This document shows positions 1-64,000 of a DNA stretch of 64,000 bases, one piece after another. Numbering within the stretch: the stretch's first letter is position 1; every line of letters begins with the position of its first letter. Source of the DNA: an uncultured Candidatus Saccharibacteria bacterium (GTDB lineage Bacteria; Patescibacteriota; Minisyncoccia; Phycocordibacterales; UBA918); assembly GCA_964399295.1 (NCBI GenBank), contig CAYNQD010000001.1, positions 203,944 through 267,943 on the forward strand, written 5' to 3'. The translations under genes were made by a program, and so were the position numbers. The notes below the pieces were generated by a model. That model did no database searches. It saw only the letters and a program-made list of their open reading frames with translations, and was not told the DNA's origin.

Positions 1-2
1 TG

Positions 3-962
3 CGTCGCTGTCGAAATTTTCTCATGGAGCGAGATTTTGTGGAAATTGAAACCCCGCTTTTGACAGAATCTACTCCGGAAGGTTCTCGAGACTTTGTGGT
101 ACCCAGCCGTCATCATCCAGGCAAATTCTACGCTTTGCCGCAGTCACCCCAGCAATACAAGCAGTTGCTAATGAACGCCGGTTTTGAAAGGTATGTACAA
201 ATCGCCCGGGCCATTCGCGACGAAGACTTGCGTGCCGACCGTGGCTACGAACACACGCAGATTGATATTGAAATGTCGTTTATGGATCGGGACAGTGTTA
301 TGAAAATTATTGAAGAAATGATTACTTCAGTAGTGGAGTCACTTGGTCATACCATCAAATTTAAACCTTTCCCAGTCATCTCTTACCAAGAAGCGATGGA
401 AAAATATGGTGCTGATAAGTTTGATTTGCGTACCGAAGAAGAAAAGCAAAATGGCGTTTTAGCTTACGCTTGGGTAGTTGATTTTCCTTTTTTTGAAAAA
501 ACCGATAAAGGAACTTGGACTTTCACCCACAATCCGTTTTCAATGCCTAAAGCCGAGCATCTGGATTCGTTAATGAAAGGAGAAAATATTGGCGATGTTT
601 TAACCACGCAGTATGACTTGGTTTGCAACGGTTTTGAAACTGGAGGCGGTAGTATTCGCGCGCACAAGCCGGAAATTCTCAGAGCTGTTTACAAAGCCAT
701 GGGTAATACCGAAGAAGAAATCCAGGAAAAAATTGGACATATTCTTGAAGCTTTCAAATACGGCACTCCGCCGCACGGAGGCATCGCCTTGGGTGTGGAG
801 CGTAACGTTATGAACTTGACGGGAGAGGAAGCTTTGCGCGAAGTACAGGCTTTTCCTATGACCCGAAAAGGTCAAACGGCAGTGATGAACGCGCCCAAAC
901 CTCTGGAGATAGAACAGTTATTGGAATTAGGGATATCGGTTAAAAAAGAAACGGGTGATTAG
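3..962 (+). CDS. aspS: Aspartyl-tRNA synthetase, C-terminal catalytic part (5′-truncated by window edge)
   Basis: Class II aaRS motifs FVEIETPLL, QSPQQYKQLLM, GGGSIRAH, GTPPHGGIALGVERNVM; the frame is open back to the window start. Confidence 0.85.
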   Translation, partial: RRCRNFLMERDFVEIETPLLTESTPEGSRDFVVPSRHHPGKFYALPQSPQQYKQLLMNAGFERYVQIARAIRDEDLRADRGYEHTQIDIEMSFMDRDSVMKIIEEMITSVVESLGHTIKFKPFPVISYQEAMEKYGADKFDLRTEEEKQNGVLAYAWVVDFPFFEKTDKGTWTFTHNPFSMPKAEHLDSLMKGENIGDVLTTQYDLVCNGFETGGGSIRAHKPEILRAVYKAMGNTEEEIQEKIGHILEAFKYGTPPHGGIALGVERNVMNLTGEEALREVQAFPMTRKGQTAVMNAPKPLEIEQLLELGISVKKETGD

Positions 963-1070
963 GAGCTAAGGTCTTATTTATAAAAATGCCAATTTGAAAT
1001 ATAAATTGGCATTTTTGTTTTTATCTTAATTTTAGCTTTAGATATTACTTGGTGATATAATTACGCGCAT

Positions 1071-2501
1071 ATGTTAAAAATCACAACTTTGTCCAAAGCT
1101 ATAGATGAATTACCAGATAAATATTGCCGTGTGGTTTTGAGTGAAAATTTAGCCACTGCGCACAGATTGGTTGAGACTTCTGGTGGTTTGCTTGAGTATC
1201 GTTTGGGAGCGGGTAAAAAAGATAAAGTCACCGCTCGGTCTTTTCGTACTCTAGTTAGAACCATAATCCAATCAGTCAAAAATCATCAAATTGAAAATCT
1301 GGCGATAGATTTTTCTGACTTAAAATTTCCCAAACTTGAAGCTTTGGGTGAAGCTTGGACGGCCTCCACGTTGATAGAAAATATTTTGCTAAGCGATTAC
1401 GAATTTAAAACTTACAAAACAAAAAAAGACAAAAAGAAAACGCTTAAAGAAGTCGTTATTTGCGGTGTTTTTTCAGATGAGGCGAAAGCGGGCTTTAAAC
1501 GAGGATTGGTGGTGGGAGAATATGTAAATTTATCGCGAGAAATTGCCAATACTCCAGCTTGTGATATGTCGCCAACGCAACTCGGTGAAGTGGCTAAAAA
1601 ACTGGCCGAAGAGGTAAAATTAAACGTAAAAGTCCTGGGTGAAAAAGAATTGAAGAAGCTTAAAATGGGCGCGTTGTTGGCAGTAGGGCAGGGAACCAAG
1701 AGTGAAACCAAGTTGATAATTGCCGAGTACTGGGGAGCGGGCAAACCAGCCGGTAAGACCGTGAGCAAAGATAAGCAACCGATTGTTTTGATTGGGAAGG
1801 GAATTACTTTTGATACCGGCGGATTAAACGTCAAGCCGGTTGGAGCTATGCACGAAATGCATCTGGATATGTCCGGCGGTGCGACTGTGCTGGCGACGAT
1901 TGCTTGTGCGGCCAAACTTGGTATAAAGAAAAATATCGTAGCGCTGGTACCATCTGCAGAAAACGCCATTTCTGACGACTCAATGCGAGCGGGTGACATT
2001 GTGACTTCTATGAGCGGCAAAACCATCGAGGTTCTCCACACGGACGCGGAAGGACGCTTGGTCTTGGCGGACGCTTTGACTTACTGTGAGAGATATGAGC
2101 CAAAAGTGATTTTGGACGTGGCGACCTTGACCGGAGCTGCGTTGGCAGCCTTGGGACAACACGCCAGCGCTATCATGACCAAGGACGAAACTTTGTCTAA
2201 AGAGCTGGGTGAACTGGGGGAGGTGAGTGGAGACTTGGTTTGGCCTTTACCGCTTTGGGAAGAATACAAACAAAGCCTCAAGAGCCATCGGGCTGATCTC
2301 AGTAATATCGCCACTAATTTCTCTCGTTTTGGTGGTACGATTGAAGGTGGTACTTTTCTGTCGTTCTTTGTGCCCAAAAATGTACCTTGGGTTCATATTG
2401 ATATTGCACCCCGCATGGACAGTGTGGCAAACGACAAATTGGCCAAAGGTTCAACCGGCGAACCGGTGCGACTTCTGGTGTCGTTTTTGGAAAAGCACTA
2501 A
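1071..2501 (+). CDS. pepA: Leucyl aminopeptidase (M17 family)
   Basis: NTPACDMSP, GKGITFDTGGLNVKP, MHEMHLDMSGGA, HTDAEGRLVLADALTY signature blocks. Confidence 0.85.
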   Translation: MLKITTLSKAIDELPDKYCRVVLSENLATAHRLVETSGGLLEYRLGAGKKDKVTARSFRTLVRTIIQSVKNHQIENLAIDFSDLKFPKLEALGEAWTASTLIENILLSDYEFKTYKTKKDKKKTLKEVVICGVFSDEAKAGFKRGLVVGEYVNLSREIANTPACDMSPTQLGEVAKKLAEEVKLNVKVLGEKELKKLKMGALLAVGQGTKSETKLIIAEYWGAGKPAGKTVSKDKQPIVLIGKGITFDTGGLNVKPVGAMHEMHLDMSGGATVLATIACAAKLGIKKNIVALVPSAENAISDDSMRAGDIVTSMSGKTIEVLHTDAEGRLVLADALTYCERYEPKVILDVATLTGAALAALGQHASAIMTKDETLSKELGELGEVSGDLVWPLPLWEEYKQSLKSHRADLSNIATNFSRFGGTIEGGTFLSFFVPKNVPWVHIDIAPRMDSVANDKLAKGSTGEPVRLLVSFLEKH

Positions 2502-2547
2502 TAAAAATCATAAAATTATTTAGACCTATGCTATTATTATTTGTAAT

Positions 2548-3288
2548 ATGCAGCCTTTGTCTCTATCAAATTTTTCCATAAAAACTGAGGTGTTTGAAGG
2601 GCCTTTGGAACTGCTTTTGGAATTGGTGGAATGCCGAAAATTGCTCATAAATGACATCTCACTAGCGGCGGTAACAGATGAATACATGAGACAGGTCAGT
2701 GAGATGCAAGAAATTTCACTCCCCAACACCTCCCAGTTTATTGCTCTGGCTGCCACTTTACTTTTAGTAAAATCAAAATCACTTTTGCCAATATTAGAAT
2801 TGACGGAGGAAGAAGAATCTTCAATTGAAGATTTGGAGGAACGGCTAAAAAAATACCAAATTGTTCGTGATGCTTCTTTGGTTTTGCGCGAAATGTTTGG
2901 TAAAAAAAAGTTATACTCTCCAAGATTTACTGCGCCCATCACTCCGCTTTTTAAACCAGACGATTATTGCCACCTCGCTTCTTTGCGCTCGGCTATGTCT
3001 GATGTTGTCAGTGGTTTGCCCAAAAAAGAAAATCCAGCCAAAGCACAAATTAAAGTTGTCATCAGCCTTGAACAAATGATGCAAAAGCTGGAAGCGAGGA
3101 TAAAAAATGGCTCATATTTAAAATTTTCAGAAATTAGAGAGCGTGATCCAGAAAGAAAAATGGTAATAGTCAGTTTTTTGGCGGTTTTGGAATTATTTAA
3201 ACAGGGTAATTTGATCGTGACGCAAGTACAGAGATTTGCGGATATTCAGATTGAGTTAGACCAAAGCCAAACCCCGACTTATTACTAA
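2548..3288 (+). CDS. scpA: Segregation and condensation protein A
   Basis: N-terminal FEGPLELLLELVE kleisin motif; immediately followed by scpB. Confidence 0.8.
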   Translation: MQPLSLSNFSIKTEVFEGPLELLLELVECRKLLINDISLAAVTDEYMRQVSEMQEISLPNTSQFIALAATLLLVKSKSLLPILELTEEEESSIEDLEERLKKYQIVRDASLVLREMFGKKKLYSPRFTAPITPLFKPDDYCHLASLRSAMSDVVSGLPKKENPAKAQIKVVISLEQMMQKLEARIKNGSYLKFSEIRERDPERKMVIVSFLAVLELFKQGNLIVTQVQRFADIQIELDQSQTPTYY

Positions 3289-3318
3289 CTTATTTTTCTC
3301 TTATGCTATAATCTCCTT

Positions 3319-3864
3319 ATGCCAATTGATATTCTAATCGAGGGTTTTTTATTTTATAAATCCGCGCCGCAAAAAAAACAGGCCATAATTAAAATCTTTG
3401 ACATCACGATTGAAGAATTTTCGGCGGCTATGATAGTTCTCAAGGAGCGTCTGCAAATGGGAGCTACCAGAATTATAGAGACCGAAGAAGATGTACAATT
3501 GGTTATTTGTGTGGAAATGGCGCCAATTATTGAAGTGATGCGAAAGAAGGAACTGAAAAGCGATATCGGCAAAGCCGGAGCCGAAACCTTAGCCATCATT
3601 CTTTATCAGGGGCCGGTTTCCCGGGCTGATATAGACCGAATTCGGGGAGTAAATTCCTCTTTTATTTTAAGAAATCTTTTGATTCGTGGTTTGGTGGAAA
3701 AAAACAACGACAAAGCTTCAAAGCAAGCAAAGTTTATTGTCACTCCGGCTTTGCTGGCTGAGCTGGGAATAACCCACAAACACGAATTGCCGGACTTTGC
3801 CAGAATAACCGATGCTTTGGAGAAATTTGAGGCTGATTTTGTTAAAGAAACATCCTATGAATGA
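3319..3864 (+). CDS. scpB: Segregation and condensation protein B
   Basis: GPVSRADIDRIRGV winged-helix block typical of ScpB; adjacent to scpA. Confidence 0.75.
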   Translation: MPIDILIEGFLFYKSAPQKKQAIIKIFDITIEEFSAAMIVLKERLQMGATRIIETEEDVQLVICVEMAPIIEVMRKKELKSDIGKAGAETLAIILYQGPVSRADIDRIRGVNSSFILRNLLIRGLVEKNNDKASKQAKFIVTPALLAELGITHKHELPDFARITDALEKFEADFVKETSYE

Positions 3865-4873
3865 AGATGACCGTTTTTTGATTGAAATAAAAGAAAAAGT
3901 GACCGCTAAAACCGTTCCTCGTTTTCCGGTGGTGGTACAGCTTTTGTTGTTGTTTATAATTTTGGGGAGCTTGTTCGCGGGTTTGATTATTCCCAAGACA
4001 ATGGCCTTGTTTGGCGGGGAAGACTTGACTACAGTTGACCAAACAGCGATTTTGACCGAATCCACCACCTCGGCCACGGCTTTACAAAAAATTGACACCG
4101 TGCCGATTAGAGCTAGAGCCGCTTATGTTTGGGATATAAAAGAGCAACGGGTTTTGTATCAAAAAAACGCTGATGAAGTCTTGCCTCTGGCTTCTATCAC
4201 CAAGCTAATGACTGCTTTGTTGGCTTATGAGCTGGTGGAAGATAATGCTTTGGTCACCATAGACGAATTAGCTGCCGGTCAGGAAAGTGGTGGAAATTTT
4301 AGAATCGGGGAAGTTTTTAATATTAGAGATTTAGCCGATTTTGCCTTGGTTTCCTCCTACAATAGCGCCGCTTACGCCATCGCCAATTCAGTCGGAGGGC
4401 TTTTGGGCGAGGAAGACTCCATTGCTCAGTTTGTCACCGCTATGAATCTGCGGGCTGAAGAATTAAAATTAAATGATACAAAATTCTCCAACTCAACAGG
4501 CTTGGATATTTCCACCAACAAAGCCGGTGCTTACGGCACGGCTAGAGACGTTTCTTTTTTAATGGAGTATATACTGACCAAGCATCCCACCATTCTTTAT
4601 CCTACCGTGATTGACTCCACTCGTTTGTACAATCAATCAGGAGAACATCATGATGCTAGAAATACAAATAATATGGTCAAAGATATTCCCAATTTGATTG
4701 GCTCAAAGACTGGCTATACTGATTTGGCGGGTGGAAATTTGACCGTGGCGCTAAATATTGGCTTTGATCGGCCGGTTATAATTACCGTACTCGGTTCGAC
4801 CATGAGTGAACGTTTTTCCGATGTCGATAAATTAATCGAGGCGGTACAAGCAGTGGCTGTTAATCGTGAATAA
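3812..4873 (+). CDS. D-alanyl-D-alanine carboxypeptidase (serine-type, PBP5-like). The true start is probably near 3857
   Basis: SxxK (SITK), SxN (SYNS) and KTG (KTGYT) active-site triad; N-terminal TM segment. Confidence 0.75.
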   Translation: MLWRNLRLILLKKHPMNEDDRFLIEIKEKVTAKTVPRFPVVVQLLLLFIILGSLFAGLIIPKTMALFGGEDLTTVDQTAILTESTTSATALQKIDTVPIRARAAYVWDIKEQRVLYQKNADEVLPLASITKLMTALLAYELVEDNALVTIDELAAGQESGGNFRIGEVFNIRDLADFALVSSYNSAAYAIANSVGGLLGEEDSIAQFVTAMNLRAEELKLNDTKFSNSTGLDISTNKAGAYGTARDVSFLMEYILTKHPTILYPTVIDSTRLYNQSGEHHDARNTNNMVKDIPNLIGSKTGYTDLAGGNLTVALNIGFDRPVIITVLGSTMSERFSDVDKLIEAVQAVAVNRE

Positions 4874-4878
4874 TAACT

Positions 4879-5940
4879 ATGGAAGTTTCTATCATTAAAA
4901 TTCTATTGCCGGCGGTGATTTCTTTTATTATAGGAATTTTAATTACTCCAGGTATCACTCATTATTTGTATAAGTACAAGGCTTGGAAAAAACAAGGCGG
5001 CAAAACAGCCATGGGCGGACATGAGGCGGTGGAGTTTAATCGCCTAAAAGGCGAACATGAAACAAAAACCCCACGCATGGGCGGAATCGTGATTTGGGGC
5101 AGTGTTTTTTTAACTATCGGACTACTTTTTATTTTAAGCCTAATAAGTGACCATTATTTTTTCTCAGAGTTATTCTTCCTTAGTCGCTCACAAACCTGGA
5201 TACCTTTCACGGTCTTGTTTATCGGCGCGGCGATTGGTTTTTTGAATGATTTTTACGATATTCAACACGGCGGCACCGGAGTACGTCTGTCAATCAGGCT
5301 GGCTTTGATTAGTGTTTTGGCGGCTTTTATCGGCTGGTGGTTTTATTCCAAACTTGGAGTTTCCAGCATCAATATTCCTTTTTCTGATCCTTTGGAACTG
5401 GGTATTTTGTTGATACCTTTTTTCATATTATTGACCAACGCGCTTTACGCCAGTGGAGTAATAGACGGTATCGACGGCTTATCCGGCGGCGTGTTTGCTC
5501 TCGTCTTTTTTGCTTATTCCGGAGTGGCGATTGTTCAGTCTCAGTATGATTTAGCGGCTTTTTGCGCCATGGTTGCGGGATCAATCTTGGCTTTCCTTTG
5601 GTTTAATATACCACCAGCCAGATTTTGGATGACAGAAACCGGCTCCATGGCGCTCACTCTCACTCTAGCAGTGGTAGTTTTGATGACCGATAAATTGGTG
5701 GACGGATATGGCATTTCTCTTTTTCCGATTATTGGATTTTTGTTGGTGGTGACAGTTGCTTCCAATATAATCCAAATTACATACCGTAAATTTACCGGCC
5801 AAAAGTTTTTTAGAATCGCTCCTTTGCACCACCATTTTGAAGCCATCGGCTGGCCATCTTACAAAGTAGTGATGCGATATTGGATTATTGGCATGATTTG
5901 CGCCGTGCTGGGTGTTATCCTAGTAACATTGCTGAAGTAG
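4879..5940 (+). CDS. mraY: Phospho-N-acetylmuramoyl-pentapeptide transferase
   Basis: Multi-TM protein with PRMGGIVIW and DGIDGLSGG motifs; dcw context. Confidence 0.85.
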   Translation: MEVSIIKILLPAVISFIIGILITPGITHYLYKYKAWKKQGGKTAMGGHEAVEFNRLKGEHETKTPRMGGIVIWGSVFLTIGLLFILSLISDHYFFSELFFLSRSQTWIPFTVLFIGAAIGFLNDFYDIQHGGTGVRLSIRLALISVLAAFIGWWFYSKLGVSSINIPFSDPLELGILLIPFFILLTNALYASGVIDGIDGLSGGVFALVFFAYSGVAIVQSQYDLAAFCAMVAGSILAFLWFNIPPARFWMTETGSMALTLTLAVVVLMTDKLVDGYGISLFPIIGFLLVVTVASNIIQITYRKFTGQKFFRIAPLHHHFEAIGWPSYKVVMRYWIIGMICAVLGVILVTLLK

Positions 5941-5957
5941 TAAGTTATTTTTGTAAA

Positions 5958-7076
5958 ATGAAAAATTCCTCCCCTAAATCTGTTGATTCTATTCTACTTA
6001 TCCTGATAGGAATTTTGGTGATTTTCGGTTTTTTTATTTTTTCTTCGGCCTCTTTAGGGCTTTTGGCTCGCGATGGAGCTAGTTTTGGTTCGGTGGCTTT
6101 TAGTCAATTCTTTTTCGGGATATTGGGCGGGGGAGTGGCGATGCTTATTACTAGTCATATCTACTACCGTCACTGGCGAAAATACGCTTTTTATTTTTTC
6201 CTATTTACGCTTCTTCTTACCTTAGCGGTTTTTATTCCTGGGTTGGGAATGTCTCACGGGGGAGCGACTCGTTGGCTTGATTTGGGGTTTACCACGGTTC
6301 AACCTTCGGAATTTTTGAAAATCGGTTTTGTTATTTACGTGGCGACTTTACTATCCGGTATCCATAAACAAATTGACACCTGGCGGTATGGGGTTTTGCC
6401 CTTTGTGTCGGTACTGGGACTGGTGGGCGTGATTGTTTTGTCTTTGCCTGATACCGATACGTTTTTCCTAATGGCTTTAGCTGGTATGGCGATGTTTTTG
6501 ACCGCCGGCGCTAAATGGAAACATATCGCTCTTATGGCTTTAGCCGGATTGACGATGGTTGTCATTGTGGTGTCAATGCGCCCATATTTGCTAGATAGGA
6601 TTACGGTTTTTATGAATCCGGATAGCGATCCTTTGGGTAGCGGATATCAAATACAGCAATCTTTAATTGCTATTGGTTCTGGCGGCTTGGTGGGGCGTGG
6701 TTATGGGCAAAGTATACAAAAATTTGAATACCTGCCGGAGCCAATCGGAGACTCAATTTTTGCCGTGTACGCGGAAGAGTTTGGGTTTATTGGTTCGATT
6801 ATTTTAATCATGATTTTAGCTTTCTTTACTTTCCGTGGTTTCAAAATAGCCACTGAAACCAATGATTTATTTGGTATGTTGTTGGTGGTGGGATTTATGA
6901 CTTTGATTGTTAGTCAGGCTTTTTTAAACATCGCCGCCATGACCGGATTGTTTCCTTTGGCTGGTCTGCCTTTACCTTTGATTAGCCACGGCGGTACCGC
7001 GCTTTTTGTGACCCTGGCGGTATTGGGAATTGTCTTAAATGTGTCGAAATATCGAAATCACGACAGGCGAGTATGA
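5958..7076 (+). CDS. ftsW: SEDS-family peptidoglycan glycosyltransferase FtsW/RodA. The ORF track extends to 5880; ATG 5958 is the likely start
   Basis: SEDS signature GSGGLVGRGYGQSIQKFEYLPEPIGDSIFAV; lies between mraY and murG. Confidence 0.8.
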   Translation: MKNSSPKSVDSILLILIGILVIFGFFIFSSASLGLLARDGASFGSVAFSQFFFGILGGGVAMLITSHIYYRHWRKYAFYFFLFTLLLTLAVFIPGLGMSHGGATRWLDLGFTTVQPSEFLKIGFVIYVATLLSGIHKQIDTWRYGVLPFVSVLGLVGVIVLSLPDTDTFFLMALAGMAMFLTAGAKWKHIALMALAGLTMVVIVVSMRPYLLDRITVFMNPDSDPLGSGYQIQQSLIAIGSGGLVGRGYGQSIQKFEYLPEPIGDSIFAVYAEEFGFIGSIILIMILAFFTFRGFKIATETNDLFGMLLVVGFMTLIVSQAFLNIAAMTGLFPLAGLPLPLISHGGTALFVTLAVLGIVLNVSKYRNHDRRV

Positions 7077-7093
7077 TAAAATAATGGTTATAT

Positions 7094-8218
7094 ATGAGAA
7101 TTATGTTTGTTGGTGGGGGAACGGGCGGACATTTTAATCCGCTAATGGCCGTGGCCGAAGTAATCAGGCAAAATCACCAAGACCTTGAATTGTATTACAT
7201 CGGCCCTGATCCTTATGAGCAAGAATCTCTTGCCGGGTTAAACATAAAATACATTTGGTGTCCGGCTGGAAAGATAAGCTTGTACTTTTCTATTGGTAAT
7301 ATACTTAATCCGTTTAGATTATTCTTCGGTATTTTTGTTGCTATTTGGAAACTATTTTTAATTTACCCGGATGTTATTTTTAGCAAAGGTAGCTTTACAA
7401 GCGTGCCGGTGCTACTGGCAGCGCGGTTTTTGCGAATACCGGTGGTTATTCATGAGTCCGATGCCGTGCCCGGTCGAGCCAACAAACTGGCCAAAAAATT
7501 TGCTCGTTATATTGCTATTTCTTATCCGGAGGCAGGGCAGTTTTTTCCAAAGGAAAAAACTGCCCTGGTCGGCATTCCTATTCGTTCAGCGATAAAAAAT
7601 AATTCGACTGATCCCTTTGCGGTTTTAGGTATTCCCAATGATATACCACTAATCTATGTCACCGGCGGTTCGCTCGGGGCTGAGAGAATAAATAACGTTA
7701 TTTTGAGAGTTTTGGACGAGCTTCTTCCCAGGTATCGTGTTTTTCACCAAACCGGCGCCAAAAATCAAAATGAGTTATTCCTGACTGCTCAGACACTTAT
7801 CACTGATCCGGTTTTAAAAAGTCGCTATTATACAGCCGGTCACGTATCGGCTGATGTGGTTAGCGCGCTTTTGAGTGCCGCTTCCTTGGTCATTACCAGA
7901 GCCGGAAGTACTACTTTGTATGAGATTGCTTTGCATGGAAAACCAAGTATTGTTATTCCTATTCCTGAAGATATTAGTCGAGACCAAAGGAGCAATGCTT
8001 ATTCCTACGCTCGTTCTGGCGCGGCTTCTGTCATAGAGGAACACAACATCACCGAAACCTTGCTAATTAACGAAATAAACCTTATCATGGGCGACAAAGA
8101 CCATTGGCAGAAAATGAGTCTGGCCACGGCCGGCTTCGCTATACCCGACGCGGCCGAAAAAATCGCTGATGTTTTGATTAAAATCGGCGTCGAGCATCAA
8201 ATTTTTAAATTTAGATAA
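7094..8218 (+). CDS. murG: Undecaprenyl-PP-MurNAc-pentapeptide UDP-GlcNAc transferase
   Basis: N-terminal GGGTGGHFNPLMAVAE glycine loop; GT28 fold; dcw context. Confidence 0.85.
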   Translation: MRIMFVGGGTGGHFNPLMAVAEVIRQNHQDLELYYIGPDPYEQESLAGLNIKYIWCPAGKISLYFSIGNILNPFRLFFGIFVAIWKLFLIYPDVIFSKGSFTSVPVLLAARFLRIPVVIHESDAVPGRANKLAKKFARYIAISYPEAGQFFPKEKTALVGIPIRSAIKNNSTDPFAVLGIPNDIPLIYVTGGSLGAERINNVILRVLDELLPRYRVFHQTGAKNQNELFLTAQTLITDPVLKSRYYTAGHVSADVVSALLSAASLVITRAGSTTLYEIALHGKPSIVIPIPEDISRDQRSNAYSYARSGAASVIEEHNITETLLINEINLIMGDKDHWQKMSLATAGFAIPDAAEKIADVLIKIGVEHQIFKFR

Positions 8219-8227
8219 AAATTCCAA

Positions 8228-9571
8228 ATGATTGTAACAAGAATTCCACCCAGTCCAACTGGTCATTTGCATATCGGTACCGCCAGAACCGCACTTTTTA
8301 ATTATCTGTTGGCAAAAAACACCGGCGGCAAAGTTCTTTTTAGAAGCGAAGATACCGATAAGGCCAGAAGTACCAAGGAATTTGAAGATGAAATCGTGAA
8401 AGGACTGAGCTGGCTTGGTATTGATTGGGATAATTCCGATAATATCGTGCGTCAATCAGAACGAGCGGATATCTACAAAACCTACCTTTTAAAATTGATA
8501 GAGAATGGCAGAGCATATATTTCCAGAGAGGAAAGCAAAGTCGATCCTAAAAAAATGGTTGAGGTGGTAAGGTTGCGTAATCCAAATAGAAAAATAACTT
8601 TCAATGATAAAGTGCGTGGGGATATTACTTTCGACACCACGGAGCTTGGTGATATTGTAATCGCGCGCAGTGTGGATGACGCTCTTTATCATTTTACTGT
8701 GGTGGTTGACGATTATTTGATGGGTGTTAATTACGTCATGAGGGGAGATGACCACATTTCAAATACTCCTCGTCAAATTTTAATTCAGGAAGCTCTGGAG
8801 ATAGAAAGACCCATCTACGCTCATTTGCCTTTAATATTAGCTCCTGATCGTTCCAAAATGTCCAAAAGGCACGGCTCTGTCGCTTTGAATGATTATCGCG
8901 ATATGGGGTACGTCAAAGAGGCGATTTTGAACTTCATCGCTTTTATGGGTTGGAATCCGGGCACGGATAAGGAATTATTTTCCCTGTCGGAATTGATTGA
9001 CAGTTTTTCCGTGGAGCACATACAAAAGGGTGGGGCAGTCTTTGATATTAAAAAATTCAACTGGTACAACCGAGAATACATCAAAAGATATTCCGATGAT
9101 GATTTTAAAAACTATTTGGCTTTGGAAACTGTTGATTTGCCGGATTATTTTAAACTTGGCAGTGATGACCAGCTCAAAAAAATCATTCCCCTGATAAGAG
9201 AACGAGTCCACACCAGACAAGAAGCTATAGAGGAAATAAAAGCCGGTGAATATGATTTTGTTTTTATGACTCCGGATTACGATGTCAGTCTTCTAAAGTG
9301 GAAAAATGACCTTGATGTGTCTTTTGCTAGACCGCGATTGCTCAAGGCGATAGATTTACTTGAAAAAGCTGATTTTTCCGCGCCGGAAAAAATAAAAGCG
9401 GCTCTTTGGTCTTACGCGGAGGAAGTGGGAAGGGGGGAGTTGTTGTGGCCGCTGCGGATTGCTTTGTCGGGCAAAGAAAAATCTCCCGACCCGTTTATGA
9501 TTGCGTTTATGATTGGTAGTGAAGAAACTATTAACAGAATCAGGCTGGCTTGTGGTAAAATAGGGGAGTGA
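8228..9571 (+). CDS. gltX: Glutamyl-tRNA synthetase
   Basis: Class I HIGH (PTGHLHIG) and KMSKS (KMSKRHG) motifs; GluRS-like architecture. Confidence 0.85.
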   Translation: MIVTRIPPSPTGHLHIGTARTALFNYLLAKNTGGKVLFRSEDTDKARSTKEFEDEIVKGLSWLGIDWDNSDNIVRQSERADIYKTYLLKLIENGRAYISREESKVDPKKMVEVVRLRNPNRKITFNDKVRGDITFDTTELGDIVIARSVDDALYHFTVVVDDYLMGVNYVMRGDDHISNTPRQILIQEALEIERPIYAHLPLILAPDRSKMSKRHGSVALNDYRDMGYVKEAILNFIAFMGWNPGTDKELFSLSELIDSFSVEHIQKGGAVFDIKKFNWYNREYIKRYSDDDFKNYLALETVDLPDYFKLGSDDQLKKIIPLIRERVHTRQEAIEEIKAGEYDFVFMTPDYDVSLLKWKNDLDVSFARPRLLKAIDLLEKADFSAPEKIKAALWSYAEEVGRGELLWPLRIALSGKEKSPDPFMIAFMIGSEETINRIRLACGKIGE

Positions 9572-10878
9572 GATTTAAAAAATCATTTACGTTTTCAATT
9601 TGCCTGATTTTAGGTCTGGTTTTGTGGGTGGGGCATACTCATGTGTTTGCTCAAGTTTCCGAATTGGATAAATTGCAAAAAGATATTGAAAATAGTGGCA
9701 CGCGATTGGCGGAAATAGAAAAGGAGATTGCCAAATTTGAATTACAGCTCATGGAAGTCGGCGCAGAAAGGCAAACCCTGCAAAAAGCCATCAACCAACT
9801 GTCTTTGGAAAGAAAAAAAGTCCAAGCCGAGATATCCCGCACTGAAAACCTAATTAGCTCGACTGATCTGGAAATAAACAAACTAATCCTGGAAATATCC
9901 CGCACGGAGAAAGATATCGAAAAAAATAAATTAGCCATTGCCGAGATTATCCGCGGACAATATCAAACCGAAGACCTAACTCTCGTTGAGCTTTTACTGC
10001 AAAACAAAAAATTCTCAGAGTTTTGGAATAGTCTGGAGGCCCACAAATCAGTTCAAAGCAGCATGGCGGAAAAGGTGGGTGATCTTAGTTCGTTGCATAG
10101 ATTGCTAGAAGAAAAGAGAAGTGAAAACACCAAAAAGAGAAGTGACTTATTATCTCTACAGTCCCAATACAAAGACCAAAATACTGTCTTGACCAACAAT
10201 CAAGCCGAACAATCAAATCTACTTGAGATCACAAAAAGTGAAGAAAAAACCTACCAACAGCTCTTGGCTGAAAAGCAAGAAGCTAGGGAACAGATTGTTA
10301 AAGAAATTCGTGATTTTGAAACCAAATTAAAGTTCTTTTTAGACCCAAATTCAGTACCGGTCCCAGGAACGGCCGTATTTGATTGGCCGCTTAAAAAAGT
10401 GATTATCACTCAGCATTTTGGCGGTTCAGAATTCGCTAAGCGCAATCCTGGAATCTACGGCGGACGCGCTTATCACCCTGGTCTAGACCTGGGCACGCCA
10501 CGCGGTACACCAATACACGCGCCCCTTAGCGGTACTGTCAGAGCGACTGGCAACACAGACTTAGTGCCAGGCTGTTATTCTTGGGGTAAATGGACTTTAG
10601 TCGATCATGCCAATGGTCTATCCACCTTATACGCTCATCAGGACGTGATTAGCGTGGTAGCTGGCCAAAAGGTCGCTACTGGTGAAATTATCGGCTATAC
10701 GGGCAATACCGGCTTTTCTACCGGCCCGCACCTACATTTTACCGTCTATGCCAAGGATGGCGTTAATGTACGCAAATTTAACGAAATCAAGACCACAACC
10801 AGTTGCGGACCGGCCACAACGCCAGTGGCCGCTACGGAAGCTTATTTAGACCCGATACTATACTTGCCACCTGTCTAG
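9568..10878 (+). CDS. Secreted coiled-coil M23 metallopeptidase (EnvC-like murein hydrolase)
   Basis: Signal peptide and long coiled coil; C-terminal M23 motifs HPGLDLGTPRGTPIHAP and HLHF. Confidence 0.8.
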   Translation: MRFKKSFTFSICLILGLVLWVGHTHVFAQVSELDKLQKDIENSGTRLAEIEKEIAKFELQLMEVGAERQTLQKAINQLSLERKKVQAEISRTENLISSTDLEINKLILEISRTEKDIEKNKLAIAEIIRGQYQTEDLTLVELLLQNKKFSEFWNSLEAHKSVQSSMAEKVGDLSSLHRLLEEKRSENTKKRSDLLSLQSQYKDQNTVLTNNQAEQSNLLEITKSEEKTYQQLLAEKQEAREQIVKEIRDFETKLKFFLDPNSVPVPGTAVFDWPLKKVIITQHFGGSEFAKRNPGIYGGRAYHPGLDLGTPRGTPIHAPLSGTVRATGNTDLVPGCYSWGKWTLVDHANGLSTLYAHQDVISVVAGQKVATGEIIGYTGNTGFSTGPHLHFTVYAKDGVNVRKFNEIKTTTSCGPATTPVAATEAYLDPILYLPPV

Positions 10879-10996
10879 AAATAAAAAAGCCAAAAAAAGC
10901 CAGTTTCCAACACAACTTGTCTAAACACACGTTAACGTCGTAAAAGATATATTGTGCGACATATCCGTATCTCCATTACCCCAAGTTTTGACTTGG

Positions 10997-12382
10997 TTAA
11001 ATAGCTACGCTGGCTGGCTGCTTGTCTTTATTTTCCATACTCCCTGTCACATATCGCTCAGACAAAAGCTTATAAGAACGTGAGTAAAATGCCAAAATCG
11101 TGACCACAAGCCCGATTATTCCCGTAATTATAAAGACCAATGCGATTCCGCGATCAAGTCCGGTGCCAAACCAATCACCAATAAGCGCTACGCCGGCGCC
11201 TGTTGTCATGAAAGGAATAAAGACAAATTGCGCTATCGGGCCAATAAGAAAAGCGGTAATGGGCATGGCCGCAGATTCAATACTCTGAGCAAATCCAAAT
11301 ACCCTACCTTGCTTTTCGTATGGTACGATGGTTTGGATTACTGTACTTTCTGTGGCTTCAATAAATGGTCCCAGAGTCATCCAGATAAGTAAGCCGACCG
11401 CCAGCAATATAACGGATGGTTGAATTGTGAAGAAAATACAAACAATCCAGGTCACGATATTTATTCCCAGCATGAGGCGTAAGGGTTTTGGGCCGAGTCC
11501 GTATTTGGCAATGTACATCGTGCCGAGAATAAAACCAAAACTCAGCATGGCAAACATCGTACCCCAAGTTTGTACCGATACTAGCGAAAGACCATAAGCA
11601 TCCATCAGCGCCATAAACACGCCACCGAGAAAATTATTGAAAGTGGTAAAGAAAATAAGCCCAAAAAGCCCAGGTATGGCAGACACGGTGGCAATAATGG
11701 CGCGAATATTAAAATGCTTTTCAGTCTCGTCTTCCCTCTCCTCAGAATTTGATATTTTTGGCTCGTCAAAGCGAACGGTAAAAATGTGAATCAACACCAG
11801 CAAAGTTCCGCCAAGTGCGCACCAAAGCGCTGTTTCCATGCCGTAAAAACCAATCACCAACCCACTCAAAACAGAAGTAATGGAAAAGCTAATACCGTTG
11901 GTCGCACCAATCAGTCCGTTGGCTTTATCTCTTCCTTCTGTGAAGAGATAGGTTACGGCTGTAGAAAGCGCTATCATCCGCAAGTTTCCGGCCACGCTAC
12001 CGAGCATCAAAATTATAATAAGAATCCAAAGTTCTACTGCTGCCGGATTGGAAAAAATTTCAATTGGAGTGGAGAAAAAGAACATCGCACCCAGACAATA
12101 TGCAGTGAACGATATCGCGCTGGAAATTATCATCACAGTGCGCTTTTTGTATTTATCAACAAGAACCCCAAACCAAAACGCAGACAACATATTCGCCACG
12201 GCAAATATTCCAGCAATGAATGAAGTGGCCAGCACCGACTGGGTCTCAATAAATACCCAAAAAGTAATAACAAACCACACAAAGGCGTTGGTTACGGATG
12301 CTATAAGCGTATTGCCCAAAAGCTGGTAAAAAATCTTTTTATTGTTGGTCATATTCTTATAGCTCTTTTTTAGATTACACAA
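10997..12382 (-). CDS. MFS-type transporter
   Basis: ~12 predicted TM helices and a 461-aa hydrophobic profile typical of the major facilitator superfamily. Confidence 0.5.
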   Translation of the reverse strand: MCNLKKSYKNMTNNKKIFYQLLGNTLIASVTNAFVWFVITFWVFIETQSVLATSFIAGIFAVANMLSAFWFGVLVDKYKKRTVMIISSAISFTAYCLGAMFFFSTPIEIFSNPAAVELWILIIILMLGSVAGNLRMIALSTAVTYLFTEGRDKANGLIGATNGISFSITSVLSGLVIGFYGMETALWCALGGTLLVLIHIFTVRFDEPKISNSEEREDETEKHFNIRAIIATVSAIPGLFGLIFFTTFNNFLGGVFMALMDAYGLSLVSVQTWGTMFAMLSFGFILGTMYIAKYGLGPKPLRLMLGINIVTWIVCIFFTIQPSVILLAVGLLIWMTLGPFIEATESTVIQTIVPYEKQGRVFGFAQSIESAAMPITAFLIGPIAQFVFIPFMTTGAGVALIGDWFGTGLDRGIALVFIITGIIGLVVTILAFYSRSYKLLSERYVTGSMENKDKQPASVAI

Positions 12383-13151
12383 ATCGGTCGTTTAATAATT
12401 CTTGCAGCAAATTATCATATTGATTGGTATTTTTGGTTAAATAAATATTTCGTTCGTGGTTTTGGTTGAGTCGGTTTTCAATTTCCGGATGATTTTTTAA
12501 GTAGGTTTTCAATTTTTCCGGAATGATTAAGTCTTGAGAAATAATTTTTAGATTATCATTTTTATATCTTGTTTCCAACTTCTCTCGCAGGATTGTATAG
12601 TGCGTGCAGCCAAGAATAATCGCCTCTTCCCTGTTTCTGTCATCAATTATTTGGCAGATCAATTCCAAAGCCACGTCAAATTTATTGTCTTCTATTAAAG
12701 GCACCAAATCTGGAGTAGAGATGGAAGTTAGATTTATTGGCAGTGATTGTTTTTGCAATTCATACTCATACTTTTTGGAAGCGATGGTGCGATTGGTGCC
12801 GATCAGAAAACTGTTTTCAATCCCCTGCTCCAGCAAATTTTCAATCGTGGGAATAATAACTCCCAAAACTCTATTTTGTAGATAATCGTTGACCAAAAAT
12901 TCAGTTTGCAGACGGCGCAGAGTTTCGGCCGAGGCGGTGTTGCAGGCCACTATGACCAAAATGCACCCTTTACTAAACAGGTGTTCAATTCCCTGTTTTG
13001 TTAGTTCATATATAATCGCTTCCTCCTTATCACCGTAAGGCAAATTGGCCGTATCGCCGTAAAATTCATAGTCATATTGAGGCAATTCTTTTATTACTGC
13101 TTTCAGTATCGTCAGCCCACCCAGACCAGAATCAAAAAAACCAATTTTCAT
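12375..13151 (-). CDS. murI: Glutamate racemase
   Basis: FDSGLGGLT, VIVACNTASA and ILGCTHY motifs (two catalytic Cys regions). Confidence 0.85.
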   Translation of the reverse strand: MKIGFFDSGLGGLTILKAVIKELPQYDYEFYGDTANLPYGDKEEAIIYELTKQGIEHLFSKGCILVIVACNTASAETLRRLQTEFLVNDYLQNRVLGVIIPTIENLLEQGIENSFLIGTNRTIASKKYEYELQKQSLPINLTSISTPDLVPLIEDNKFDVALELICQIIDDRNREEAIILGCTHYTILREKLETRYKNDNLKIISQDLIIPEKLKTYLKNHPEIENRLNQNHERNIYLTKNTNQYDNLLQELLNDRFV

Positions 13152-13217
13152 GTTAGAAGATATGGTAACACAAAAACAACAAATAGCGTCAAAAGACGCT
13201 ATTTGTTTTTTTTGATG

Positions 13218-13664
13218 TTAATTTGCTGCTATCTGTTTGTTCCAACAGTGAGCGGAAGCATTCCATGGACGAGTACCCTGTGTCTCGTAGAGATGGCGGG
13301 CATAAGCCATGTTATGGTAAACATCTTCAAGATTGAGGCTCATGGTAATAGCTTTTTGTTCGTGGTAACGTTTGTTGATCTGCATGACACCTGTGTCTGC
13401 TGGATCAACGTTGCCTCTAAGCACACTACCGTCCTCAAGAGTATGGCGATAACCCGATTCGCAACGTGCAATCTGGATCATGACTGGAATGTCTTTAAAA
13501 TACGATCGAACTATAAGTTCGGTATTTAGAATTGGAGAGCTGGAAACACCTTTTTGTTCCCTTCTCTCCTCCGCTTTTATCTGACTATCCTCAATATGAC
13601 CATAAGCAATTCCTGTTGGAAGTACCGTCTGAATCGAAGCTACCGACAAAACCGCAAGTATCAC
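13218..13664 (-). CDS. Small secreted lytic-transglycosylase-like (SLT-domain) protein; GTG start
   Basis: Signal peptide, then CESGY…GVMQIN…AYARHLY, which resembles the SLT catalytic ES/GLMQ/AYN blocks. Confidence 0.45.
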   Translation of the reverse strand: MILAVLSVASIQTVLPTGIAYGHIEDSQIKAEERREQKGVSSSPILNTELIVRSYFKDIPVMIQIARCESGYRHTLEDGSVLRGNVDPADTGVMQINKRYHEQKAITMSLNLEDVYHNMAYARHLYETQGTRPWNASAHCWNKQIAAN

Positions 13665-13776
13665 GGTCGATATAATAAGCCAATTGTCTTATCTAACAAA
13701 TATCAGTGATTAACTGATAACTGCGAAATTCTATCATGAATTGCAGATTTTTTATATTGTAGCACAAAAACTACAA

Positions 13777-14643
13777 TTAGTCAATGTTTTCGGTTGACTC
13801 AGCCAATTTCTGCTTCAGATAGACCATGGCTCCGTATAGTCCGGCGTCGTCTTTTAGGGTCGATGTAGTGATAAAAGGGCTATCCATAAAGCCTTCAAGC
13901 GCTTTTACGGTGTATTTTCTAATCGGTTCTATTTCAATCTTGGGGTCGCCCACTATCATGGAGCCGCCAAGTACAATTACGTCTGGGGACCAGTACAAGA
14001 TAGTATTACGTAGACCATGGCCCAGATATTCCGCCAATTCGTCCCAAATAGTGTCTGATTGCGGTATTTCATAGGGTTTTATTCCAATTCTGGTTTCAAC
14101 AGCCGTTCCGGATACTAGATTTTCGAGTGTCGGTGTGACTTCATCCCCTAGAATGGTGCGGTCTACGTCGATAATCTGATGTCCAGGCTCAAAGCCGTGG
14201 CTTGATGAGTCGATTCTGCCATTTTCAATTTTTACACCACCGACACCGGTGCTGACTGTATGATAGGCCACTATATCAACCCCCTGCCCCGCGCCATGCA
14301 CCGCTTCACCCAATCCAGCCAAAGCCGTGTCATTTTCTATAAAAACCGACGCTTGTAAGTGTTTTGACAAAACCTCAGTAATCGGCTGTTTTGCCCAATT
14401 GCTGAGAATGCTGTCATTATCAATTCCTGTTCTTTCTTCATTTATCAAACCCCTTATTCCTACGCAAACTCCCTTGATTTTGGATTTGGGTTTTAGTCCG
14501 GTAATCGCGGCTTTGATGTTTTCTACTCCTTTTTTAAAATCTAAAGCGGTGTTGATTTTTTTTATTATGGCAATAGATTCCAAATCTTCCGTGAGGGCGA
14601 CGCGGGTTTTTGTGCCGCCAATATCTAGCAAAACGTAAGTCAT
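13777..14643 (-). CDS. ROK-family sugar kinase (glucokinase-like)
   Basis: N-terminal LLDIGGTKTRVAL ATPase loop and ROK-like layout. Confidence 0.7.
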   Translation of the reverse strand: MTYVLLDIGGTKTRVALTEDLESIAIIKKINTALDFKKGVENIKAAITGLKPKSKIKGVCVGIRGLINEERTGIDNDSILSNWAKQPITEVLSKHLQASVFIENDTALAGLGEAVHGAGQGVDIVAYHTVSTGVGGVKIENGRIDSSSHGFEPGHQIIDVDRTILGDEVTPTLENLVSGTAVETRIGIKPYEIPQSDTIWDELAEYLGHGLRNTILYWSPDVIVLGGSMIVGDPKIEIEPIRKYTVKALEGFMDSPFITTSTLKDDAGLYGAMVYLKQKLAESTENID

Positions 14644-14652
14644 AGTGATGAT

Positions 14653-15393
14653 TTAAACTTGCCTGGTATTTTTACGGTCAATATTTTTTAAGATATATTT
14701 GTAGGCATCATCGACACTGTCCGTGACGTGAAATAAGTTCATATCTTCAGGGCTGATGGTTTTGTACTTTTTAATTAAATCCTTTTCAAACCATTTAAGT
14801 AAAGGTTCCCAGTATTCTTTACCATACAAAATAACCGGTAGCGGCGCGATTTTTTTGGTCTGTATTAGGGTAATAATCTCAAAAAATTCATCCAGCGTAC
14901 CAAAACCGCCCGGGAAATAAACGTAAACTTCAGAGGCAAAAGTGAGCATGACTTTCCTTGAGAAGAAATAGTCAAAATTTAGGGAGGTGGTGGTGTAGGG
15001 GTTTAACCTTTGCTCGTAAGGGAGTTGGATGTTTAATCCTATGGACTTACCTCCAACCTTAAAAGCACCGACGTTTGAGGCTTCCATGATGCCCGGCCCG
15101 CCGCCTGAGATGATGGTAAAGCCTTTTTTGGCCAACTTAGAGGCCAATTCCTCGGCTTCTTTGTAATAACGGTCTTTAGGGGTTAGTCTGGCGCTACCCC
15201 AGAAAGTGGCCGCCAAATCGTGATCTCTAAGCAGTTCAAATCCTTGCACAAATTCGGACATAATACGAAAAACTCGCCAAGACTGAATCCCTCCGTCCTG
15301 GCCTTTGGGATCAAGTAATTCATTAACCACTCGGCAATTATTCGCCTTAGTTTTCGTTTTTTTCTGTTTTGATTTAAAAATGTCTTTCAGCAT
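14653..15393 (-). CDS. LOG-family (TIGR00730) cytokinin-riboside-5′-phosphate phosphoribohydrolase-like protein
   Basis: GGGPGIMEA and PGGFGTLDEFFE signature motifs. Confidence 0.75.
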   Translation of the reverse strand: MLKDIFKSKQKKTKTKANNCRVVNELLDPKGQDGGIQSWRVFRIMSEFVQGFELLRDHDLAATFWGSARLTPKDRYYKEAEELASKLAKKGFTIISGGGPGIMEASNVGAFKVGGKSIGLNIQLPYEQRLNPYTTTSLNFDYFFSRKVMLTFASEVYVYFPGGFGTLDEFFEIITLIQTKKIAPLPVILYGKEYWEPLLKWFEKDLIKKYKTISPEDMNLFHVTDSVDDAYKYILKNIDRKNTRQV

Positions 15394-15395
15394 AA

Positions 15396-16010
15396 TTATG
15401 TAATTGTAACATTATCCGCAGACCACGGAATTTCAAAGTGACTAAATTCGGGGAGAAGTTTTTGGCTGTGTAAAAGTCTGGCTATTACTTCAGCGTGCGA
15501 CAGGGCGCCGGTGAGGGCGTTGTGCGGGTTTGGTTCTTCTGGAATACCGCAGTAATTTAGGATTACGTCCAGATTCAAAGCACTGCGGCGATGCTGGGCA
15601 TCAATTGGTGGTTCCAAACCCCTTTTCACCATATGCATCCAGCAGAGAGTGTGAGTGTCTATGGTACGATAGGCCAAATCCCAAGACAGATTAGCGCGGT
15701 CACAGGCGGCCTTGAGCGAATCTCTATCAAAAGATACGTTTTGTCCGGCAAGCGTGCGGTCGTTCATGTGCTGAGACCATTCCAGAAATGATCGGGCCAG
15801 TTCCGCTTCGCTTGGTTTTGTTGGGTCTGTAACTTCGGCTTCGGAAAAGCCGTTGACTTCTAGCGCTCCGTCCATTATTTTGGCTCCTTCCCAAATTCTA
15901 CATTCTCCGTAAAAGCGGTTTTCAGGGTTGCTAAAATCTAAGGCTCCGATGGAAACAATGGAGTGTTTTTCGTAGTTGGTGCCGGAGGCCTCGATGTCTA
16001 TGATTATCAT
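15396..16010 (-). CDS. DEDD-family 3′-5′ exonuclease (DnaQ-like)
   Basis: Exo I motif IIDIEASG at the N-terminus; distal H/D motifs. Confidence 0.6.
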   Translation of the reverse strand: MIIIDIEASGTNYEKHSIVSIGALDFSNPENRFYGECRIWEGAKIMDGALEVNGFSEAEVTDPTKPSEAELARSFLEWSQHMNDRTLAGQNVSFDRDSLKAACDRANLSWDLAYRTIDTHTLCWMHMVKRGLEPPIDAQHRRSALNLDVILNYCGIPEEPNPHNALTGALSHAEVIARLLHSQKLLPEFSHFEIPWSADNVTIT

Positions 16011-16020
16011 GATTTATTTT

Positions 16021-16812
16021 TTAACGGTTATTCTTTATTTTATCATAAGTATGAGCCACTGCCGCGCCGTAGAAAATTATAGTCGCTAAAACATAAACCC
16101 AAATCAATAATATCAATATCAAACCGGCCGTGCCGTAGAGGTCAGAACCAAAGATATTATTTATATAGAAACTAATCGGACTTTTGGTGAAAACAAATAA
16201 AACTGCCGAAATTGAAGCCCCAACGACGCAACCCTGCCAACTCGGCGCTTCACTGGCCAAAAATCTAAACAACAAAGAGAAGAAAATGCTGGTGTTGGTG
16301 AAGAGAAATATTAAAGAGATAATAAAACCGCCTCGCAGCTCGGACATGGTGATAAAAAATTCAAAACCTATTATCAATATAAGGTAAATTTGAAAAATAA
16401 GAATAAACAATACAGACCTAAAACTCCTTTTTATCCAACTTAAAAATCCGTTTTCGTCCACTTCCCACAGCTTGTGGAAGCCAACGCTCAGTACGTTTAA
16501 AGTAAATATGCTGGTTAGTAAAAAGAAGGCTATGCCTATGAACGGCATAGAAAATGATCTGGTTTCCGTTTCCAGATTGTTGATGGCTATTCTAATTAGT
16601 TCGAGCAAATCTTGGCCTAAAATGGTTCCCCAACTAGCTAAAACCCGTGTGGTAAAATCCTCTCCGTAAACAAAGCCGACTATGCTTATGGAGAGGACCA
16701 GTAAAGGAATGATAGCCAAAGGTGCGTAATACGAAAATGCGGCCGCGTATGACTTCATGTCATAATGCATCCAGATTTTTGCGGATTCAAATAACAAACT
16801 AAAAAATTTCAT
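16021..16812 (-). CDS. YihY/BrkB-family membrane protein
   Basis: YAAAFSYYAPLAIIPLLVL block and a 6-TM profile. Confidence 0.6.
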   Translation of the reverse strand: MKFFSLLFESAKIWMHYDMKSYAAAFSYYAPLAIIPLLVLSISIVGFVYGEDFTTRVLASWGTILGQDLLELIRIAINNLETETRSFSMPFIGIAFFLLTSIFTLNVLSVGFHKLWEVDENGFLSWIKRSFRSVLFILIFQIYLILIIGFEFFITMSELRGGFIISLIFLFTNTSIFFSLLFRFLASEAPSWQGCVVGASISAVLFVFTKSPISFYINNIFGSDLYGTAGLILILLIWVYVLATIIFYGAAVAHTYDKIKNNR

Positions 16813-16825
16813 AATTATCTCTATA

Positions 16826-17209
16826 TTATAACCCAGGACAATTGGCGGCTTTGGTAAAACCAGCTGCCTCGGCCGCTTCCCTGCTCTCGAAAGAAATGAT
16901 ATTTTCCGGCTTGATGCGACTGACTCCCGAACAGGTGCTTAAATAATATCTAGTGCCGTTTTTTGAAGCTACAAATTGATTCTGATCTTTGGGGGCGGCT
17001 GGAGTGGCGGTTGTTTTTGGTTGGGTGTTTGGGGTGGCGGCAGTGAGGGTTATTGGTTCAATTACTTGTATGGAGGGCTTTTCTTTTTGAGGAGAGATTT
17101 CACCGGTGGACATTCGTCCCAAGCCAAAAGAAATCACTCCCACCAGAATGACCATTACACCGTAGTATATTTGGTCGTTTGAAAATAAAGACTTGAATTT
17201 TTCCATCAT
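16826..17209 (-). CDS. Membrane-anchored protein with a C-terminal Ada-type Zn-binding-like domain
   Basis: N-terminal TM helix, Thr/Pro linker, then YYLSTCSGVSRIKPENIISFESREAAEAAGFTKAANC, which matches the Ada_Zn_binding consensus (C…EN..F.S.EA.AAGF..C). Confidence 0.4.
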   Translation of the reverse strand: MMEKFKSLFSNDQIYYGVMVILVGVISFGLGRMSTGEISPQKEKPSIQVIEPITLTAATPNTQPKTTATPAAPKDQNQFVASKNGTRYYLSTCSGVSRIKPENIISFESREAAEAAGFTKAANCPGL

Positions 17210-17254
17210 ATATCGTATACTCCTCGGATTAGTTTACATTAGATATTATATAGT

Positions 17255-17530
17255 ATGGCAACCAAAAAAGCTGGCGGTACCGCTAAAAACCTGCGCGACT
17301 CGCAACCAAAATATCTCGGCGTCAAGAAGACAGCTGGGCAAGACGTAAAGACTGGACAGGTGATTATTCGTCAAAGAGGAACAAAAATCGAAGCCGGCAA
17401 AGGCGTATTTGTTGGTAAAGACCATACTCTTTACGCTGCGCAGAACGGAAAAGTCTCTTTCCGTGACATGAGAAAAGTTCGCTTTGATGGCAGAAGGGTG
17501 ACGAAGAAAGCTGTGGATGTAGTCGCTTAA
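17255..17530 (+). CDS. rpmA: 50S ribosomal protein L27
   Basis: Near-universal bL27 sequence (MATKKAGGTAKN…GRDSQPKYLG…RQRGTK). Confidence 0.9.
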   Translation: MATKKAGGTAKNLRDSQPKYLGVKKTAGQDVKTGQVIIRQRGTKIEAGKGVFVGKDHTLYAAQNGKVSFRDMRKVRFDGRRVTKKAVDVVA

Positions 17531-17549
17531 ATTTATTTGGGTCAAAACA

Positions 17550-17581
17550 AAAGCCCCGCGCCTTCGGCGCGGGGCTTTTGT
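17550..17581 (+). terminator. Rho-independent terminator of rpmA
   Basis: aagccccgcgccttcggcgcggggctttt: a GC stem followed by a T-run. Confidence 0.8.
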
Positions 17582-17589
17582 AAGATAGA

Positions 17590-17682
17590 AAAAAGCCAAG
17601 ACGGTACTTTTCCAGAGCCAGTCCTCGCACGCTATCATTGCTGCTGCGGAAGCTCTTCCAAAGTACCGTCTTGGCTTTTTTC
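17590..17682. terminator. Long bidirectional hairpin between the convergent rpmA and ppiB genes
   Basis: aaaaagccaagacggtacttt…aaagtaccgtcttggctttttt: a 19-bp perfect stem with A/T runs on both sides. Confidence 0.6.
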
Positions 17683-17699
17683 TTAAAGCCCAAATTCTA

Positions 17700-18404
17700 T
17701 TACCTAACAATCTTAACAGAATCAATAACCACTGGTTCTATTGGCATGTCTGATTGGTTGGTGTCGATTAGAGAAATTTTGTCTACTACTTCCATACCCT
17801 TAATCACGTGCCCGAATACCGGATGTTTTGATGAGAGTGGTTGTTTGTCAAAATCAAGGTTGACGTTATCGGCCACATTGATGAAGAATTGACTACCGCC
17901 AGAATTTGGCCCGCTGTTGGCCATCGAAATAGTACCTCTGATGTTGGTCAAATATTGGCCACTGATATGCTCGTCTGGTATGGCGTAACCTGGCCCGCCG
18001 GTACCATAACGCATTACCTCGTCGGTTTTGGTAATTGGGTCACCACCTTGGATCATAAAACCTTCAATGACGCGGTGAAACTTAACTCCATCATAAAATC
18101 CCTCCTCCGCCAACTTTATGAAATTTTCAGTGGTAATTGGCATTGTGTCCTCGAATAATTCAATTTCAAAACTGCCGTGATTGGTGTTAAATTGTGCTAT
18201 TGGATTTTTGTCGTTTGTCATACTTACGTTATAAGCTGCTAATTCTTCCGCTGAGAGCGGTCCTGGTAATGGATTGTCCGCGAAAGTGTCCGTGTGGTCT
18301 ATTGGCGGAACCTCTTTTGGCCCTAGCCAAATAGCCATACCTGTAATTAAGAGCAAACAACCAATCAAAACGCCACCAACGGCAATGATGTTACTTTGAG
18401 TCAT
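17700..18404 (-). CDS. ppiB: Cyclophilin-type peptidyl-prolyl cis-trans isomerase, membrane-anchored/secreted
   Basis: FHRVIEGFMIQGGDP and the surrounding cyclophilin fold; N-terminal TM segment. Confidence 0.8.
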   Translation of the reverse strand: MTQSNIIAVGGVLIGCLLLITGMAIWLGPKEVPPIDHTDTFADNPLPGPLSAEELAAYNVSMTNDKNPIAQFNTNHGSFEIELFEDTMPITTENFIKLAEEGFYDGVKFHRVIEGFMIQGGDPITKTDEVMRYGTGGPGYAIPDEHISGQYLTNIRGTISMANSGPNSGGSQFFINVADNVNLDFDKQPLSSKHPVFGHVIKGMEVVDKISLIDTNQSDMPIEPVVIDSVKIVR

Positions 18405-18408
18405 AATT

Positions 18409-18855
18409 CTAGCTTTCCTTAACCTGAACCTTAATCGGTACTTCTAAATATAAACTTTTGTTTTTTAAACTTATTTTATGTTCGCCAATTTCCTTAATTG
18501 TACTATTGACAACCACTACATCAGTCGATAAAGCAATTCCCCTAGCTTTGGCGCTGTCTACCACGTCGCTTACATGCACAGCTTGAAACAAGTGGCCTTG
18601 TTCGTTGGCTTCTACACTAATAACAAGAGGTTCGGCGTTTATTTTATCAGCAATCAGCTTAAGCTCAGCAGACTGTGTTTCCAAACTAGCTTCCAGGCGG
18701 TTTTTGCGTTGATTTATCCGCTTAATATTAGTTGGGTTGGCTGGCTCGGCATCCTTTTGCGGGATCAGCTTATTTAAAGCATAACCGTCCGGCACGCTCA
18801 CGATCTCAAATCGTTTCCCAATCTTGGCAACATCTCGCAGAAGTATCACTTTCAT
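18409..18855 (-). CDS. rplI: 50S ribosomal protein L9
   Basis: MKVILLRDVAKIGKRFEIVSV…GYALNKLIP bL9 N-domain. Confidence 0.85.
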   Translation of the reverse strand: MKVILLRDVAKIGKRFEIVSVPDGYALNKLIPQKDAEPANPTNIKRINQRKNRLEASLETQSAELKLIADKINAEPLVISVEANEQGHLFQAVHVSDVVDSAKARGIALSTDVVVVNSTIKEIGEHKISLKNKSLYLEVPIKVQVKES

Positions 18856-18946
18856 AAATTCAAGATAACTTATTTCTTATAAAACCAAGACATAATACCA
18901 GAACGAGCGACATTAGTCACTGTTGTGAGTTGGGTTGGGGTTATAA

Positions 18947-20251
18947 TTATTCACTTTTTACTTCCTTGCCTTTTAGAAAATTTATTGCCGCTTCTTGCTG
19001 AGGGTCAATTTTTTCGATTAGTTGTTGTGGCGTGCGGTTGATTTTTATGTTTGGTTCCAAGCCATTTTCAGATATGGAAATGCCGTTTGGTGTCATCCAG
19101 CGCGCGATGGTGATTTTTATGGAAGCGCCGGATTTTAGGTTGATTAATTCCTGCACTGAACCTTTTCCAAAAGTATTGGTACCGATGATTGTAGCTACGT
19201 TGTGTTCTTTTAAGGCACCGGCCAAGATTTCTGAAGCGGAAGCTGATCCACGGTCTACCAAAACGACTAGGTTTTTGGGATTAAAGTCATAGAAAGTCCG
19301 GCCTTGGCTACGATAGAGTTTTTCTTTATCGGTGTCTTTGAATTGTTCTCTGACTACCACTTTTCCAGATGGTAAGAAGAAACCGGCGATTGAAACCGCG
19401 CTTTGCAAGTATCCGCCCGGATTACCACGCAAGTCAATAATCAAAGACTTGGATTGACTGTTGGCGAAGTCACGAAGTGCTTCTTGGGTTTTGGCTTCCG
19501 CGATGGCGTTGAAACTGTAGATTTTTATAATGAAAACCCCATCTTTTTCTTCAGTTTTTACTGTTGGTATGGTGATGTTGTCACGAGTGATGGTGAAGTT
19601 GCGTACTTCCAATTCCCCTTCACGATATATGGATAATTCAACACTAGTCCCCTTTTCACCTCGAATCCGATGCACAGCTTCATCAATGGACATCTGCTCA
19701 GTGCTGATGTTGTCAATCTTGGTAATAAAATCACCAGCCAGGAGTCCGGCTTTTTCAGCTGGAGTATCTGGTAGAGGCGCAATGACAGTCAATAGGTTGT
19801 TCCTTATCCCTACTTCCATGCCAATACCGCTAAAATTACCGGAAATATTTTCCGCAAAATCAGCGCTTTCGACTGGAGGCAAAAAAGCGGTGTAAGAATC
19901 GCCAAAAGTACGCACCATTCCTTTAATGGCGCCGTTGATTCTGTCTTCATTGGATACTGTCTGGGTCGAGCTGGGAGAGGCAAATTTTTGGTCTAGTAAT
20001 TTCCAAACTTCCCAAAACTGACTTAGGTCGATTTCGTTGACATTTACAGCGGGAGATTGTTTTTCAGCTGCAAATAAAGAAAATATGCTGGCGGTTTGCT
20101 TTTCTGAGACTAAAAGATTGTTGGCCTGAAATCCGGAGAAAAAAGCACCTACTGCCAATAGCAGGGCCAAACTAACGCCTAAAAAACTACTTTTCTTTTG
20201 GGCTACGCGGTGTCTGATTGATGGTGGTATAAAATCTGGTTGGTCTTGCAT
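18947..20251 (-). CDS. ctpA: Carboxyl-terminal processing protease (S41 family)
   Basis: PDZ domain followed by DLRGNPGGYL and TFGKGSVQ catalytic Ser/Lys motifs; N-terminal TM segment. Confidence 0.8.
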   Translation of the reverse strand: MQDQPDFIPPSIRHRVAQKKSSFLGVSLALLLAVGAFFSGFQANNLLVSEKQTASIFSLFAAEKQSPAVNVNEIDLSQFWEVWKLLDQKFASPSSTQTVSNEDRINGAIKGMVRTFGDSYTAFLPPVESADFAENISGNFSGIGMEVGIRNNLLTVIAPLPDTPAEKAGLLAGDFITKIDNISTEQMSIDEAVHRIRGEKGTSVELSIYREGELEVRNFTITRDNITIPTVKTEEKDGVFIIKIYSFNAIAEAKTQEALRDFANSQSKSLIIDLRGNPGGYLQSAVSIAGFFLPSGKVVVREQFKDTDKEKLYRSQGRTFYDFNPKNLVVLVDRGSASASEILAGALKEHNVATIIGTNTFGKGSVQELINLKSGASIKITIARWMTPNGISISENGLEPNIKINRTPQQLIEKIDPQQEAAINFLKGKEVKSE

Positions 20252-20351
20252 GGCTATATTATTACATAGATAAGTCTAAAAACAAAAGCCAATATGCTGA
20301 TTGTGTGATTAGCAAAAAATTTGTTACACTAAACAGATAATAATTCTAGCT

Positions 20352-21815
20352 ATGTTTGATAACTTTTTTAAATCGTCGGCCAAACCAACAGAAGTAAAGC
20401 GTGATATTTATTTTCACAATACCGAAACCAACAAATTAGAATTATTTAAGCCGCTGAAAGACAGTGTCGTGACTATGTATTCCTGCGGACCGACGGTGTA
20501 TGATTTTGCTCATATTGGAAATTTACGCTCTTTTGTGTTTGCTGACATGTTGAAAAGAACGCTTATTTTCCATGATTATGAAGTCAATCACACCATAAAT
20601 CTCACTGATTTTGGACATCTCACCGACGACGGCGATGCCGGTGAAGACAAAATGATGAGAAGTTTAAAACGTGAAGGTTTGCCGATTTCTCTCCAGGCCA
20701 TGCGTGAATTATCTGATAAATTTATTGACGCTTTTTTTGATGATTTTGACAGTCTGCGTATCATGCCGCCAACGACCTGGACTAGAGCCAGTGATTATGT
20801 AAACTCTCAAATCCGGCTGATTGAGACTCTTGAAGGTAAAGGTTATGTGTACGAAATTGAAGACGGAGTTTATTTTGATGTGTTGAAATTTCCCCGTTAT
20901 GGTTGTTTGGGTAATATAGATTTATCAAAACTGCAAAGTGGTGCCAGAATAGCGGTAAACGAAGCCAAACATCATCCGGCGGATTTTGCGGTTTGGAAGA
21001 AAGGTGAATTGGGTTGGGATAGTCGTTGGGGTAAAGGCTTCCCGGGCTGGCATATTGAATGTTCGGCGATGGCGATGGCTACTCTGGGTAAGGAAATTGA
21101 TATTCATACGGGTGGAATCGACCTAATACCCACTCACCACAACGCGGAAATCGCTCAATCCGAATGTGCCACCGGTAAAAAGTTTGTTAATTACTGGTTG
21201 CATAGCGATTTTATTACCATTGATAATACCAAAATCAGCAAATCTCTGGGCAACACAATAAATTTACGACATTTGTTTGACTGTGGTTTTACCGGCGACG
21301 ATTATCGTTATTGGCTTTTAACGGCTCATTATCGTTCTCTGGTAAATTTCTCTTGGGAAGCTCTGCGTGGAGCCAAACAAGCTTTATACAGGCTAAAACG
21401 CTATGTTTATGAAGATTATAAGCAGGTTGCCGGCCAACCAGATATTGAATATGTAGATAGATTTAAGAATTTTCTGGCTAATGATTTGGATACTCCTAGC
21501 GCAATCGCTCTTTTGTGGGAGGTGGTAAAAGACGACAAGCTCGACAACAAAACCAAATGCGCCACCATTCAAGTGATGGATAGGGTTTTGGATATTGGTT
21601 TGAGTGAGGATTTGGAAGTTGGTTCCAAAACTTTAGGAGTTGTTTCCGGTACCGAAATCCCACCCGAAATACAAGCCCTGATAGACAAGCGTGAAATGGC
21701 TCGCGTGGCCAGAAATTGGCTGGAAGCCGATACCTTACGAGAAGCTCTGGATTTGAAAGGCTACAGCGTGGAGGACACCGCCTATGGCCCGAGAATTACC
21801 AAATTAACGGAATAG
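20352..21815 (+). CDS. cysS: Cysteinyl-tRNA synthetase
   Basis: CGPTVYDFAHIGN (HIGH region) and KISKSLGN (KMSKS). Confidence 0.85.
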   Translation: MFDNFFKSSAKPTEVKRDIYFHNTETNKLELFKPLKDSVVTMYSCGPTVYDFAHIGNLRSFVFADMLKRTLIFHDYEVNHTINLTDFGHLTDDGDAGEDKMMRSLKREGLPISLQAMRELSDKFIDAFFDDFDSLRIMPPTTWTRASDYVNSQIRLIETLEGKGYVYEIEDGVYFDVLKFPRYGCLGNIDLSKLQSGARIAVNEAKHHPADFAVWKKGELGWDSRWGKGFPGWHIECSAMAMATLGKEIDIHTGGIDLIPTHHNAEIAQSECATGKKFVNYWLHSDFITIDNTKISKSLGNTINLRHLFDCGFTGDDYRYWLLTAHYRSLVNFSWEALRGAKQALYRLKRYVYEDYKQVAGQPDIEYVDRFKNFLANDLDTPSAIALLWEVVKDDKLDNKTKCATIQVMDRVLDIGLSEDLEVGSKTLGVVSGTEIPPEIQALIDKREMARVARNWLEADTLREALDLKGYSVEDTAYGPRITKLTE

Positions 21816-21875
21816 TGTCAATCCACACAATCCACAGGACTGTGCAAAAATCATCAATATTGCATACGTGGTACA

Positions 21876-23258
21876 ATGCTGGGACTTATGTCTGTCAATC
21901 GTTCACTACGCACTCCCCCCCACAACATCGACGCTGAAAAAGCTTTGTTGGGAGCAATTATCTTAAAGCCGGATGTCATGCACGACGTGTCGGTGACGGT
22001 ATATCCGGAGAGTTTTTTTGCTGATAAACACCGTTTGATTTATGAGGCGATTGTTAATATTTTCTCCAAAGGTGATCCGATTGACGTGGTTACGTTGGTT
22101 ACTAAGCTCAAATCCAATAATGCTCTTGATCGGGTGGGTGGAGCCAGCTATATCACTGAGTTGATAGAAACAGTGCCAGCCGCCAGCAACGCGCTTTATT
22201 ATGCGGAATTGGTACAGGGCAAATCAGCTCTTAGGGGCTTAATTCACGCCGCGGATGACATTGCTGAGATTGGCTATTCAGACCCCGAAAGCGTTGATGA
22301 GGCTTTAGACCAGGCAGAGAAGAAAATTTTTCACGCTACCCAATCCCCCACCGCGCAAAAGTTTAAAACCATCGGCAATTCTTTGCATGAAGCTTGGGAA
22401 AGGTTTGAATATTTAAGCGCCAATCAGGATGAAAAACGTGGGGTTCAATCTGGCTTTACCGCTTTGGACAATCTGTTGGCCGGTTTTCAAAAGTCTGATT
22501 TGATTATTTTGGCGGCTAGGCCTTCAATGGGAAAAACCACTTTCGCGCTTGATGTGGCTCGTAATTCTGCTTTAAAATTTGGCGCGTCGGTGGGTATTTT
22601 TTCTCTGGAAATGAGTGACCAGCAATTAGTTGACCGTATGTTGGCGGCGGAGGCTGGGGTTGATTCTTGGAAACTTCGTACCGGCCGGCTTTCCAATGAC
22701 CATGAATTTGAAGCCGTGCAACAGGCCATGACCAAGCTATCGGAAGCACAAATTCACATAGACGATCAGGCCGGTAATAATATTTTGAAAATGCGTTCAG
22801 CGGCCAGACGCTTAAAAAACGAGCACGGGTTGGATTTGCTGATTGTTGACTATTTGCAGCTGATGTCACCTACGGCCACCAAGGCCAGTGATTCCATGGT
22901 GCAGCAAGTAACGGAAATCTCTCGTTCCCTCAAAATTCTGGCTCGCGAACTTGAAGTGCCGGTAATCGCCCTTTCGCAGCTGTCGCGAGCGGTGGAACAG
23001 CGCGGTGGTAAGCCTCGCTTGTCGGACTTACGTGATTCCGGTTCGATTGAGCAAGATGCTGACGTGGTGATGTTTATTCATCGTGAAGATAAAATAAACA
23101 AAGATTCAGAGCGGCCAAATATCGCGGAAATTATGGTAGAGAAACACAGAAATGGGCCGGTTGGCATGGCTGAATTGTATTTCGACGGCCAACACGTGCG
23201 CTTTCTTAATCTGGACACCAAACACTCCAGTTTTGCCGGTAATGGTGATGATTTTTAA
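21876..23258 (+). CDS. dnaB: Replicative DNA helicase
   Basis: N-terminal PPHNIDAEKALLGAIIL DnaB motif; RecA-like C-domain with GKT and SLEMS. Confidence 0.85.
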   Translation: MLGLMSVNRSLRTPPHNIDAEKALLGAIILKPDVMHDVSVTVYPESFFADKHRLIYEAIVNIFSKGDPIDVVTLVTKLKSNNALDRVGGASYITELIETVPAASNALYYAELVQGKSALRGLIHAADDIAEIGYSDPESVDEALDQAEKKIFHATQSPTAQKFKTIGNSLHEAWERFEYLSANQDEKRGVQSGFTALDNLLAGFQKSDLIILAARPSMGKTTFALDVARNSALKFGASVGIFSLEMSDQQLVDRMLAAEAGVDSWKLRTGRLSNDHEFEAVQQAMTKLSEAQIHIDDQAGNNILKMRSAARRLKNEHGLDLLIVDYLQLMSPTATKASDSMVQQVTEISRSLKILARELEVPVIALSQLSRAVEQRGGKPRLSDLRDSGSIEQDADVVMFIHREDKINKDSERPNIAEIMVEKHRNGPVGMAELYFDGQHVRFLNLDTKHSSFAGNGDDF

Positions 23259-23268
23259 GTAATAAAAT

Positions 23269-23889
23269 ATGACAGCTTTTGATAAATTAGTAGCTTATTT
23301 TGAAAAATTCCCGGGAGTTGGAGTGCGTCAGGCTAAAAGATTCGCTTTTCATGTTTTGACTTTGCCGGCCGAACAAAAAAATGAACTGGCCGACCTCATA
23401 ACTTCCCTCACCCAATCGGTGGTCGAGTGCGTTTCTTGTCATCGTTTTTTTACTCTTGGACGACAAAATCATCCGTTCTGCTCACTCTGCCAGGATACCA
23501 ATCGAGATCGGCAAAAATTGCTAGTGGTAGCCACGGACAATGATGTCACTGTTATTGAAAAAAGTGGAGTTTATGATGGTTTGTATTTTGTGCTGGGTGG
23601 CATGGTGTCTTTGCTTGTAGGCAAAGAAACCGAACAAAAAATCCGTGCTGGCGCACTGAAGGGATTGGTGGCGGAAAGGACGGGAAAGGAATCTCTGGAA
23701 GTGATTTTGGGCTTTGCTGTCAATCCGGACGGAGAAAATACCAGCCGCTTTGTGGAGAGTTTGTTAAAAGAGTCTATCGCTGCCAGACAGGTGAAAATTT
23801 CTTATTTGGGCCGTGGATTATCGACTGGTAGTGAGCTGGAATACGCCGATGCTGAAACAATTAAGAACGCGTTGCGTAATAGAGTGTAG
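23269..23889 (+). CDS. recR: Recombination protein RecR
   Basis: HhH FPGVGVRQAKRFAFH, C4 zinc finger CVSC…CSLC, Toprim domain. Confidence 0.85.
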   Translation: MTAFDKLVAYFEKFPGVGVRQAKRFAFHVLTLPAEQKNELADLITSLTQSVVECVSCHRFFTLGRQNHPFCSLCQDTNRDRQKLLVVATDNDVTVIEKSGVYDGLYFVLGGMVSLLVGKETEQKIRAGALKGLVAERTGKESLEVILGFAVNPDGENTSRFVESLLKESIAARQVKISYLGRGLSTGSELEYADAETIKNALRNRV

Positions 23890-23950
23890 ATGGTTCTTGT
23901 GAATTAGTACAAAAAGCCGCCCGCGTAAGCGGGCGGCTTTAGTGTTTACA

Positions 23951-24280
23951 CTATATCGCCTCAATCTTTACTTCGGCGTAGTGCTGCCTGTGACCAAGCT
24001 TGCGGTCGCGGTTACTTTTGGCCTTGTAGCGTATGATGCTTAGCTTTGGGCCTTTCTTTTCTCCTAGATAGGTCGCTTTAACCTTTGAACCAGTAAAGGG
24101 AGAGCCGACTTTAGTAGATGTGCCGTTGTCCGTCATCAAAACGTGATCAAATTCAATCGCATCGCCTTCTTTGTGGTCGCCAAGCAACTCTACTTGTAGA
24201 GTGTCACCCACCGAAACTATGTATTGTTTTCCGCCAGTCGCGATAACCGCGAAATCCTTGTTAGCTGTTTTTGTTGCCAT
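23951..24280 (-). CDS. rplU: 50S ribosomal protein L21
   Basis: FAVIATGGKQYIVSVGD…KVKATYLGEKKGPK bL21 signature. Confidence 0.85.
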   Translation of the reverse strand: MATKTANKDFAVIATGGKQYIVSVGDTLQVELLGDHKEGDAIEFDHVLMTDNGTSTKVGSPFTGSKVKATYLGEKKGPKLSIIRYKAKSNRDRKLGHRQHYAEVKIEAI

Positions 24281-24290
24281 AATGCGGGCT

Positions 24291-24319
24291 ATAATACAAG
24301 AAAACTAATAAAATTGCAA
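24291..24319 (-). promoter_or_regulatory. Candidate sigma70-like promoter for rplU (TTGCAA-17-TATTAT); the leader would be very short
   Basis: Read on the minus strand: ttgcaa, a 17-nt spacer, tattat, then the start codon ~10 nt downstream. Confidence 0.35.
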
Positions 24320-24328
24320 TATCAGCTC

Positions 24329-24370
24329 AAAAAACCAAATCCCCACATCAATTTTATATTGATGTGGGGA
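24329..24370 (-). terminator. Rho-independent terminator read on the minus strand (ccccacatcaat…attgatgtgggga + T-run)
   Basis: 12-bp perfect stem followed on the minus strand by tttggtttttt. It ends a transcript coming from 24372–24776. Confidence 0.6.
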
Positions 24371-24776
24371 CGAATTTACCATTAAAGATCCTCCTTATCC
24401 TCCTTAGAAATAAGTTCTGAGGTAATTAATTCGTACTGCAAACATTCTTTGCAGTGGCTTTTTTGGCCAAATACAAGCCGAAAAAAACCGTCAATTACAT
24501 ACCAGAAAAAAATGTACAAAACTAGCCTGAGCCCGCTCAACCTGCCCCTTTTTAACATAAGATAAATATATGAACATAACATATATTCTCTTTTGTTTAA
24601 GATGTGGTTGAGTTTCCGACTCAATCTAATAAGAGTGTCGTTTGCAGGACGACTCCTCAAATGAGAGCACTCCATCCTCATGACACACCTCCAAAAAAGT
24701 GAACATCATAACCTTTCTATTATACAACTCTATTTATAAAAGTACAATACCTTTGGTGGCTGGGTGTGTATATTAG

Positions 24777-25895
24777 TTAGTCCAATTTGGTGGGTTTTTC
24801 TATGGCTAGTTGTTCGTGCTCAATGCCCTCACCTGATATTTTGACGACATCGCGGTCTATTTTCATCAATTCTTTGCTGGCTAGATTGTAGTGATTGACG
24901 GTGGTGCTGAGACTATTACCAACTTTTTCAAAGTATTGATTGTAGGCATTCAAATGTCGAGCCAGCTTTTCTACATTTTTCTGGATTTCTTTGGCTCCTT
25001 CCTCGACTTTAAAAGCCCTAAAACCATAAAGAACGGATTGCAGATAAGCGGCGAAAGTGGTTGGTGAAACTATGATGACATTTTTATCGCGGTAGGCGTA
25101 ATCAATTAAAGAGCGAGTGTTGATTTTTACAGAACCAACTTCATTGATTAGCAAATCATAATAAATTGCTTCGGCCGGAATGTACATGAAGGCGAAAGGT
25201 AACGTGCCGTCTTTTGGTCTGATGTATTTTGCGGTTTCATCAATTCGTTTTTTCAGATCATTCTTAAATTCTTTTTCCAATTCCAGCCGGCGGTTTTCAT
25301 CGGTTTCGTCTAGGAGGCGACGGTAGTTGTCTAGTGAAAATTTGGCATCGACAGGTATCATGCCGTCTTTGGTGATGACGACGGCGTCAACAGTCTCACC
25401 GCCGGTAAATTGGTATTGAAGCTTGTAGGCGCCGACGGGGAGAATATTTTCCAAAGCCAGTTGCAGACTGGCTTCTCCCAAGCTTCCTCTTTGTTTCTGG
25501 TGTTTTAAGACCTTTTCAAGGTTTTGCAACTGTTCGGCAATAGTGAAGACTTGCTTTGAACTTTCGCTTACCTCTGATACATGCTTTTGCACGCCTAGCA
25601 ATTTTTCGCTGATACTTTCCTGAATGGCGTGAATTTGCTCGTTGACCTCTTTATTTATTTCTCTCATCAGCTCCTTGCTTTCTTTAAATTGCGTCCGGCT
25701 TCCCTCCTGTGCCAAGCGATTGCTTTCGCTCATCTGCTCGCGCATGGATCTGGACAGCTCTTGGATTTGTTGTTGCATCAAAAGTAGGCTTTCGTTGTTG
25801 TCGGCTTTTTTCTGCGGTCGCAAAAAGAATATATAAATTAAAAGTCCTAATACTATCAACAGAAGCACAAGTAACGCCACGGGTATAATTTCCAT
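24777..25895 (-). CDS. rmuC: DNA recombination protein RmuC
   Basis: N-terminal TM segment, long coiled coil, C-terminal RmuC nuclease-like domain (FAFMYIPAEAIYYDL…). Confidence 0.7.
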   Translation of the reverse strand: MEIIPVALLVLLLIVLGLLIYIFFLRPQKKADNNESLLLMQQQIQELSRSMREQMSESNRLAQEGSRTQFKESKELMREINKEVNEQIHAIQESISEKLLGVQKHVSEVSESSKQVFTIAEQLQNLEKVLKHQKQRGSLGEASLQLALENILPVGAYKLQYQFTGGETVDAVVITKDGMIPVDAKFSLDNYRRLLDETDENRRLELEKEFKNDLKKRIDETAKYIRPKDGTLPFAFMYIPAEAIYYDLLINEVGSVKINTRSLIDYAYRDKNVIIVSPTTFAAYLQSVLYGFRAFKVEEGAKEIQKNVEKLARHLNAYNQYFEKVGNSLSTTVNHYNLASKELMKIDRDVVKISGEGIEHEQLAIEKPTKLD

Positions 25896-26088
25896 GACCA
25901 GATTGTAGCATTATTTAACTGAAATTTGAAAAATATGTTAGTATCAGGCAATGGCTTCATTGATAATTAAAACCTTATACCAAACCCCACAGCAACTCAC
26001 TATTTGCGTAGGGCGGATATTGGGGCGGCGGGCGGAGCAAATAGTGAGTTGTTGCGGGGCCCACAATAATAATTCGTAATTTTTTGTT

Positions 26089-26541
26089 ATGTCTATACAT
26101 TTTGATTTGAGAAACACTTTAAAGGAAGCGATGAAAGCAAAAGATGAGGTAAGACTAAGGACGGTCCGAGGAATTATGACCGCTTGCACCAATGAGCTGG
26201 TGGCTACCGGCAAAACTCCTCAGGATGAGCTTGGTGATGCTGAGGCTTTGGCGGTAATAAAGCGTTTGGCCAAGCAGCGAAAAGAGTCCATTGTGCAATA
26301 CGAAGCTGCCAATCGTCCGGAATTAGCGGCACCGGAAAAAGAAGAACTCTTAATACTAGAGTCCTACCTCCCCACCCTAATGAGCTTAGAAGAAATCAGA
26401 CCAATCGCAGCAGCAATAAAAACCGAACTGGCAATCACCGATAAAACAAAATCAGGAATATTGGTGGGCGCGATTATGAAGAAATTGCAAGGCCAAGCCG
26501 ACGGCGCGGATGTGAAAGTGGCGGTGGAGGAATTGTTTTGA
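26089..26541 (+). CDS. GatB/YqeY-domain protein
   Basis: LKEAMKAKDEVRLRTVRGIMTA is the YqeY signature. Confidence 0.75.
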   Translation: MSIHFDLRNTLKEAMKAKDEVRLRTVRGIMTACTNELVATGKTPQDELGDAEALAVIKRLAKQRKESIVQYEAANRPELAAPEKEELLILESYLPTLMSLEEIRPIAAAIKTELAITDKTKSGILVGAIMKKLQGQADGADVKVAVEELF

Positions 26542-26632
26542 GTAAGTAATAAAATAACATGCAAATAAAACCACTACTGCTTCCAAGGCGGTAGTGGTTT
26601 ATTTTTTCGTAAAAAGTAACTAACCAAAAATT

Positions 26633-26890
26633 TTAAAAAATTAATCTTTTTTTTCGGTTCTTCCAAAAAAAAGTGGCGCACGATATTAAGATAATTAAAA
26701 TAGTAAAAATACCGATAGGAATAATGAAAGACATAGCGGTATCAAAACTTATAATTCTCAACGCAAATAAAATTACTGACCCGATAAGAAATAACCAAAT
26801 CTCACCCATCGGATGTTCTATTGTTAAAATTAATTTTAAATATTTTTTCATGTTATATAATAAATAAATTAAAAAATTATAGTGTGACAC
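26633..26890 (-). CDS. Small hypothetical membrane protein
   Basis: 85-aa ORF with two hydrophobic helices; no recognisable family. Confidence 0.3.
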   Translation of the reverse strand: MSHYNFLIYLLYNMKKYLKLILTIEHPMGEIWLFLIGSVILFALRIISFDTAMSFIIPIGIFTILIILISCATFFWKNRKKRLIF

Positions 26891-26924
26891 TTTTCAAAGA
26901 TATCACACTATAAAAAATTATGGG

Positions 26925-27200
26925 TTATTTATGTAATTCTATCCAAAGTTGTTTAACCAATATGCCTGGAAAAGGGTACGCTATGGCTGCTTGTGTAGCA
27001 GATGCTATTGTGGGTGCATACAAAATAGCGTAATACAACGCTGCCGGAATAGCCTCCCCCCGAGCCCCCTCCAACTCCGCTCTTGAAATAACTTCAAATC
27101 CCAGCGCGTCACCAGCTTTTAAGGTGGCGATGCCGTCGTCTTGAGTAAAACCCTCAAGTGCGGTGTTTGCAGCAGGTATTGGCTTTGATGCTATCTTCAA
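26925..27200 (-). CDS. Hypothetical protein
   Basis: 91-aa ORF; coding potential uncertain. Confidence 0.25.
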   Translation of the reverse strand: MKIASKPIPAANTALEGFTQDDGIATLKAGDALGFEVISRAELEGARGEAIPAALYYAILYAPTIASATQAAIAYPFPGILVKQLWIELHK

Positions 27201-27321
27201 CCAGGGTAAGAATACAATTCGAACAGTTGCCTTAATTTATCAAAAACTTGGTCACCCGGGTTTTGTGCAGCAACTTGAGAAACAAGGTTTACTCTAGTTT
27301 TATTCACATAATCAGCATCTT

Positions 27322-27357
27322 ACAGGCTTCCAAATGGAAGCCTGTTTATTTATTTTT
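27322..27357 (+). terminator. Orphan plus-strand Rho-independent terminator
   Basis: acaggcttccaaatggaagcctgt followed by ttatttattttt; no annotated plus-strand gene lies upstream. Confidence 0.5.
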
Positions 27358-27385
27358 AACTATTAGTATTATATTGCTAATATGT

Positions 27386-27416
27386 TCAAAAAAACCCTCA
27401 GTCTGTGACTGAGGGT
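27386..27416 (-). terminator. Terminator of the minus-strand membrane-protein gene
   Basis: ccctcagtctgtgactgaggg hairpin with a T-run on the minus strand. Confidence 0.65.
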
Positions 27417-27438
27417 TGAATGAGGTGCGGGAGGTGTG

Positions 27439-28104
27439 TTATTGAAGTGCTATGCCCAAAACTAGTAGGTAGAAGTAACCCAACAATAGTCCTTCGGAGA
27501 AAGATATCTGGTCCATATTATTCTCTCTGAGGCGTATAAGCAACCCGGCAATTAAAATAAATAGCAGGGTTAAAAACAACATACCTTCACCCAAGGCCAC
27601 ACTACCAGCAAAAGTGTAAATCATTAGCACAATCGCCATGACGTGCAATGTCGTAGCTGTTTTTTCTAGGGCAGGTGGGGGTGTTGTTGAGAAGATGCTG
27701 GTCACCCTGAAAACTATACTTACGGTAATAAGTATGGTTACCAAAAACAAAAATGCTAATACTGGTGCTCCATCATCATATTGAACTTCATGATGATGAC
27801 TTATCACTTCTTCTATGACATGGCTTGAGTCTGAGCTCAGCCTATAGACACCGCCTGCATAGCAGGTAAAATTCTGGCGGCGTAGACGGCAAACTGGTTC
27901 TTTAACCAGTTCCTGTCCAGGAGAAGCCAATAGTTTTCGTAAGTCATTTTCTGTTATATTACTGGGGACAGAAATGTCCACGAACCCTTCTTTTTTTATA
28001 ATCTTGATGTTGTCGCCTGCTTGATTTACCGAAAACACCTTTTCGGCTAGGGCGAACGTCGGCCAGATGAAAAAACAAACTAAAATAACCAGAATTTTCT
28101 TCAT
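27439..28104 (-). CDS. Hypothetical membrane protein (signal peptide plus ~3 TM helices)
   Basis: Hydrophobic profile only. Confidence 0.4.
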   Translation of the reverse strand: MKKILVILVCFFIWPTFALAEKVFSVNQAGDNIKIIKKEGFVDISVPSNITENDLRKLLASPGQELVKEPVCRLRRQNFTCYAGGVYRLSSDSSHVIEEVISHHHEVQYDDGAPVLAFLFLVTILITVSIVFRVTSIFSTTPPPALEKTATTLHVMAIVLMIYTFAGSVALGEGMLFLTLLFILIAGLLIRLRENNMDQISFSEGLLLGYFYLLVLGIALQ

Positions 28105-28229
28105 TTTTTACTCCTTTTCAATTTTTGAAAGAACCCACTTTTGATTACAGTACCGTTTTTTTTTGTTTTGTAAAGGGTTGGGAGAGTGTGGAAGAGGAGG
28201 GCGCGAAGCGCCCTCCTCTTTTCTCTTCT

Positions 28230-28679
28230 TTAGGCTCTCCGCTTACCTTCAGTCAAAACACAATCCTGACAAGAATGAGTCTCGTGGTATTTGCTGAAAA
28301 CGGCTAGGCTGGTGCCGTATCTTTTTTCCAGTTGTCTTAATTCTGCCTGCCGATATTTATAATTGGGCATGACTTTTTCTACTTCCTGCCAAAATTTCTT
28401 ACTATGATTTAATTCCTTGAGATGACACAATTCGTGTACGATTATGTAGTCACGTAGACAAGACGGTAGGAAAAGCAGTTTGTAATTGAAGTTTAGATTG
28501 CCTAAAGAAGAACAGCTGCCCCAGCTTCTTTTGGTGTTGCGGATGGCGACTCTTTTGTATATTACACCGCACTGAGGAGCAAAGAAGACCAAGCGTTCAT
28601 GAATCAATATCCGTGCCGATTGTTGGTATTTTTTATGACTAAGGTCGCCCGGGCGTTTTCGTTTCCTAAAAAACCACAT
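28230..28679 (-). CDS. YgjP-like M48/DUF45 zinc metallopeptidase
   Basis: SWGSCS…LNFNYKLLFLPSCLRDYIIVHELCHLKELNHSKKFW with an HExxH motif. Confidence 0.75.
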   Translation of the reverse strand: MWFFRKRKRPGDLSHKKYQQSARILIHERLVFFAPQCGVIYKRVAIRNTKRSWGSCSSLGNLNFNYKLLFLPSCLRDYIIVHELCHLKELNHSKKFWQEVEKVMPNYKYRQAELRQLEKRYGTSLAVFSKYHETHSCQDCVLTEGKRRA

Positions 28680-28695
28680 ATTTTTTATAAACTGG

Positions 28696-30420
28696 TCAAT
28701 CTTTATTTTGTTCTTGTAAGTATAAAATCCTCACAATTCTGATTAGCGTGTAATCATATTTTCCATTTGTAGCTTCAAAAACGGGTTTGAGTTTTTCGGT
28801 GCCGGCCGTGGCCAGAGCTTCATAGATATCGGTTTTGGCGGCTTCAAAATTTTTAAATGCTTTTATCGGCCCTTGCAGACTTTCCATGGGTATATCTTTA
28901 TTTTCAAATAGAGTTTCAATATGATTAACAATAGTAGTAACAGCTAAATTGCGCTCCTTGGCAATTTCTTCCACGCTCTTGCCTTGTTCCAGTAATTTTT
29001 TAGTTTCTTCGTAAGTGCTTTCTTTTTTGATTCTGGCAGCCGCTACTATCGGCTTTGTCAAATCTTCCGTGGTGGGAATTTTGCCGTTGTTGGCTTTTAT
29101 AAAACGTTCGTGCATTTGTTTTAGCTCATTTTCTTCCAGATTATTGAAAGTGTCTTCGGCTTCATCAGACTCTTGCTTGAAGCGTAGATTTTCTTTAATA
29201 ATTTTGGGATCCACCTGTAAGGCTTGCGGGTTCATGCCCAGTACTTTAAGTCCAGCCAGCGAACGCACTCGTGACAGCGCCACATAGCCCTGTCCATAAA
29301 CAAAAGATTTCGACAAATCAACCTCAATCGCGTCAAGTGACATGCCTTGGCTTTTGTGGACGGTAATCGCCCAGGCCAGACGCAGCGGCAATTGCTCGAT
29401 GGAAGCTATGATTTTTCCGTCTTCGGCGATTTCCCAATTGACCGGTTCGATGGTAATTTTTCTTTTGTCGGTGGTTTCTATTATTGGATAACCGGCATAA
29501 TTATCAAAGGCCACCACTCGCGCCAAAGTGCCGTTTACATAGCCGGCTTCAAAATTATTTTTGGTACACATGACCATAGCGTCAATTTTTAAATCAAGCT
29601 TGACCGGCGACAAACAATTTCTCATCAGCGATTCCTGAAGAATTTTGCTGCCTCGTCCGGACATTTTGAAACTGGAAAGAGAATTGCTTAGTTCGGCCAG
29701 TTTGTTGGCATTGACCACATCAACATCAGCGTTGTGAGTATAAAGACGGGTCGGCTCTATGTCTTCGTAAGTAATGTCGGTTTGTTCTTTTAGTAATGAA
29801 AAATGTTCGTCTTCGATCTCGCCTTTGCGAATTGATGCCAGCAAGCTCAAAAGCAATTCATCTTCTTGTCTGAATTGTTCCGTTAAATAGCAGATTAGCG
29901 GCCGGAGATTTTCCCAGGCTTTTGATTCAAAAGCGTAACGCGTCATGTCTCCCATTCTTGAAATTGGCGGCAGCTGAAAAAAATCACCCACGCAAACAAC
30001 CTGTATTCCGCCGAAAGCTTCAGTGGAAAATCTAATGGTTCGACAGATTACGTCCACCATGTCAAGAAGCTTTCCGTCAAGCATGGATATTTCGTCGATA
30101 ATTAAGACTTGCGTTTTTTTAATTCTTTTTGCTAAGCGTTCGTTGCTGGAAATTATGTCTAAATCACCGCGCGTGAGAGTGTCGCGAGTGCCGATGCCGC
30201 TCCAGGAATGGATAGTCAGCCCGCCGACGTGCGTAGCGGCGATGCCGGTGGAGGCCGTGACCGCCACGTTAAGACCGGCGGCTTCTAGCCAATGGATGTA
30301 TTTATTTATGACGTAGGTCTTTCCGGCTCCAGGCTCGCCGGTTAGAAAAACATTGGCTCCGGTTTTTAAAATTGATAAAGCGGTTTCTTGAGTCATGTGG
30401 GAATAGCGTAACATATTTTG
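28696..30420 (-). CDS. PIF1/RecD-family ATP-dependent DNA helicase. The ORF track extends to 30843; the real start is likely M at ~30420 or 30402
   Basis: Walker A LTGEPGAGKTYV, AAA_30/UvrD_C_2-type motifs VITVHKSQGMS, and a C-terminal HTH-like tail. Confidence 0.75.
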   Translation of the reverse strand, partial: QNMLRYSHMTQETALSILKTGANVFLTGEPGAGKTYVINKYIHWLEAAGLNVAVTASTGIAATHVGGLTIHSWSGIGTRDTLTRGDLDIISSNERLAKRIKKTQVLIIDEISMLDGKLLDMVDVICRTIRFSTEAFGGIQVVCVGDFFQLPPISRMGDMTRYAFESKAWENLRPLICYLTEQFRQEDELLLSLLASIRKGEIEDEHFSLLKEQTDITYEDIEPTRLYTHNADVDVVNANKLAELSNSLSSFKMSGRGSKILQESLMRNCLSPVKLDLKIDAMVMCTKNNFEAGYVNGTLARVVAFDNYAGYPIIETTDKRKITIEPVNWEIAEDGKIIASIEQLPLRLAWAITVHKSQGMSLDAIEVDLSKSFVYGQGYVALSRVRSLAGLKVLGMNPQALQVDPKIIKENLRFKQESDEAEDTFNNLEENELKQMHERFIKANNGKIPTTEDLTKPIVAAARIKKESTYEETKKLLEQGKSVEEIAKERNLAVTTIVNHIETLFENKDIPMESLQGPIKAFKNFEAAKTDIYEALATAGTEKLKPVFEATNGKYDYTLIRIVRILYLQEQNKD

Positions 30421-30427
30421 CCAGTTA

Positions 30428-32386
30428 ATGCGGTATAATGAGCTGATGAAAAGCAGATCTTTGGTAGTTTTGCCTGTAACTCGCGTTGGTAAAAAACGAG
30501 CTGTTAAGCCTAAGATTAAAAAAGACATCAAAACGACAAAAGCGGTATTGCTAAAAACTAAGACCGTCATCCCGAAAAAAAGCCCAATTCCTAAGCTTAA
30601 AAAAATGACCGAATTGGCTGCCACAGAATCACCAGCCTCTTTGCCAGTCGATAAGCAAAACCACAAACAAAAAACCGCTCCGCCCATTATCAAGCGCAAT
30701 CCTTTGGGACATTTGCTGATTGAAAAAATGTTTAGAGAAGCCGGTTTTCGCGGCGGCGTTTCTACCGATAAGCGCGTCCTGGAAAAATACAGCACTGATG
30801 AAAGTATTTTTTCCATCAATCCCCAAGTGGTGATACAGCCCAAAAATCAACGCGATATTGAAATCGCCACTAAAGTAATCGCTCGTGAAACCAAACGTTT
30901 CTCTTCCCTTTCCCTGACACCACGAGCGGCTGGCACGGGCTTGAGTGGGGGCTCGCTGACGGATTCTATTGTCGTGGATGTTTGTTCTTATATGGATCAC
31001 ATTGGTGAAGTGAAAGTTAAAGCTGATTCCATAACCATCACCTGCGAACCTGGAGCTATGTGGCGCGATGTGGAAAAAAAGCTAAAAAAGCACAGCGCTT
31101 ACCTCCCCTCTTACACCTCGTCTAAAGATATCTGCAGCCTTGGCGGCTCAATCGGCAACAACGCCGCCGGCCCGGATTCTCTCCGTTATGGCCACTGTGC
31201 AGACTGGGTGGAAGAACTGGACGTGGTGTTGGCAGATGGAAACACCTACACCCTAAAACCCCTCACTCACAAACAATTTAAAAGTCTTATTAAAGAAAAA
31301 CACGAACACGCCAGAATTGCCAGAGAAATTTTTTCCTTAATTGAAAAAAGTGAAAAAGAAATACTAAAAAACCAACCCAAAACCCAAAAAAATTCCGCTG
31401 GCTATGCTTTGTGGCATGTTTTTTCAACGTCAGTAGCTGATTTTAAGAAAGGCAAAGGCACCTTTGATTTGACGCGACTGATTTCCGGCAGTCAGGGAAC
31501 AATTGGCGTAATAACAAATATCACTATGCGCGCTTTGCCGATTCAGCAAAACACCACTCTCATCGCTGTGCCGATATTTGATTTGCAGGACGCGGCCAGG
31601 GTCGTCACCAAAGCTTTGGAATTTAACCCCATCAACGTCGAAGTGTTTGATGGTTTGACTTTTGATCTGGCGCTCAAGAATCCGGATTTTTTCAAAAAAC
31701 GCCTACCAAGACTAGACTATTATCGCGCCATGCTCAAAATGTACACGACTTTTCACGTGCGGTATGGTCGCAAAACACCTGAATTCACAATGCTTATTAC
31801 CCTGGATAGCGACACTACACAAAAAAATCCGACTTATGAGATTATTGAAGCTATCAGTTCTGGAAATGCCAAAGCTAGAGTTATCACCAGCCAGATTGAG
31901 GCGGAAATGCTGTGGCAAATACGTCGCGCCAGCTACACTCTTTCAAAGTTTCAAGATCAGAAAAAACGTCCAGCGGCTTTTCTGGAAGACATGACCGTTC
32001 CGCCGGAAAATCTGGCTAAGTTTTTTGTCGAAATCAAGAAGCTGTTAAAGGAATTCAACGTCACCGCGGCGGTGCATGGGCATGGCGGCAATGGGCATTT
32101 ACACTTCTATCCCCTGCTAGATTTTACCCAAAAAACCACCCCGTTTTTGGTAGAAAAAATGTCCGAACGCTTTTATAACATCGCCATTAAATACGGCGGA
32201 AATATCTGCGGTGAACACAACGACGGTATTATTCGCACTCCGCATTTAAGCAAGATGTTTTCCAAGTCTATGTTGGAACTTTTTAAAGAAACAGAACACA
32301 TCTTCGATCCTGACGATATTTTTAATCCGGGAAAAAAAGTTAACCCTCGTTTTGACATCAAAACAACCATGCGCACCATCAACTAA
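30428..32386 (+). CDS. FAD-linked (PCMH-type) oxidase, GlcD/D-lactate dehydrogenase-like, with a Lys-rich N-terminal extension. Internal starts near 30605 are possible
   Basis: FAD-binding block VVIQPKNQRDIEIATKVIA…RAAGTGLSGGS; C-terminal FAD-oxidase_C domain. Confidence 0.7.
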   Translation: MRYNELMKSRSLVVLPVTRVGKKRAVKPKIKKDIKTTKAVLLKTKTVIPKKSPIPKLKKMTELAATESPASLPVDKQNHKQKTAPPIIKRNPLGHLLIEKMFREAGFRGGVSTDKRVLEKYSTDESIFSINPQVVIQPKNQRDIEIATKVIARETKRFSSLSLTPRAAGTGLSGGSLTDSIVVDVCSYMDHIGEVKVKADSITITCEPGAMWRDVEKKLKKHSAYLPSYTSSKDICSLGGSIGNNAAGPDSLRYGHCADWVEELDVVLADGNTYTLKPLTHKQFKSLIKEKHEHARIAREIFSLIEKSEKEILKNQPKTQKNSAGYALWHVFSTSVADFKKGKGTFDLTRLISGSQGTIGVITNITMRALPIQQNTTLIAVPIFDLQDAARVVTKALEFNPINVEVFDGLTFDLALKNPDFFKKRLPRLDYYRAMLKMYTTFHVRYGRKTPEFTMLITLDSDTTQKNPTYEIIEAISSGNAKARVITSQIEAEMLWQIRRASYTLSKFQDQKKRPAAFLEDMTVPPENLAKFFVEIKKLLKEFNVTAAVHGHGGNGHLHFYPLLDFTQKTTPFLVEKMSERFYNIAIKYGGNICGEHNDGIIRTPHLSKMFSKSMLELFKETEHIFDPDDIFNPGKKVNPRFDIKTTMRTIN

Positions 32387-32474
32387 AGCTTATTTTTTGT
32401 TCCCCTAATTCCACTTCACAGATTCTAATTTTTCTGCTATAAATATGCCACTTGCGGTTTATTATTGTGAGCAT

Positions 32475-32549
32475 GGCCCTATCGTCTAATGGTTAGGACA
32501 GCAGGTTTTCATCCTGCAAATCGGAGTTCGATTCTCCGTAGGGTCACCA
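32475..32549 (+). tRNA. tRNA-Glu (anticodon UUC), 75 nt including CCA
   Basis: Manual fold: 7-bp acceptor stem GGCCCTA/TAGGGTC, anticodon stem CAGG/CCTG with loop TTTTCAT, T-arm CGGAG-TTCGATT-CTCCG. Confidence 0.85.
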
Positions 32550-33976
32550 TAACGCAATTCTTCACTTTCAGCGATGGCTGCAAACGGTTTTTGCAAAGTA
32601 AAGACAAGGGTTTTTCCATCAATCTCCAGGTTCGAGGTAACTGATTTTAGCAAATCACGGTTTTCATTCTCATTAGCCTGTTTTTTGTTGATAGCTATAG
32701 CTTTTACCAGTTCGAGGAATTTTATTGTCTTGTAGTCGTTTTTGAACATTTCTGTTTGTACTTCTGCGAGGTCTTCCTCTCTGCTCAATCTTTCATGCAG
32801 TAATTTTTGGTGGCGGTTGTTAAACGTTTCTTTGTCAATCATGCGGTCGATAAAAGCATCGGTGAGACGAGTGATTCTTTCATCAACTTCAGCCAGTTTA
32901 AGTTTGGCGGACTGGATTAATTCAGCTTGGTGCTGGTAGCGTTCCGCTTGGAGGACGGTAAATTCAGCTTCCAGTTTGTTGATGGAAGTCACCGGCAAAC
33001 TAAGCTGATCAATCATAGCTTGCATCTGTTCATCAACTTTGTCTTCTCGGATACAAGCCCGAGGACAGTCTTTGGTATGACAACGGTAATAGACCTGCCC
33101 TTTCTGGTATTCAGCAATCAGGTTATAGTGGCAATGCAGACATTTGATAGATTTGCGGTAGCGGAACTGGTGTTTTAGACCGGTATTCTTGTTTCGACCG
33201 TGCAAAATATCTTGTACGCGGTCAAACTGGTATTTCTTGATCAATGGCTCATGAATACCCTGGTAGCGTTCACCAGTGGAGACGATATGAATAATACCGA
33301 TATAGAATTCATTGCCGAGCATGGTGGATAAACCGTTTCTGGATACTCGATTGCCCGAGCGGTTTCGCAGTCCCGCCTGATACATTTCCCTGCCTAAAGT
33401 ATAGAGACTGTGTTCACCGGTAGCGTAGAGCTTGAAGGCTTGTTGCACCAGTGGGGCCATTATCGGATCAGGTAGTTTTGGCAGTCCACGACCTTGGTCG
33501 AGGTAACCTAAAGGAGCGCGGAGTGGATAGAGTCCTTGCCGTAATCGGCCTCGAAATCCTTTTTTCACCTCATCCCGCAAGTTGCGGATAAAATCCGCCG
33601 CTACCACGGCCTGGATATCAGCGGCCAGTCGTCCACCGCGTGATTGCAGGTCTAGGCTTTCATGAGCAAAATGTACTTCAATACCTTTGTCGATTAGAGA
33701 ACCAAGATCAGCCCAGTCTTTTAGATTCCTGGCACTCCGGTCTATCTTGTGAATAATTACCCCGCCAGCTTGGCCTTTCACTAAAAGTCCAAGCATTTTG
33801 GTGAAAATAGTACGACCGCGTTTAGCCGCTGTTTCCTTTTCTTCAAACCACTGTTTGATGGTTAGGTTGTGACGACTGGCGTAGTTTTCGATAGCAAAAC
33901 GTTGTTCTGCTAAGGAAGAACCTTGGGTTCCTTGTTTGATGGTTGATACTCGGATATAGGCATAAACATATTTCAT
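32486..33976 (-). CDS. Large serine recombinase (integrase); its 3′ end overlaps the 3′ half of tRNA-Glu
   Basis: N-terminal resolvase catalytic domain YIRVSTIKQ…SLAEQ…HKIDRSARN, recombinase domain, zinc-ribbon Cys cluster, coiled coil. Confidence 0.8.
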   Translation of the reverse strand: MKYVYAYIRVSTIKQGTQGSSLAEQRFAIENYASRHNLTIKQWFEEKETAAKRGRTIFTKMLGLLVKGQAGGVIIHKIDRSARNLKDWADLGSLIDKGIEVHFAHESLDLQSRGGRLAADIQAVVAADFIRNLRDEVKKGFRGRLRQGLYPLRAPLGYLDQGRGLPKLPDPIMAPLVQQAFKLYATGEHSLYTLGREMYQAGLRNRSGNRVSRNGLSTMLGNEFYIGIIHIVSTGERYQGIHEPLIKKYQFDRVQDILHGRNKNTGLKHQFRYRKSIKCLHCHYNLIAEYQKGQVYYRCHTKDCPRACIREDKVDEQMQAMIDQLSLPVTSINKLEAEFTVLQAERYQHQAELIQSAKLKLAEVDERITRLTDAFIDRMIDKETFNNRHQKLLHERLSREEDLAEVQTEMFKNDYKTIKFLELVKAIAINKKQANENENRDLLKSVTSNLEIDGKTLVFTLQKPFAAIAESEELRYGDPTENRTPICRMKTCCPNH

Positions 33977-34197
33977 ACTGCATCAGGTTTAGATTCCTTA
34001 ACTTTATCATTATTATCGGGAAAGTCACGAATCTCATCTAACCTGCCTTCGGCTTCCAGACGCAAGAATATTCGATACAACACCGCTAAATAGGCGCGGA
34101 AATTGACGGTAGCTTCTTTTAATTCTTCATCGCTAGCGTCTGGCATAAAGTGCTGCACAATTTCAGCGATTTCCGGTGGTGGTGGGTATTTTTTCAT
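33973..34197 (-). CDS. Small acidic protein upstream of and overlapping the integrase (candidate recombination directionality factor / accessory protein)
   Basis: 74-aa ORF with a 4-bp ATGA overlap with the integrase start; no recognised family. Confidence 0.3.
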   Translation of the reverse strand: MKKYPPPPEIAEIVQHFMPDASDEELKEATVNFRAYLAVLYRIFLRLEAEGRLDEIRDFPDNNDKVKESKPDAV

Positions 34198-34304
34198 TCA
34201 TACAGTGTGACGGAAGCTGGTTTTCCAGACCAGGGACTAAAGCTTGTTGATACAGCAAACACTCTACCCTCCAGCAAATAAGGGCGGGTCGCTATGCTTT
34301 AGCT

Positions 34305-35609
34305 ATGCAAAAAAACCTGTCCAAAGCAAGAAAAGTAGTGTCTGAGTGTCTGACCAATGGCACCATGATTGAGATGGTTTATGATCGGGAAAACAAACGA
34401 ACCGGCCTGGCTTGTTTGGAAGTGGGAAATATTTCAATTAATCACTCGTACCAATCACCAGCAGGAGAAAAACTAGAGCCGATCCCCGCTACCAATAACC
34501 TCATCAAACACGGAGCGTTGTTATTGGCAGAAAAACCGGTTCCCTATGCATCAGTGTCAAAGCTGATAGCAGACATCCAAGCCTATATCTACCGCTACGT
34601 TGATATCTCTGATCATTTTCGTCAGATCGCCAGCTACTACATCCTCCTCACCTGGGTTTATGATGCTTTTAATGAAATTCCCTATCTGCGCCTACGGGGT
34701 GATTTTGGTTCTGGCAAAACCCGCGCCTTGTTGGTGATTGGATCACTGTGTCACAAAGCTTTTTTTGCCAGTGGTGCTTCCACCGTGTCGCCCATTTTTC
34801 ATACGCTGGATACTTTTCGGGGAACGTTGGTGTTTGATGAAGCGGATTTTCGCTTTAGTGATGAGAAAAATGAATTGGTGAAAATCTTTAATAACGGCAA
34901 CGTGCGCGGTTTTCCGATTCTCCGCACCGCTATCACCATTCAGCGTGAATTTGATCCTCGTGCCTTCCATGTCTATGGCCCCAAGATTGTGGCGATGCGG
35001 AAATCGTTTGCTGATCCTGCTCTGGAAAGTCGGTTTCTAACTGAAGAGATGGGCCAGAGCAGTCTTAGACGGGATATTCCCATAAACCTTCCTGATGTAC
35101 AGCAGGAAGAAGCGTTAGCGCTAAGAAACCAACTGCTGATGTATCGTTTTAAGATGTTACCTACCATCAAAGTCAACGACTCGTTACTTGATTCTTCCCT
35201 TTCACCACGACTGAACCAAATACTTATACCGCTACTTTCAATTATTGATGATGATAGGTTAAGAAATGGTATCCGCGAGGCAGTACGGTCGTTTGATCAA
35301 AAACTGTATGCTGAACGATCAGCGTCAATGGAGGCTGGGGTGTTGGAAATAATCCAGGAGTTATATCAGCATGGCGGTAGTGGGTCTATTCCAGTTTCGC
35401 AAATAGCTTCTATTTTTATTAGTCGATTTTCCACTGAGTATCAACGCCCAATCACAGCCAGAATAGTTGGCGGGGTACTGAGGAAACGCTTGCGTTTAGT
35501 GACATACAAAAGCCACGGGGTTTATGTGCTACCAGTGACGGAGAAACCAAAAGTAGCTGAGCTTTGTATTCGTTACGGGGTAACGGAACGAAATATTGAT
35601 GTGAATTGA
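34305..35609 (+). CDS. P-loop NTPase of the integrated element (primase-C / replication-mobilisation-like)
   Basis: Walker A GDFGSGKT and Walker B LVFDEADF; no housekeeping orthologue recognised. Confidence 0.4.
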   Translation: MQKNLSKARKVVSECLTNGTMIEMVYDRENKRTGLACLEVGNISINHSYQSPAGEKLEPIPATNNLIKHGALLLAEKPVPYASVSKLIADIQAYIYRYVDISDHFRQIASYYILLTWVYDAFNEIPYLRLRGDFGSGKTRALLVIGSLCHKAFFASGASTVSPIFHTLDTFRGTLVFDEADFRFSDEKNELVKIFNNGNVRGFPILRTAITIQREFDPRAFHVYGPKIVAMRKSFADPALESRFLTEEMGQSSLRRDIPINLPDVQQEEALALRNQLLMYRFKMLPTIKVNDSLLDSSLSPRLNQILIPLLSIIDDDRLRNGIREAVRSFDQKLYAERSASMEAGVLEIIQELYQHGGSGSIPVSQIASIFISRFSTEYQRPITARIVGGVLRKRLRLVTYKSHGVYVLPVTEKPKVAELCIRYGVTERNIDVN

Positions 35610-35614
35610 GTGGT

Positions 35615-35750
35615 GGGTAGACTTGGGGACGTGGGGACGAAAAATACGGGTATCAAGTAACTGGTACCCGTTATTTATATAGCTTTATTTATCAACGCCT
35701 TGGCTTAGCTTTGTGTCGCTCACTACGTCCCCACGTCCCCCAGTCTACCC
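35615..35750. repeat. MITE-like unit: 25-bp terminal inverted repeats (1 mismatch) flanking an 86-bp core with an internal hairpin
   Basis: gggtagacttggggacgtggggacg (35615–35639) versus cgtccccacgtcccccagtctaccc (35726–35750). Confidence 0.55.
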
Positions 35751-35784
35751 GAGTTATCCCCAGCGGTAATTTCTCCATACTACT

Positions 35785-37663
35785 TAGTGTCTGCCCGAAA
35801 ACTCACAATTCAAATAAATAACAATGGATTACGTTTAATTCCGGCAAAGAAGATTAGAAGGAATTTGAAATAAAACGACGTAGATAGGCGGTTTTGTCGT
35901 ATTTCAGGCCACAAAAACCCCAAACTTCGACAATAGTTTGAGAGAATATTCTTTATCACAAACCAACTTCGTTCGAATGGAATCCTCATGCGCGTAGTCC
36001 GAAAGACCCAAATGCAGTTAGGTGAAATTGACGTATCACAAATCAAATTTGATTTGCATTCCCGAGACGATATCCCCAAGGTGTTGCGCGGATTGCAGCA
36101 TCTATATCTGAACGAAACATTACGCGAACAGGTATTTGCGTTGCTGGGAAATGAAATTGCACCCACAGTGAACAAGCAAAATGGCCGTCCCGGCATGACA
36201 CTCTGGCGTATTCTGGTTTTTGGCGTATTGCGTCTGGACTTGAATATCGACTACGACCGTCTTCATGAGCTGAGCAACCAGCATCGAACCTTGCGGCAAA
36301 TGCTCGGCCATGGCTTGTACGATGAAGACAGGAAATATGCTTACCAGACCCTGGTGGATAACGTTGGACTGCTCACGCCGGAATTACTGGACAAACTGAA
36401 CCAGGTCATCGTAGCAGGAGGACATGCGCTGGTAAAAAAAAAGGACGGCGCAGCCCTGCGTGGGCGGTGCGACTCCTTTGTGGTTGAAACCGATGTTCAT
36501 TTTCCAACCGACATCAATTTGTTGTGGGACGCGATGCGCAAGGCGATTACGCTGACCGCGCAATGGAGTGAAAACCAACAACACAGCGATTGGCGCCAAT
36601 ATCGTTACAACCTGCGTCTATTGAAACGAAAGCTGCGTGAGGTGCAGCAAAGCAAGCGTCGCGCCAGCACGGATCAGAAGCCCATTCAGGTTATGCAGGC
36701 GCATCAGCGCTATCTTAATCAGGCGCAATATTACCTGAACAAAATTCAAACCACCTTGCCCGGATTGATTGCGATAACCGCGACCGAACGCCTGTTATGC
36801 ATTGAAATCGAAGGCTACATCCGTCATGCACAGCGTCAAATCAGCCAGATCGAACGCCGCGTAATGCAGAATGAGACCATCTTGCACGAAGAGAAAGTAT
36901 TTTCTGTTTTTGAGCCGCATACCGAATGGATCAGCAAAGGCAAAGCCGGTGTGCCGGTTGAGCTGGGTGTTAAAGTCTGTATTCTGGAAGATCAGCATCA
37001 ATTCATCCTGCATCATCACGTCATGACAAAACAAACCGATGATCGTATCGCGGTTGAAATGGTCACCGAGGCCAGGAAACGTTTTCCCGCCCTCAGTGCC
37101 TGTAGCTTCGATAAAGGCTTTCATTCGCCCGCCAACCAGACCGAACTGGCCCGGCAGCTCGACCAGGTCACGCTGCCTAAAAAGGGCAAGCTGTCCAAAG
37201 CGCGTCAAGCGGTAGAGCAGGCAGAAGAATTCACCAGAGCGCGTCATGCACACTCAGCGGTAGAATCGGCAATCCACGCGCTGGAAGTGCATGGTCTGGA
37301 TAAATGTCCCGATCATGGCATTAACGGTTTTAAACGGTACGTCGCACTGGCCGTTGTCGCCAGAAATATCCGTCGTATCGGAGATATTTTATGGCAGCGT
37401 GAAGAAGCACAAGAACGCAAGGCAAGCGCGCAACGAAATTCAAAGTATCGGCGAACTGCCTGAAACTTTTTCCAAACGAAAAACAGCGTCTGATTGTAAA
37501 CAATCAGCGGTGACTGCTGGGCAAAATTCGGGGTTTTCGTGCAAGATTTCCTGAAAATCACAAATGAACGTGTTTTTGGCGGAATCGTTCCGCTGAATTT
37601 TGTTCAAGGTGATTAAGAATTAGGCAGGCTGGTGGTGAAAATGGGGTTTTCGGGCAGACACTA
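35785..37663 (+). mobile_element. Insertion sequence (~1.88 kb), GC-rich (~50%) relative to the host, with 18-bp terminal IRs TAGTGTCTGCCCGAAAAC
   Basis: IR_L 35785–35802 and IR_R 37646–37663 are perfect reverse complements; a single transposase ORF lies inside. Confidence 0.7.
35988..37463 (+). CDS. DDE transposase of the IS (IS4/IS5-superfamily-like; exact family not assigned)
   Basis: 491-aa ORF filling the IS; DSFVVETDVHFPTD-type first Asp region; codon/GC bias foreign. Confidence 0.6.
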   Translation: MRVVRKTQMQLGEIDVSQIKFDLHSRDDIPKVLRGLQHLYLNETLREQVFALLGNEIAPTVNKQNGRPGMTLWRILVFGVLRLDLNIDYDRLHELSNQHRTLRQMLGHGLYDEDRKYAYQTLVDNVGLLTPELLDKLNQVIVAGGHALVKKKDGAALRGRCDSFVVETDVHFPTDINLLWDAMRKAITLTAQWSENQQHSDWRQYRYNLRLLKRKLREVQQSKRRASTDQKPIQVMQAHQRYLNQAQYYLNKIQTTLPGLIAITATERLLCIEIEGYIRHAQRQISQIERRVMQNETILHEEKVFSVFEPHTEWISKGKAGVPVELGVKVCILEDQHQFILHHHVMTKQTDDRIAVEMVTEARKRFPALSACSFDKGFHSPANQTELARQLDQVTLPKKGKLSKARQAVEQAEEFTRARHAHSAVESAIHALEVHGLDKCPDHGINGFKRYVALAVVARNIRRIGDILWQREEAQERKASAQRNSKYRRTA

Positions 37664-37731
37664 CTTAAACATGCTTTCGAGCGTGACAATAAAAATGCTT
37701 CTGAAGCTAACCCGCAGAAGCCATAAATTCT

Positions 37732-38106
37732 ATGAAAAAGAATAATAAAAATAAGTTTGCCCGGTGCTATTTACGCACATACCGGCGCAATTGGGGTTTA
37801 ACCCAAAAAGAATTGGCGACCTTGATTGGTACCGCCAGCAGTGTACAGATTAGTCGTTACGAAAACAGCAAACGCGCCCCCAAATTAGAAGTCGCGCTTG
37901 CCTGCCAAGTCATTTTCGGGGTTCCCCCGTCAACCATGTTTCCAAATGCCTACGCCTTGTCCGAGGAAGAAGTCATGAGGAATATGTGTCAAATGGACTT
38001 GGCGCTCCAAAACACTACCAATCTTTCAGGATTACGCAAGCGAGAACTGTTTAGTATCGCTCTCAGGCGTGTTTTAGACGAATCCCCTTTAGTTAAAAAG
38101 GTATGA
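37732..38106 (+). CDS. XRE-family helix-turn-helix regulator
   Basis: GLTQKELATLIGTASSVQISRYENSKRAP HTH_3-like block. Confidence 0.6.
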   Translation: MKKNNKNKFARCYLRTYRRNWGLTQKELATLIGTASSVQISRYENSKRAPKLEVALACQVIFGVPPSTMFPNAYALSEEEVMRNMCQMDLALQNTTNLSGLRKRELFSIALRRVLDESPLVKKV

Positions 38107-38627
38107 GTGTGGTTTTAAACAAAAGCCTAGTGTTGGCTATCTATCCTTTCAGTCGTGGATTTGCCTTTGTGCTATTTGAAGGCCCAGATAGTCCATTTGA
38201 CTGGGGCGTGAAGGAAATCAGGGATAAGCAACGAAACGTTAAAACCTTGGATGAGATAAAGGAGCTGATTGATCGTTATTGCCCGGAAGCCCTAGTGATG
38301 GAAGATATCAGCGACCGTGCTGGCCGACGATCAACCCGAATCAAGAAGCTTTATCAAATGATTGTTCATCTAGCCATCACTGAACACCTTGATCTGCATC
38401 GGATTTCCCATGCTGATACCAAACGGTATTTTGCCGTTATCGGTGCTGTTACCAAATACGAAATCGCTAAAGCCATTAGTCGACAAATACCGGCTTTTGG
38501 TCACCGGTTACCGAGAGTCCGTAAACCGTGGATGAGTGCTGATCCTAGGCAAAGTCTCTTTGATGCGGCGGCTTTGGGATTGGTCTTCTACGATAATCGC
38601 GGGGTACCCAGTCCTTTTGAAGCGTAA
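38103..38627 (+). CDS. Hypothetical protein, possibly an RNase H-like (RuvC/YqgF-like) fold
   Basis: LAIYPFSRGFAFVLFEG…LVMEDI resembles RuvC motif I/II spacing; 4-bp overlap with the upstream HTH gene. Confidence 0.3.
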   Translation: MSVVLNKSLVLAIYPFSRGFAFVLFEGPDSPFDWGVKEIRDKQRNVKTLDEIKELIDRYCPEALVMEDISDRAGRRSTRIKKLYQMIVHLAITEHLDLHRISHADTKRYFAVIGAVTKYEIAKAISRQIPAFGHRLPRVRKPWMSADPRQSLFDAAALGLVFYDNRGVPSPFEA

Positions 38628-38696
38628 TACAAAGCTTTTCCTTGTCATCGAGGAGTACCGAATTCCCGGTATTCCTCACGTGACAAGGAGGAAGTT

Positions 38697-39602
38697 ATGT
38701 TTCAAAGAAACGCGAGTACCAAAACCGATATCTACGCCAAGATAACCAATGAAATTATTCAGGCCATTGAAGCTGGTACCGGTGATTTTGCTATGCCCTG
38801 GCATAAACAAGCTTATGCTGGACTGCCACGGAATACTGTGACTAAACAGCCATACCGAGGTATTAATACGTTGTCTTTGTGGTTAGCTAGGCGGAGTGCG
38901 GGTTTTGCCAGTTCATACTGGGCATCATATTTGCAGTGGAAATCACTGAAAGCTCAGGTGCGGCAAGGTGAAAAGGGTTCAACTGTTGTGTTTTATAAGC
39001 AGCTGGAGAGCGAGGAGGAAAACGAAGACCGTGACGAAACTGAAAACCAAGCTCGAGCGGTGATCCGGTATTCCCACGTGTTCAACGGTGATCAGGTGGA
39101 TGGTTGGTCACAGACTGAAGCTCCAAGTCTGGCCAACCACACTAAATTTGCTAAAGCGGTGTGTTTTATCAATGCTCTTAAAAGCGATATCAAGCATGGT
39201 AGTGATACTGCTTATTATAGTCCAGCGCAGGATTGTATCTTTATGCCGAATCAGTCAATGTTTCAGGATACCAAAGCTGGTTCTGCCATTGAAGGCTACT
39301 ATGCGGTTTTGTTCCATGAGCATATTCATTGGTCTGGACACAAGACACGGTTAAACCGTGACATGTCTGGGAAATTTGGCTCTAGTTCTTACGCTATGGA
39401 AGAGTTGGTGGCAGAGCTTGGCGCATCGTTTCTGTGTGCTACGCTTGACATCAATACTTACCCGAGACCAGATCATGCTTCATACATTGCCAGCTGGCTT
39501 CAGGTACTGAAGGAACACAAAACGGCGATCTTTGCGGCGGCTGGTGCGGCTTCGAAAGCCAGTCTGTTCTTGGAAACATTAGTGGAGACTAATCGAAATT
39601 AA
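38697..39602 (+). CDS. ardC: ArdC-like antirestriction protein (ssDNA-binding N-domain plus zincin metalloprotease C-domain)
   Basis: ITNEIIQAIEAGTG…PWHK…KQPYRGINTLSLW…GEKGSTVVFY (DUF1738-like) and HEHIHWSGH. Confidence 0.75.
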   Translation: MFQRNASTKTDIYAKITNEIIQAIEAGTGDFAMPWHKQAYAGLPRNTVTKQPYRGINTLSLWLARRSAGFASSYWASYLQWKSLKAQVRQGEKGSTVVFYKQLESEEENEDRDETENQARAVIRYSHVFNGDQVDGWSQTEAPSLANHTKFAKAVCFINALKSDIKHGSDTAYYSPAQDCIFMPNQSMFQDTKAGSAIEGYYAVLFHEHIHWSGHKTRLNRDMSGKFGSSSYAMEELVAELGASFLCATLDINTYPRPDHASYIASWLQVLKEHKTAIFAAAGAASKASLFLETLVETNRN

Positions 39603-39651
39603 AGCAGTTCTTTTTAACCCGGCCTTGGTGGTCGGGTTTTTTATCTCTGAC
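39405..39651 (+). repeat. Direct repeat copy 1 (ardC 3′ end plus terminator), ~95% identical to 42874–43120
   Basis: Alignment by eye of ttggtggcagagcttggcgcatcgtttct…gtcgggttttt. Confidence 0.8.
39617..39645 (+). terminator. Rho-independent terminator of ardC
   Basis: aacccggccttggtggtcgggtttttt. Confidence 0.65.
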
Positions 39652-40188
39652 AGAAGTCACGGCCTAAGTTTTTAATCATACTGTCTGAAAATCTTACACC
39701 AAATAAAGGCGAGCTATCACGTTATATCCGGCTAACCATGTCAACTTAAAAAGAATTTCTAGGTAATTAAAAATTAGAATCATAAAAAACTGTCGGATTA
39801 TTTTACACGCCCCAGATTGCCTATTATTTTCTAGTTTTATCTCTTATCTTCAATAGATTATGTGCAATAACTACATTAATAGACTTAGATATTTGCCTAT
39901 AAATTGAGCAATTTTATGTTTTTAGGTGTCGAGATTCTTACACAAGCCATTTTAATAATAATTTTTAGTATTTGATTTAATTTTTTTATGCTTCCTAAAG
40001 CTAGTATTTGTGGGTTTTTGGTGAGATGTATTTAACACTCTCTTAAGAGTTGGTATAAAAATTGCTTGAAAATAATTGTATGTGGGTGGGGATTTATTCT
40101 GGCGCAGGTGTTCTTTGCAGAAAAATTGTTATGCAGGGTTACGTGATTTACACAAGCATTGGGTGTGGTATTGTATAAACAATAGGTT

Positions 40189-40806
40189 ATGAGAAAATCT
40201 CTAAAGATCATTTTGGTGGGTGTATTTGTATTAGTTACTATATTAATGATATCAGAAAACATTAACAGCAAGAATTCAACCCCTTTGAGCCTGAACCAGC
40301 AGAACATTTCCGATGATACTAACAAAAAGAATGAATTTCTTTTGTTACATAAAACACTTGATGAACTTTCGGAAACTTGGCCGGAAAGCAAAATACGACC
40401 ATATCGAAAGGCCGTTGAGAAATTTCCAAACGTAGACAGCTGTTTACTTGAAAGAGACGTGAATTCTGTTAACTGGTCAATAATCAAGACAACAACTGAA
40501 TTAGAAGTATGCTTATCTCGCATACATAATCATCTCGGGGATGTATCTAAATCTGAGGAATGGTTTAAGCAACAAGGTTTTAGTGTGAATGTTAGAAGTA
40601 ATCCCGATTACCCCGAGCGTCTTCATAGCGTAGGTGGTATCTGGTTAATTCCATCATCTGGTCCGCTAAAGAATCGAAAGTCACCCCTGTCCGGAATACA
40701 CGCACGATTTACGGAGTTATTTTTAAACTCAGGAATTAGTGTTGGAATATATATTAGTCAAGAAAACGTAGTTACTCATGTGACGGTCGAGTATTTAGTG
40801 AAGTAA
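40189..40806 (+). CDS. Secreted or membrane-anchored hypothetical protein (cassette gene 1)
   Basis: Signal-peptide-like MRKSLKIILVGVFVLVTILMI; AT-rich; no known domain. Confidence 0.5.
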   Translation: MRKSLKIILVGVFVLVTILMISENINSKNSTPLSLNQQNISDDTNKKNEFLLLHKTLDELSETWPESKIRPYRKAVEKFPNVDSCLLERDVNSVNWSIIKTTTELEVCLSRIHNHLGDVSKSEEWFKQQGFSVNVRSNPDYPERLHSVGGIWLIPSSGPLKNRKSPLSGIHARFTELFLNSGISVGIYISQENVVTHVTVEYLVK

Positions 40807-40830
40807 TCAAATAAATAAAGGGGAATTGAA

Positions 40831-41199
40831 ATGCCTGCTATAAGGATAGCTGCAAATTACATTGCTGGTTCATCTATTTTAACTGGTGATCTTGATCGCT
40901 CCGGTCATTTGCAAATTGTTTACGATGATGATGATCCGAATACACCTCTGATAGAAGCAGAGGTGCAAGCACCTATTGTGTTAGGCCCCCTCGTATTAGT
41001 GGGTGACTGGGTTTTCCCGAGGTTTGGTCAACTTCATGGTAAACCCACCGACTATATAGCTGACGATGACACGATAGAAAATACTGATCGCTATGCAATA
41101 ACCACCGTTAACTTACGGCCTTATCAAACAAATGTTGCCTATAAATTGAGCAAATGCGTGTCGATATTTCTTACAGCAGTCATACAAAAACCATTTTAA
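40831..41199 (+). CDS. Hypothetical protein (cassette gene 2)
   Basis: 122-aa ORF 24 bp downstream of gene 1. Confidence 0.4.
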   Translation: MPAIRIAANYIAGSSILTGDLDRSGHLQIVYDDDDPNTPLIEAEVQAPIVLGPLVLVGDWVFPRFGQLHGKPTDYIADDDTIENTDRYAITTVNLRPYQTNVAYKLSKCVSIFLTAVIQKPF

Positions 41200-41462
41200 T
41201 AACAACGAATTACTAGCTATCTTGTTTTTTATTACTGTGCAAGTAACTGTTTATAAGTGATGATGGGATATCCTAAATATTTTTTTGAACAATTGGCATG
41301 AAAATTGCATGGCAATTTGTATGTTGGTACAGGTTGGCTATGGGGCAAATTTTTTCTGTGATTTTTTGGTGTGAGTGCTCTTGCAAAAAAATGTTATTGA
41401 GAGTCACGTAGTTTACACTAACATAATACATGTTATTGTTTATTTACAATAATTAATAATTT

Positions 41463-42494
41463 ATGAAAAGATATTTGAAGATCATACTACTAATTATATT
41501 TGGATTAAGTGCTGTATTAATAATGATGCAAAGTGTGAAAAGTCAGGAATCATTCAAGAAGATTGAGGGCACCGAGATCTTCCGTCAGACGATTATTGGC
41601 TCAAATGCAGGCAGGGATCACGTTGCACACCTATATAATAACCGCCTTTTTATTCTACCCCTGGGAACACCGGTATATCCAGAAGTGATCACAGCGATCA
41701 AGCGTATTGGCAGTAGCTGGACGCGGGACGATATGAAGATTATGCTCCCAAAGAAGGCCAAATTTGTATGCGCTAAGGGAACATACGCTTTTTTCACACA
41801 ACAGGACAATGTTCTACAAATTGATTTAGACAGTGGCGGTGCATTGAATAATCTGGGCTCAGGACTTGCCATTTCGGCGGATTGTAACGCATTAGAAATC
41901 CCGCTACGGTTAGGGGTGCTTTGTGAGAAAGACTCGCCAGTTTTTCAAAAACTCCTCTCCAGCCGAGACGGTTGGCTAGTTGGCTGTCCTTTAGCCAACG
42001 GAGACGGCATCGCCATTCAGTCTATCCGTCCTGATGGTAAGACTGTTAGCTTCGGCACAGTCGCAAAAGGGCGTGGTAGTGCAAGACAGTGGACTGTGGA
42101 TTATTTACCTTGGTCTGATGCTTATCTTATACACGTGAGCTACCCAGGTGCAGAATTTTTCGGACTCATTGACTCTAAGGGCTGGCGCATGCCGTTCCAG
42201 ATGCTGCCAAAAGGCCCATGGTTTGAGACTAGTTTAGGGTTTGGTGCTGGACGCGCTTCTCTCAAGATTCTGCACCCTTCTGATCCACTCGTAATTCACG
42301 CTACCACAGGACAACTCTTTTTCGCACACAATGAAGCTGTTTCTTTACTCAAAACATCAGTACCTCAAGTGCGTATTTCACAAGATGGTTGTTATGCTTT
42401 GATTGTGACTGACATTCGCAGCAAAACCCTTAATTCCGACGGACTCCCTTTTGCAACTCAAACTGTTAACGAGGTTCCTCTTTGTGTATTTTAA
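41463..42494 (+). CDS. Secreted hypothetical protein (cassette gene 3), with a signal peptide paralogous to gene 1
   Basis: MKRYLKIILLIIFGLSAVLIMM closely matches MRKSLKIILVGVFVLVTILMI; the mature domains are unrelated. Confidence 0.5.
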   Translation: MKRYLKIILLIIFGLSAVLIMMQSVKSQESFKKIEGTEIFRQTIIGSNAGRDHVAHLYNNRLFILPLGTPVYPEVITAIKRIGSSWTRDDMKIMLPKKAKFVCAKGTYAFFTQQDNVLQIDLDSGGALNNLGSGLAISADCNALEIPLRLGVLCEKDSPVFQKLLSSRDGWLVGCPLANGDGIAIQSIRPDGKTVSFGTVAKGRGSARQWTVDYLPWSDAYLIHVSYPGAEFFGLIDSKGWRMPFQMLPKGPWFETSLGFGAGRASLKILHPSDPLVIHATTGQLFFAHNEAVSLLKTSVPQVRISQDGCYALIVTDIRSKTLNSDGLPFATQTVNEVPLCVF

Positions 42495-42660
42495 AGTTTG
42501 ACGGTGCTTGTAACAAAGCCATGTACTGACTGCCACCTTATAAGTTTATTATCAATTGATTTTAAAGGAGTTTTATTGAGTTTTTATACATTTAATAATT
42601 ATCTAAGATTGTGCATCTTAACTAAGAATAATCAAATTTTAACTGTAAATAGGAGGTATT

Positions 42661-43071
42661 ATGTCACTTACGGGACTCGCCTTTAATAATAGTTTTGCTG
42701 GAACAAAATTCTTCCACCCAGGTTTAAGTAGTGTTGGAGTGTTGGAAGCCATCAATCTATCCGGTGCTGCCTATGAAACAACAGAGGGCGGTCTTTCAAC
42801 TTTTGACCTTGGTGCATGGAAACCAATCACGGCCAGTTTAACAGCGGTTGAATATGGGTTAGATTCGACGTTATTGGTGGCAGAGCTTGGCGCATCGTTT
42901 CTATGTGCTACGCTTGACATCAATACTTACCCGAGACCAGATCATGCTTCATACATTGCCAGCTGGCTTCAGGTACTGAAGGAACACAAAACGGCGATCT
43001 TTGCGGCGGCTGGTGCAGCTTCCAAAGCCAGCCTGTTCTTGGAGGCATTAGTGGAGACTAATAGAAGTTAA
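42661..43071 (+). pseudogene. Chimeric ORF: a novel 70-aa N-terminus fused to a duplicated ArdC C-terminal 65 aa
   Basis: C-terminus LVAELGASFLCATLDINTYPRPDHASYIASWLQVLKEHKTAIFAAAGAASKASLFLE is nearly identical to the ArdC end. Confidence 0.6.
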
Positions 43072-43120
43072 AGTAGTTCTTTTTTTAACCCGACCTTGGT
43101 GGTCGGGTTTTTCTTTGTAT
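42874..43120 (+). repeat. Direct repeat copy 2 (ardC 3′ end plus terminator)
   Basis: See copy 1. Confidence 0.8.
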
Positions 43121-43256
43121 GATAGATAAAACATATTTTAAATCCAATGTATTACTGATGGTTTGGGTTGTTTTGTTAGTTTTGTATGTGTTGGGAAAAT
43201 TTACATGTACAAAATAACTCTTAGATTTTATTTTACTTTTTTATTATCACTCAACT

Positions 43257-43958
43257 TTAGACATCCAGCCCCCAGCCTTGCGTCACCCGAACGATGGCAC
43301 AACTGGGAGTGAAACGAACGAAATTCATGCCGTTTGCTGCTGATAGTGCTGCTACATCCGTAATCTTGGGTCCCCGCGCTGTTTGGGGAAGGTGAATATT
43401 GAGGACTTCCGGTTGAAACTGTCTCTGAAAGAAAGTCCGGTAAATTCCATTCGTAGCCACTGCGCCACCAGACCGCCGGTCAGTGGTTCTTTGCCGCGCC
43501 ATGGCGCCACGGCATCGATAGAGAAAGATTCTTCCGCAACCAGACTCAATAACTGAACCAGTGTCCACGCCGCCGAGCGAATCTGCATCCATATAACTCC
43601 AGCACAGTGCGTTTCTGCTGCCACAAGTTGTTCACACCCCACCAGCGCCGCTTCAGGTTGTAAAACAAGGGCTCGATGCCCCATCGTCGTGCGTATAGGA
43701 AAAGTATTTCTTCTGCATTTAATTCCGTTTCGGTTGCCAATAGCAGGCGCGCCTTTGACCAACGCTGTTTGTCCGCATCTTAGAATTCGCACCATAATCG
43801 CGCGCACCGGTGTCCCTTTGAGAAAGCGTGCCATTGCAACCGTCGTGCACAGGCAAAGTCGGACAGTTTGAGCGTAGGACATAGAGCACCAAATGAGGAA
43901 TAAAAATTCCTTCATTGGCCGCGCAAACCTTGCCTTCTGTCAAGTGATTTTTGCTCAT
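43257..43958 (-). pseudogene. Degraded IS4/IS701-like DDE transposase (frameshifted fragments), GC-rich
   Basis: Three overlapping minus-strand ORF pieces; ILFLYARRWGIEPLFYNLKR matches the C-terminal YxxRWxIE transposase motif. Confidence 0.55.
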
Positions 43959-44388
43959 TTTCTGAATGTTTTTTCGCCTCGTATCGCTACTTTGCTTTTG
44001 CCTTAATGGTCGATTCTTTGATGCTGAATGTCTAAACTTGAGTTATTATCAATTTTGTGAACCAACTTCACAGAAATAAAGTATGTAATTTGGGTGGTAA
44101 ATTGCACAATTATTGTGCGGGAAAGTGTCGATCTTTTTTACACCTACTCATTTTAAAGCGTTGTTTTTGTAGTGTGCTGAATTTAGAAAGCTGGGAAATT
44201 AGCTGTATTATTTGCTTTATTGGAAGAAGCTAAATTATTTATAGTATTGGCGTGGATTTTGCTTTGTCTTTGTCTATTGTACATAGGTGCAGGTTGATAG
44301 CGGTCTAATTTTAGGCTATGTCTGCATTAAACGTTGAAACCACTTTTTTGTCCAATAGACTGGAACATTAAGACTGGAGAGCATAGTC

Positions 44389-45360
44389 ATGAAAGTCTCT
44401 GATTTTCTGGAGTGGTTTGAAAAAATATCGCACCTTAGTCGTGGTCAAAAAGAACAGGTCAGGCATTGCTTAAGCGAGGTGAAGCCGCAAGCTGCGGTCG
44501 TGAAATATCTTGAGGATTCTTTTGAAGCGAATTGTCCGGTCTGCCAGGCAGATCGCTTTTATCGTTGGGGACACCAAGCGGGGTTGCAACGTTTTCGCTG
44601 TTGCGCATGCAAGCACACATTCACGGCTATTTCGGGAACCCCTTTGGCTCGTCTGCGGCATAAGGAACAGTGGTTGAATTACAGCGCGGCGTTGATTGAA
44701 GGCTTGACCGTGCGAGCGAGCGCCAAGCAATGCGGAATAGACAAAAATACCAGTTCTCGCTGGCGCCATCGGTTCCTGACTTTGCCGGCGGCGACTAAAG
44801 CCAACCACTTGCATGGGATCATCGAGGCGGATAAGACCTTTTTTCCTTCTTCCTGCAAAGGCCAACGCCATCTGAATCGTCCACCGCGTAAACGCGGCAA
44901 GCAAATCCATGCACGTGGCACAGGCAAAGACCAGGTGCCGGTGTTGGTAGTACGCGACCGCTCTGGTGCAACAGCGGATTTCATATTGAATGCGCTTGAT
45001 AAAAAGACAATTGAGCCTCCTTTGCGGGCTATTCTGGCGAAGGATGCCATTTTCTGTAGTGATGGCGCTGCCGTCTACCGGTCTGTGGCTCATAGCCTCG
45101 GAATTACCCATCGCCCCGTCAATCTCTCTGCTGGGATTCGAGTCATTGCTGGCGTTTACCATATCCAGAATGTTAATGCCTACGACAGCCGACTTAAACA
45201 ATGGATGAAAAGATTTCATGGGGTCGCGACCAAATACTTGGCAAATTATCTGGGCTGGCGTAGATGGTTGGAACGTTGGGGCGAGCACAACTCGCCAATC
45301 GTTGCGCTCCAGGTCGCTCTCGGGAGAGAAAATCAGTTTCAACTATTAACGCAGATATAG
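44389..45360 (+). CDS. IS1595-family transposase (N-terminal zinc-ribbon plus DDE_Tnp_IS1595)
   Basis: CPVCQ…C.C zinc ribbon, ~320-aa length, DDE-domain layout; GC ~52%. Confidence 0.7.
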   Translation: MKVSDFLEWFEKISHLSRGQKEQVRHCLSEVKPQAAVVKYLEDSFEANCPVCQADRFYRWGHQAGLQRFRCCACKHTFTAISGTPLARLRHKEQWLNYSAALIEGLTVRASAKQCGIDKNTSSRWRHRFLTLPAATKANHLHGIIEADKTFFPSSCKGQRHLNRPPRKRGKQIHARGTGKDQVPVLVVRDRSGATADFILNALDKKTIEPPLRAILAKDAIFCSDGAAVYRSVAHSLGITHRPVNLSAGIRVIAGVYHIQNVNAYDSRLKQWMKRFHGVATKYLANYLGWRRWLERWGEHNSPIVALQVALGRENQFQLLTQI

Positions 45361-45480
45361 CCACAGTCTTGTCTTCGCAAACATTGATGTGGCGAATTGT
45401 TATAAAGAGGTGTTCGATTTACATTGCTTGAGTATTTGTTATTGTCAAATATAAAGAGTGATGTTAGGCTAACATGCTAT

Positions 45481-45897
45481 ATGCTATTAAAAAATTTATC
45501 AATTAAAAAGAAATTATTACTAGTAGCCACCATCACTTTATTAGCCCTTTCAGCTTTAGTTGCTAATGTTTTAATACCGTACAATATCAGTGAATGTGAA
45601 CTGGCGCAGTTGGTGTTTATCCAGTACGCAGGAAATAACGATGGTCACGAAAGTGTTGAAGATCTAATCGACGATGGAATCATCTACTATGGTACTAGGG
45701 GTCCTCACGGAATCTTTGACTTTAGTAAGACTTACAGACTAGGTATCGTAGAGCGTTGGAGAGGTAAGGCAAAGGGGAAATACCTTGAATATGACCTCAC
45801 TAGAACAGGTAACATGACTGGTTTTAGAAAAATGACAGTATCCCTTGAAGAAATAGAACACGGAAAAAGAGAGCTAAAAAAAATTGTTTGCCCCTAG
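45481..45897 (+). CDS. Small TM-anchored protein co-transcribed with the giant RTX gene. The ORF track starts at TTG 45424
   Basis: MLLKNLSIKKKLLLVATITLLALSALVANVL N-terminal helix; stop is 9 nt before the SD of the next gene. Confidence 0.45.
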   Translation: MLLKNLSIKKKLLLVATITLLALSALVANVLIPYNISECELAQLVFIQYAGNNDGHESVEDLIDDGIIYYGTRGPHGIFDFSKTYRLGIVERWRGKAKGKYLEYDLTRTGNMTGFRKMTVSLEEIEHGKRELKKIVCP

Positions 45898-45906
45898 GAG
45901 GAATAG

Positions 45907-48900
45907 ATGGTTACTAGAATCACTTCAGGTAGTTTAAATGTTTCTGAATTTACTCCAGAAACAATCGTTAGTTTATATTTGTATGGCACGAAGACACCCC
46001 CGCAAAATCTATATGACCGAATAAAACCAGAGAGTTTCTTAAGCAACTTAACTACTCTTAAAGACGAACAAGGTAATTTTGTTGCCAATGTTGTAAATAT
46101 GGCCGTTGACGGACAAGCGTATTTGGACAACGGAGCGGGACGGTTTGCTACACCTGCCGAGTTTGAATTAGTCAAAATATTCTTTGAGGGGTTTAATAAC
46201 TTCTTTTTTAACTTAGATCCTGGCTCGTATACCTATGACCAACTAAACGACAAGGTAACATTTTTTACTCAACTCACTGGTGGTCATGATAATCGTCTCG
46301 TCATTGAGCAGTTAGGTAGAAATGACGGCAAAGATAATGGTGTAGATAGGCCTTTTATTTTTAATAATACAAGTTTTACTCTCCAAACAAATCAAAATGC
46401 AGCTCAGGAATTAAGATTTGTTGTTACCCCAGCAGGCGAAAGATATATAGAAAACGTTGCTATTCGCACTTTTGATGATAATTTTGATTTTGTAGGGGGA
46501 AGTTTTGCTTCAGTTATATTTAACGCGGCAGAAGCAGGAAAATATGATCCTTACAGAATTGGACATCGGGTAGAATTTGATTACAACAACAATAATTTAA
46601 CAGTTGACCCTAAATACACACTTAACGATTATAACCAGCATCTTCAATTTATCGCGGATACTTCGAAGCAAGTGGCAACTAATAGTGATAGTGATAAACT
46701 TAGAGAAAGGCTTGAAGCAAAAGAAATTTTGTTATACGAAAAATCAGGGTATAGCATTGTTTATGGTACGTATGAATCTCAACAACTACATGCTGTTACA
46801 GAATTACTCTCACTATTTAGTAAACCAAGTCTTATCCTTGCCGGAGAAGGTGCTGATAAAGTTACCGGAGGATCGAAGAGTGATCGTCTTTATGGACATG
46901 AAGGTAACGATGATCTTTTTGGTCTTGATGAAGCTGACTATCTTTTTGGTGGTTCAGGTGACGATGAACTTGATGGCGGTCCAGGCAATGATTATCTTTT
47001 TGGTGACGTTTCGTCAGAAAATTTTCTAGGTGCAGAAGAAGTTAAATTTACTTCCGGTAACGACACTCTTGATGGTGGCGCTGGCAATGATATTCTTGAT
47101 GGCGGTCCAGGCAATGATACTTACAAATTCACCAATGGATTATTCGGCGGATCATACGGTAATGACACCATCATAGGTGGCTCTGGAAATGTTGATCGTA
47201 ATGACGTAATTGAAATAAACGGTACAATTTTCTCTGGCAATCCCACTAAAACTCAAAATAACAATGAATACAGCCTAAATAGCAAGACTATTCAGGTGCT
47301 TAGTGGAGATGTTACAACTGAGGCCACCATTAAAATTATTGATGGTTCCAATTCTATTGAAGTTCGAGGCTTTACTACTGGTGATTATGGTATTAATTTC
47401 CTAGATACAACAACTTTACGTCCAGAACGTGATTTCTACACTGGAACAACGAGTAACGGTCTTCTGTTTCTCAATTGGTTTCGTGAGGGGGATCTTTCAT
47501 ACTCGATTGATGTTTTAAACGATGGGACGGTGTTGCGACCTGCCGGTGCTGGCTTCCAAGATGCCGTTCTGACGATTCCTGCAAACTTGAATTTTGTTCA
47601 ATCAGGTGGTGTTGATTTAAGAGGGCTTCGGGGTTCACAGGAAGACGTCCTTGTTGAGGTTAAGTATTCAGTCAGTCCAGCGAATAGTCCTATCGTCGAC
47701 CTGGTAACCTTTACAACGGACACTGTCAGATACTTATTTATCGGAGACGGTGTCGATAATCGCGGCGGGCAAGCTTTTGGTGATCCACACTTAATCACAT
47801 TCGATAACGTTAGCTATGACTTTCAAGCAGCTGGTGATTTTATCCTTACTCGTGCCACAAGCGGGCCTGATTATGAAGTACAAGCCCGGTTTTCAGCTTT
47901 TTCATCAGCAGTATCGGTAACTACCGCTATGGCCACCAAGGTCGATGGAATAGCTGTATCGATACAAATCGATGGTGATACAGGTGATTTGTTGATTGAT
48001 GGCAGTAGTGTGAATATCGCTAATGGTGGTTCAGTAGCTGTTGGTGGAGGCTCCATTAGTCGAAACGGTAGAAAAATTGAAATTGATCATGGTAATGGCG
48101 ATAAAACCTCAGTGGATGTTTTTAGCAGTTTCATGAATGTCACTCCGTCACCTTCTCTTGCGAGAATTCCAGGCTCGTTGGAAGGACTGCTTGGCGATGC
48201 TGACGGCAATCCTGGTGATGATTTTCAATTAGCAGATGGCACTGTACTTCCCACACCGTTACCAATCAATACTCTCTATGGTAGTTATGCTGCTAGTTGG
48301 CTGGTAGCCGATAGCGAATCTATCCTTCCTGGTGCTCGTGAGTTGTTTGATGCACCTGATAGAATCATCACTATAGATAGCTTGCCACAATCTTTGCGAC
48401 AAGCCGCTGAGGCCGCTGTTGCCGCAGCTGGAATTACTAATCCGATTTTGCGTGAGGCTGCAATTTTAGACTTTGCCTTAACTGGGAATATAGAATTTAT
48501 TGAAGCAGCCAAGCTTACAAACGACATTTTTGATCCGATTATCGATACAGTAGCTGTTGATCCGATCAATAATCCGGTAGTGATTCTAACGACTAACCAG
48601 ATTGAACTTGATGAAGCAAACCCTGCCCACCAGACCGCTACACTCACCGTCTCACGTGGTTCAACTACAGGTGATTTAACAATTAACTATAATGTCATTG
48701 GAGTCGGTGCTTATCCTGCCAATACAGATGATTTTTCAGGAAATACTTCCGGTACAGTGGTCATTAATGATGGTGAGGACACTGCAACATTTACCGTTGG
48801 AATAGTTGATGATCTATTAGATGAAGAATCAGAACAATTTGATGTAGCTATTGCGTTAGATGGTACTCAAGCTTCTGCCTATGAGTTATTAGTATCTTCT

Positions 48901-49296
48901 GTGCGTATGACTATTTTGGATGATGACGATGGGCCGGTCTTAAACGAAGTAATTGGAACAACCTCCAGTGATTATCTTGTTGGTACAGGTAATGCAGATA
49001 TTATTCACAGTCTGGGTGGTAGTTATGACAGATCATTTGGTGGACTCGGGGCCGATATTTTTGCCTTTGGCTCTGAAGCCTTGAATGGTATTCGCGAACG
49101 CGATGTCATTATGGACTATGAAGTTGGTGTTGATGCTATTTTGCTTGAAGACGGTGCTTCAGTTGGTTCTATTCGTCAGACCTCAACCGGTGCAGTGATT
49201 TTCCTCGAAGGTGATCTTGATGCGATTTATGTACAAGGCGAAGGTGTTCTGCCTGGTAATCTCACATTCTTGCCTGAAAGTCTGTTATTAGCCTGA
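45907..49296 (+). CDS. Giant (1129-aa) RTX-type calcium-binding repeat protein with VWD and Calx-beta-like domains (putative T1SS-secreted adhesin)
   Basis: Strong SD aggagg; nonapeptide repeats GGSGDDELDGGPGNDYLFG and GGAGNDILDGGPGNDTY; GDPHLITFDNVSYDFQAAGDF VWD hallmark; DDFSGNTSGTVVINDGEDTATFTVGIVDD Calx-beta-like; no N-terminal signal peptide. Confidence 0.7.
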   Translation: MVTRITSGSLNVSEFTPETIVSLYLYGTKTPPQNLYDRIKPESFLSNLTTLKDEQGNFVANVVNMAVDGQAYLDNGAGRFATPAEFELVKIFFEGFNNFFFNLDPGSYTYDQLNDKVTFFTQLTGGHDNRLVIEQLGRNDGKDNGVDRPFIFNNTSFTLQTNQNAAQELRFVVTPAGERYIENVAIRTFDDNFDFVGGSFASVIFNAAEAGKYDPYRIGHRVEFDYNNNNLTVDPKYTLNDYNQHLQFIADTSKQVATNSDSDKLRERLEAKEILLYEKSGYSIVYGTYESQQLHAVTELLSLFSKPSLILAGEGADKVTGGSKSDRLYGHEGNDDLFGLDEADYLFGGSGDDELDGGPGNDYLFGDVSSENFLGAEEVKFTSGNDTLDGGAGNDILDGGPGNDTYKFTNGLFGGSYGNDTIIGGSGNVDRNDVIEINGTIFSGNPTKTQNNNEYSLNSKTIQVLSGDVTTEATIKIIDGSNSIEVRGFTTGDYGINFLDTTTLRPERDFYTGTTSNGLLFLNWFREGDLSYSIDVLNDGTVLRPAGAGFQDAVLTIPANLNFVQSGGVDLRGLRGSQEDVLVEVKYSVSPANSPIVDLVTFTTDTVRYLFIGDGVDNRGGQAFGDPHLITFDNVSYDFQAAGDFILTRATSGPDYEVQARFSAFSSAVSVTTAMATKVDGIAVSIQIDGDTGDLLIDGSSVNIANGGSVAVGGGSISRNGRKIEIDHGNGDKTSVDVFSSFMNVTPSPSLARIPGSLEGLLGDADGNPGDDFQLADGTVLPTPLPINTLYGSYAASWLVADSESILPGARELFDAPDRIITIDSLPQSLRQAAEAAVAAAGITNPILREAAILDFALTGNIEFIEAAKLTNDIFDPIIDTVAVDPINNPVVILTTNQIELDEANPAHQTATLTVSRGSTTGDLTINYNVIGVGAYPANTDDFSGNTSGTVVINDGEDTATFTVGIVDDLLDEESEQFDVAIALDGTQASAYELLVSSVRMTILDDDDGPVLNEVIGTTSSDYLVGTGNADIIHSLGGSYDRSFGGLGADIFAFGSEALNGIRERDVIMDYEVGVDAILLEDGASVGSIRQTSTGAVIFLEGDLDAIYVQGEGVLPGNLTFLPESLLLA

Positions 49297-49374
49297 TTTT
49301 AATTAACTACCCAATATATCTGATACAACCTATTTTTTGCCGTGGCAAAATTAACGCTATAAGGAATTCCAATA

Positions 49375-49971
49375 ATGAGAAAAATACTATGCAGTGGATT
49401 TCTGGTTCTTACCTTGATTTTCACAACTTCTATAACAGCCAATGCCACCACTCTTGGCCTAACCACTCAAGACCCATCACTGGACTCCAGCTTTGCTTTC
49501 GTTGATTATTTTGAGTTTAATTCCAGTGGTGATTTATCGTCTTTTGGCGGAATCATTGACTCATCAAGCGGTATTTCCCCGTTTGGATTGACAGAATTTT
49601 CATTTGGCATCGGTTTTTCTTTGTCTGATCCTACCAATACGGCGGCTGGTGGTTTTGATGTATTTGATGGCAATGGTTTGTTTTTGAGTGGTGACCTCCT
49701 TGCCGTTGGTTATACTGAAAACGTGATTGAGTTCCAGTTTGATCAATTGACCGGTTCAGCCGCTGGTAGTTTTGGTTCATCCGCTCTTATGCTAATCAGT
49801 TTTGTTGATCAGCTCGGTACCAATCCCTTTGCAGCATTAGTTGATGGTACTTTTTATGATGCTTCAGTTAAGATAGCCAGCGTGGTACCGCTATCTGAAC
49901 CCACTATCCTACCCATGTTTGCTTTGGCCTTATTTTTAATAAGTCTGGTTCGATTGAAACACTATAAATAG
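49375..49971 (+). CDS. Secreted Gly/Ser/Asp-rich protein with a PEP-CTERM-like C-terminal anchor
   Basis: Signal peptide; C-terminus VPLSEPTILPMFALALFLISLVRLKHYK resembles the PEP motif followed by a TM helix and a basic tail. Confidence 0.4.
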   Translation: MRKILCSGFLVLTLIFTTSITANATTLGLTTQDPSLDSSFAFVDYFEFNSSGDLSSFGGIIDSSSGISPFGLTEFSFGIGFSLSDPTNTAAGGFDVFDGNGLFLSGDLLAVGYTENVIEFQFDQLTGSAAGSFGSSALMLISFVDQLGTNPFAALVDGTFYDASVKIASVVPLSEPTILPMFALALFLISLVRLKHYK

Positions 49972-50099
49972 TATTTGAGACAATCATTAATCAAATCAAA
50001 CAACCAAGGGAATTGGTTGTTTGATTATGACTGCTGGTAGTGTTTCCATTTAACCAAAACTACCATCCAATTTGCTTATTAGAGTACTAAAACCCTACT

Positions 50100-50840
50100 T
50101 CAATCACACCCCCACAAAACCACCCCATCAACAACAGACTGAACAGAATTAGGCTTGGTGGCATTAAGTATGCTAAATAAATCATCAACAACCAACCCAG
50201 TTGCTTCTGGTTCATCGGCTTTGATAAATCGGTAATGAGTGTTGCATTCACGATCTTTCCATATTTGCGGGTATGTGCGTACCGTATAACCTTCGTTTGT
50301 GAGTAATTCGGCTACGTAGGTAAATTTCCGAGCAAGGTCAGCATTCCACTCCACGAGCTTTAAAGTATGGAGGCTTCCCAATAGGGCGAGAACAGGTGAT
50401 TTTCCAACTTGACCTGCCAATTCTTTAGCCATCCAAGCGTCACGATCGATTCCTAATTTAATATCAGCATCAATGGCTATTAATTTAAAACAGTCATTTT
50501 GCCTTTGCAATTCTACTAAATTCTCTATTAAAACTCGAAAATCAGGGTGATCAATTGGTGGGGCAATTTCAATATCAGCCACTTTGGCTTGATCTTGAAT
50601 TAATTGATCAATCGTGGATTGTTGATTGCTGGCAATTTCTAAAGCCACTGTCAGGCAATCGTGCTGTTGCCGGTAATCAGTGATAATTGACTGAAAAAAT
50701 TGGAAAGATTCTGGTCGTTTGTGCGTTTCACCGATAATAGTGATGCTATCGGGCTTAATCCCTTGAAGAATAAAGTCATGACTGCCTTTAGCAGAGGTAT
50801 CTAAACCAAATAGCAGAGCTAGGAAAATGAGATAGCGCAT
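50100..50840 (-). CDS. Secreted ChaN/TIKI/TraB-superfamily (haem-binding-like) protein
   Basis: Signal peptide; ITIIGETHKRPES resembles the ChaN GE.H motif. Confidence 0.4.
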   Translation of the reverse strand: MRYLIFLALLFGLDTSAKGSHDFILQGIKPDSITIIGETHKRPESFQFFQSIITDYRQQHDCLTVALEIASNQQSTIDQLIQDQAKVADIEIAPPIDHPDFRVLIENLVELQRQNDCFKLIAIDADIKLGIDRDAWMAKELAGQVGKSPVLALLGSLHTLKLVEWNADLARKFTYVAELLTNEGYTVRTYPQIWKDRECNTHYRFIKADEPEATGLVVDDLFSILNATKPNSVQSVVDGVVLWGCD

Positions 50841-50918
50841 TAGATTGGCCAGTTACCCTGTACTTCTATGAGATCAAGTAACTCTTATTAATCCCGCTCT
50901 GCCAAATAATTCTCAAAA

Positions 50919-51809
50919 CTAATTGACTAGCCTCTCTTCAAGCTTATTTAACTCAACTTTTAGGTTTTCAAGAGTAGCTTCTAACTTATTGATTTCTGCT
51001 TTCAGCGCTTCAATATTTTTGGCCACCTCCGGATCGGTCGGTATACCAATCTCTTCATGTTCCCAGGCTAACGCTACCAGTCTAGGATGATCAATATATG
51101 GATTGCGGTTGCCTTGTTTTTCTTCAATCCGGTTGTTTCTTTCTTTTTCCGTTGCATCAACCGGATCAGCTTTGTGCCACTTAAATAAAGTTTCGCGATC
51201 GGCTATTTTAGAAATATCGCCAGCCGCGTTAGGATACATGGTATAGAAATAATATACGGCTCTAGCCAAATTTCCCTTGTGGTCTTCACGGGGTTCAAAT
51301 ACTTCATTCCCTATTGTTTCACTGTATGAATCAATTTCATCCGTGGGAATGCTATTTCTTATGATTTTTAACCCCGGATCACCGGCAGTTATCCATTTTT
51401 CGGTTAAATGATCATCAATTTCTCCGAAAGGCAGGTTACTTCTTGTTGAATTAACATCCTTATGAGTCGGAAATAAATGATGTAGGTCTGATTTCATGGG
51501 AAATTTTTCATTAAACCAGGACTGCGGTATGGTATGTTCGGCATTAATTGGATCAAGAAAGGTAGTGTCCTTTGCTTTTTGCTTGAACCCAGTATAAACA
51601 CCTACCACCATACCATCAGCATTTTTATCAATAAAGCTATACATCGCTCTTCTGGCTTTGTCATAGCCAAGATCATTATGTTTGCCTTCATGCCAGTTTT
51701 CTTTCAACCATACTCGCAGGGCTTGGCCGGATAAATCATCTGGTGGCAATGGCCCAGCAAAACTAAAAACGCTAAATAGGATAAATGCAACGGCGACAAA
51801 GATTTTCAT
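50919..51809 (-). CDS. Secreted Endonuclease I-family DNase with a C-terminal coiled coil
   Basis: AEHTIPQSWF, DLHHLFPT, VNSTRSNLPF, FEPREDHKGNLARAVYYF match the EndA/Endonuclease_1 blocks. Confidence 0.7.
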   Translation of the reverse strand: MKIFVAVAFILFSVFSFAGPLPPDDLSGQALRVWLKENWHEGKHNDLGYDKARRAMYSFIDKNADGMVVGVYTGFKQKAKDTTFLDPINAEHTIPQSWFNEKFPMKSDLHHLFPTHKDVNSTRSNLPFGEIDDHLTEKWITAGDPGLKIIRNSIPTDEIDSYSETIGNEVFEPREDHKGNLARAVYYFYTMYPNAAGDISKIADRETLFKWHKADPVDATEKERNNRIEEKQGNRNPYIDHPRLVALAWEHEEIGIPTDPEVAKNIEALKAEINKLEATLENLKVELNKLEERLVN

Positions 51810-51939
51810 AATAATCTCCTTGGCGTGTGGATTATTAAAATCAAATGGTAGTTGACGCTTTAAGAACTAAACGTGCAGGCTAATAATAATACAATTAGGA
51901 ATTTTGTGGCTAAGAAGATAGCAGAGATAGTTTGACTGT

Positions 51940-51992
51940 TAAGGGTAGTCAAACAAGTGTAGCGGCCAAGGGCATTTGCCCTTGGCCGCTAT
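51940..51992. promoter_or_regulatory. Two adjacent perfect palindromes upstream of the second recombinase
   Basis: gtttgactgttaagggtagtcaaac, and agcggccaagggca-tt-tgcccttggccgct (14-bp arms). Confidence 0.45.
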
Positions 51993-52094
51993 AATGAAAA
52001 AACTTCAATTTTAACTGTTCTTCTTATAACGATTCTGAACTAAAATACTTTAGAGGTTTTATTCCTATTATAATATTCATTTATTCAGTATCTT

Positions 52095-54146
52095 ATGGCT
52101 GTTAGTGAGGTGGTGATGAATACAAAAAACGAACCAAAACGGGTCGGTATCTGGGTTCGCGTATCAACGGAAGATCAGGTACGGGGTGAAAGTCCCGAAA
52201 CCCATGAACGTCGCGCCCGCTTATACGCTGAAGCTAAAGGTTGGAACGTGGTGGAAGTCTATCGCCTAGATGCTGTCTCCGGTAAAACCGTTAAAGATAC
52301 CCCAGAAGCCAAACGGATGCTTATTGATGTGCAAGATGGCCATATCACTGGGTTAATCTTCTCCAAACTGGCCCGTTTGGCCCGTAACACCAAAGAACTA
52401 CTGGAATTCTCAGAAATCTTCCGCGACTGTGGAGCTGATCTCATTTCACTGGCCGAAAGCATCGATACCTCTACCCCCGCTGGTCGACTCTTCTATACGA
52501 TGATTGCCGCGATGGCGCAGTGGGAACGCGAAGAAATCTCAGAAAGAGTGGCGGCAGCGGTACCGATCCGAGCTAAAGCTGGTCAACCAACTGGTGGGCA
52601 AGCGCCGTTTGGTTATGAGTGGAGAGATAAGAAGCTGTATATTGATCCAGCCGAAGCCAAAGTCCGTAAATTGATCTTTGAATTGTTTCGTGAACACAAA
52701 CGCAAAAAATTAGTAGCTAGACTATTAAACGATCAGGGTTATCGTACCCGAAACGGTGGTAAATTCTCTGACACCACCGTTGACCGACTGCTCCGTGATC
52801 CAATTGCGATGGGTACCCGCAGGGCCAACTATACTTGTACCAAAGACAACAACAAAGCCTGGAAGCTAAAACCAGAATCAGAGTGGGTTTATTTAAAGGT
52901 AGAACCCATTGTTTCAGAAGAACTATGGCAGGAATGCAATCAATTCTTGGATGAGCAAAGAAGCAAGTTAAAGCGGGTTACTAAATCAGCTGTTTATCTG
53001 TTTTCTGGCTTAGCGTACTGTATTTGTGGGAAGAAGATGTATGTGCCGTCCAATAGCCCAAAATACACCTGCAAAGAGTGTCGCAACAAAATACCGGTTG
53101 ATGATTTAGAAGCGGTATTTCATGAACAAATCAAGAATTTCTTGGTATCAGAAAAAGAGATAGTTAATCACTTAGAACAGGCTAATGTTGAGGTGAAAGA
53201 AAAGGTTGAACTCCTGGGGGTATTAGAAAAGGAAACAAATAAGCTTAATCAGGAAATTGATAAGCTGTATGACCTCTACCAGTCCAGTATGATTGATAAA
53301 CATGGATTTGGGCTGAAATACAAGCCACTAGCTGAACGGCGAGAACAGTTAGACGAACAAATCCCTAAACTGCAAGCTGAGATTGATATTATGAAAATAT
53401 CGCAATTGTCTCAGGAAGTAGCTATTGCCGAAGCACGTGATTTATATGGTCGCTGGCCCTCACTTCCCTTTGCAGAAAAAAGGCGGATCGTGGAAGCGAT
53501 TGTGGAGAAGATAACGATTGGTAACGGTGAGATTGAAATCAATCTTTTCTATACTCCCCCAGCCTCAGAGATACCGCAACACAACTTAAATAACGGAGGA
53601 ATAACTAATATTTATTCCTCCTTAAATCATGGTAATTTGGCAACAGATGCTCATAGACGCGTCGCCTTTTTGCCATTTGTCCGTACAAAGCTTAAATCAT
53701 TGATTCCTAAGTCATATGATTTTGAGCCTAAGGCTCTGGGTGAGCATCTACTGAAGCGGAGGTTATTTCTTGAGTTGTCACAAGCTGAGGTTGGCAAGCT
53801 ATTCAATGTTTGCTCCTTCACGGTTGGTAACTGGGAAAAAGGACATTCAGAACCAAAAATATTCCAGATACCGATTCTAATCGAATTTCTTGGTTACGAT
53901 CCGATTAATCACCACTCTAATTCAATTGCTGAATTATTGCTGGCTAAACGGAAGAAATTAGGCTGGACTCAGAAAGTGGCTGCTAAAAATCTGGGCGTTG
54001 ATCCGTGTACTTGGTCGAGCTGGGAATGTGGTAGAGCAATCAAGACTTATAAACATCGGCGGTTGGTGGCTGAGTTTTTAAATATGGATGAGGGGGTTGT
54101 TGATGTGATAATGAAATTGCAGTGGAATGAGCTACATGAACGGTGA
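52095..54146 (+). CDS. Large serine recombinase with a C-terminal extension carrying two XRE-type HTH modules
   Basis: VGIWVRVSTEDQ…SPETH catalytic domain, recombinase domain, Cys4 zinc ribbon (CICGKK…CKEC), coiled coil, then LSQAEVGKLFNVCSFTVGNWEKG and LGWTQKVAAKNLGVDPCTWSSWE. Confidence 0.75.
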   Translation: MAVSEVVMNTKNEPKRVGIWVRVSTEDQVRGESPETHERRARLYAEAKGWNVVEVYRLDAVSGKTVKDTPEAKRMLIDVQDGHITGLIFSKLARLARNTKELLEFSEIFRDCGADLISLAESIDTSTPAGRLFYTMIAAMAQWEREEISERVAAAVPIRAKAGQPTGGQAPFGYEWRDKKLYIDPAEAKVRKLIFELFREHKRKKLVARLLNDQGYRTRNGGKFSDTTVDRLLRDPIAMGTRRANYTCTKDNNKAWKLKPESEWVYLKVEPIVSEELWQECNQFLDEQRSKLKRVTKSAVYLFSGLAYCICGKKMYVPSNSPKYTCKECRNKIPVDDLEAVFHEQIKNFLVSEKEIVNHLEQANVEVKEKVELLGVLEKETNKLNQEIDKLYDLYQSSMIDKHGFGLKYKPLAERREQLDEQIPKLQAEIDIMKISQLSQEVAIAEARDLYGRWPSLPFAEKRRIVEAIVEKITIGNGEIEINLFYTPPASEIPQHNLNNGGITNIYSSLNHGNLATDAHRRVAFLPFVRTKLKSLIPKSYDFEPKALGEHLLKRRLFLELSQAEVGKLFNVCSFTVGNWEKGHSEPKIFQIPILIEFLGYDPINHHSNSIAELLLAKRKKLGWTQKVAAKNLGVDPCTWSSWECGRAIKTYKHRRLVAEFLNMDEGVVDVIMKLQWNELHER

Positions 54147-54352
54147 AATGATTTTTTCCCATTTGCTGGAATTGAGATGTGTAACTAGTTCGATAAATAC
54201 ATTGTTTTTTCAAATCACTTTTCATTCATGATAATTTTAAAGTTGGTTAATTAGAGCTTTACAGATGAAATCATTGAGGTGTAAATTGACAAATCTAAGA
54301 ATTAAATAAAAAATTCGGAAAAATTCATAATAGAAACGATGGAGATTGAATA

Positions 54353-55099
54353 ATGCCACCAGAGCATCGATTACATGTGCTGGCAATTTCAGCGACGTTG
54401 ATTGCTTATTATTGGTTTATGAAAATTATTTTATCTCCTGGATTTCATTGGTTACCCCAATGGAGTAGTTTCTTCATTATGTTTTTTTCGTCTTATGGTG
54501 TGTTTAGATTTTTTCACTGGACAATAGCATTTCTATTGAATAAAGTGCGATTGCTTAAACAACTTTTTCTTGGGAAATATTACATTGAAGGTACTTGGGT
54601 TGGTTATTATTATGGGGAAGACGGGAAAATATACTATGTAGTGGAAATTATTGACCAGGAAGTAGGTGCTCCACTACATATTAGTGGTCATTCATTCGCG
54701 AATAACAACAAACTCTATGCGACCTGGCGGTCTGTTACAGTAAGTTTCTGGGTGGACTGGCATAAACTAATTTATGCATATAATTGTGTAATTCTTGAAC
54801 CATCTAAGATAATTGATGGAATAACAGTTTTCAGCTTTCATTGTATAAATGAGGATTGTTTCCATACTAAAAAATTTCGGAGTCAAGAATTTATTAAAAT
54901 AAATCTGATTAAAAGCCTGTTTTGTAATAATCCTAGCAGAATTATTGGGTACGCAACTAACACAGATTCAGGAAAACGGCTTGAACTTTATGAGCAAAAA
55001 TTGAGTAACGACGTTTTAATAGCTGAAAACGCTTTACTAGGAGCAAAAACATTCCATGATTCAGTTGTGAAATCACTTAACAAGACTAGTGTTCAATAG
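54353..55099 (+). CDS. AT-rich hypothetical protein with an N-terminal 2-TM region and a globular C-terminal domain
   Basis: Hydrophobic helices in residues 8–70; ~33% GC versus ~47% for its neighbours. Confidence 0.4.
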   Translation: MPPEHRLHVLAISATLIAYYWFMKIILSPGFHWLPQWSSFFIMFFSSYGVFRFFHWTIAFLLNKVRLLKQLFLGKYYIEGTWVGYYYGEDGKIYYVVEIIDQEVGAPLHISGHSFANNNKLYATWRSVTVSFWVDWHKLIYAYNCVILEPSKIIDGITVFSFHCINEDCFHTKKFRSQEFIKINLIKSLFCNNPSRIIGYATNTDSGKRLELYEQKLSNDVLIAENALLGAKTFHDSVVKSLNKTSVQ

Positions 55100-55228
55100 C
55101 AAAAATAAGATAAATTATTTTGGATTATAACCATTTGTTTTCAAAAATATACTGTTCAAAACAGTATATATTGAATTAATACAATTAAACACTAGCAACA
55201 ATTAATACATAAAAGCAAAGACCCTACT

Positions 55229-57949
55229 TCACCTTTCCTTCCCCTTCTGCAACGACCGCGCAATAACCTCAGAAACCGCCTTTCTTCTAGCAGCCGCATC
55301 ATCTGAGTCAGTAACTTGCTGGACGGTACGGACTTTGTATCCCCGTACCACTTGCTCGGTCGGGGTGAATTTGCCTAGACTATCGAGGAATTCAATGATC
55401 TGTTCAGAGGTTATGTACCGAACCCGTCCTTGATCTTTGAGGTCAAGATTTTCTTCCACGAATTTGGCCAGTTTCTTCACATGCCGTTCTGTTCCGCCAA
55501 TCAATACAACCTCTGAATAACCAGCAGCAAAGCATTTTTCAAGGCCACCCAGTTCCCAATCTTTGGTGGTGGTGACTGAAACTTGGCAAGCCACGCGTAA
55601 TTTATCTCGTACCAGTGATATATCTACCCGTCCAGCGCCATCCAGAATCGTTTCCTCAATAGTGGCACGGAAACCGCGCTCTTCAGCTAATTGTTTGATC
55701 AATTGCTGCAAGTATTTATGTTGTCGTCCACCACGGCCAGGCTCTGGAATATCCTTTGGTGGTGTCGATTTGGCTCTTTTCTTCGGTGGCGTGGTTTCGA
55801 TTGATGGGATCGGTTCAGCAGCAGTTGGTATTTCCGGTTCAACTGGAATCTCTACGGTTTGCGGTGTTTCAGGTGACACTGTTTCTTTCTTGGTTGTCTG
55901 TTTAGCTGGTTTTGGCTCAGGAAAAGCGATTTCTTCAGGAATTAGCGGTGGTTCGCTATATAGCTCCCGATTGCGATCAATTAGAGCTTCATATTGGAAA
56001 GCGGTGATTCTCGGTTGACTCTCCACAAACCCCAAGGGAATAGATACAGCCAGTGCTTTAGCAGTATAGTTTTTGACGTAACAGGCAAATTCGGTTTGCT
56101 CCTTCCCTTTTCTCATACCAAGCAAAAAATCAGCGTCAGTACGGTATTCTGAATCTAAGATACCGGCATCTTTGGCACTCAAGCCACCAGCAAACTTGAT
56201 GGTGGTGGAAGCTAATACACTAGCCCTGAGACCACCAGACAGCTGATCGAGATTTTGATGCGCAAATACTAAGCCTACCCGGTATTTTCTAGCTTGGTTT
56301 AGTAGATGTGAGATATTGTCGTCAAAATAGTCTTGGGCTTCATCGATATAAACAAAGGCGGAGCGTCGCTTATGTGGTGGCATGGCGGCACGCTGAATGG
56401 AAGCCTGGGCAATTAAAGCAATAAAGAAACGTCCAAAAATGGCTGCACCATCTTGTCCCAGCAAATCCTTGGCCGTATTGATAAGAATGATCTTGCCTTG
56501 ATTTAATAATTCAAAGATATCAATTCTGTTTCGAGTATGAGAAAACATCCGTTCCAAGGATGAATTGGATAGTACTCCCCACAGACGGGTTAATATCTGC
56601 TTCTTGGTTTCACTAAACTTTCTATCAAAGAATTGGGTAGCAAAGAAGCTACGAGCGGTGCCGGTCAGTTTCTCCATATAGGGCCGGAACCGTTCACTGT
56701 TTTCCATTAATTCTCGTAGCGTATGGATATTGGCGTCCGGTATTTCCAAAAGTAGCCGAGCTAAATAACGGAAAATCAGTCCTTGGCGTTGGGTTAATTC
56801 GGCTCCGAGTAGCGCCCCAAAGAAGTATTCATACAGTTCAATGGTGGCATTCAGTATCTTTTCTTTATCTACCGGCGCATAACCACTTAACCGATCTTGG
56901 TTAAAGTCAAACATATTGAGACAAACCGGATACTCAATATCATTCGGATCAACTATCACCAAGCGTTCAGCCAGGGCTGGATCGCTAAAGTATCCCAGTT
57001 TAACTATGGTGTTGATCAAATCACCCTGGCTATCAATCACCACAATCGAACGACCATCTTCTTGCGAGCGCACAATGTCATGATGAATCAGAAACTGCAT
57101 TAATTGGGTTTTGCCGTGACCGGTACCACCGACGATATGAGTATGTTCAAAGCGGGCTGGGAAAGGAATGGCAAACGGTAGCTGGCGGTATAGCAGTGAC
57201 TGGAATGGCGTGTCACCCAAATAAGTATCAACCAATACCGCTGGTTCATTAATTCGGCTTTCGGTGGGTAGGATTACCTTCGGTGGCCGGTTGAATTTGG
57301 CGTCTGGTGGATGGCCGGAAGCTCTTAAGATATTCTGATCAAAGACTTCCCGCTGTCTTCCAAAAACCTGGGCTTCAACAACGTCTGCGTCATAGAAAGT
57401 CACCATGAGGCGCTGGATGACTTCCGGCAGGTTGTCGCACAAATCATAGGCATGTGCCTTCGGAAACACCACTGAATCATCATCAGCCAACCCGTTTTCA
57501 TCAACATCAATAAAGGCTGATTCGGGAAAATATTCAAGCATCCCTTTAAAAAGCCAGACCAGCTTTTCCCGCCAAATTGATAGCAAACGATCCGGTGAAT
57601 TGAGAAAGTGTTTATGGCGTTTCAGGGTGGTACGGAGTCGTATCCCCTCTTCAATGGTGAGGTTTTTGATCTCGGTGTCATTGGGTAAATCTCCAATCAT
57701 CGAATCTTCATACAGCAATTGTTCGATGGTGTAATACAAAGCGCCACCGAGTGGTACTCCAGGCAGTGTGCCGTGCCGTTCGCAAGCATCAGCAATTATA
57801 TCCACGATAAAACTGCTGATTTCATCTTGGTTATTAAGGGGGTGATGTATACGCTGTGTGCGTTTAAGCTCATGCAGAAGAGCCAGCGTTTCTGCCTCTT
57901 CTTTCTTTTTCGGTGAAGGCAGAATCCAATTAAGAAAATTAGATGACAC
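55229..57949 (-). CDS. FtsK/HerA/TraG-superfamily P-loop ATPase (906 aa) with an N-terminal domain, a Pro/Glu-rich linker and a C-terminal possibly nuclease-like domain
   Basis: Walker A VGGTGHGKT, Walker B FVYIDEAQDY, T4CP/TraG-D_C-like AHQNLDQL; C-terminal block DGAGRVDISL…ACQVS. Confidence 0.55.
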   Translation of the reverse strand: MSSNFLNWILPSPKKKEEAETLALLHELKRTQRIHHPLNNQDEISSFIVDIIADACERHGTLPGVPLGGALYYTIEQLLYEDSMIGDLPNDTEIKNLTIEEGIRLRTTLKRHKHFLNSPDRLLSIWREKLVWLFKGMLEYFPESAFIDVDENGLADDDSVVFPKAHAYDLCDNLPEVIQRLMVTFYDADVVEAQVFGRQREVFDQNILRASGHPPDAKFNRPPKVILPTESRINEPAVLVDTYLGDTPFQSLLYRQLPFAIPFPARFEHTHIVGGTGHGKTQLMQFLIHHDIVRSQEDGRSIVVIDSQGDLINTIVKLGYFSDPALAERLVIVDPNDIEYPVCLNMFDFNQDRLSGYAPVDKEKILNATIELYEYFFGALLGAELTQRQGLIFRYLARLLLEIPDANIHTLRELMENSERFRPYMEKLTGTARSFFATQFFDRKFSETKKQILTRLWGVLSNSSLERMFSHTRNRIDIFELLNQGKIILINTAKDLLGQDGAAIFGRFFIALIAQASIQRAAMPPHKRRSAFVYIDEAQDYFDDNISHLLNQARKYRVGLVFAHQNLDQLSGGLRASVLASTTIKFAGGLSAKDAGILDSEYRTDADFLLGMRKGKEQTEFACYVKNYTAKALAVSIPLGFVESQPRITAFQYEALIDRNRELYSEPPLIPEEIAFPEPKPAKQTTKKETVSPETPQTVEIPVEPEIPTAAEPIPSIETTPPKKRAKSTPPKDIPEPGRGGRQHKYLQQLIKQLAEERGFRATIEETILDGAGRVDISLVRDKLRVACQVSVTTTKDWELGGLEKCFAAGYSEVVLIGGTERHVKKLAKFVEENLDLKDQGRVRYITSEQIIEFLDSLGKFTPTEQVVRGYKVRTVQQVTDSDDAAARRKAVSEVIARSLQKGKER

Positions 57950-58330
57950 TTAATTTATCTCAATAACTTCCTCTCCCCCGAAAGTACTGGCAGCACCAAG
58001 TACATTATGAAAGGTGTGGGCCGCTTCTTTGATTTGTTCTTCAACCGCGATCATTTCCACGATATCTTTGCATTCTACCGTCTTTCCCTTTTCCAGATCG
58101 TTGACGGAGATAGTGAGATTAATCATTTTGAAAGCCACACGAGAAGCCAGCCCGATAAGACCACTGCCTGGATCAACAATCTTGGCTCGTTCATACAGCA
58201 TAGTATCGCCAAGCTTGTATTTCTTGATGTTGGTTTTTTCTTCATCAGTTAGCTCCGCTCTAACTGACACCGTGAAGATTATCTTGCCCATCATGCCGGT
58301 CTTTTGATCCCGACGCAACAACAGCTTCAT
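57950..58330 (-). CDS. 126-aa hypothetical protein sandwiched between the two ATPases
   Basis: Stop and start abut the neighbours (58330/58401 and 57950/57949); no known domain. Confidence 0.4.
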   Translation of the reverse strand: MKLLLRRDQKTGMMGKIIFTVSVRAELTDEEKTNIKKYKLGDTMLYERAKIVDPGSGLIGLASRVAFKMINLTISVNDLEKGKTVECKDIVEMIAVEEQIKEAAHTFHNVLGAASTFGGEEVIEIN

Positions 58331-58400
58331 CGCTACCTCCTTGAATGTATGAGATAAGTAGCTAAAGTATATATATTTTATGGTAAGTCGGGAAGAAAAT

Positions 58401-59594
58401 TTAACAATTGAAACTACCTAAATCATGCGGATGGATTGTGGTGGCACTAAATGGTCGGCTGGGTGCGCCGTCTATCATGAGTTTTAGGTAGATTCCACGG
58501 TTTGGTAGATTGATAAGGTCGGTGGTGTTGAAAACTGGTTGGAATTCCCTAGCTATGAGTGGCGCATCCTCTGGCCCCAGTCGAAATGAAATGAGAGTGC
58601 CAGCATTGGCTAATACGGCGTGTCGCACGTCTGATTCCAGTTGATACAGGTGCTGATTGGCTAAAACTAAGCCGATACGGTATTTACGCAGTTCTGAGAC
58701 CATATTGGCGATGGAAAGTGTGGTGAAGCTCTGGAATTCATCAATATAGATCAGGAAATTACGTCTTTCAGTTTCTGGTATATCTCCACGGCTCATAGCC
58801 GCTAGACCTAAGGTAGTGACTAAAATCGCTCCAAACAATGAAGCACTGTCTTCTCCTAAGCGACCTTTGGCTAAATTCACAATCAGTATCTTCCCTTCGT
58901 CCATAATGGTACGAAATTGCAGATTGACCGGAGCAGTGGTGAAAATCCGTCGTAGCTTTGGATCGGCCAGAAATGCCCCAACTTTGTTTTGTATGGGTGC
59001 GATCATTTCCTGACGGTAGCGGGGGTTATAGGCAGCGAATTCTTCTGTCCAGAAATGACGGACTTGTTCGTTTTTAACTTTGGCAATGACAGTCTGACGA
59101 TAGGTTTTATCAGCAATCATCCGCAGGATATCGGGCAGTTTAGCGTCACCAGCTTCAATCAAGGCGTAGAGGGTATTTCTGAGTATATGCTCCATGCGTA
59201 CACCCCAAGCTTCAGTCCAGAGTTTTTTGAAGGCTTCCATCAGGCCAGAGACGGCTAGTGGTATACGGGATGAGTGTACCTGGCGGAGTGGGTTATACCC
59301 GTATGGTTGGTGGATATCAGGGACGTTGATATAGACCAGATTATTTCTTCGCCTTTCTGGAACGTTGGCTACCAGTCGTTCGGCTAAGTCACCATGCGGA
59401 TCAATGACGCAAAGACCGCGACCGCTGTGGATGTCTTGCAGAGCTAGGGTTTCTAAAAGAGTAGTCTTCCCTGCTCCAGTACGGCCAATTACATAGATAT
59501 GGGAAAAGCGATCATCGAGTTTGATGCCGAAGGTGCGATGGGGATGGCGGGCGTTGGTGTGGGCGAGGTATGAAATGGATTGATTTGAATACAC
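58401..59594 (-). CDS. FtsK/HerA/TraG-superfamily P-loop ATPase (397 aa; a bare ATPase domain with no TM segment)
   Basis: Walker A IGRTGAGKT, VIDPHGD, Walker B LIYIDEFQSF, LANQHLYQL; paralogous to the core of the 906-aa protein. Confidence 0.55.
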   Translation of the reverse strand: MYSNQSISYLAHTNARHPHRTFGIKLDDRFSHIYVIGRTGAGKTTLLETLALQDIHSGRGLCVIDPHGDLAERLVANVPERRRNNLVYINVPDIHQPYGYNPLRQVHSSRIPLAVSGLMEAFKKLWTEAWGVRMEHILRNTLYALIEAGDAKLPDILRMIADKTYRQTVIAKVKNEQVRHFWTEEFAAYNPRYRQEMIAPIQNKVGAFLADPKLRRIFTTAPVNLQFRTIMDEGKILIVNLAKGRLGEDSASLFGAILVTTLGLAAMSRGDIPETERRNFLIYIDEFQSFTTLSIANMVSELRKYRIGLVLANQHLYQLESDVRHAVLANAGTLISFRLGPEDAPLIAREFQPVFNTTDLINLPNRGIYLKLMIDGAPSRPFSATTIHPHDLGSFNC

Positions 59595-59782
59595 CTAGGC
59601 ATAGTAAATTATGCACATATTGAAAACATGATGTGGATAGTTGCTGAAATATCTTACATCTCTTCACATTCACGATTAAAACATTAAATGTTAGTAAGAA
59701 GTTTTCAATGGGAGACATTTCTGTAAATAGTATCAATAATCCGTTGAGAACAAAATATTTAAATAAAAGAGACAGTGCTATT

Positions 59783-60220
59783 CTAAGGTTTAGTGTAAAT
59801 TTCCGGTAACAACTCGCTAGCTTTTTTCTTTATTATATCTCCATTCTTATTTAGCAGAATAACCTCTAAATCAGGTGTATGCTCGGCCATAATCTGTCGA
59901 CAATTTCCGCATGGTGATACTATTTTAGGTTCGCAGCTATTATCGCCATTCCAAAAAACAGAAACGATTTTATCAAACTGAGTTTCCTGTTTATAAAGGG
60001 CATTTGAAAGCGCTATTGGCTCAGCACATATGTCAAATCCATCGTTATCCAGATGTAGACTACTATAAACACTACCGCCACAGTAAAGAACACATGCGAC
60101 GTGATGTTTATTCTTAACATAGCGTTTCTTTATTAGATCAAATGCTTGTTTTATGACGAATTCATCGTGAACTAACTGTTCTGAAGAACTCAGTTTGTAT
60201 TCATAGCTTTTCATAGCCAA
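59783..60220 (-). CDS. Cytidine/deoxycytidylate-deaminase-fold protein (Cys-type CDA / blasticidin-S deaminase-like)
   Basis: CAEP…SPCGNCRQ zinc-ligand motifs. Confidence 0.6.
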   Translation of the reverse strand: MAMKSYEYKLSSSEQLVHDEFVIKQAFDLIKKRYVKNKHHVACVLYCGGSVYSSLHLDNDGFDICAEPIALSNALYKQETQFDKIVSVFWNGDNSCEPKIVSPCGNCRQIMAEHTPDLEVILLNKNGDIIKKKASELLPEIYTKP

Positions 60221-60731
60221 ATTTTTTTAACTCATCTTCAATATCTGTATAACCGCGTCCTGCTAGTAGGCCTCCGGCAATAAATTTTTCTTGTGTTACA
60301 TCCGCTAAACATATACCAGGCGGAATAAATTCTTCCATTTCTTCTTTAGTTAAAAATTCGAAATCTAATAGAGCAAACCCGCGAAGCGATTCTTCAAATA
60401 TGTCTAATTCTGCTTCTTTACCATCAAAGTTAAGAAAATAACGGGTTTTATAAATTGCTCTATCTGAAGCTTTTGATAACTCTATAAATTCGGTTTCAGT
60501 AAGAGGTATTGTCATTTCGGTATGTGAAGAAGCGTCATTGGTGTTTATAGGCGTTTTTTTTGTAAATTCAAATTTATCAGCCTTACGCCTTAATCTGATT
60601 CGTGGATGCTTATTTAAATCAGCTGGAATATAAATATCGATCATTCTAGTACTAGCTGCTTTTTCTAAACCTTTTGGTAAAGCCCTTAATAGAAATGTTC
60701 TTTCGTACTCAATGTTTTTTATGTTTGACAT
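60201..60731 (-). CDS. CYTH-domain (triphosphate tunnel metalloenzyme) protein
   Basis: N-terminal EYERTFLL matches the CYTH E.E.K/R.FLL signature. Confidence 0.55.
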   Translation of the reverse strand: MSNIKNIEYERTFLLRALPKGLEKAASTRMIDIYIPADLNKHPRIRLRRKADKFEFTKKTPINTNDASSHTEMTIPLTETEFIELSKASDRAIYKTRYFLNFDGKEAELDIFEESLRGFALLDFEFLTKEEMEEFIPPGICLADVTQEKFIAGGLLAGRGYTDIEDELKKFGYEKL

Positions 60732-60790
60732 TATAGTTTTTAATTTGTTTGGTAATATCTATTATTTATAACTGATTAATTTTTACCACA

Positions 60791-62077
60791 TTATAACGAA
60801 ACTTGCATCAAATCCCTTAATTTAGGTGTTTTATGAACTACTTGTGAAACTTTTCGAAATCCCTTTACGTACAAATCCATTATATTTTCGTGGTCTTTAT
60901 TAACCCATATTGGGACTTTCATAAATGTTGTTGTAAATCTTGTTGCGTTCAAAAAGCCTTCTTGACGAGTTAATGGTGCGCTATAAAGATTAGGAAACAA
61001 TTCGTTTGGTGTTAAGAAAATTGGTAATTCGTTAACTAATCCAGTAGAACCAGGATCATCAAACTCAATAAGTCCTTCTGCATGTAACAGTTCAAGAAAT
61101 TGGGTTTTGGTAAGTCCATTAGCTTTTTCTGAAAGAAAATGAAATCCATATGAGTAAAAACTACTTTCTGTATCTGAATGTTGTGGTCTTACCAAAAAAG
61201 GATACTCATCAATTACTGCGTCAAATTTACTGGCAAATAACTTTTTCTGTTTTAAAAATTTGTCTAGATTTTCAAATTGTTCCATTGCTATTGCTATTGC
61301 TATAGGATGCGCTCGGTACTTATTACCCTTTCCTGTTAAGTAATACTTATACAAGTATGAATTCTTGCGTATTTCGTTTTTTGATCGTTTGTTATAATGT
61401 CCATGTATAAGGGCTTTTTCAAATATATTTATATCATTAGTTAATAATATTCCACCTTCACCACCAGAGATAATTTTTTGTCCTTGTAAACTCCATGCGG
61501 CTACATCTCCAAATGTACCAACTAATTGTCCTTTAAATCTTGCACCGTGAGCATGTGAGCAATCTTCGAGAAGTTTGATACCTTTCTCTTTGCAGAATTT
61601 TGCTATTTTTCCAATATCTGCGACAGGTTCACCCCACATGTGCGTTACAATTACAGCTTTCGTTTTTACCCCAATCTTTCGTTGGATGTCGTTGAAACAA
61701 ATATTTCCAAATTCGTCACAATCACAAAACACGGGTGTACAACCAAAATTCATAGCTGGACTAATAGTTGCGTGAAAAGTGTACACAGGACATAAAATCT
61801 CGTCACCAGGATTAAGGTCAATAGAATCAAACATTGCGAGAATTGAACTTGTTCCTGAATTGGAAAGTAAGGCATATTGTTTGTTATGATAATTAGCAAA
61901 TGCTTCTTCAAATTGTCCAAAAATAGACGAATTGTCGTAAATTGAAATCGTTTCCCTTAATTGCCTCAAAATAGCTTTTGTAGTATTGTCAGTAATTATA
62001 GGCCACTCAAATTTCATACTTCTATCAGCTGCAATAGAGTGCCCACCAAAAAAAGCTAACGTATCAACTAATGTCAT
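60791..62077 (-). CDS. DegT/DnrJ/EryC1/StrS-family PLP-dependent sugar aminotransferase
   Basis: Fold-type I layout with the DegT-typical lysine region and the SNSGTSS block. Confidence 0.7.
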   Translation of the reverse strand: MTLVDTLAFFGGHSIAADRSMKFEWPIITDNTTKAILRQLRETISIYDNSSIFGQFEEAFANYHNKQYALLSNSGTSSILAMFDSIDLNPGDEILCPVYTFHATISPAMNFGCTPVFCDCDEFGNICFNDIQRKIGVKTKAVIVTHMWGEPVADIGKIAKFCKEKGIKLLEDCSHAHGARFKGQLVGTFGDVAAWSLQGQKIISGGEGGILLTNDINIFEKALIHGHYNKRSKNEIRKNSYLYKYYLTGKGNKYRAHPIAIAIAMEQFENLDKFLKQKKLFASKFDAVIDEYPFLVRPQHSDTESSFYSYGFHFLSEKANGLTKTQFLELLHAEGLIEFDDPGSTGLVNELPIFLTPNELFPNLYSAPLTRQEGFLNATRFTTTFMKVPIWVNKDHENIMDLYVKGFRKVSQVVHKTPKLRDLMQVSL

Positions 62078-63156
62078 AATAAGTCTCCATTACTCAAAGA
62101 CAGTTCAGAAATAAGATTTTGGTATGTTTGATGTGGATTTATGGAGGTTCGTAAAGCAGCTGATTGATAACAAGCTTCTATAAGAGCTATGTGTTTCAAA
62201 TAATCAGATGTTATCTTGCCTAAATTGCGTTTATCCCGAATAAACTTTGAACATGCTTCTAATTGATCTACTAGTGCTGAAGGCCACGATCCGAATCTCT
62301 CTAAGCGTTCTTCATTTAGTTCTTTTCCATGATTAAATACACGCCGAACACAACCACGTTGTACTGAAACATGCCCACGTGTACCAAATGCTGTTAACCC
62401 TTCTTCTTTTTCCGGATATGTTCGTGAGACAACTAAATTACCAAGAATATGTTCTGCATCATTCTCTTCACTATTGTATGAGAATTGCACAAAAGCTGTG
62501 TCTTCAACATCATATTTCTGACCCTCTCTATTTCCAGAAGATAATTGGCAAGTTACACTATCTGGTAATCCAAAGTACCAAACAATCAAATCAACATAGT
62601 GATATCCTAAATCAACCAAAGCTCCGCCGCCAGAAAATAGACGACTTGCCCTCCAACCTTCATCCAGCCTATCAATGTTCATAACGTATTTAGCTTCTAT
62701 GGCATGTATTTTCCCTATACGTTTAATTAGCTGTGCGAATGTGGTGAAGACAGGGTTAAATCGGCGTTGCAATGTCATTGTTAGTGCAATATTGTTTTTT
62801 CTTATAATAGAGACCATTTGCTTCGCGTTGGAAATAGACGTTGCAAAAGGCTTTTCTTTTATAATATTTATCCCGTTTTCTGCCAGTAGCGTTGTAATAT
62901 CAATATAGTTGTGGTGTGGGACGGCTACTAGAGCAGCCTCGATATCTTTTTTCCTATATTTTATGAATTCGTGACTGCTTATAATCGGTGTTACGCCATA
63001 TTCATAAGCTACCTTATTGGTTTTTTCTTCGTCTATATCATGTACACCAATCAACTCTAGCTGATTACTTTCTTTGATTGCCGGAAGATGATCATCGATA
63101 CTTTGGTGCCCCAATCCGATGACAATTAATTTCAATGGTTTATATTCTTGTTGCAT
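62074..63156 (-). CDS. Gfo/Idh/MocA-family NAD(P)-dependent oxidoreductase
   Basis: N-terminal Rossmann IGLGHQSIDDHLPA, EKP motif, C-terminal alpha/beta domain; 4-bp overlap with the DegT gene. Confidence 0.75.
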   Translation of the reverse strand: MQQEYKPLKLIVIGLGHQSIDDHLPAIKESNQLELIGVHDIDEEKTNKVAYEYGVTPIISSHEFIKYRKKDIEAALVAVPHHNYIDITTLLAENGINIIKEKPFATSISNAKQMVSIIRKNNIALTMTLQRRFNPVFTTFAQLIKRIGKIHAIEAKYVMNIDRLDEGWRASRLFSGGGALVDLGYHYVDLIVWYFGLPDSVTCQLSSGNREGQKYDVEDTAFVQFSYNSEENDAEHILGNLVVSRTYPEKEEGLTAFGTRGHVSVQRGCVRRVFNHGKELNEERLERFGSWPSALVDQLEACSKFIRDKRNLGKITSDYLKHIALIEACYQSAALRTSINPHQTYQNLISELSLSNGDLL

Positions 63157-63307
63157 TGTACTATTCCTTAATATGTTTTTTGGAGAAGTTTCTGTTATTG
63201 CCTATTATCATTACGTTAAGGCAATATTAATAGAAAAGTGAGATAATTCTAAGGAATCTGAAAAAAATCCTTATACCTCATAAATATAATTATTTTATAA
63301 AAAATTA

Positions 63308-64000
63308 ATGAAGAGAGCCTTAATAACAAGTGCGCATCAAGGGATTGGAAGTGGTTTTCTTGAATACCTACTAGAAAAAGGTTTCCAGGTGTTTTCAGCT
63401 ACTCGCAAAGATATTGATCAACAAATCAAACATCCAAATCTAGAATGGCTCCACTTAGAGTTGACTGACAATAAGTCAATCGAATCAGCATTTAAATTAG
63501 TTTCTAAAAAAGCTGATTGTATTGATTTACTGGTTAATAACGCGGGTGTTAATAAAGTCACTGCCACCAATAATCATAAAGAAAAAGTTAGTAACTTGAG
63601 TGATTTAGACAGATCAATGTTAATTGATATGTTTAATGTTAACGCAATAGCACCTATCATCATTTTACAAAAATTCTTACCACTTTTGAAATCAAAACCT
63701 AGTTTTGTTATAAATATATCAAGCAGTCGAGCCTCGTTTCATGATGAGTTTGAGAATAGTTCCGGTAACTATGGATATCGAGCGAGCAAAATTGCTCTTA
63801 ATATGTTGACGTTCTGTTGTATAAAGGATTTACCTAATCATATAAAAATATTTTCAGTACACCCCGGTAGTGTTTATAGTCAAATGAACCCATTGGGTGA
63901 GCTTACTCCTAAACAATGTGCGGAAAATCTTTTGTTTATAACGGAGAACTGGAAAGAGGATTGGAACGGGAAATTTTTACGTTTTGATGGTTCTCTATAT
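63308..64000 (+). CDS. Short-chain dehydrogenase/reductase (SDR), 3′-truncated by the window end
   Basis: TSAHQGIGSGF glycine-rich NAD(P) loop, NNAG, and the YGYRASK catalytic YxxxK. Confidence 0.6.
   Translation, partial: MKRALITSAHQGIGSGFLEYLLEKGFQVFSATRKDIDQQIKHPNLEWLHLELTDNKSIESAFKLVSKKADCIDLLVNNAGVNKVTATNNHKEKVSNLSDLDRSMLIDMFNVNAIAPIIILQKFLPLLKSKPSFVINISSSRASFHDEFENSSGNYGYRASKIALNMLTFCCIKDLPNHIKIFSVHPGSVYSQMNPLGELTPKQCAENLLFITENWKEDWNGKFLRFDGSLY

Follow-up and report, generated by a model that had tools for sequence, protein, structure and literature searches.

A direct repeat of the ardC 3′ end within a large-serine-recombinase genomic island is best read as the leftover of a second, related island

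The 3.2 kb of DNA between two direct repeats of the ardC 3′ end consists of two truncated gene units split by an internal junction, and the best reading of the repeat is that it is the leftover of a second, related mobile island and does not mark a self-contained mobile cassette. The window (the whole 64,000-nt stretch of DNA analysed) carries a genomic island of a family present in Nitrosomonas and Nitrotoga; by its syntenic backbone and member-specific cargo, the island can be classed as a large-serine-recombinase element with a cargo hotspot at a fixed position. The sequence-only reading had proposed a cassette inserted or exchanged by recombination at the ardC 3′ end. The backbone–cargo boundary implied by that proposal is real, but the 3.2-kb stretch does not form a discrete cassette: its right end is an illegitimate junction in the truncated gene bigA (J2), and a second illegitimate junction (J1) lies inside it. 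The features are as follows.

32475–32549, plus strand: tRNA-Glu(UUC), abutting the island left end
32486–33976, minus strand: rec1, large serine recombinase with Resolvase and Recombinase domains; left end of the backbone
34305–35609, plus strand: conserved 434-aa backbone protein with no family match
35785–37663, plus strand: ISNCY-family IS in the backbone, with perfect 18-bp inverted repeats
37732–38627, plus strand: backbone genes for an HTH_3 regulator (37732–38106) and a 174-aa protein (38103–38627)
38697–39602, plus strand: intact ardC, 301 aa, with ArdcN and zincin-like MPTase-PolyVal domains
39405–39641, plus strand: repeat copy 1, the last 66 ardC codons, hairpin 39616–39638 and T-run; ends the conserved left arm
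39894–40264, plus strand: 5′ module copy 1, ∼300 bp of upstream sequence plus the p205 signal-peptide codons
40189–40806, plus strand: p205, small protein whose N-terminus is a signal/anchor sequence; matches no family
40831–41199, plus strand: p122, 5′ stub of the giant RTX/VWD gene BIG1; the last ∼22 codons run into module 2
41131–41135, plus strand: J1, where BIG1 codon ∼100 meets module 2; the module 1 equivalent of this point is 39893
41136–41538, plus strand: 5′ module copy 2; shares 63% identity with copy 1 and likewise carries the promoter-like site, at 41412–41439
41463–42494, plus strand: p343, small protein with a signal peptide
42661–42873, plus strand: bigA′ stub, the first 71 codons; head of ORF 42661–43071
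42872–42874, plus strand: J2, where bigA codon 71 runs into ardC codon 236
42874–43112, plus strand: repeat copy 2, made up of 198 bp from the 3′ end of a second ardC allele (ardC_B) and terminator hairpin 43087–43109
43250–44042, minus strand: degraded IS with IS4/IS701-like fragments and ∼22–30-bp inverted repeats
44190–45454, plus strand: module 3 pieces, weak but collinear, on either side of IS1595
44314–45362, plus strand: IS1595-family element inside module 3, with transposase 44389–45360 and 40-bp inverted repeats
45424–45897, plus strand: p157, small protein with a signal peptide
45907–49296, plus strand: bigB, 1129 aa, with RTX, VWD and Calx-beta domains; no other giant gene here is intact
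49375–49971, plus strand: p198, end of the cargo slot
50100–50840, minus strand: p246, which opens the conserved right arm

Homology to related islands begins at 32534–32541, by the tRNA gene. The left arm runs from rec1 through the genes for the 434-aa, HTH and 174-aa proteins to ardC and its terminator, and the right arm contains p246, (EndoI), rec2 and T4CP-like genes. The rec1 gene is syntenic across L001, L010, L012, L014 and L015, and the backbone across these and L002, L003 and L018, with a different cargo in each. Left-arm homology of L010, L012, L014, L015 and L018 stops where the repeat ends on the right, at 39641/39642, and homology to L010 picks up again at 50105 in the right arm. 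The cargo slot is thus 39642–50104, from the ardC terminator to the p246 stop codon, and in the same five relatives it is occupied by, respectively, a 420-aa gene, a type II R-M system, a secreted-protein unit, a SmaI-like R-M system and GmrSD plus RHS. These five islands have other cargo after the terminator, as in the related contigs with different cassettes that the sequence-only reading had suggested looking for, and their alignment places the ardC terminator as the last conserved left-arm element, with variable cargo starting exactly there. In a domain search, recombinases turned up only at the island ends, where they are of the large serine type, and no conjugation module was found beyond T4CP-like ATPases.

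The product of 38697–39602 matches ArdcN (E = 2.6e-37) and MPTase-PolyVal (E = 1.6e-46) and contains the HExxH-type sequence LFHEHIHW, with the zinc-binding motif HEHIH; on the strength of both Pfam domains and this motif it can be assigned to the ArdC family. Copy 1 is the 3′ part of this intact gene and so the true end of ardC, as had been proposed. Copy 2 forms the tail of the chimeric ORF 42661–43071, also as proposed, but what it represents is a piece of the gene and no ArdC protein: the last 65 residues, which lie 3′ of the catalytic motif, are retained behind 71 residues of unrelated sequence, and the ORF matches MPTase-PolyVal over residues 72–117 only (profile positions 80–124 of 126).

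The two copies (237 and 239 bp) are 95.0% identical; a 2-bp indel falls in the T-run, and the longest identical block, 39435–39547, measures 113 bp. The pair had been recognized at ∼95% identity with limits of 39405–39651 and 42874–43120, which prove slightly too long. Self-BLAST of the whole window finds these two copies only, with no sign within it of the generic multi-copy element that would have spoken against the locus-specific reading. Each copy closes with the same terminator hairpin, as first described, with a 9-bp stem followed by a T-run, free energies of −18.8 (copy 1) and −16.4 kcal/mol (copy 2) and folding z-scores of −3.7 and −3.6; both are predicted intrinsic (rho-independent) terminators. 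Counterpart hairpins with different stems and loops lie 3′ of ardC in L001, L002, L003, L010 and L012, and within the window the hairpin sequence occurs solely as part of the ardC repeat. The DNA directly 3′ of copy 1 is unrelated to that 3′ of copy 2. In the coding part, the copies differ by six synonymous and two non-synonymous changes (P = 0.0036 versus neutral expectation), which indicates that copy 2 derives from a second functional ardC allele, ∼5% diverged. Several copy 2 variants are also present in the L010 and L012 ardC alleles.

The slot contains three units of one design, each with a shared promoter/signal-peptide module, a gene for a small secreted protein and a giant RTX-type gene whose N-terminal head differs from unit to unit. 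Unit 1 is p205 with a 100-codon BIG1 stub, unit 2 is p343 with a 71-codon stub of the lipase-headed bigA, and unit 3, located 3′ of copy 2, is complete (p157, intact bigB and p198). The promoter-like site of module 1, TTTACA-N16-TG-TATTGT at 40147–40174, recurs at 45418–45445, between copy 2 and p157. Module 3 is otherwise recognizable from weak matches at 44190–44310 and 45391–45454 (E-values 0.011 and 0.0012), and with the ISs removed the distance from terminator to start is ∼497 bp in unit 3 versus 547 bp in unit 1. The p157 start is likely 45481, giving 138 aa and matching the L019 and L020 calls.

The native layout is seen in L014, where ardC and its terminator are followed by a module, a p205-like gene (62% identical to p205), a giant gene in intact form and a relative of p198 (78% identical). 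The first 99 residues of the L014 giant protein (953 aa) match p122, with p122 residues 1–100 being 72% identical to its N-terminus, whereas its residues 193–952 match bigB residues 375–1128 (64% identical). This layout, together with the split matches, defines J1. The bigB head is of a widespread, unannotated type. Where it is intact, bigA encodes a lipase-like head on a body of RTX/NIDO/VWD/PKD type, with 1390 aa in L008. Class-3-lipase-like motifs in the bigA head (ALAFRGT and GHSLGG) are the one hint that a variable head might be a toxin, and Pfam Lipase_3 does not match there. A search of 5.8 billion proteins yields only four homologues of p343. None of the small proteins matches a known family or a PDB entry, and the structure model of p343 is too poor to use (pLDDT 37). 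Small-gene type goes with head type in p205–BIG1 (window and L014), p343–bigA (window, L005, L006 and L008) and p157–bigB; bigA directly follows p343 in L006 and L008, and a different ORF follows the p343 homologue in L009. With this co-variation, and with orphan p205 and p343 kept beside stubs, the slot has the arrangement expected of an effector/immunity-like array.

The segment between the repeats had been described as very AT-rich with three genes. The intergenic stretches are AT-rich (GC 0.29–0.31), but GC is 0.383 overall, versus 0.42 for the window, and 0.45 in p343; p205 and p343 stand as genes, whereas p122 is a truncated 5′ stub.

Both joints are resolved to within ±2 nt, and the alignments identify J1 and J2 as illegitimate junctions that truncate units 1 and 2. 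L006 and L008 are homologous to the window over 41459–42872, up to the edge of copy 2; residues 1–71 of ORF 42661–43071 are 66–71% identical to the N-termini of the L006 and L008 giant proteins (1054+ and 1390 aa). Microhomology at J2 is at most ∼5–6 nt (GTTGGT). It is ambiguous, since bigA in the relatives lacks a ‘TA’ that is present in the window. J2 would equally be produced by deletion within tandem islands or by Campbell-type integration of a circle.

The structure is not an assembly artefact, because the independent assembly L005 (Logan, SRR16797981) carries both J1 and J2 at 97.8% identity. L005 is a mosaic relative to the window, with no mismatches over 39900–41700 and 23 over 39512–39900, and its ardC 3′ end is a third allele adjoining a base-identical cassette, which bears out recombination at the ardC 3′ end.

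We also considered IS-mediated rearrangement, including a composite transposon. J1 and J2 both lie away from IS ends, and the neighbouring remnant (43250–44042) was inserted in place, because it is flanked by its own intact 9-bp target duplication, TTATTATCA (43241–43249 and 44043–44051). No target duplication is seen at the flanks of the IS1595-family element, and the ISNCY-family IS is absent from all relatives compared. An integron-type or other site-specific gene cassette does not fit either: the right boundary lies inside bigA, the ardC fragment is the only repeated site, and neither site-specific recombination sites nor a cassette integrase is associated with the 3.2-kb segment.

The best reading of these results, to which as a whole we assign a probability of roughly 70%, is that the array arose by stacking through recombination with one-sided homology between islands of different cargo. 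Copy 2 would be the left-arm terminus of another island in which unit 3 lay directly 3′ of ardC, a reading adopted because module 3, p157, bigB and p198 follow copy 2 as in L014; the placement of unit 3 in the donor would parallel that of unit 1 in L014. The array would have been built by successive events, each with one homologous crossover in a shared arm, left or right, and the other join made illegitimately with little or no microhomology, that is, by homology-facilitated illegitimate recombination (HFIR). Every event would add a new unit and leave behind the old small gene and a stub of its giant partner, and the direct repeat would be a by-product. The joints have at most ∼6 nt of possible microhomology, and shared arms are 92–95% identical between close islands. 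Several points count against this explanation. HFIR is experimentally rare (PMC5361080, PMC3240628), the microhomology at J2 is ambiguous, the module 3 matches are weak and other histories would yield an identical J2. No ardC lies within ∼1.3 kb upstream of the p343/bigA pair in L006–L009, which leaves an origin of unit 2 in an ardC island as no more than a possibility. The predicted ancestral forms (ardC followed by unit 2 and intact bigA, and an ardC_B island without upstream units) were not found among the relatives recovered.

A history with two islands of the family in tandem or close together would also give exactly J2, a 5% divergence between alleles and unrelated DNA 3′ of the copies, provided that a single illegitimate deletion had joined bigA codon 71 in the first island to ardC codon 236 in the second and so taken out right arm A, what remained of cargo A and the greater part of left arm B. 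In its favour, integrative elements are known to accrete in tandem. We nevertheless regard it as unlikely, because it needs a second serine-recombinase integration beside an occupied site followed by a deletion of >15 kb, has left no trace of right arm A or left arm B in the window, and leaves J1 to be explained by one more separate event just as unusual. Somewhat less probable still is an explicit form of the sequence-only proposal, in which a 3.47-kb circle holding an ardC 3′ fragment and units 1 and 2 integrated by one homologous, Campbell-type crossover in the resident ardC 3′ end, from which it could be excised by the reverse reaction. The 237-bp repeats with their 113-bp identical block, the recombination patches around the ardC 3′ end and the length of L005, about one repeat period (3463 bp versus a spacing of 3469 bp), would all suit a circle. 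However, the donor must first have made the circle through the illegitimate J2, and domain and family searches of the segment turn up no genes for replication or integration. Nor are the L005 ends evidence of a circle, because they fall inside the identical block without overlapping and de Bruijn assemblers break at repeats. Excision through the repeats, suggested in the sequence-only reading, is mechanistically plausible given the identical block, and the repeat could mediate RecA-dependent deletion of the 3.47-kb segment.

In-place tandem duplication of 39405–42873, with later divergence and rearrangement, would make a bigA′-to-ardC 3′ junction like J2, but it is in effect refuted by the DNA 3′ of the two terminators, which is unrelated from the first base. 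The break moreover sits exactly at the family-wide cargo boundary, and the differences between copies, being mostly synonymous and common to other alleles, are unexpected for a decaying non-coding duplicate; we consider this history very improbable. We give equally little credence to an integron-like or IS/transposon-borne cassette that targets the terminator hairpin. Several different cargos in different islands do have an identical start point, to the base, 3′ of the hairpin, but the right end of the segment falls within a truncated ORF instead of at a repeated site, the hairpin is confined to the ardC repeat, no integron integrase or attC-like element is present, and the junctions and nearest IS are placed as described above. 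Island stacking remains our preferred explanation.

Slots of this kind are exemplified in integrative elements by the variable-region hotspots of the SXT/R391 ICEs. Like the island, these have a conserved backbone and precisely placed slots with unrelated cargo in each member, and the kinds of cargo are alike (R-M systems, other defence genes and competition factors). Unlike those systems, the island backbone has two large serine recombinases and ArdC, with no match in PLSDB plasmids.

HFIR has been described by de Vries & Wackernagel 2002, Prudhomme et al. 2002 and Meier & Wackernagel 2003, as cited in PMC5361080, and has also been observed in conjugation (PMC3240628). On the preferred reading the slot would share with these cases a homologous anchor on one side, a join with 0–8 nt of microhomology on the other and a gain of foreign DNA beside a conserved region, but here the process is read from its end product and part of the anchor region is duplicated. 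Arrays of stubs and retained small genes in the T6SS effector–immunity modules of V. cholerae have been attributed to HFIR (Kirchberger et al. 2017, PMC5361080), and that paper also cites Rhs/CDI ‘orphan’ C-terminal toxin/immunity arrays. As in the slot, one full-length gene for a large secreted protein lies near intact small genes and variant stubs, variants are shared horizontally, the junctions are illegitimate and HFIR has been proposed. The slot is nevertheless a mirror image of the orphan arrays, since its N-terminal head varies, the small gene is upstream and the stubs are on the 5′ side. Its large proteins are RTX-type (type I secretion-like), unlike those of the T6SS, Rhs and CdiA systems, and its likeness to toxin/immunity arrays is one of gene layout. 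Unlike the orphan arrays, the slot lies in a mobile island and has taken in a piece of the backbone, the ardC 3′ end.

The direct repeat made up of the ardC 3' end and its terminator, put at ~95% identity in the sequence-only reading, spans 39405-39641 (copy 1, 237 bp) and 42874-43112 (copy 2, 239 bp). The copies are 95.0% identical, with a single 2-bp indel inside the T-run and a longest identical block of 113 bp (39435-39547). Both end in a 9-pair hairpin followed by the T-run, with z-scores near -3.6 against shuffled controls; the sole Rfam match, which is sub-threshold, falls on this hairpin. Self-comparison of all 64 kb returned these two copies and no third. Copy 1 is indeed the genuine 3' end of ardC, which is intact here and encodes both defining domains, and copy 2 forms the last part of ORF 42661-43071, the chimera that had been proposed. 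Exact look-ups with ArdC and with the chimeric ORF matched no record. The interval between the copies had been called very AT-rich; this holds for the intergenic DNA, to which the low GC values are confined, but the overall departure is moderate (0.383 vs 0.42 for the window).

An independent Logan assembly from SRR16797981 (L005) matches window positions 39512-42969 at 97.8% and carries the same junctions, so the structure is not an assembly artefact. L005 is 3463 bp long and both of its ends lie within the identical block, which is the expected output of a de Bruijn assembler at a repeat. An identical block of 113 bp is enough for RecA-type recombination, so deletion of the 3.47 kb, with an intact hybrid ardC left behind, is plausible on the basis of the repeat. 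A metagenome scan with a 20-mer common to both copies, L010 and L012 (two related loci) returned one unrelated contig (L013), and the ancestral or cassette-less allele sought there was not found.

The closest genomic relatives of the window ArdC are in Nitrosomonas MAGs and Candidatus Nitrotoga, and nine related loci have a syntenic backbone in common. The left arm runs from a large serine recombinase (rec1) through a 434-aa protein, an HTH protein and a ~175-aa protein to ardC and its terminator. The right arm starts with p246, after which some members have an endonuclease I; next comes another serine recombinase, rec2, which carries an HTH at its C-terminus, and in the window this is followed by T4CP-like ATPases. 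Homology to the window ends at 39641/39642, directly after the terminator, in L010 (ArdC 95% identical), L012 (86%), L015 and L018, and that of L010 restarts at 50105, the p246 stop codon. Because different cargo lies between these two points, the right edge of the repeat is a family-wide cargo boundary. The proposal of a cassette inserted or exchanged at the ardC 3' end is partly supported: there is real recombination where the 3' end of ardC borders the variable slot, but no discrete excisable cassette.

Cargo of the slot in related loci, and two features of the window
L001: type I R-M
L012 and L015: type II R-M
L010: a single 420-aa gene
L018: GmrSD, a HEAT-repeat protein and an RHS protein
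L014: a secreted-protein unit
Window 35785-37663: ISNCY element, which breaks the window backbone and is absent from all relatives
Window 32475-32549: tRNA-Glu, which the island adjoins

These comparisons define an island family in nitrifiers with ArdC, two large serine recombinases and a precisely bounded slot, which holds restriction-modification, GmrSD, RHS or secreted-protein genes depending on the member. A literature search found no description of such a family and PLSDB plasmids contained no related backbone, the 434-aa backbone protein having no relative there except one weak archaeal match. The slot in L001, L012, L015 and L018 holds mostly defence or competition genes (type I and II R-M, GmrSD, an RHS protein, and an M78 peptidase with an HTH partner), and CBASS-like genes (patatin, SMODS) lie just outside rec1 in L012. 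Judged by gene content, the family apparently behaves as a defence-gene carrier.

Several further observations concern the arms. In every island the rec1 ORF extends ~55-118 nt past the end of inter-island homology (window 32486-32541; L010 5611-5726; L012 5606-5713; L001 5584-5702), so its last codons come from locus-specific DNA; in the window this 3' end overlaps the tRNA-Glu gene. The arrangement suggests a putative attachment crossover within the rec1 3' end. A search for att direct repeats of the left end gave only chance 9-10-mers. A 25-nt inverted repeat, GGGTAGACTTGGGGACGTGGGGACG (35615-35639 / 35726-35750; 96% complementary, 86 nt apart), lies just 3' of the 434-aa gene and adjoins the site where ISNCY inserted; L015 and L018 contain inverted matches to parts of it. 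In the right arm, L010 and L011 lack the endonuclease I gene (50919-51809) together with its flanks (50841-51895), their homology to the window breaking off at 50840 and restarting at 51896; L015 has an SNase-domain gene at this position. The interval between p246 and rec2 looks like another small variable slot. The whole-window self-comparison also showed an imperfect ~100-bp palindrome at 17587-17683 (opposite-strand self-match 79%).

Comparison with the relatives divides the window slot into units, each headed by a promoter/signal-peptide 5' region (the module).

Order of features from ardC to the right arm
ardC and its terminator
unit 1: module (39894-40264), p205, stub of the giant gene BIG1
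junction J1 (41131-41135)
unit 2: module (41136-41538), p343, stub of the giant gene bigA
junction J2 (42872-42874)
3' end and terminator of the second ardC allele, ardC_B
unit 3: module with IS insertions, p157, intact bigB, p198
right arm

In L014, homology extends beyond the terminator, across the module and through a gene resembling p205 (62% aa identity), as far as window position 41130, where L014 encodes an intact 953-aa RTX/VWD/Calx-beta protein. Residues 1-99 of this giant protein are 72% identical to residues 1-100 of p122 (ORF 40831-41199), and residues 193-952 are 64% identical to bigB residues 375-1128. From the N-terminal match, p122, previously counted as a gene in its own right, is a 100-codon stub of BIG1. 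At J1 the sequence switches to the second module copy, at an entry point equivalent to 39893 in the first; the two full modules are 63% identical, signal-peptide codons included. The 3.2-kb 'cassette' is itself composite.

Unit 2 has a similar structure. Only four p343 homologues were found among 5.8 billion proteins, and in L006 and L008 the homologue is directly followed by a giant protein, which in L008 has 1390 aa and RTX, NIDO, VWD and PKD domains. Homology of these loci to the window runs from 41459 to 42872, stopping at the left edge of copy 2, and the N-termini of their giant proteins share 66-71% identity with residues 1-71 of the chimeric ORF. Base-level alignment shows that J2 joins bigA codon 71 to ardC codon 236, with GTTGGT-like microhomology at most. 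The intact bigA head carries ALAFRGT and GHSLGG, which we take to be class-3 lipase motifs; it has no Pfam Lipase_3 match, and the window stub stops upstream of these motifs. The remainder of bigA is not in the window, and bigB (1129 aa) was ruled out as the missing part because it is a 38% paralogue with its own N-terminus. Small-gene type co-varies with head type wherever both are visible, with the p343 homologue of L009 lacking a bigA head. There, an ORF unrelated to that head (2339-2569) lies 27 bp after the homologue (77% identical), so the p343-bigA pairing is not universal. A 345-aa gene of L010 was rejected on comparison as a p343 homologue. Between the window and L005, p343 is 95% identical as protein and p205 and p122 100%; 44 nucleotide differences fall within 400 bp (~11%) at 41700-42100, inside p343, with flanks identical or nearly so, reflecting either a recombination patch or a hypervariable mid-p343 region.

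The origin of copy 2 can be judged from its flanks and its variants. From the first base after their terminators the two copies are followed by unrelated DNA, which excludes a simple tandem duplication, and comparison ruled out the DNA downstream of copy 2 as a diverged copy of that downstream of copy 1. Within the 198 coding bases, six of the eight sites that differ between the copies are synonymous and two non-synonymous (P = 0.0036 vs neutral). Other alleles share five of the copy-2 variants: CTA, TCC and AGT in the coding part are found in L010, L012 or both, a base downstream of the stop codon is as in L010, and a base in the hairpin stem is as in L012. The synonymous bias and recurring variants indicate that copy 2 diverged as part of a functional ardC, and it derives from a second island allele, ardC_B. 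With the two IS elements set aside, the region 3' of copy 2 parallels the layout of L014: ~500 bp of AT-rich DNA with weak collinear module pieces (44190-44310 and 45391-45454) and the promoter-like site that all three modules share, TTTACA-N16-TG-TATTGT, then p157, bigB and p198. The IS remnant near copy 2 retains an intact 9-bp target duplication and IS1595 lies within module 3, so neither IS created the junctions.

The IS1595-family element (44314-45362) has clear 40-bp inverted repeats and no 8-bp target duplication (TAATTTTA on the left vs ACAGTCTT on the right); the module pieces on either side are roughly contiguous, and a small rearrangement may have occurred at the insertion. In a look-up of bigB context, the sister-sample contigs break within IS1595, so that coverage ends before the upstream region. 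A Chi-like octamer, GNTGGTGG, occurs 30 times in the window vs 4.9 expected from shuffles, which do not control for codon usage; 24 of these fall on the + strand, the G-rich one and presumably the leading strand. One copy, GTTGGTGG (39404-39411), lies exactly at the left edge of copy 1, in an orientation unfit for simple Chi protection of the retained fragment. RecBCD/Chi was set aside for J2 because, under the E. coli model, this octamer is wrongly oriented to protect the retained ardC_B side.

J1 and J2 are alike in that an early point in a giant gene is joined a few hundred bases 5' of the next small gene, and IS ends and repeated sites coincide with neither. They are most simply explained by successive recombination between family islands carrying different units. 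One crossover would be homologous, within a shared arm (92-95% identical between close members), and the other an illegitimate join; together they would constitute homology-facilitated illegitimate recombination, which has been proposed for orphan immunity arrays in V. cholerae T6SS clusters and Rhs loci (PMC5361080) and also observed in conjugation (PMC3240628). If anchored in the right arm, every event would bring in another small gene plus another intact giant gene and displace the old small gene and stub upstream. If anchored in the left arm, new units would be added beside ardC, with the illegitimate joints close to the resident terminator (J2 at -237 bp, J1 at about +250 bp). Under successive island recombination the repeat would be a by-product, a backbone piece that travelled, or stayed, with unit 3. 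L005 is identical to the window over 39900-41700, yet its ardC 3' end is different and L010-like, so ongoing homologous exchange in this zone is visible there. The structure is most simply described as a displacement-type array with illegitimate joints. What looked like a mobile cassette records, in datable form, at least two rounds of recombination that involved related islands, and both joints are placed at base level.

The small proteins begin with signal or anchor sequences. Searches with p205, p122, p343, p157 and p198 gave no match in Pfam, NCBIfam or PADLOC, PDB sequence searches with the small proteins were empty, and the AlphaFold model of p343 (5-sequence alignment, pLDDT 37) was unusable for fold search. 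The bigB head is a widespread unannotated domain with 414 relatives, and it invariably forms the very N-terminus of RTX-repeat proteins, which reach 4188 aa. Its position and distribution indicate that the giant proteins are modular RTX proteins with interchangeable heads, and the slot reveals a modular locus whose small secreted proteins vary together with these heads. That heads and small proteins form effector/immunity pairs is a tentative and rather unlikely hypothesis; if true, the orphan-array principle would also cover type I-secreted proteins whose variable domains are N-terminal, and the locus would bear on strain competition in nitrifying communities. To the joint reading we assign a probability of roughly 0.2: an undescribed polymorphic competition locus of type I-secreted RTX giants with swappable N-terminal enzymatic heads, one of them lipase-like, and cognate small periplasmic proteins under the shared module. 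Variants would be swapped between ArdC-bearing islands and displaced small genes kept upstream as orphans, making the locus mobile-island cargo in ammonia oxidisers.

The array differs from known displacement arrays in two respects: it occupies the cargo slot of an island family of nitrifiers, and its variable part is at the N-terminal end. Its right-arm-anchored version would be the exact mirror image of the published model (PMC5361080), and a competition locus of this kind, if real, would mirror the CDI, Rhs and T6SS toxin-immunity arrays.

Follow-up and report, generated by a model that had tools for sequence, protein, structure and literature searches.

Probable displaced front ends of an operon for an RTX protein with a polymorphic N-terminus and its cognate, probably immunity-like partner

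The repeated upstream element in the window (the whole stretch of 64,000 nucleotides analysed here) is best explained as the 5′ control region and signal-anchor-coding start of one type of operon, and it would be stacked three times because the front end of the operon was replaced twice and the superseded fronts were left behind upstream. The first gene of this operon (gene 1) would encode a small protein whose N-terminus is a membrane anchor or signal sequence and whose periplasmic domain is specific to its family, the second (gene 2) a large type I secreted RTX/VWD protein with a variable N-terminal head, and the third (gene 3) a PEP-CTERM-like protein. The exchangeable unit appears to be the mature domain of gene 1 together with the head of gene 2, bracketed upstream by an anchor-coding segment of ~100 nt and downstream by the RTX linker and body. 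Gene 1 would then encode the head's cognate binding partner in the periplasm, for which an immunity or inhibitor protein is the likeliest identity, and the older front ends may have been kept as promoter-equipped orphan modules because retaining gene 1 is useful. To this account as a whole, including the probably immunity-like role of the partner, we assign a probability of about 0.6. Its architectural and evolutionary part taken alone is likely, and the immunity reading of gene 1 alone comes close to an even chance without quite reaching it. What the analysis shows is that the three regions are paralogous, that two large genes are truncated, that gene-1 family and head type are strictly paired across loci, that the bodies reassort independently and that recombination has taken place at the anchor segment.

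Results

The upstream element and its three copies

The first-pass annotation had described paralogous upstream regions of ~130 bp and ~75% identity ahead of the genes for a 205-aa and a 343-aa protein. The paralogy is real, with local scores 6–10 SD above those of shuffled sequences. For the upstream DNA alone (39990–40188 against 41230–41462), the best local alignment scores 40, compared with 20.4 ± 3.0 (largest 35) for 500 composition-matched random sequences; when the first ~24 codons are included, the score rises to 53 against a null of 22.1 ± 3.0 (largest 33). Blastn aligns 40115–40250 with 41381–41524 at 66% identity over 145 columns (E = 7.5e-5), and the similarity thus does not dissolve on formal alignment. 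A 52-nt core is identical at 41 positions, so that the figure of 75% is fair for the core blocks but not beyond them; both of the motifs quoted are present in the two regions. The homology extends further than was proposed, over ~300 bp (39893–40260 and 41137–41535), starting at TTGCCTATAAATTGAGCAA (39893 and 41138) and ending at about codon 24–30 of gene 1. An identity test by global alignment was discarded as uninformative, since with free gaps its null lay at ~80%. A small conserved ORF within the region was rejected, as the copies have no conserved ORF in common. The region is AT-rich, with 38% GC. Searches for known RNA families over 39400–46000 gave only weak terminator-like matches at 39593–39645 and 43068–43116 (Rfam), and a megablast search of a plasmid collection gave no match to 38000–46000.

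A third, weaker copy had been placed at 44098–44160. This segment scores 20 and 17 against nulls of ~20 ± 3, which is not significant, and within it only 44125–44142 matches, to a more distal part of the region (41158–41175). There is, however, a genuine third copy, at 44125–44142, 44202–44312 and 45393–45451, split by an IS1595-like element inserted ~55 bp upstream of the -35 motif. In its distal half 44202–44312 matches positions 7733–7839 of L005 (loci in related contigs are given by L numbers) with a score of 42, and 44268–44312 is also matched. The transposase of the IS1595-like insertion is encoded at 44389..45360 (Pfam DDE_Tnp_IS1595), and the IS701-family remnant is bounded by 30-nt inverted repeats at 43240–43269 and 44023–44052.

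All three copies contain TGTTATnnAGnG-N8-TTTACA-N13-TGnTATTGT, which is found nowhere else in the 64 kb. Its first part, TGTTATnnAGnG, occurs exactly three times against 0.52 expected and its second, TTTACA-N13-TGnTATTGT (28 positions, 14 specified bases), exactly three times against 0.04 expected; all six matches lie ahead of the three gene 1s. Near the housekeeping genes at 1–32 kb there are no pattern matches, and the element is thus not ubiquitous. The arrangement TTTACA-16-TATTGT with an upstream TG, at 40147, 41412, 45418 and also in L005, fits the sigma-70 spacing of 16–18 nt and is a putative sigma-70 promoter of each module, with the TGTTATnnAGnG block just upstream of the -35 as a candidate UP-element-like or regulator site. 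A general promoter scan returned 18 promoter-like sites against 14.6 expected, and the promoter assignment is a consensus match only. The idea of a joint promoter and leader module fared less well in the related contigs: both parts recur there, but they are separable and outside ArdC-linked loci do not travel together, the promoter part being seen only in ArdC-linked loci (the window, L006 and L005) and the leader segment being shared more widely. The exact 23-base promoter pattern had no match in a metagenome contig collection, which evidently does not contain L005, so that this result barely constrains its distribution.

Stacking of the modules behind an ArdC-like gene

In related contigs the operon (gene 1, large RTX/VWD gene, PEP-CTERM-like gene) lies downstream of an ArdC gene on an integrative island that starts at a tRNA-Glu and bears large serine recombinases. 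The gene order in L005 is HTH, a 175-aa protein, ArdC, gene 1, a 953-aa RTX/VWD protein and a 199-aa protein. The ArdC gene of the window is collinear with that of L005, and the 3′ end of ArdC with its terminator forms the left edge of each module (Table 1). Positions 37659–41130 match L005 5348–8875 at 73.5%, with collinearity ending at 41130, and 47750–50010 match L005 9894–12155 at 76%. Since both flanks are collinear with L005, 41131–47749 is extra material inserted in the large gene relative to L005.

Module 1 (39893–41130) consists of the promoter-like region, an intact 205-aa gene 1 and ~100 codons of a type A large gene, whilst in module 2 (41137–42872) a promoter-like region and an intact 343-aa gene 1 are followed by just 71 codons of a large gene of type B. 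Module 3 (42874–49971), with two IS elements in its upstream region, is the only complete operon in the window. The second ArdC tail at its left edge is 95% identical to 39405–39641, and the Pfam MPTase-PolyVal match falls on ORF 42661..43071. The truncated type A product (w122) is 72% identical to residues 1–99 of L005_953. The region of the truncated type B gene has 84% nucleotide identity to L001 691–2105, the match ending at 42872, and its product (w136) is 71% identical to residues 1–89 of L001_1390.

Table 1 Features of the window around the three modules
Feature	Position	Strand	Evidence or remarks
ArdC-like gene, 301 aa	38697..39602	+	Pfam ArdcN 2.6e-37, MPTase-PolyVal 1.6e-46
Terminator-like hairpin after ArdC, copy 1	39616..39638	+	Duplicated at 43087–43109
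Conserved intergenic and promoter region, copy 1	39893..40188	+	Alignments, blastn, pattern scans
Putative promoter motifs, copy 1	TGTTATGCAGGG 40127–40138; -35 TTTACA 40147–40152; TG-extended -10 TATTGT 40169–40174	+	
Gene 1, family A, 205 aa	40189..40806	+	Predicted signal-anchor (codons 1–30) and family-specific domain; intact, displaced module
Truncated type A large RTX/VWD gene, first ~100 codons	40831..41130	+	ORF stays open across the junction as far as 41199
Conserved intergenic and promoter region, copy 2	41137..41462	+	67.6% to L005 7645–8010, E 4e-24
Putative promoter motifs, copy 2	TGTTATTGAGAG 41392–41403; -35 41412–41417; -10 41434–41439	+	
Gene 1, family B, 343 aa	41463..42494	+	Homologous signal-anchor and unrelated, predicted beta-rich domain; intact, displaced module
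Type B (lipase-headed) large gene, first 71 codons	42661..42872	+	Fused in frame to ArdC tail
Second ArdC 3′ end (last 65 codons) and terminator	42874..43112	+	Left edge of module 3
Degraded IS701-family element	43240..44052	-	Inside intergenic copy 3; NCBIfam IS701 fragments
Intergenic and promoter region, copy 3, distal half	44053..44313	+	Contains the proposed 44098–44160
IS1595-like insertion	44314..45362	+	Inverted repeats 44314–44336 and 45340–45362
Copy 3, promoter-proximal half	45393..45451	+	78% identical to L005 7872–7930
Putative promoter motifs, copy 3	TGTTATAAAGAG 45398–45409; -35 45418–45423; -10 45440–45445	+	
Gene 1, family C, 138 aa	45481..45897	+	Predicted N-terminal hydrophobic anchor; ATG at 45481
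Complete large protein, 1129 aa	45907..49296	+	Pfam, NCBIfam
Third gene, 198 aa	49375..49971	+	Predicted signal peptide and PEP-CTERM-like C-terminal sorting signal

Gene 1 and its families

The N-termini of the 205-aa and 343-aa proteins are homologous, as the first-pass annotation had it, over residues 1–31 only (profile–profile hhalign, E = 2.4e-7), and the mature parts are unrelated by BLASTP (best E 2.3) and hhalign; a promoter-like region and a hydrophobic leader are thus indeed common to genes with unrelated mature parts. The leader has a 16-residue hydrophobic core, modelled by AF2 as a helix at residues 2–25. It contains neither an Ala-X-Ala site nor a lipobox, and there is no cysteine at its end in the 205-, 343- or 138-aa protein. 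Given that no cleavage motif can be seen, anchoring in the membrane with the domain in the periplasm seems at least as likely as secretion. The gene of family C is listed as a 157-aa TTG ORF from 45424, and the gene call in L018 gives 138 aa. With a dN/dS of 0.21–0.22 for family A (against L005 and L004) and of 0.21–0.25 for family B, gene 1 is, by this sequence measure, under purifying selection (0.21–0.25).

None of the gene-1 families has a Pfam, NCBIfam or PDB sequence match. Sequence and profile searches of the PDB with the 343 and 205 families, the 138-aa protein, head A and head C gave noise only, and the gene-1 profiles had no sequence match to FrpD (5EDF) or Smlt3025 (6PDK) at E up to 10. 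The one named relative is a protein from a Nitrosomonas sp. MAG (53% identity). The AF2 model of the 343-aa protein (5 sequences, pLDDT 37) is beta-rich and unusable; that of the 205-aa protein (9 sequences, pLDDT 57) is confident for residues 47–130 only, and Foldseek found nothing in the PDB below E 0.8 for it. The 343-aa protein was considered as a Lif-type lipase foldase and rejected: Lif is helical and the (poor) AF2 model is beta-rich, the gene lies upstream, and type I secretion is generally held to avoid a periplasmic stage.

The large proteins and the third gene

The complete 1129-aa protein comprises a type C head (~residues 1–310), RTX repeats, VWD, Calx-beta and a serralysin-like RTX C-terminus, and its residues 375–1128 are 64% identical to residues 193–952 of L005_953. 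Its calcium-binding repeats (HemolysinCabind, 3.9e-17) and C-terminus (residues 1015–1080 match Zn_serralysin; Peptidase_M10_C is found in L002_970) point to type I secretion of the gene 2 product. No ABC transporter, membrane-fusion protein or TolC-type transporter was found among the window ORFs in a scan that was not exhaustive; they may lie elsewhere in the genome.

Head B, of which the window holds only the first 71 codons, matches a Serratia family I.3 lipase (PDB 2qua_A, E = 1.6e-5) with FRGT and GHSLGG (the GXSXG elbow) aligned; against Pfam Lipase_3 it reaches 18.7 bits, under the cut-off of 22. Head A occupies residues 1–100 in 19/19 representative matches, and RTX repeats on varied bodies accompany it in all 10 that were scanned. 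Among the 19 it was never seen on another delivery system; promiscuity of that kind would be the classic signature of a toxin domain. Judged by sequence, the heads resemble RTX-protein domains of the effector or enzyme kind.

The third gene is 78% identical to L005_199 and has no Pfam or NCBIfam match, though its homologue L002_200 weakly matches PF07589. Searches with it found one distant locus (Roseibium) in genome contigs and four short metagenome contigs without upstream context.

Pairing, reassortment and recombination

The loci available are few, about 15, and mostly short metagenome contigs; in every one examined the gene-1 family tracks the head type. The 205 family is paired with head A (the window, L002/L003, L004, L005, L012, L015 and L016), the 343 family with head B (window/L006, L001 and L013) and the 138-aa protein with head C (window/L018). 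In L017 there is a positional analogue, in which a head of 45% identity is preceded by an anchored ORF of 127 aa. The gap between gene 1 and the large gene is 9–24 bp for the 205-aa and 138-aa genes of the window and in L005, L012 and L015, and ~170 bp after genes of the 343 family.

Heads A, B and C are mutually unrelated, and the bodies are 64–80% identical past residues ~157, 296 and 375. The bodies reassort independently of the heads: L012_1274 is of A type over residues 1–333 (74% identical to residues 1–328 of L005_953), and its residues 191–1274 are 80% identical to residues 329–1390 of the B-headed L001_1390. Recombination is also seen upstream. The ~96-nt leader segment of L004, a 205-family locus, is 94–95% identical to those of the 343-family loci L013 and L001 but only 62% identical to that of the window's own 205-family gene, which places a recombination junction at the anchor-coding segment. 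Between L004 7989–8086 and L013 1339–1434 the identity is ~94% with sharp edges, and in the identity matrix the anchor and mature regions give opposite groupings. This exchange of leaders between families in other metagenomes supports the proposed polymorphic, modular logic more strongly than the window does.

Orphan modules are not confined to the window. L004 has an intact gene 1 and a 62-aa head fragment in a different chromosomal context, and in the SRR16797981 contigs (L006 and L018) all three large genes are truncated and all three gene 1s are intact. The window and L006 differ in just two clustered tracts, which points to ongoing gene conversion.

Discussion

Chance resemblance of AT-rich intergenic DNA and generic hydrophobic leaders has a negligible probability: signal sequences do converge in composition, the region is AT-rich and the third copy as originally proposed was not significant, but the local scores, the blastn match to L005 (reaching 1e-24), the three promoter patterns against 0.04 expected and the hhalign match of the leaders all speak against it. 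The first-pass annotation had seen a self-contained promoter and leader cassette that exports independent effectors, with the 205-aa and 343-aa proteins as its cargo. The shared upstream region and first ~30 codons, the unrelated mature domains and the exchange of the leader segment between families would suit such a cassette. In every full-length locus, however, these proteins are the first gene of an operon of three and co-vary with the head of the next gene; promoter and leader are not found together outside ArdC-linked loci, and the leader is as compatible with membrane anchoring as with secretion. This makes the cassette very unlikely: the shared leader of a delivery module is supported, its independent secreted cargo is not, the variable unit being not a single secreted domain but the gene-1 mature domain with the large-protein head. 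The stack could also be a neutral by-product of related integrative elements that inserted in tandem next to ArdC, or recombined, after which illegitimate deletions took away most of two copies, with the survival of the 205-aa and 343-aa genes accidental and the shared upstream element the ordinary common ancestry of one intergenic region. The duplicated ArdC tail and terminator, an IS-rich locus (ISNCY, the IS701 remnant and IS1595, with IS3 in the L018 variant), junctions at 41131–41137 and 42873/42874 that show no obvious site, and the large serine recombinases of the island would all fit such a history. That the truncated head ORFs have remained open is compatible with a recent origin, and selection need not be implied. 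What neutrality leaves unexplained are an anchor segment 94–95% identical in different gene-1 families on unrelated contigs, strict pairing of gene 1 and head amid reassorting bodies, and the independent orphan in L004; each remnant moreover retains an intact promoter-like site and a complete gene 1, and the clustered differences from L006 suggest gene conversion. We regard the neutral history, for the stack and the element jointly, as unlikely.

Harder to set aside, though still doubtful, is the proposal that gene 1 serves the head of an adhesin or enzyme that is secreted by the type I route and retained at the surface, acting in the periplasm as its dedicated tether, chaperone or regulator. 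Adhesins of the LapA type keep their N-terminal module at the cell envelope, and in the FrpD–FrpC pair the RTX N-terminus is bound by a surface lipoprotein. Gene 1 lies upstream of an RTX protein and co-varies with its head; the large proteins carry adhesin-type domains (VWD, NIDO, PKD, Calx-beta, cadherin), and the Roseibium locus encodes a cadherin-like RTX protein of >3314 aa with the same C-terminal module, followed by the third gene. Head B has its homologue in a secreted lipase, an enzyme for which no immunity is required, and FrpD has been described as putatively involved in adhesion (PMC5233953). Conservation of promoter and anchor would then reflect a requirement, common to all variants, for identical expression and placement in the membrane. 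It is hard to see what a tether or chaperone would do after truncation of its partner gene, but intact gene 1s next to truncated large genes recur (the window, L006, L004 and L018), and gene 1 has neither a lipobox nor sequence similarity to FrpD. That type I substrates generally bypass the periplasm also counts against a tether.

Several points weigh against the displaced-module account itself. Family I.3 lipases are ordinary exoenzymes without a known immunity partner; head A was seen on no other delivery system; the gene-1 families have no sequence match, FrpD and Smlt3025 included; no transporter genes for type I secretion turned up among the window ORFs scanned; and the stack could equally stem from tandem integration of related islands and neutral deletions. 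A further reading, which we put forward tentatively, is that of a mirror-image polymorphic effector system on an integrative island, with interchangeable N-terminal heads and upstream membrane-anchored immunity. A lipase-like domain and at least two unknown folds would serve as heads, head–immunity units would be exchanged by homologous recombination between the anchor segment and the RTX linker, and the orphan immunity modules would be the host's record of past antagonists.

If the pairing is indeed that of effector and immunity, the polymorphic-toxin logic of CDI, Rhs and T6SS would extend to type I RTX proteins with reversed polarity, and there would be genomic support for the published, untested suggestion of effector–immunity pairs of the FrpC/FrpD type (PMC6759196). 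The analysis shows a signal-anchor-coding segment acting as a recombination junction and delimits three small protein families and two head domains, all of them uncharacterised. Even if the stack is neutral, the analysis accounts for the shared promoter and leader of unrelated genes here.

Comparison with known systems

The closest logic is found in the CDI (CdiA-CT/CdiI) and Rhs toxin–immunity loci (reviewed in PMC9086364; orphan modules are discussed in PMC4927057). As in these, one domain of a very large exported protein varies together with a small cognate gene next to it, exchange of the variable modules takes place at conserved flanks with bodies and heads reassorting (L012), and displaced modules of a truncated large gene and an intact small gene lie beside the active gene, often on mobile islands. 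The polarity is reversed: in CDI and Rhs the toxin is C-terminal and the immunity gene downstream, whereas here the variable domain is N-terminal, the partner upstream, and displaced modules accumulate upstream, each with its own promoter-like site. The variable domain is carried here by an RTX/VWD protein whose C-terminus is of type I secretion style rather than by a two-partner-secretion or Rhs/T6SS protein, there is no demarcation motif of VENN or PxxxxDPxGL type here, and toxicity and immunity are putative, the lipase-like head B and the published Smlt3024/Smlt3025 case being their only indirect support.

In Stenotrophomonas maltophilia an operon encodes Smlt3026 (HTH), Smlt3025 (a periplasmic lipoprotein immunity protein) and Smlt3024, an effector homologous to RTX N-terminal domains that is toxic only in the periplasm; FrpC/FrpD was proposed there as a type I secretion effector–immunity pair (PMC6759196). 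The order of HTH, exported partner and effector is shared, an HTH gene lying directly upstream of gene 1 in L002, as are an effector of the RTX N-terminus class (the heads being likened by description) and an export signal on the periplasmic partner. Unlike the large proteins of the window, Smlt3024 is not an RTX protein but a stand-alone substrate of the X-T4SS that bears an XVIPCD at its C-terminus, and Smlt3025 is a lipoprotein with an FrpD-like fold (6PDK) without sequence similarity to the 205-, 343- and 138-aa proteins. [quoted passage not shown] In frpD–frpC too, a gene with a signal sequence precedes a type I RTX protein, and the upstream product binds the RTX N-terminus, a binding that in the window is suggested by the pairing. 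FrpD differs from gene 1 in being an outer-membrane lipoprotein, gene 1 having no lipobox cysteine and no sequence similarity to it, and neither head/partner polymorphism nor displaced modules are described for frpDC in PMC5233953. With the family I.3 lipases (Serratia marcescens LipA, 2qua), finally, the lipase-headed proteins share an N-terminal domain, catalytic in LipA, followed by RTX repeats. The match is partial (E = 1.6e-5), and unlike those lipases the proteins here, of 1054–1390 aa, join the lipase-like head to NIDO, VWD and PKD modules, and the head is preceded by the cognate, putatively anchored 343-aa protein.

Homology of the upstream regions

The regions upstream of the genes for the 205-aa and 343-aa proteins, two families of the small N-terminally anchored protein encoded by gene 1, are related together with the gene starts. 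Compared without coding sequence, 39990-40188 and 41230-41462 gave a best local score of 40 against a null of 20.4 +/- 3.0 (maximum 35 in 500 composition-matched random sequences), and addition of the first ~24 codons raised the score to 53 against 22.1 +/- 3.0. In a blastn alignment of 145 columns (E = 7.5e-5), 40115-40250 and 41381-41524 are 66% identical. Chance similarity is excluded. The motifs quoted in the first-pass annotation are present in the sequence, and the N-termini that it had called homologous align by hhalign over residues 1-31 only (E = 2.4e-7), with no BLASTP match in the mature parts, which it had considered unrelated. Its element of 130 bp was too short, since the homology extends over ~300 bp from TTGCCTATAAATTGAGCAA (39893 and 41138), and its third copy at 44098-44160 has no significant alignment with the element. 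The genuine third copy is split by an IS1595-like element (see table). The small gene that follows is listed as a 157-aa TTG ORF; the more likely start is the ATG at 45481, giving a product of 138 aa, as called in the related metagenome contig L018.

A promoter-like core

Common to all three copies, and to the orthologous region of contig L005, is TGTTATnnAGnG-N8-TTTACA-N13-TGnTATTGT, with a -35-like TTTACA, a 16-nt spacer and a TG-extended -10-like TATTGT. The pattern TTTACA-N13-TGnTATTGT and TGTTATnnAGnG each occur exactly three times in the 64-kb window, against 0.04 and 0.52 expected, respectively. All of these matches fall at the three gene-1 sites, with none close to the housekeeping genes of 1-32 kb, so the possibility raised at first pass, an element ubiquitous upstream of housekeeping genes, does not apply. 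Judged from the consensus, the core looks like a promoter; no Rfam family matches the element region. The promoter part is confined to ArdC-linked loci (the window, L006 and L005), and L001, L002, L004 and L012-L016 have the anchor-coding segment alone in common. The promoter part is thus a piece separate from the anchor segment.

In the window, as in L005, ArdC is preceded by an HTH gene of XRE type (124 aa) and, overlapping it, a 174-aa gene without known family; in L002 an HTH gene is directly upstream of gene 1, placed like smlt3026 in S. maltophilia. The HTH gene is a candidate regulator acting on the conserved TGTTAT block.

The operon and its homologous loci

Homologues of the two proteins are rare, with 8 clusters for the 205-aa protein and 4 for the 343-aa protein among 5.8 billion. 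The order in L005 is HTH, 175 aa, ArdC, 205-family gene, a 953-aa RTX/VWD protein (L005_953) and a 199-aa protein. A 205-family gene is followed in L002/L003 and L012 by a 970-aa or 1274-aa NIDO/VWD/RTX protein and then by a ~200-220-aa protein, and a 343-family gene in L001 and L013 by a similar protein of 1390 aa or 1054 aa. The third unit of the window is laid out alike. Its 138-aa gene is followed by the gene for a 1129-aa protein, which combines RTX, VWD and Calx-beta domains and has a C-terminus of serralysin-like type; last comes a 198-aa protein that carries a signal peptide and ends in a PEP-CTERM-like tail.

The large protein's C-terminal RTX module is conserved as a pair with the ~200-aa PEP-CTERM-like protein; the two also occur together in a Roseibium genome (L007, 9700-10627) behind a cadherin-like RTX protein of >3314 aa, which suggests that the small protein is a C-terminus-specific partner, for anchoring or sorting. 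Another type of third gene (DUF7901-like, 220 aa) accompanies PKD-ending bodies in L001 and L012.

Pairing of gene 1 with the head of the large protein

The large proteins carry three unrelated N-terminal heads (A, ~residues 1-160; B, ~1-300; C, ~1-310), past which they are 64-80% identical in combinations independent of head type. For example, residues 1-333 of the 1274-aa protein of L012 are 74% identical to residues 1-328 of L005_953, A head included, and over residues 191-1274 the same protein shares 80% identity with the B-headed protein of L001 (L001_1390, residues 329-1390). The gene-1 family tracks the head type without exception among the available loci: the 205 family is paired with head A (seven loci), the 343 family with head B (four loci) and the 138-aa protein with head C, with a positional analogue in L017. 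The variable unit is the gene-1 domain together with the head; the operon context and this co-variation contradict the earlier view of the 205-aa and 343-aa proteins as independent secreted cargo.

Head B is a homologue of the family I.3 lipases: its match to PDB 2qua (E = 1.6e-5) aligns both FRGT and GHSLGG, and the Pfam Lipase_3 score is slightly below threshold. An exhaustive search of 1.84 billion representatives found head A in 19 proteins only, always at residues 1-100, and all ten head A proteins scanned had RTX repeats, on varied bodies.

Recombination at the anchor segment

The first 75 nt of the gene-1 sequences and the next 300 nt group in opposite ways. The anchor segment of L004 (205 family) is 95% identical to those of L013 and L001 (343 family) and just 62% to that of the window's 205-aa gene, whereas the mature region is closer to the window's gene (74%) than to L013 and L001 (~52%). 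The shared tract covers ~96 nt with sharp edges; it starts 12 nt before the ATG and ends at codon 29. The anchor-coding segment is a recombination junction. Between close strains recombination appears to continue: the window and L006 have 74 differences over 3.46 kb, packed in two tracts (39500-39800, with 29 just past the ArdC end, and 41700-42000, with 44 within the 343-aa gene) and are otherwise identical, the pattern expected of patchy gene conversion or imported tracts.

In L001 (667-770) the anchor-coding segment of the 343-family gene has a 1-nt deletion relative to L004 and L013, compensated by an upstream alternative ATG in another frame, which shortens the hydrophobic core; the variant may be real or may stem from an error in the assembly.

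Three stacked front ends in a mobile island

The window is collinear with L005 in two blocks. The first (37659-41130 against 5348-8875, 73.5% at the DNA level) runs from the HTH gene and the 174-aa gene through ArdC, the intergenic region and the 205-aa gene into the large gene, of which it includes the first ~100 codons. The second (47750-50010 against 9894-12155, 76%) takes in what remains of the large gene, plus the third gene. Between these blocks, the second intergenic copy and the 343-aa gene are followed by 71 codons from the start of a type B large gene (84% nucleotide identity to L001, ending at 42872); the second ArdC 3' end with its terminator comes next, and then the interrupted third intergenic copy, with the complete third operon after it. 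The ORFs 40831..41199 and 42661..43071 are 72% and 71% identical to L005_953 residues 1-99 and L001_1390 residues 1-89, respectively, and from their place in the DNA comparison with L005 and L001 they are truncated large-gene heads, not independent genes.

Coordinates of features in the window
Feature	Position	Remark
tRNA-Glu	32475-32549	overlaps 3' end of large serine recombinase gene
Large serine recombinase gene	32486..33976	minus strand
ISNCY-family transposase gene	35988-37463	NCBIfam E 2e-161; between 434-aa island gene and HTH gene
HTH gene and 174-aa gene	37732-38627	
Second intergenic/promoter copy	41137-41462	between L005-collinear blocks; then 343-aa gene
Second ArdC 3' end and terminator	42874-43112	95% identical to 39405-39641
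Degraded IS701 element	43240-44052	interrupts third intergenic copy, as does IS1595-like element
Third copy, distal part	44202-44312	plus 18-nt block, 44125-44142
IS1595-like element, inverted repeats	44314-44336 / 45340-45362	
Third copy, promoter-proximal part	45393-45451	
C-terminal RTX module	48940-49296	
PEP-CTERM-like protein gene	49375-49971	
ChaN/Tiki-like gene	50100-50840	
Endonuclease I family gene	50919-51809	minus strand; Pfam E 4.5e-40
Second recombinase gene	52095..54146	

The ORF 42661..43071 is an in-frame chimera, also present in L006, of codons 1-71 of a lipase-headed large RTX gene and the last 65 ArdC codons (zincin-like metallopeptidase tail). A variant contig from a related metagenome (L018/L020, SRR16797981) is 100% identical to window 44892-46960, continues with an IS3-family element and resumes at 59549. 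With this 12.6-kb deletion (46961-59548) the type C large gene is cut off at ~codon 351, and the third gene, an endonuclease I gene, a serine recombinase and the TrwB-like genes are lost.

The region lies on a chromosomal island, with a large serine recombinase gene adjoining tRNA-Glu at 32475, a second recombinase and TrwB-like genes. The island appears to start at the tRNA-Glu, and a 59-nt stretch (32539-32597) that recurs at 93% in L018 (10752-10810), ~3.1 kb past the window's right end, probably represents an att direct repeat at the bounds of a ~34.6-kb island. The ISNCY, IS701 and IS1595-like elements make three IS elements within 10 kb; the endonuclease I and ChaN/Tiki-like genes lie inside the island just downstream of the operon.

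Proposed front-end replacement and the possible role of gene 1

The observations fit a model of front-end replacement, in which the large protein's head would be swapped jointly with the domain of the upstream partner, and older front ends would stay behind on the upstream side, each retaining a promoter of its own as well as an intact gene 1. We give this architectural and evolutionary explanation a probability of somewhat over three in four. That the stack arose neutrally, from islands integrated in tandem followed by deletion, is in keeping with both the duplicated ArdC tail and the IS load, but leaves unexplained the exchanged anchor segment, the strict pairing of gene 1 with head and the independent orphan in L004, where an intact gene 1 stands beside a truncated large gene in a different chromosomal context.

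In the SRR16797981 contigs, too, all three large genes are truncated and all three gene 1s intact. Gene 1 evolves under purifying selection, at a dN/dS of 0.21-0.25 against 0.085 for ArdC and the third gene; recurrent orphans and purifying selection fit a gene 1 that is still used alone. A tether, chaperone or regulator would suit the adhesin-like domains of the large proteins and the Roseibium relative, but accounts poorly for the retention of orphans. The most economical function, which we put forward tentatively and with slightly less than even confidence, is that gene 1 may encode an immunity or inhibitor protein, membrane-anchored and periplasmic, that is specific to the head it accompanies.

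Comparison with known systems

A published precedent for an immunity role is the S. maltophilia operon of an HTH gene, the upstream exported immunity lipoprotein Smlt3025 (FrpD-like fold) and the effector Smlt3024, a homologue of RTX-protein N-terminal domains that is toxic in the periplasm only; FrpC/FrpD has been proposed as a type I secretion effector-immunity pair (PMC6759196), and FrpD-FrpC binding is reported (PMC5233953). With three defined pairs this proposal becomes directly testable, the function here being putative and the sample of loci small. The logic resembles that of CDI/Rhs loci with orphan toxin-immunity modules, but the polarity is reversed and the carrier is an RTX protein; because the defining "C-terminal toxin, downstream immunity" fails here, we do not file the system with CDI/Rhs. 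Gene order and the exported upstream partner are shared with frpDC and smlt3025/3024, whereas the present proteins are without a lipobox and without detectable sequence similarity to either.

Follow-up and report, generated by a model that had tools for sequence, protein, structure and literature searches.

Is the large RTX-type protein encoded at this locus an attachment factor of a small-genome bacterium, as the sequence-only reading proposed, or was its gene brought there as the cargo of a mobile element? The window analysed here, i.e., the whole 64-kb stretch of DNA (64,000 nucleotides), is part of an NCBI contig of 594,086 bp, and the DnaB encoded in it falls into one cluster with 'Candidatus Paceibacterota' at a threshold of at least 90%. 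Both results support the small-genome bacterium that had been supposed, and the host contig looks CPR, Paceibacterota-like. On balance, it is probable that the gene belongs to an RTX adhesin-like cassette of an uncharacterised subfamily that would be a horizontally acquired, dispensable passenger on a proteobacterial-type island in a CPR contig. This reading is based on the diderm-type export design of the cassette, its cargo position and the lack of a cognate T1SS or exosortase nearby. The IS1595 element beside the cassette, the deletion variant, the GC3 contrast with core genes and the different design of a native CPR VWD protein, all described below, lend it further support.

The RTX/VWD/Calx-beta ORF occupies positions 45907..49296 on the plus strand, begins with ATG and encodes 1129 aa, exactly the coordinates and length first read. 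The protein contains no Cys and is acidic (165 Asp + Glu vs 64 Lys + Arg). TM segments, a signal peptide and an N-terminal hydrophobic stretch are all absent, and the peak 19-aa hydropathy is 1.25, at aa 836, which confirms the claimed lack of an N-terminal signal peptide. A direct reading of the sequence places the Shine-Dalgarno element, GGAGGA, at 45897..45902 (plus strand), where it overlaps the TAG stop codon of the upstream partner gene and leaves a 4-nt spacer to the ATG at 45907. It is this start codon, and not the Shine-Dalgarno element as had been stated, that lies 9 nt beyond the end of the upstream gene. The ORF is not visibly decaying, since the 3.4-kb frame is intact, every family-invariant residue is present, and the sequence is 100% identical across at least five sequencing runs.

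Based on profile, model and fold comparisons, the product belongs to the RTX class and is a modular, adhesin-like protein of the surface or matrix that depends on calcium. Its N-terminal head domain (45907..46842, plus strand; ~300 aa) is unannotated, with no match in Pfam, NCBIfam or PDB, and its AF2 model is unusable (pLDDT 42). A search with this domain nevertheless retrieved 413 cluster representatives at E ≤ 1e-3, in which it lies nearly always at the N-terminus, and all eight of the carriers sampled are RTX proteins. The head is followed by RTX block 1 (aa ~313-440; 46843..47226, plus strand), which was identified by Pfam HemolysinCabind (62.3 bits vs the cutoff of 23, in three stretches of the whole protein), by PDB matches to CyaA and HlyA, by the DNA repeat family D2, and by five canonical nonapeptides (GGxGxDxUx) at aa 348, 357, 390, 399 and 415. 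A central beta-rich region (aa 441-617; 47227..47757, plus strand) has no HMM match, and its AF2 strands are modelled at pLDDT <50. At the other end of the protein, the C-terminal RTX-like region (aa 1012-1129; 48940..49293, plus strand) contains RTX block 2 (aa ~1012-1080), with a serralysin C-terminal match at aa 1015-1080 and one clean nonapeptide at aa 1045. The AF2 model of this region is confident and consists mainly of short beta-strands, which may be read as a beta-roll. The tail, ending in PESLLLA, is acidic and then hydrophobic, likewise in the relatives, and may function as an uncleaved secretion signal.

Between the RTX blocks lies the VWD domain (aa 620-784; 47764..48258, plus strand), which matches Pfam PF00094 at aa 623-779 with 50.4 bits (cutoff 22.9). 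It aligns to the VWD domains of FCGBP end to end at E 2e-24 to 2e-33, and the Foldseek search matched the region to the D assemblies of MUC2, MUC5B and VWF at E 5e-9. The GDPH motif (aa 625-628; 47779..47790, plus strand) contains a putative Asp-Pro autocleavage site, D626|P627, and aligns to the GDPH motifs of FCGBP. All five of the closest homologues retain it unchanged; in 12 homologues, G and H are invariant and D and P are at least 90% conserved. The GDPH motif of FCGBP is reported to be cut between Asp and Pro (PMC10880436), and the cleaved fragments to be held together by disulfides (PMC8267560). The two RTX blocks and the VWD domain with its GDPH motif, as proposed in the sequence-only reading, are thus confirmed. 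Directly 3' of the VWD domain, a Cys-free helical module (aa 787-874; 48265..48528, plus strand) is modelled at pLDDT 80-90, and its AILDFALTG motif is invariant among the closest homologues. This module probably corresponds to C8, because ~274 columns were aligned to the D assemblies, which exceeds VWD alone. The last central module, a Calx-beta domain (PF03160; aa 879-1007; 48541..48927, plus strand), scores 24.7 bits, below the Pfam cutoff of 27; its model (pLDDT 80-90), in contrast, matches CBD1 of NCX1 and of CALX in Foldseek with target TM scores of 0.70-0.76, E 6e-9 to 1e-7 and 21-27% identity. The suggested Calx-beta-like module is therefore borne out by its fold and not by the family threshold.

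The RTX/VWD gene is the middle member of a conserved three-gene cassette, and the order of a small gene, the RTX/VWD gene and a gene for ~200 aa is repeated in five relative loci (L004-L008). The small upstream partner (45481..45897, plus strand; 138 aa, with an alternative TTG start at 45424) has one strongly hydrophobic N-terminal signal or anchor segment, followed by a domain of ~95 aa with a conserved Cys residue on either side. A profile of the upstream proteins of three relatives matched it with 25 bits (E ~4e-8), and the next window ORF reached 2 bits. It lies equally upstream in L005, L007 and L008, with the same 9-nt gap in L007 and a 4-nt overlap in L005; the tight coupling to a small partner, a membrane or secreted protein, that was noticed at the outset as one to a TM protein is supported. 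The downstream partner (49375..49971, plus strand; 198 aa) has a signal peptide and a PEP-CTERM-like tail composed of PLSEP, a TM segment and RLKHYK, and is 51-56% identical to the proteins directly 3' of the homologues in L004-L006 and in the Marinobacterium locus L024. The Marinobacterium orthologue passes the Pfam PEP-CTERM family (PF07589) with 27.6 bits vs the cutoff of 20.7. The window protein has no Pfam match at E ≤ 0.1, yet it aligns with this orthologue residue for residue. The PEP-CTERM tail is the exosortase signal of outer-membrane bacteria. No exosortase gene was found among the scanned window ORFs, and our literature search found no report linking a PEP-CTERM protein with a T1SS adhesin operon.

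The type I secretion suggested earlier is borne out in part. The protein has the look of a T1SS substrate, i.e., it has no signal peptide or Cys, is acidic, and carries towards its C-terminus an RTX block and a tail that turns from acidic to hydrophobic; on the other hand, no T1SS ABC, MFP or TolC gene is present within the 64-kb window. An ABC exporter capable of handling the protein may be encoded in the remainder of the 594-kb genome. In four diderm relatives (L024, L052, L055 and L063), ABC and MFP genes adjoin the homologue. The gene order in Marinobacterium is giant VWD adhesin, PEP-CTERM partner, ABC and HlyD-family MFP, and in Terricaulis, Rhizobacter and Ramlibacter, ABC and MFP pairs lie directly upstream of head-domain carriers. 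A secretion route, and with it a role for the partner proteins, may be proposed from these features. In the diderm relatives, the RTX/VWD protein would exit C-terminus first via an ABC/MFP/TolC type I system and would fold outside upon Ca2+ binding. It may self-cleave at the putative Asp626-Pro627 bond, and, jointly with the partner sorted by an exosortase, would then act on the surface of the cell.

The surroundings of the cassette show that it occupies the cargo slot of a mobile element of the serine-recombinase type. Directly upstream lies an IS1595-family transposase gene (44389..45360, plus strand; NCBIfam 180.6 bits) with a GC of 0.51 vs ~0.42 in its surroundings. Downstream, a signal-peptide protein with a weak ChaN/Tiki-like match (50100..50840, minus strand; Pfam 23.2 bits, under cutoff) represents further cargo; its GC3 of 0.34 is similar to that of the cassette, and it has no homologue in the relatives' loci. 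The element backbone follows, with Endonuclease I (50919..51809, minus strand; Pfam 138 bits), a large serine recombinase of 683 aa (52095..54146, plus strand; Pfam Resolvase and Recombinase), and a trio identified by Pfam (55229..59594, minus strand) that comprises a DUF87/T4CP-like ATPase (906 aa), a 126-aa protein and a VirD4-like ATPase (397 aa). On the other side of the slot is an ArdC-type antirestriction/zincin protein (38697..39602, plus strand; Pfam), and the 3' end of its gene is duplicated at 42874-43112. Endonuclease I, the recombinase and ArdC are 77%, 78% and 76% identical to their counterparts in L086, where Endonuclease I also sits divergently beside the serine recombinase. The order in L086 is recombinase, Endonuclease I, type I R-M/CBASS and ArdC; in the window, the RTX cassette stands between Endonuclease I and ArdC. 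The copies of the ATPase trio in L080 and L082, which adjoin Czc RND/OEP genes, share 74-86% identity with that of the window. In L082, a separate HTH gene at the opposite end of the element shares 61% identity with aa 520-669 of the window recombinase. The left edge of the island is probably marked by a tRNA-Glu (32475..32549, plus strand; ARAGORN), which adjoins a second serine recombinase (32486-33976, minus strand; Pfam).

The island also varies within the population. In L079 (run SRR16797981), only 44892-46960 and 59549-64000 of the window are matched; a 12.6-kb segment (46961..59548) is lost, and a 1.1-kb IS3-family element stands in its place. This represents a population variant without most of the RTX/VWD gene, arising through an IS3-associated deletion. 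As to the age of the cassette, its GC3 is 0.29-0.35 vs 0.40-0.48 in core genes, and the homologue loci have a GC of 0.50-0.67. The low GC3, together with the 42-49% identity of the full-length homologues that are its nearest relatives, argues against the cassette having been imported very recently from any of the proteobacteria sampled. The cassette has possibly resided for a long time in AT-rich genomes, possibly CPR.

An alternative that we doubt but treat seriously is an assembly chimera, in which the island, or at any rate its cassette-bearing block of 23 kb, would be foreign to the CPR genome and belong to a low-GC proteobacterium of the same community, e.g., a Nitrosomonas-like betaproteobacterium, where the cassette would function normally with a T1SS and an exosortase. 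All cassette features are of the diderm type, and the IS1595 element clusters at at least 90% identity with Nitrosomonas mobilis and Burkholderiales copies. The genomes of the backbone relatives look proteobacterial by gene content, and their GC (0.41-0.46) is indistinguishable from that of the CPR core (0.42). The two element ends are joined in the window, like an excised circle. Moreover, independent short-read assemblies break at ~32.7, ~42.9, 44.9 and ~67.9 kb, with short-read contig breaks falling within IS1595, and none of them joins the island to core genes; the chimera stays a candidate because the link between island and CPR core is present only in the NCBI contig. However, a 594-kb contig that spans all these repeats suggests long-read assembly, in which a shared 1-kb IS would rarely join different genomes. 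The tRNA-Glu beside the recombinase at the left edge resembles a genuine integration site, and core and island proteins occur on similar numbers of contigs (4-6), which also speaks against a chimera.

If the contig is correct, the question becomes whether the CPR cell makes use of the cassette. The original proposal of a native host-attachment or episymbiosis factor is not supported, given the absence of T1SS genes from the window, the PEP-CTERM partner, the mobile-element cargo position and the deletion variant. We consider it unlikely that the protein is a functional adhesin of this kind, which would cross the single membrane through an ABC exporter whose gene lies elsewhere, and which would have been taken from the surface system of the host or would mimic it. 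The intact, tightly coupled and conserved ORF and partners would suit such a function, as would the adhesin-type domains (VWD, Calx-beta and RTX), and gene exchange with proteobacteria would suit a host-symbiont pair. VWD/GDPH surface proteins are present in another CPR lineage. A native CPR VWD protein (Saccharibacteria, L053) has a Sec signal and a TM anchor in place of RTX repeats. Apart from the lack of export machinery in the window, a PEP-CTERM protein has no known sorting route in cells without an outer membrane, and the full architecture has no other CPR homologue among 185,579 species genomes. Still less probable, in our view, is that the CPR bacterium captured the complete diderm-type cassette on a cross-phylum element and uses it, with single-membrane ABC export and a GDPH self-cut that, without disulfides, would release or activate the head for attachment to the proteobacterial source host. 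The reading as a pore-forming cytolysin like HlyA or CyaA draws on the RTX repeats, which match the CyaA and HlyA repeat blocks, but the non-RTX domains are of the adhesin type, the hydrophobic pore region is absent (maximum hydropathy 1.25), and NCBIfam RTX_toxin NF033943 reaches 58 bits vs the cutoff of 1000, so this candidate is effectively refuted. No RtxC acyltransferase gene was found nearby among the scanned window ORFs.

The case for an episymbiosis factor is weaker than first thought. Regardless of the host, the results define an uncharacterised RTX subfamily with two conserved partner genes, with a bacterial VWD that is free of Cys, keeps GDPH invariant and is joined to a probable C8-like module, and with an N-terminal domain that heads more than 400 clusters and is attached to RTX proteins wherever sampled (8/8). 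Having no disulfides, such a VWD would offer a simple model in which to study Asp-Pro autocleavage, a reaction that is still open as to its purpose and its chemistry in mucins and FCGBP (PMC10880436). If the contig is correct, the locus gives a tangible example of a mobile island of proteobacterial type carrying envelope-specific cargo into a CPR genome, and it bears on gene exchange between episymbionts and hosts.

Large T1SS RTX adhesins include LapA (Pseudomonas), MpIBP (Marinomonas), FrhA (Vibrio) and SiiE (Salmonella). Like these, the window protein lacks both a signal peptide and Cys, is acidic, and bears Ca2+-binding RTX repeats near its C-terminus, with exchangeable domains for ligand binding or extension in its central part and, in relatives, adjoining ABC and MFP genes. 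Unlike these adhesins, it is much shorter, has no long tandem Ig-like extender, and has a different ~300-aa head domain and two different conserved partners. No AA dipeptide of the LapG-type di-alanine site occurs in its first 130 aa, and no LapG or LapD gene was found among the scanned window ORFs. Among annotated bacterial relatives, an Azospirillum brasilense 'Calx-beta domain-containing protein' (WP_330874665.1) shares the succession of RTX, VWD, helical module and Calx-beta; the same order is found in RTX proteins from Puniceibacterium and Roseovarius that are annotated as 'nidogen-like domain-containing'. These relatives are 36-37% identical over aa 271-1011. They differ in being giant, with ~14.9 kb of coding sequence in Azospirillum, or in having other head domains, their annotation is generic and they are unstudied, and the small and PEP-CTERM partners were not seen with them. 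The same Pfam combinations also occur in Rhodobacterales and cyanobacteria.

Compared to the D assemblies of FCGBP, MUC2, MUC5AC, RGM and SUSD2, (PMC10880436, PMC8267560), the alignment of the window VWD spans the whole domain and takes in GDPH.xTFD..YDF and GL(C)G(N/D)xNG.P.DDF. Those assemblies are disulfide-rich; in contrast, the window VWD has zero Cys and no TIL or E modules, so that it does not form a disulfide-rich VWD-C8-TIL-E assembly, stands in a bacterial RTX context, and has a cleavage site that is putative. The downstream partner resembles PEP-CTERM/exosortase proteins (PF07589) in its signal peptide and C-terminal P-x-x-P, TM segment and basic tail, and differs from typical members in reading PLSEP without a Pfam match and in the absence of an exosortase from the window. 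Finally, the island resembles the serine-recombinase elements L086 and L082, which are inserted in a ComM/Mg-chelatase-like gene, in its backbone (74-86% identical) and in the variable slot between Endonuclease I and ArdC. Unlike those elements, it carries an adhesin cassette and IS elements instead of defence systems, its ends are joined, and its neighbours, in a CPR contig, are a tRNA-Glu and a second recombinase.

The open reading frame proposed from sequence alone, at 45907-49296 on the plus strand, was borne out and encodes 1129 aa. In an HMM scan, HemolysinCabind (62.3 bits, cutoff 23) and VWD (aa 623-779; 50.4 bits, cutoff 22.9) scored above cutoff as proposed, but Calx-beta, at 24.7 bits, fell slightly below its cutoff of 27. 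The C-terminal residues 1015-1080 match the serralysin RTX block. The protein has no Cys and 165 D+E compared to 64 K+R. A pore-forming toxin reading was rejected because no hydrophobic segment was found across the 1129 aa. The GDPH motif occupies aa 625-628, and at the sequence level the VWD can be aligned over its full length to those of FCGBP (E 2e-24 to 2e-33); this alignment takes in GDPH and the GLCGNxNGNPxDDF motif, which reads GLLGDADGNPGDDF in the RTX protein. The Asp-Pro bond of GDPH is described in PMC10880436 as cleaved in FCGBP and other eukaryotic proteins. Cleavage in the RTX protein of the window is a lead only, and this protein lacks disulfides that could keep cleaved fragments joined.

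Structure prediction matched the VWD and Calx-beta folds, but gave low pLDDT for the N-terminal head domain and for aa 441-617. The AlphaFold2 model, which spans aa 431-1129 and was built from an alignment of 12 sequences, is confident from aa 620 on (pLDDT about 80-95); there it comprises a beta-sandwich, a helical module, a second beta-sandwich and C-terminal short beta-strands, the last of which may be read as a beta-roll. In the central residues 441-617, pLDDT is <50. In Foldseek searches against the PDB, the D assemblies of MUC2, MUC5B and VWF aligned over about 274 columns (E 5e-9); since these columns exceed the VWD alone, the helical module after the VWD probably corresponds to C8. The second beta-sandwich matched CBD1 of NCX1/CALX with a target TM of 0.70-0.76, and on this match the predicted fold is confirmed as Calx-beta.

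The head domain, the first ~300 aa (window 45907-46842), has no match in Pfam, NCBIfam or the PDB, and a profile of 19 head domains retrieved nothing from the PDB sequences at E<=1. For aa 1-312, the structure predicted from an alignment of five sequences is unusable (pLDDT 42). The head-domain family comprises 413 cluster representatives at E<=1e-3; the match starts at the target N-terminus in nearly all cases, in carriers of up to 4188 aa. All eight carriers scanned are RTX proteins, whose middles vary between VWA, Calx-beta, cadherin/Big_9 and M10 protease. The motifs TNLYLYG, G(A/P)GRFA, ER.YI.N, DNFDF.GG and IDP..IG are kept in the domain.

The upstream 138-aa gene (45481-45897) had been said to end 9 nt before the Shine-Dalgarno sequence of the RTX gene. 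The 9-nt spacing is real but is measured to the ATG; the Shine-Dalgarno sequence, GGAGGA, overlaps the stop codon of the small gene. The closest full-length homologues of the RTX protein reach 42-49% identity. They come without exception from short metagenomic contigs (GC 0.50-0.67), on which the RTX/VWD gene likewise stands after a small gene and before a ~200-aa gene. A profile built from the small proteins of three relatives retrieved the small protein of the window (E~4e-8), with no second match anywhere in the window, and all four small proteins share two conserved Cys and a hydrophobic segment at the N-terminus. The downstream 198-aa protein (49375-49971), 51-56% identical to its counterparts in the relatives, has a PEP-CTERM-like tail as well as a signal peptide. 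In Marinobacterium profundum, a cultured gammaproteobacterium, a giant VWD/cadherin/RHS protein is followed by the counterpart of the 198-aa protein (27.6 bits with Pfam PEP-CTERM), an ABC exporter and an HlyD-family MFP. Similarly, ABC and MFP pairs lie directly upstream of head-domain proteins in Terricaulis, Rhizobacter and Ramlibacter. Among 185,579 species genomes scanned, the family and its modules occur mainly in Cyanobacteria and in Alpha-, Beta- and Gammaproteobacteria; a protein of Azospirillum brasilense annotated 'Calx-beta domain-containing protein' shows 36-37% identity over aa 271-1011. Fewer promoter and terminator sites were predicted around the cassette than in shuffles, and a literature search for PEP-CTERM with T1SS adhesins returned nothing relevant.

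The most fitting reading of the RTX protein is a Ca2+-dependent, T1SS-type protein that resembles adhesins and belongs to an uncharacterised subfamily. With its RTX repeats and putative C-terminal signal, a PEP-CTERM-like partner, and T1SS genes adjoining in relatives, the cassette would fit a diderm envelope. A different VWD protein was observed in an uncultured Saccharibacteria MAG (L053, 8792-11725). This 977-aa protein adjoins dnaK and has a Sec signal peptide, an internal TM segment and repeated C-terminal domains; its VWD contains GDPHLITFDG, and it shares a 'VALTG' helical module with the RTX protein. It represents a CPR-native way to display VWD, by Sec signal and TM anchor.

The window is part of a 594,086-bp NCBI contig whose DnaB groups with 'Candidatus Paceibacterota' at >=90%, and positions 1-28 kb of the window hold ordinary housekeeping and cell-wall genes. 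At about 32.5 kb a tRNA-Glu adjoins a serine recombinase, and the sequence from there on is a mobile island containing ArdC, IS remnants, IS1595, the cassette, EndoI, a second serine recombinase and a T4CP-like ATPase trio. The island backbone is 74-86% identical to elements in other loci, which look proteobacterial by gene content. The element in L080 adjoins Czc RND/OEP genes; HrcA, ferrochelatase and a UbiK-like gene flank the one in L086, which also has a truncated ComM-like gene beside it. The slot between EndoI and ArdC holds a type I R-M system and CBASS in L086 and the RTX cassette in the window. The IS1595 transposase next to the cassette (44389-45360; GC 0.51) clusters at >=90% amino acid identity with copies from Nitrosomonas mobilis and a Burkholderiales MAG. 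GC3 is 0.29-0.35 in the cassette genes compared to 0.40-0.48 in core and backbone genes.

Several further features of the island were observed. The serine recombinase ORF 32486-33976 runs with its 3' end into the tRNA-Glu (32475-32549). Directly after a 434-aa gene of unknown function comes a 25-nt inverted repeat (GGGTAGACTTGGGGACGTGGGGACG; 35615-35750), with arms 96% complementary and 86 nt between them. The ardC 3' end and a hairpin-like sequence (TTTTTAACCCGGCC...GGTCGGGTTTTT) are duplicated at 39405-39641 and 42874-43112; the copies are 96-97% identical, lie 3.47 kb apart and flank three ORFs of unknown function (40189-42494), two with N-terminal hydrophobic segments. The 1.3 kb left of IS1595 (43100-44388) holds only overlapping ORFs, one resembling a transposase remnant by eye. 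Endonuclease I (50919-51809), of a ~295-aa subfamily, combines a signal peptide with a coiled-coil tail at its C-terminus (aa ~258-295), and its homologues near the query bear no informative names; since it lies beside a serine recombinase in both the window and L086, it looks like a backbone gene rather than cargo and was rejected as a cassette member. The 683-aa serine recombinase (52095-54146) corresponds to the ~520-aa recombinase of L086 (8173-9747; 78% identity) plus an in-frame segment, aa 520-669, with 61% identity to a separate HTH gene of the related element in L082 (13638-14120), which sits at the opposite element end, adjoining a Mg-chelatase/ComM fragment. Because of this fusion, the element ends seem to be joined in the window, and the recombinase ORF may itself contain the attachment site. 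A low-GC block (59700-64000 and, in locus L011, 1-3870; GC 0.33-0.35, GC3 0.23-0.27) encodes dCMP deaminase, DegT aminotransferase, GFO/IDH/MocA oxidoreductase, SDR and a 1104-aa DEAD/ResIII helicase; in related elements this position is taken by RadC and defence cargo.

The same 23-kb block, from the IS through the cassette, recombinase, ATPases and sugar-modification genes up to the DEAD helicase, was assembled independently in at least five sequencing runs. In a variant contig from run SRR16797981 (L079), a 1.1-kb IS3-family element stands for window 46961-59548 (12.6 kb). It cuts the RTX gene at about aa 352, and most of the RTX gene, the PEP-CTERM partner, a ChaN-like gene, EndoI, the recombinase and the ATPase trio are lost; the DEAD helicase to the right also differs (342 aa compared to 1104 aa). 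The far end of L079 (10752-10810) matches window 32539-32597 at 93%, which implies a related copy of the junction or recombinase right of the island; such a copy of the tRNA-Glu/recombinase junction might represent an att repeat or else a tandem element.

The cassette is most likely, on balance, an acquired passenger in a CPR genome: it is mobile-element cargo, none of its secretion genes occur in the 64-kb window, and part of the population has lost it. That the contig is a chimera, and the true host a low-GC proteobacterium, appears unlikely. In favour of a chimera, no independent contigs join the island to the CPR core, those found ending at repeats; those of the 343-aa and 434-aa island genes, only 2-4 kb and repeat-broken, give no core link, and the DegT gene has nothing on record in independent assemblies. 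Tetranucleotide z-scores (core-core 0.60; cassette-core 0.44-0.45; cassette against the relatives' host or neighbouring flanks 0.31-0.38) differ too weakly to assign a host, and GC does not discriminate since the relatives' loci also have GC 0.41-0.46.

The host-attachment or episymbiosis role suggested by the sequence-only reading was not supported: the cassette is cargo, its secretion genes are absent from the 64-kb window, part of the population has lost it, and the CPR-native VWD protein uses a Sec signal and a TM anchor. A functional episymbiosis adhesin is thus improbable, less likely still than the chimera. CPR cells are not known to have an outer membrane, TolC-type T1SS or exosortases; a literature search on RTX in Patescibacteria and on T1SS/TolC in CPR returned nothing relevant.

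Adhesin-like RTX proteins that serve as T1SS substrates form a well-known group, and public genomes already contain the present domain combination, unstudied. The case would gain in interest only if both integration and expression in the CPR were confirmed. Compared to these known systems, what is new lies at the variant level: a conserved two-partner cassette, a VWD that lacks Cys but has GDPH, together with a probable C8-like module, a head domain without annotation, and the location in a CPR contig.
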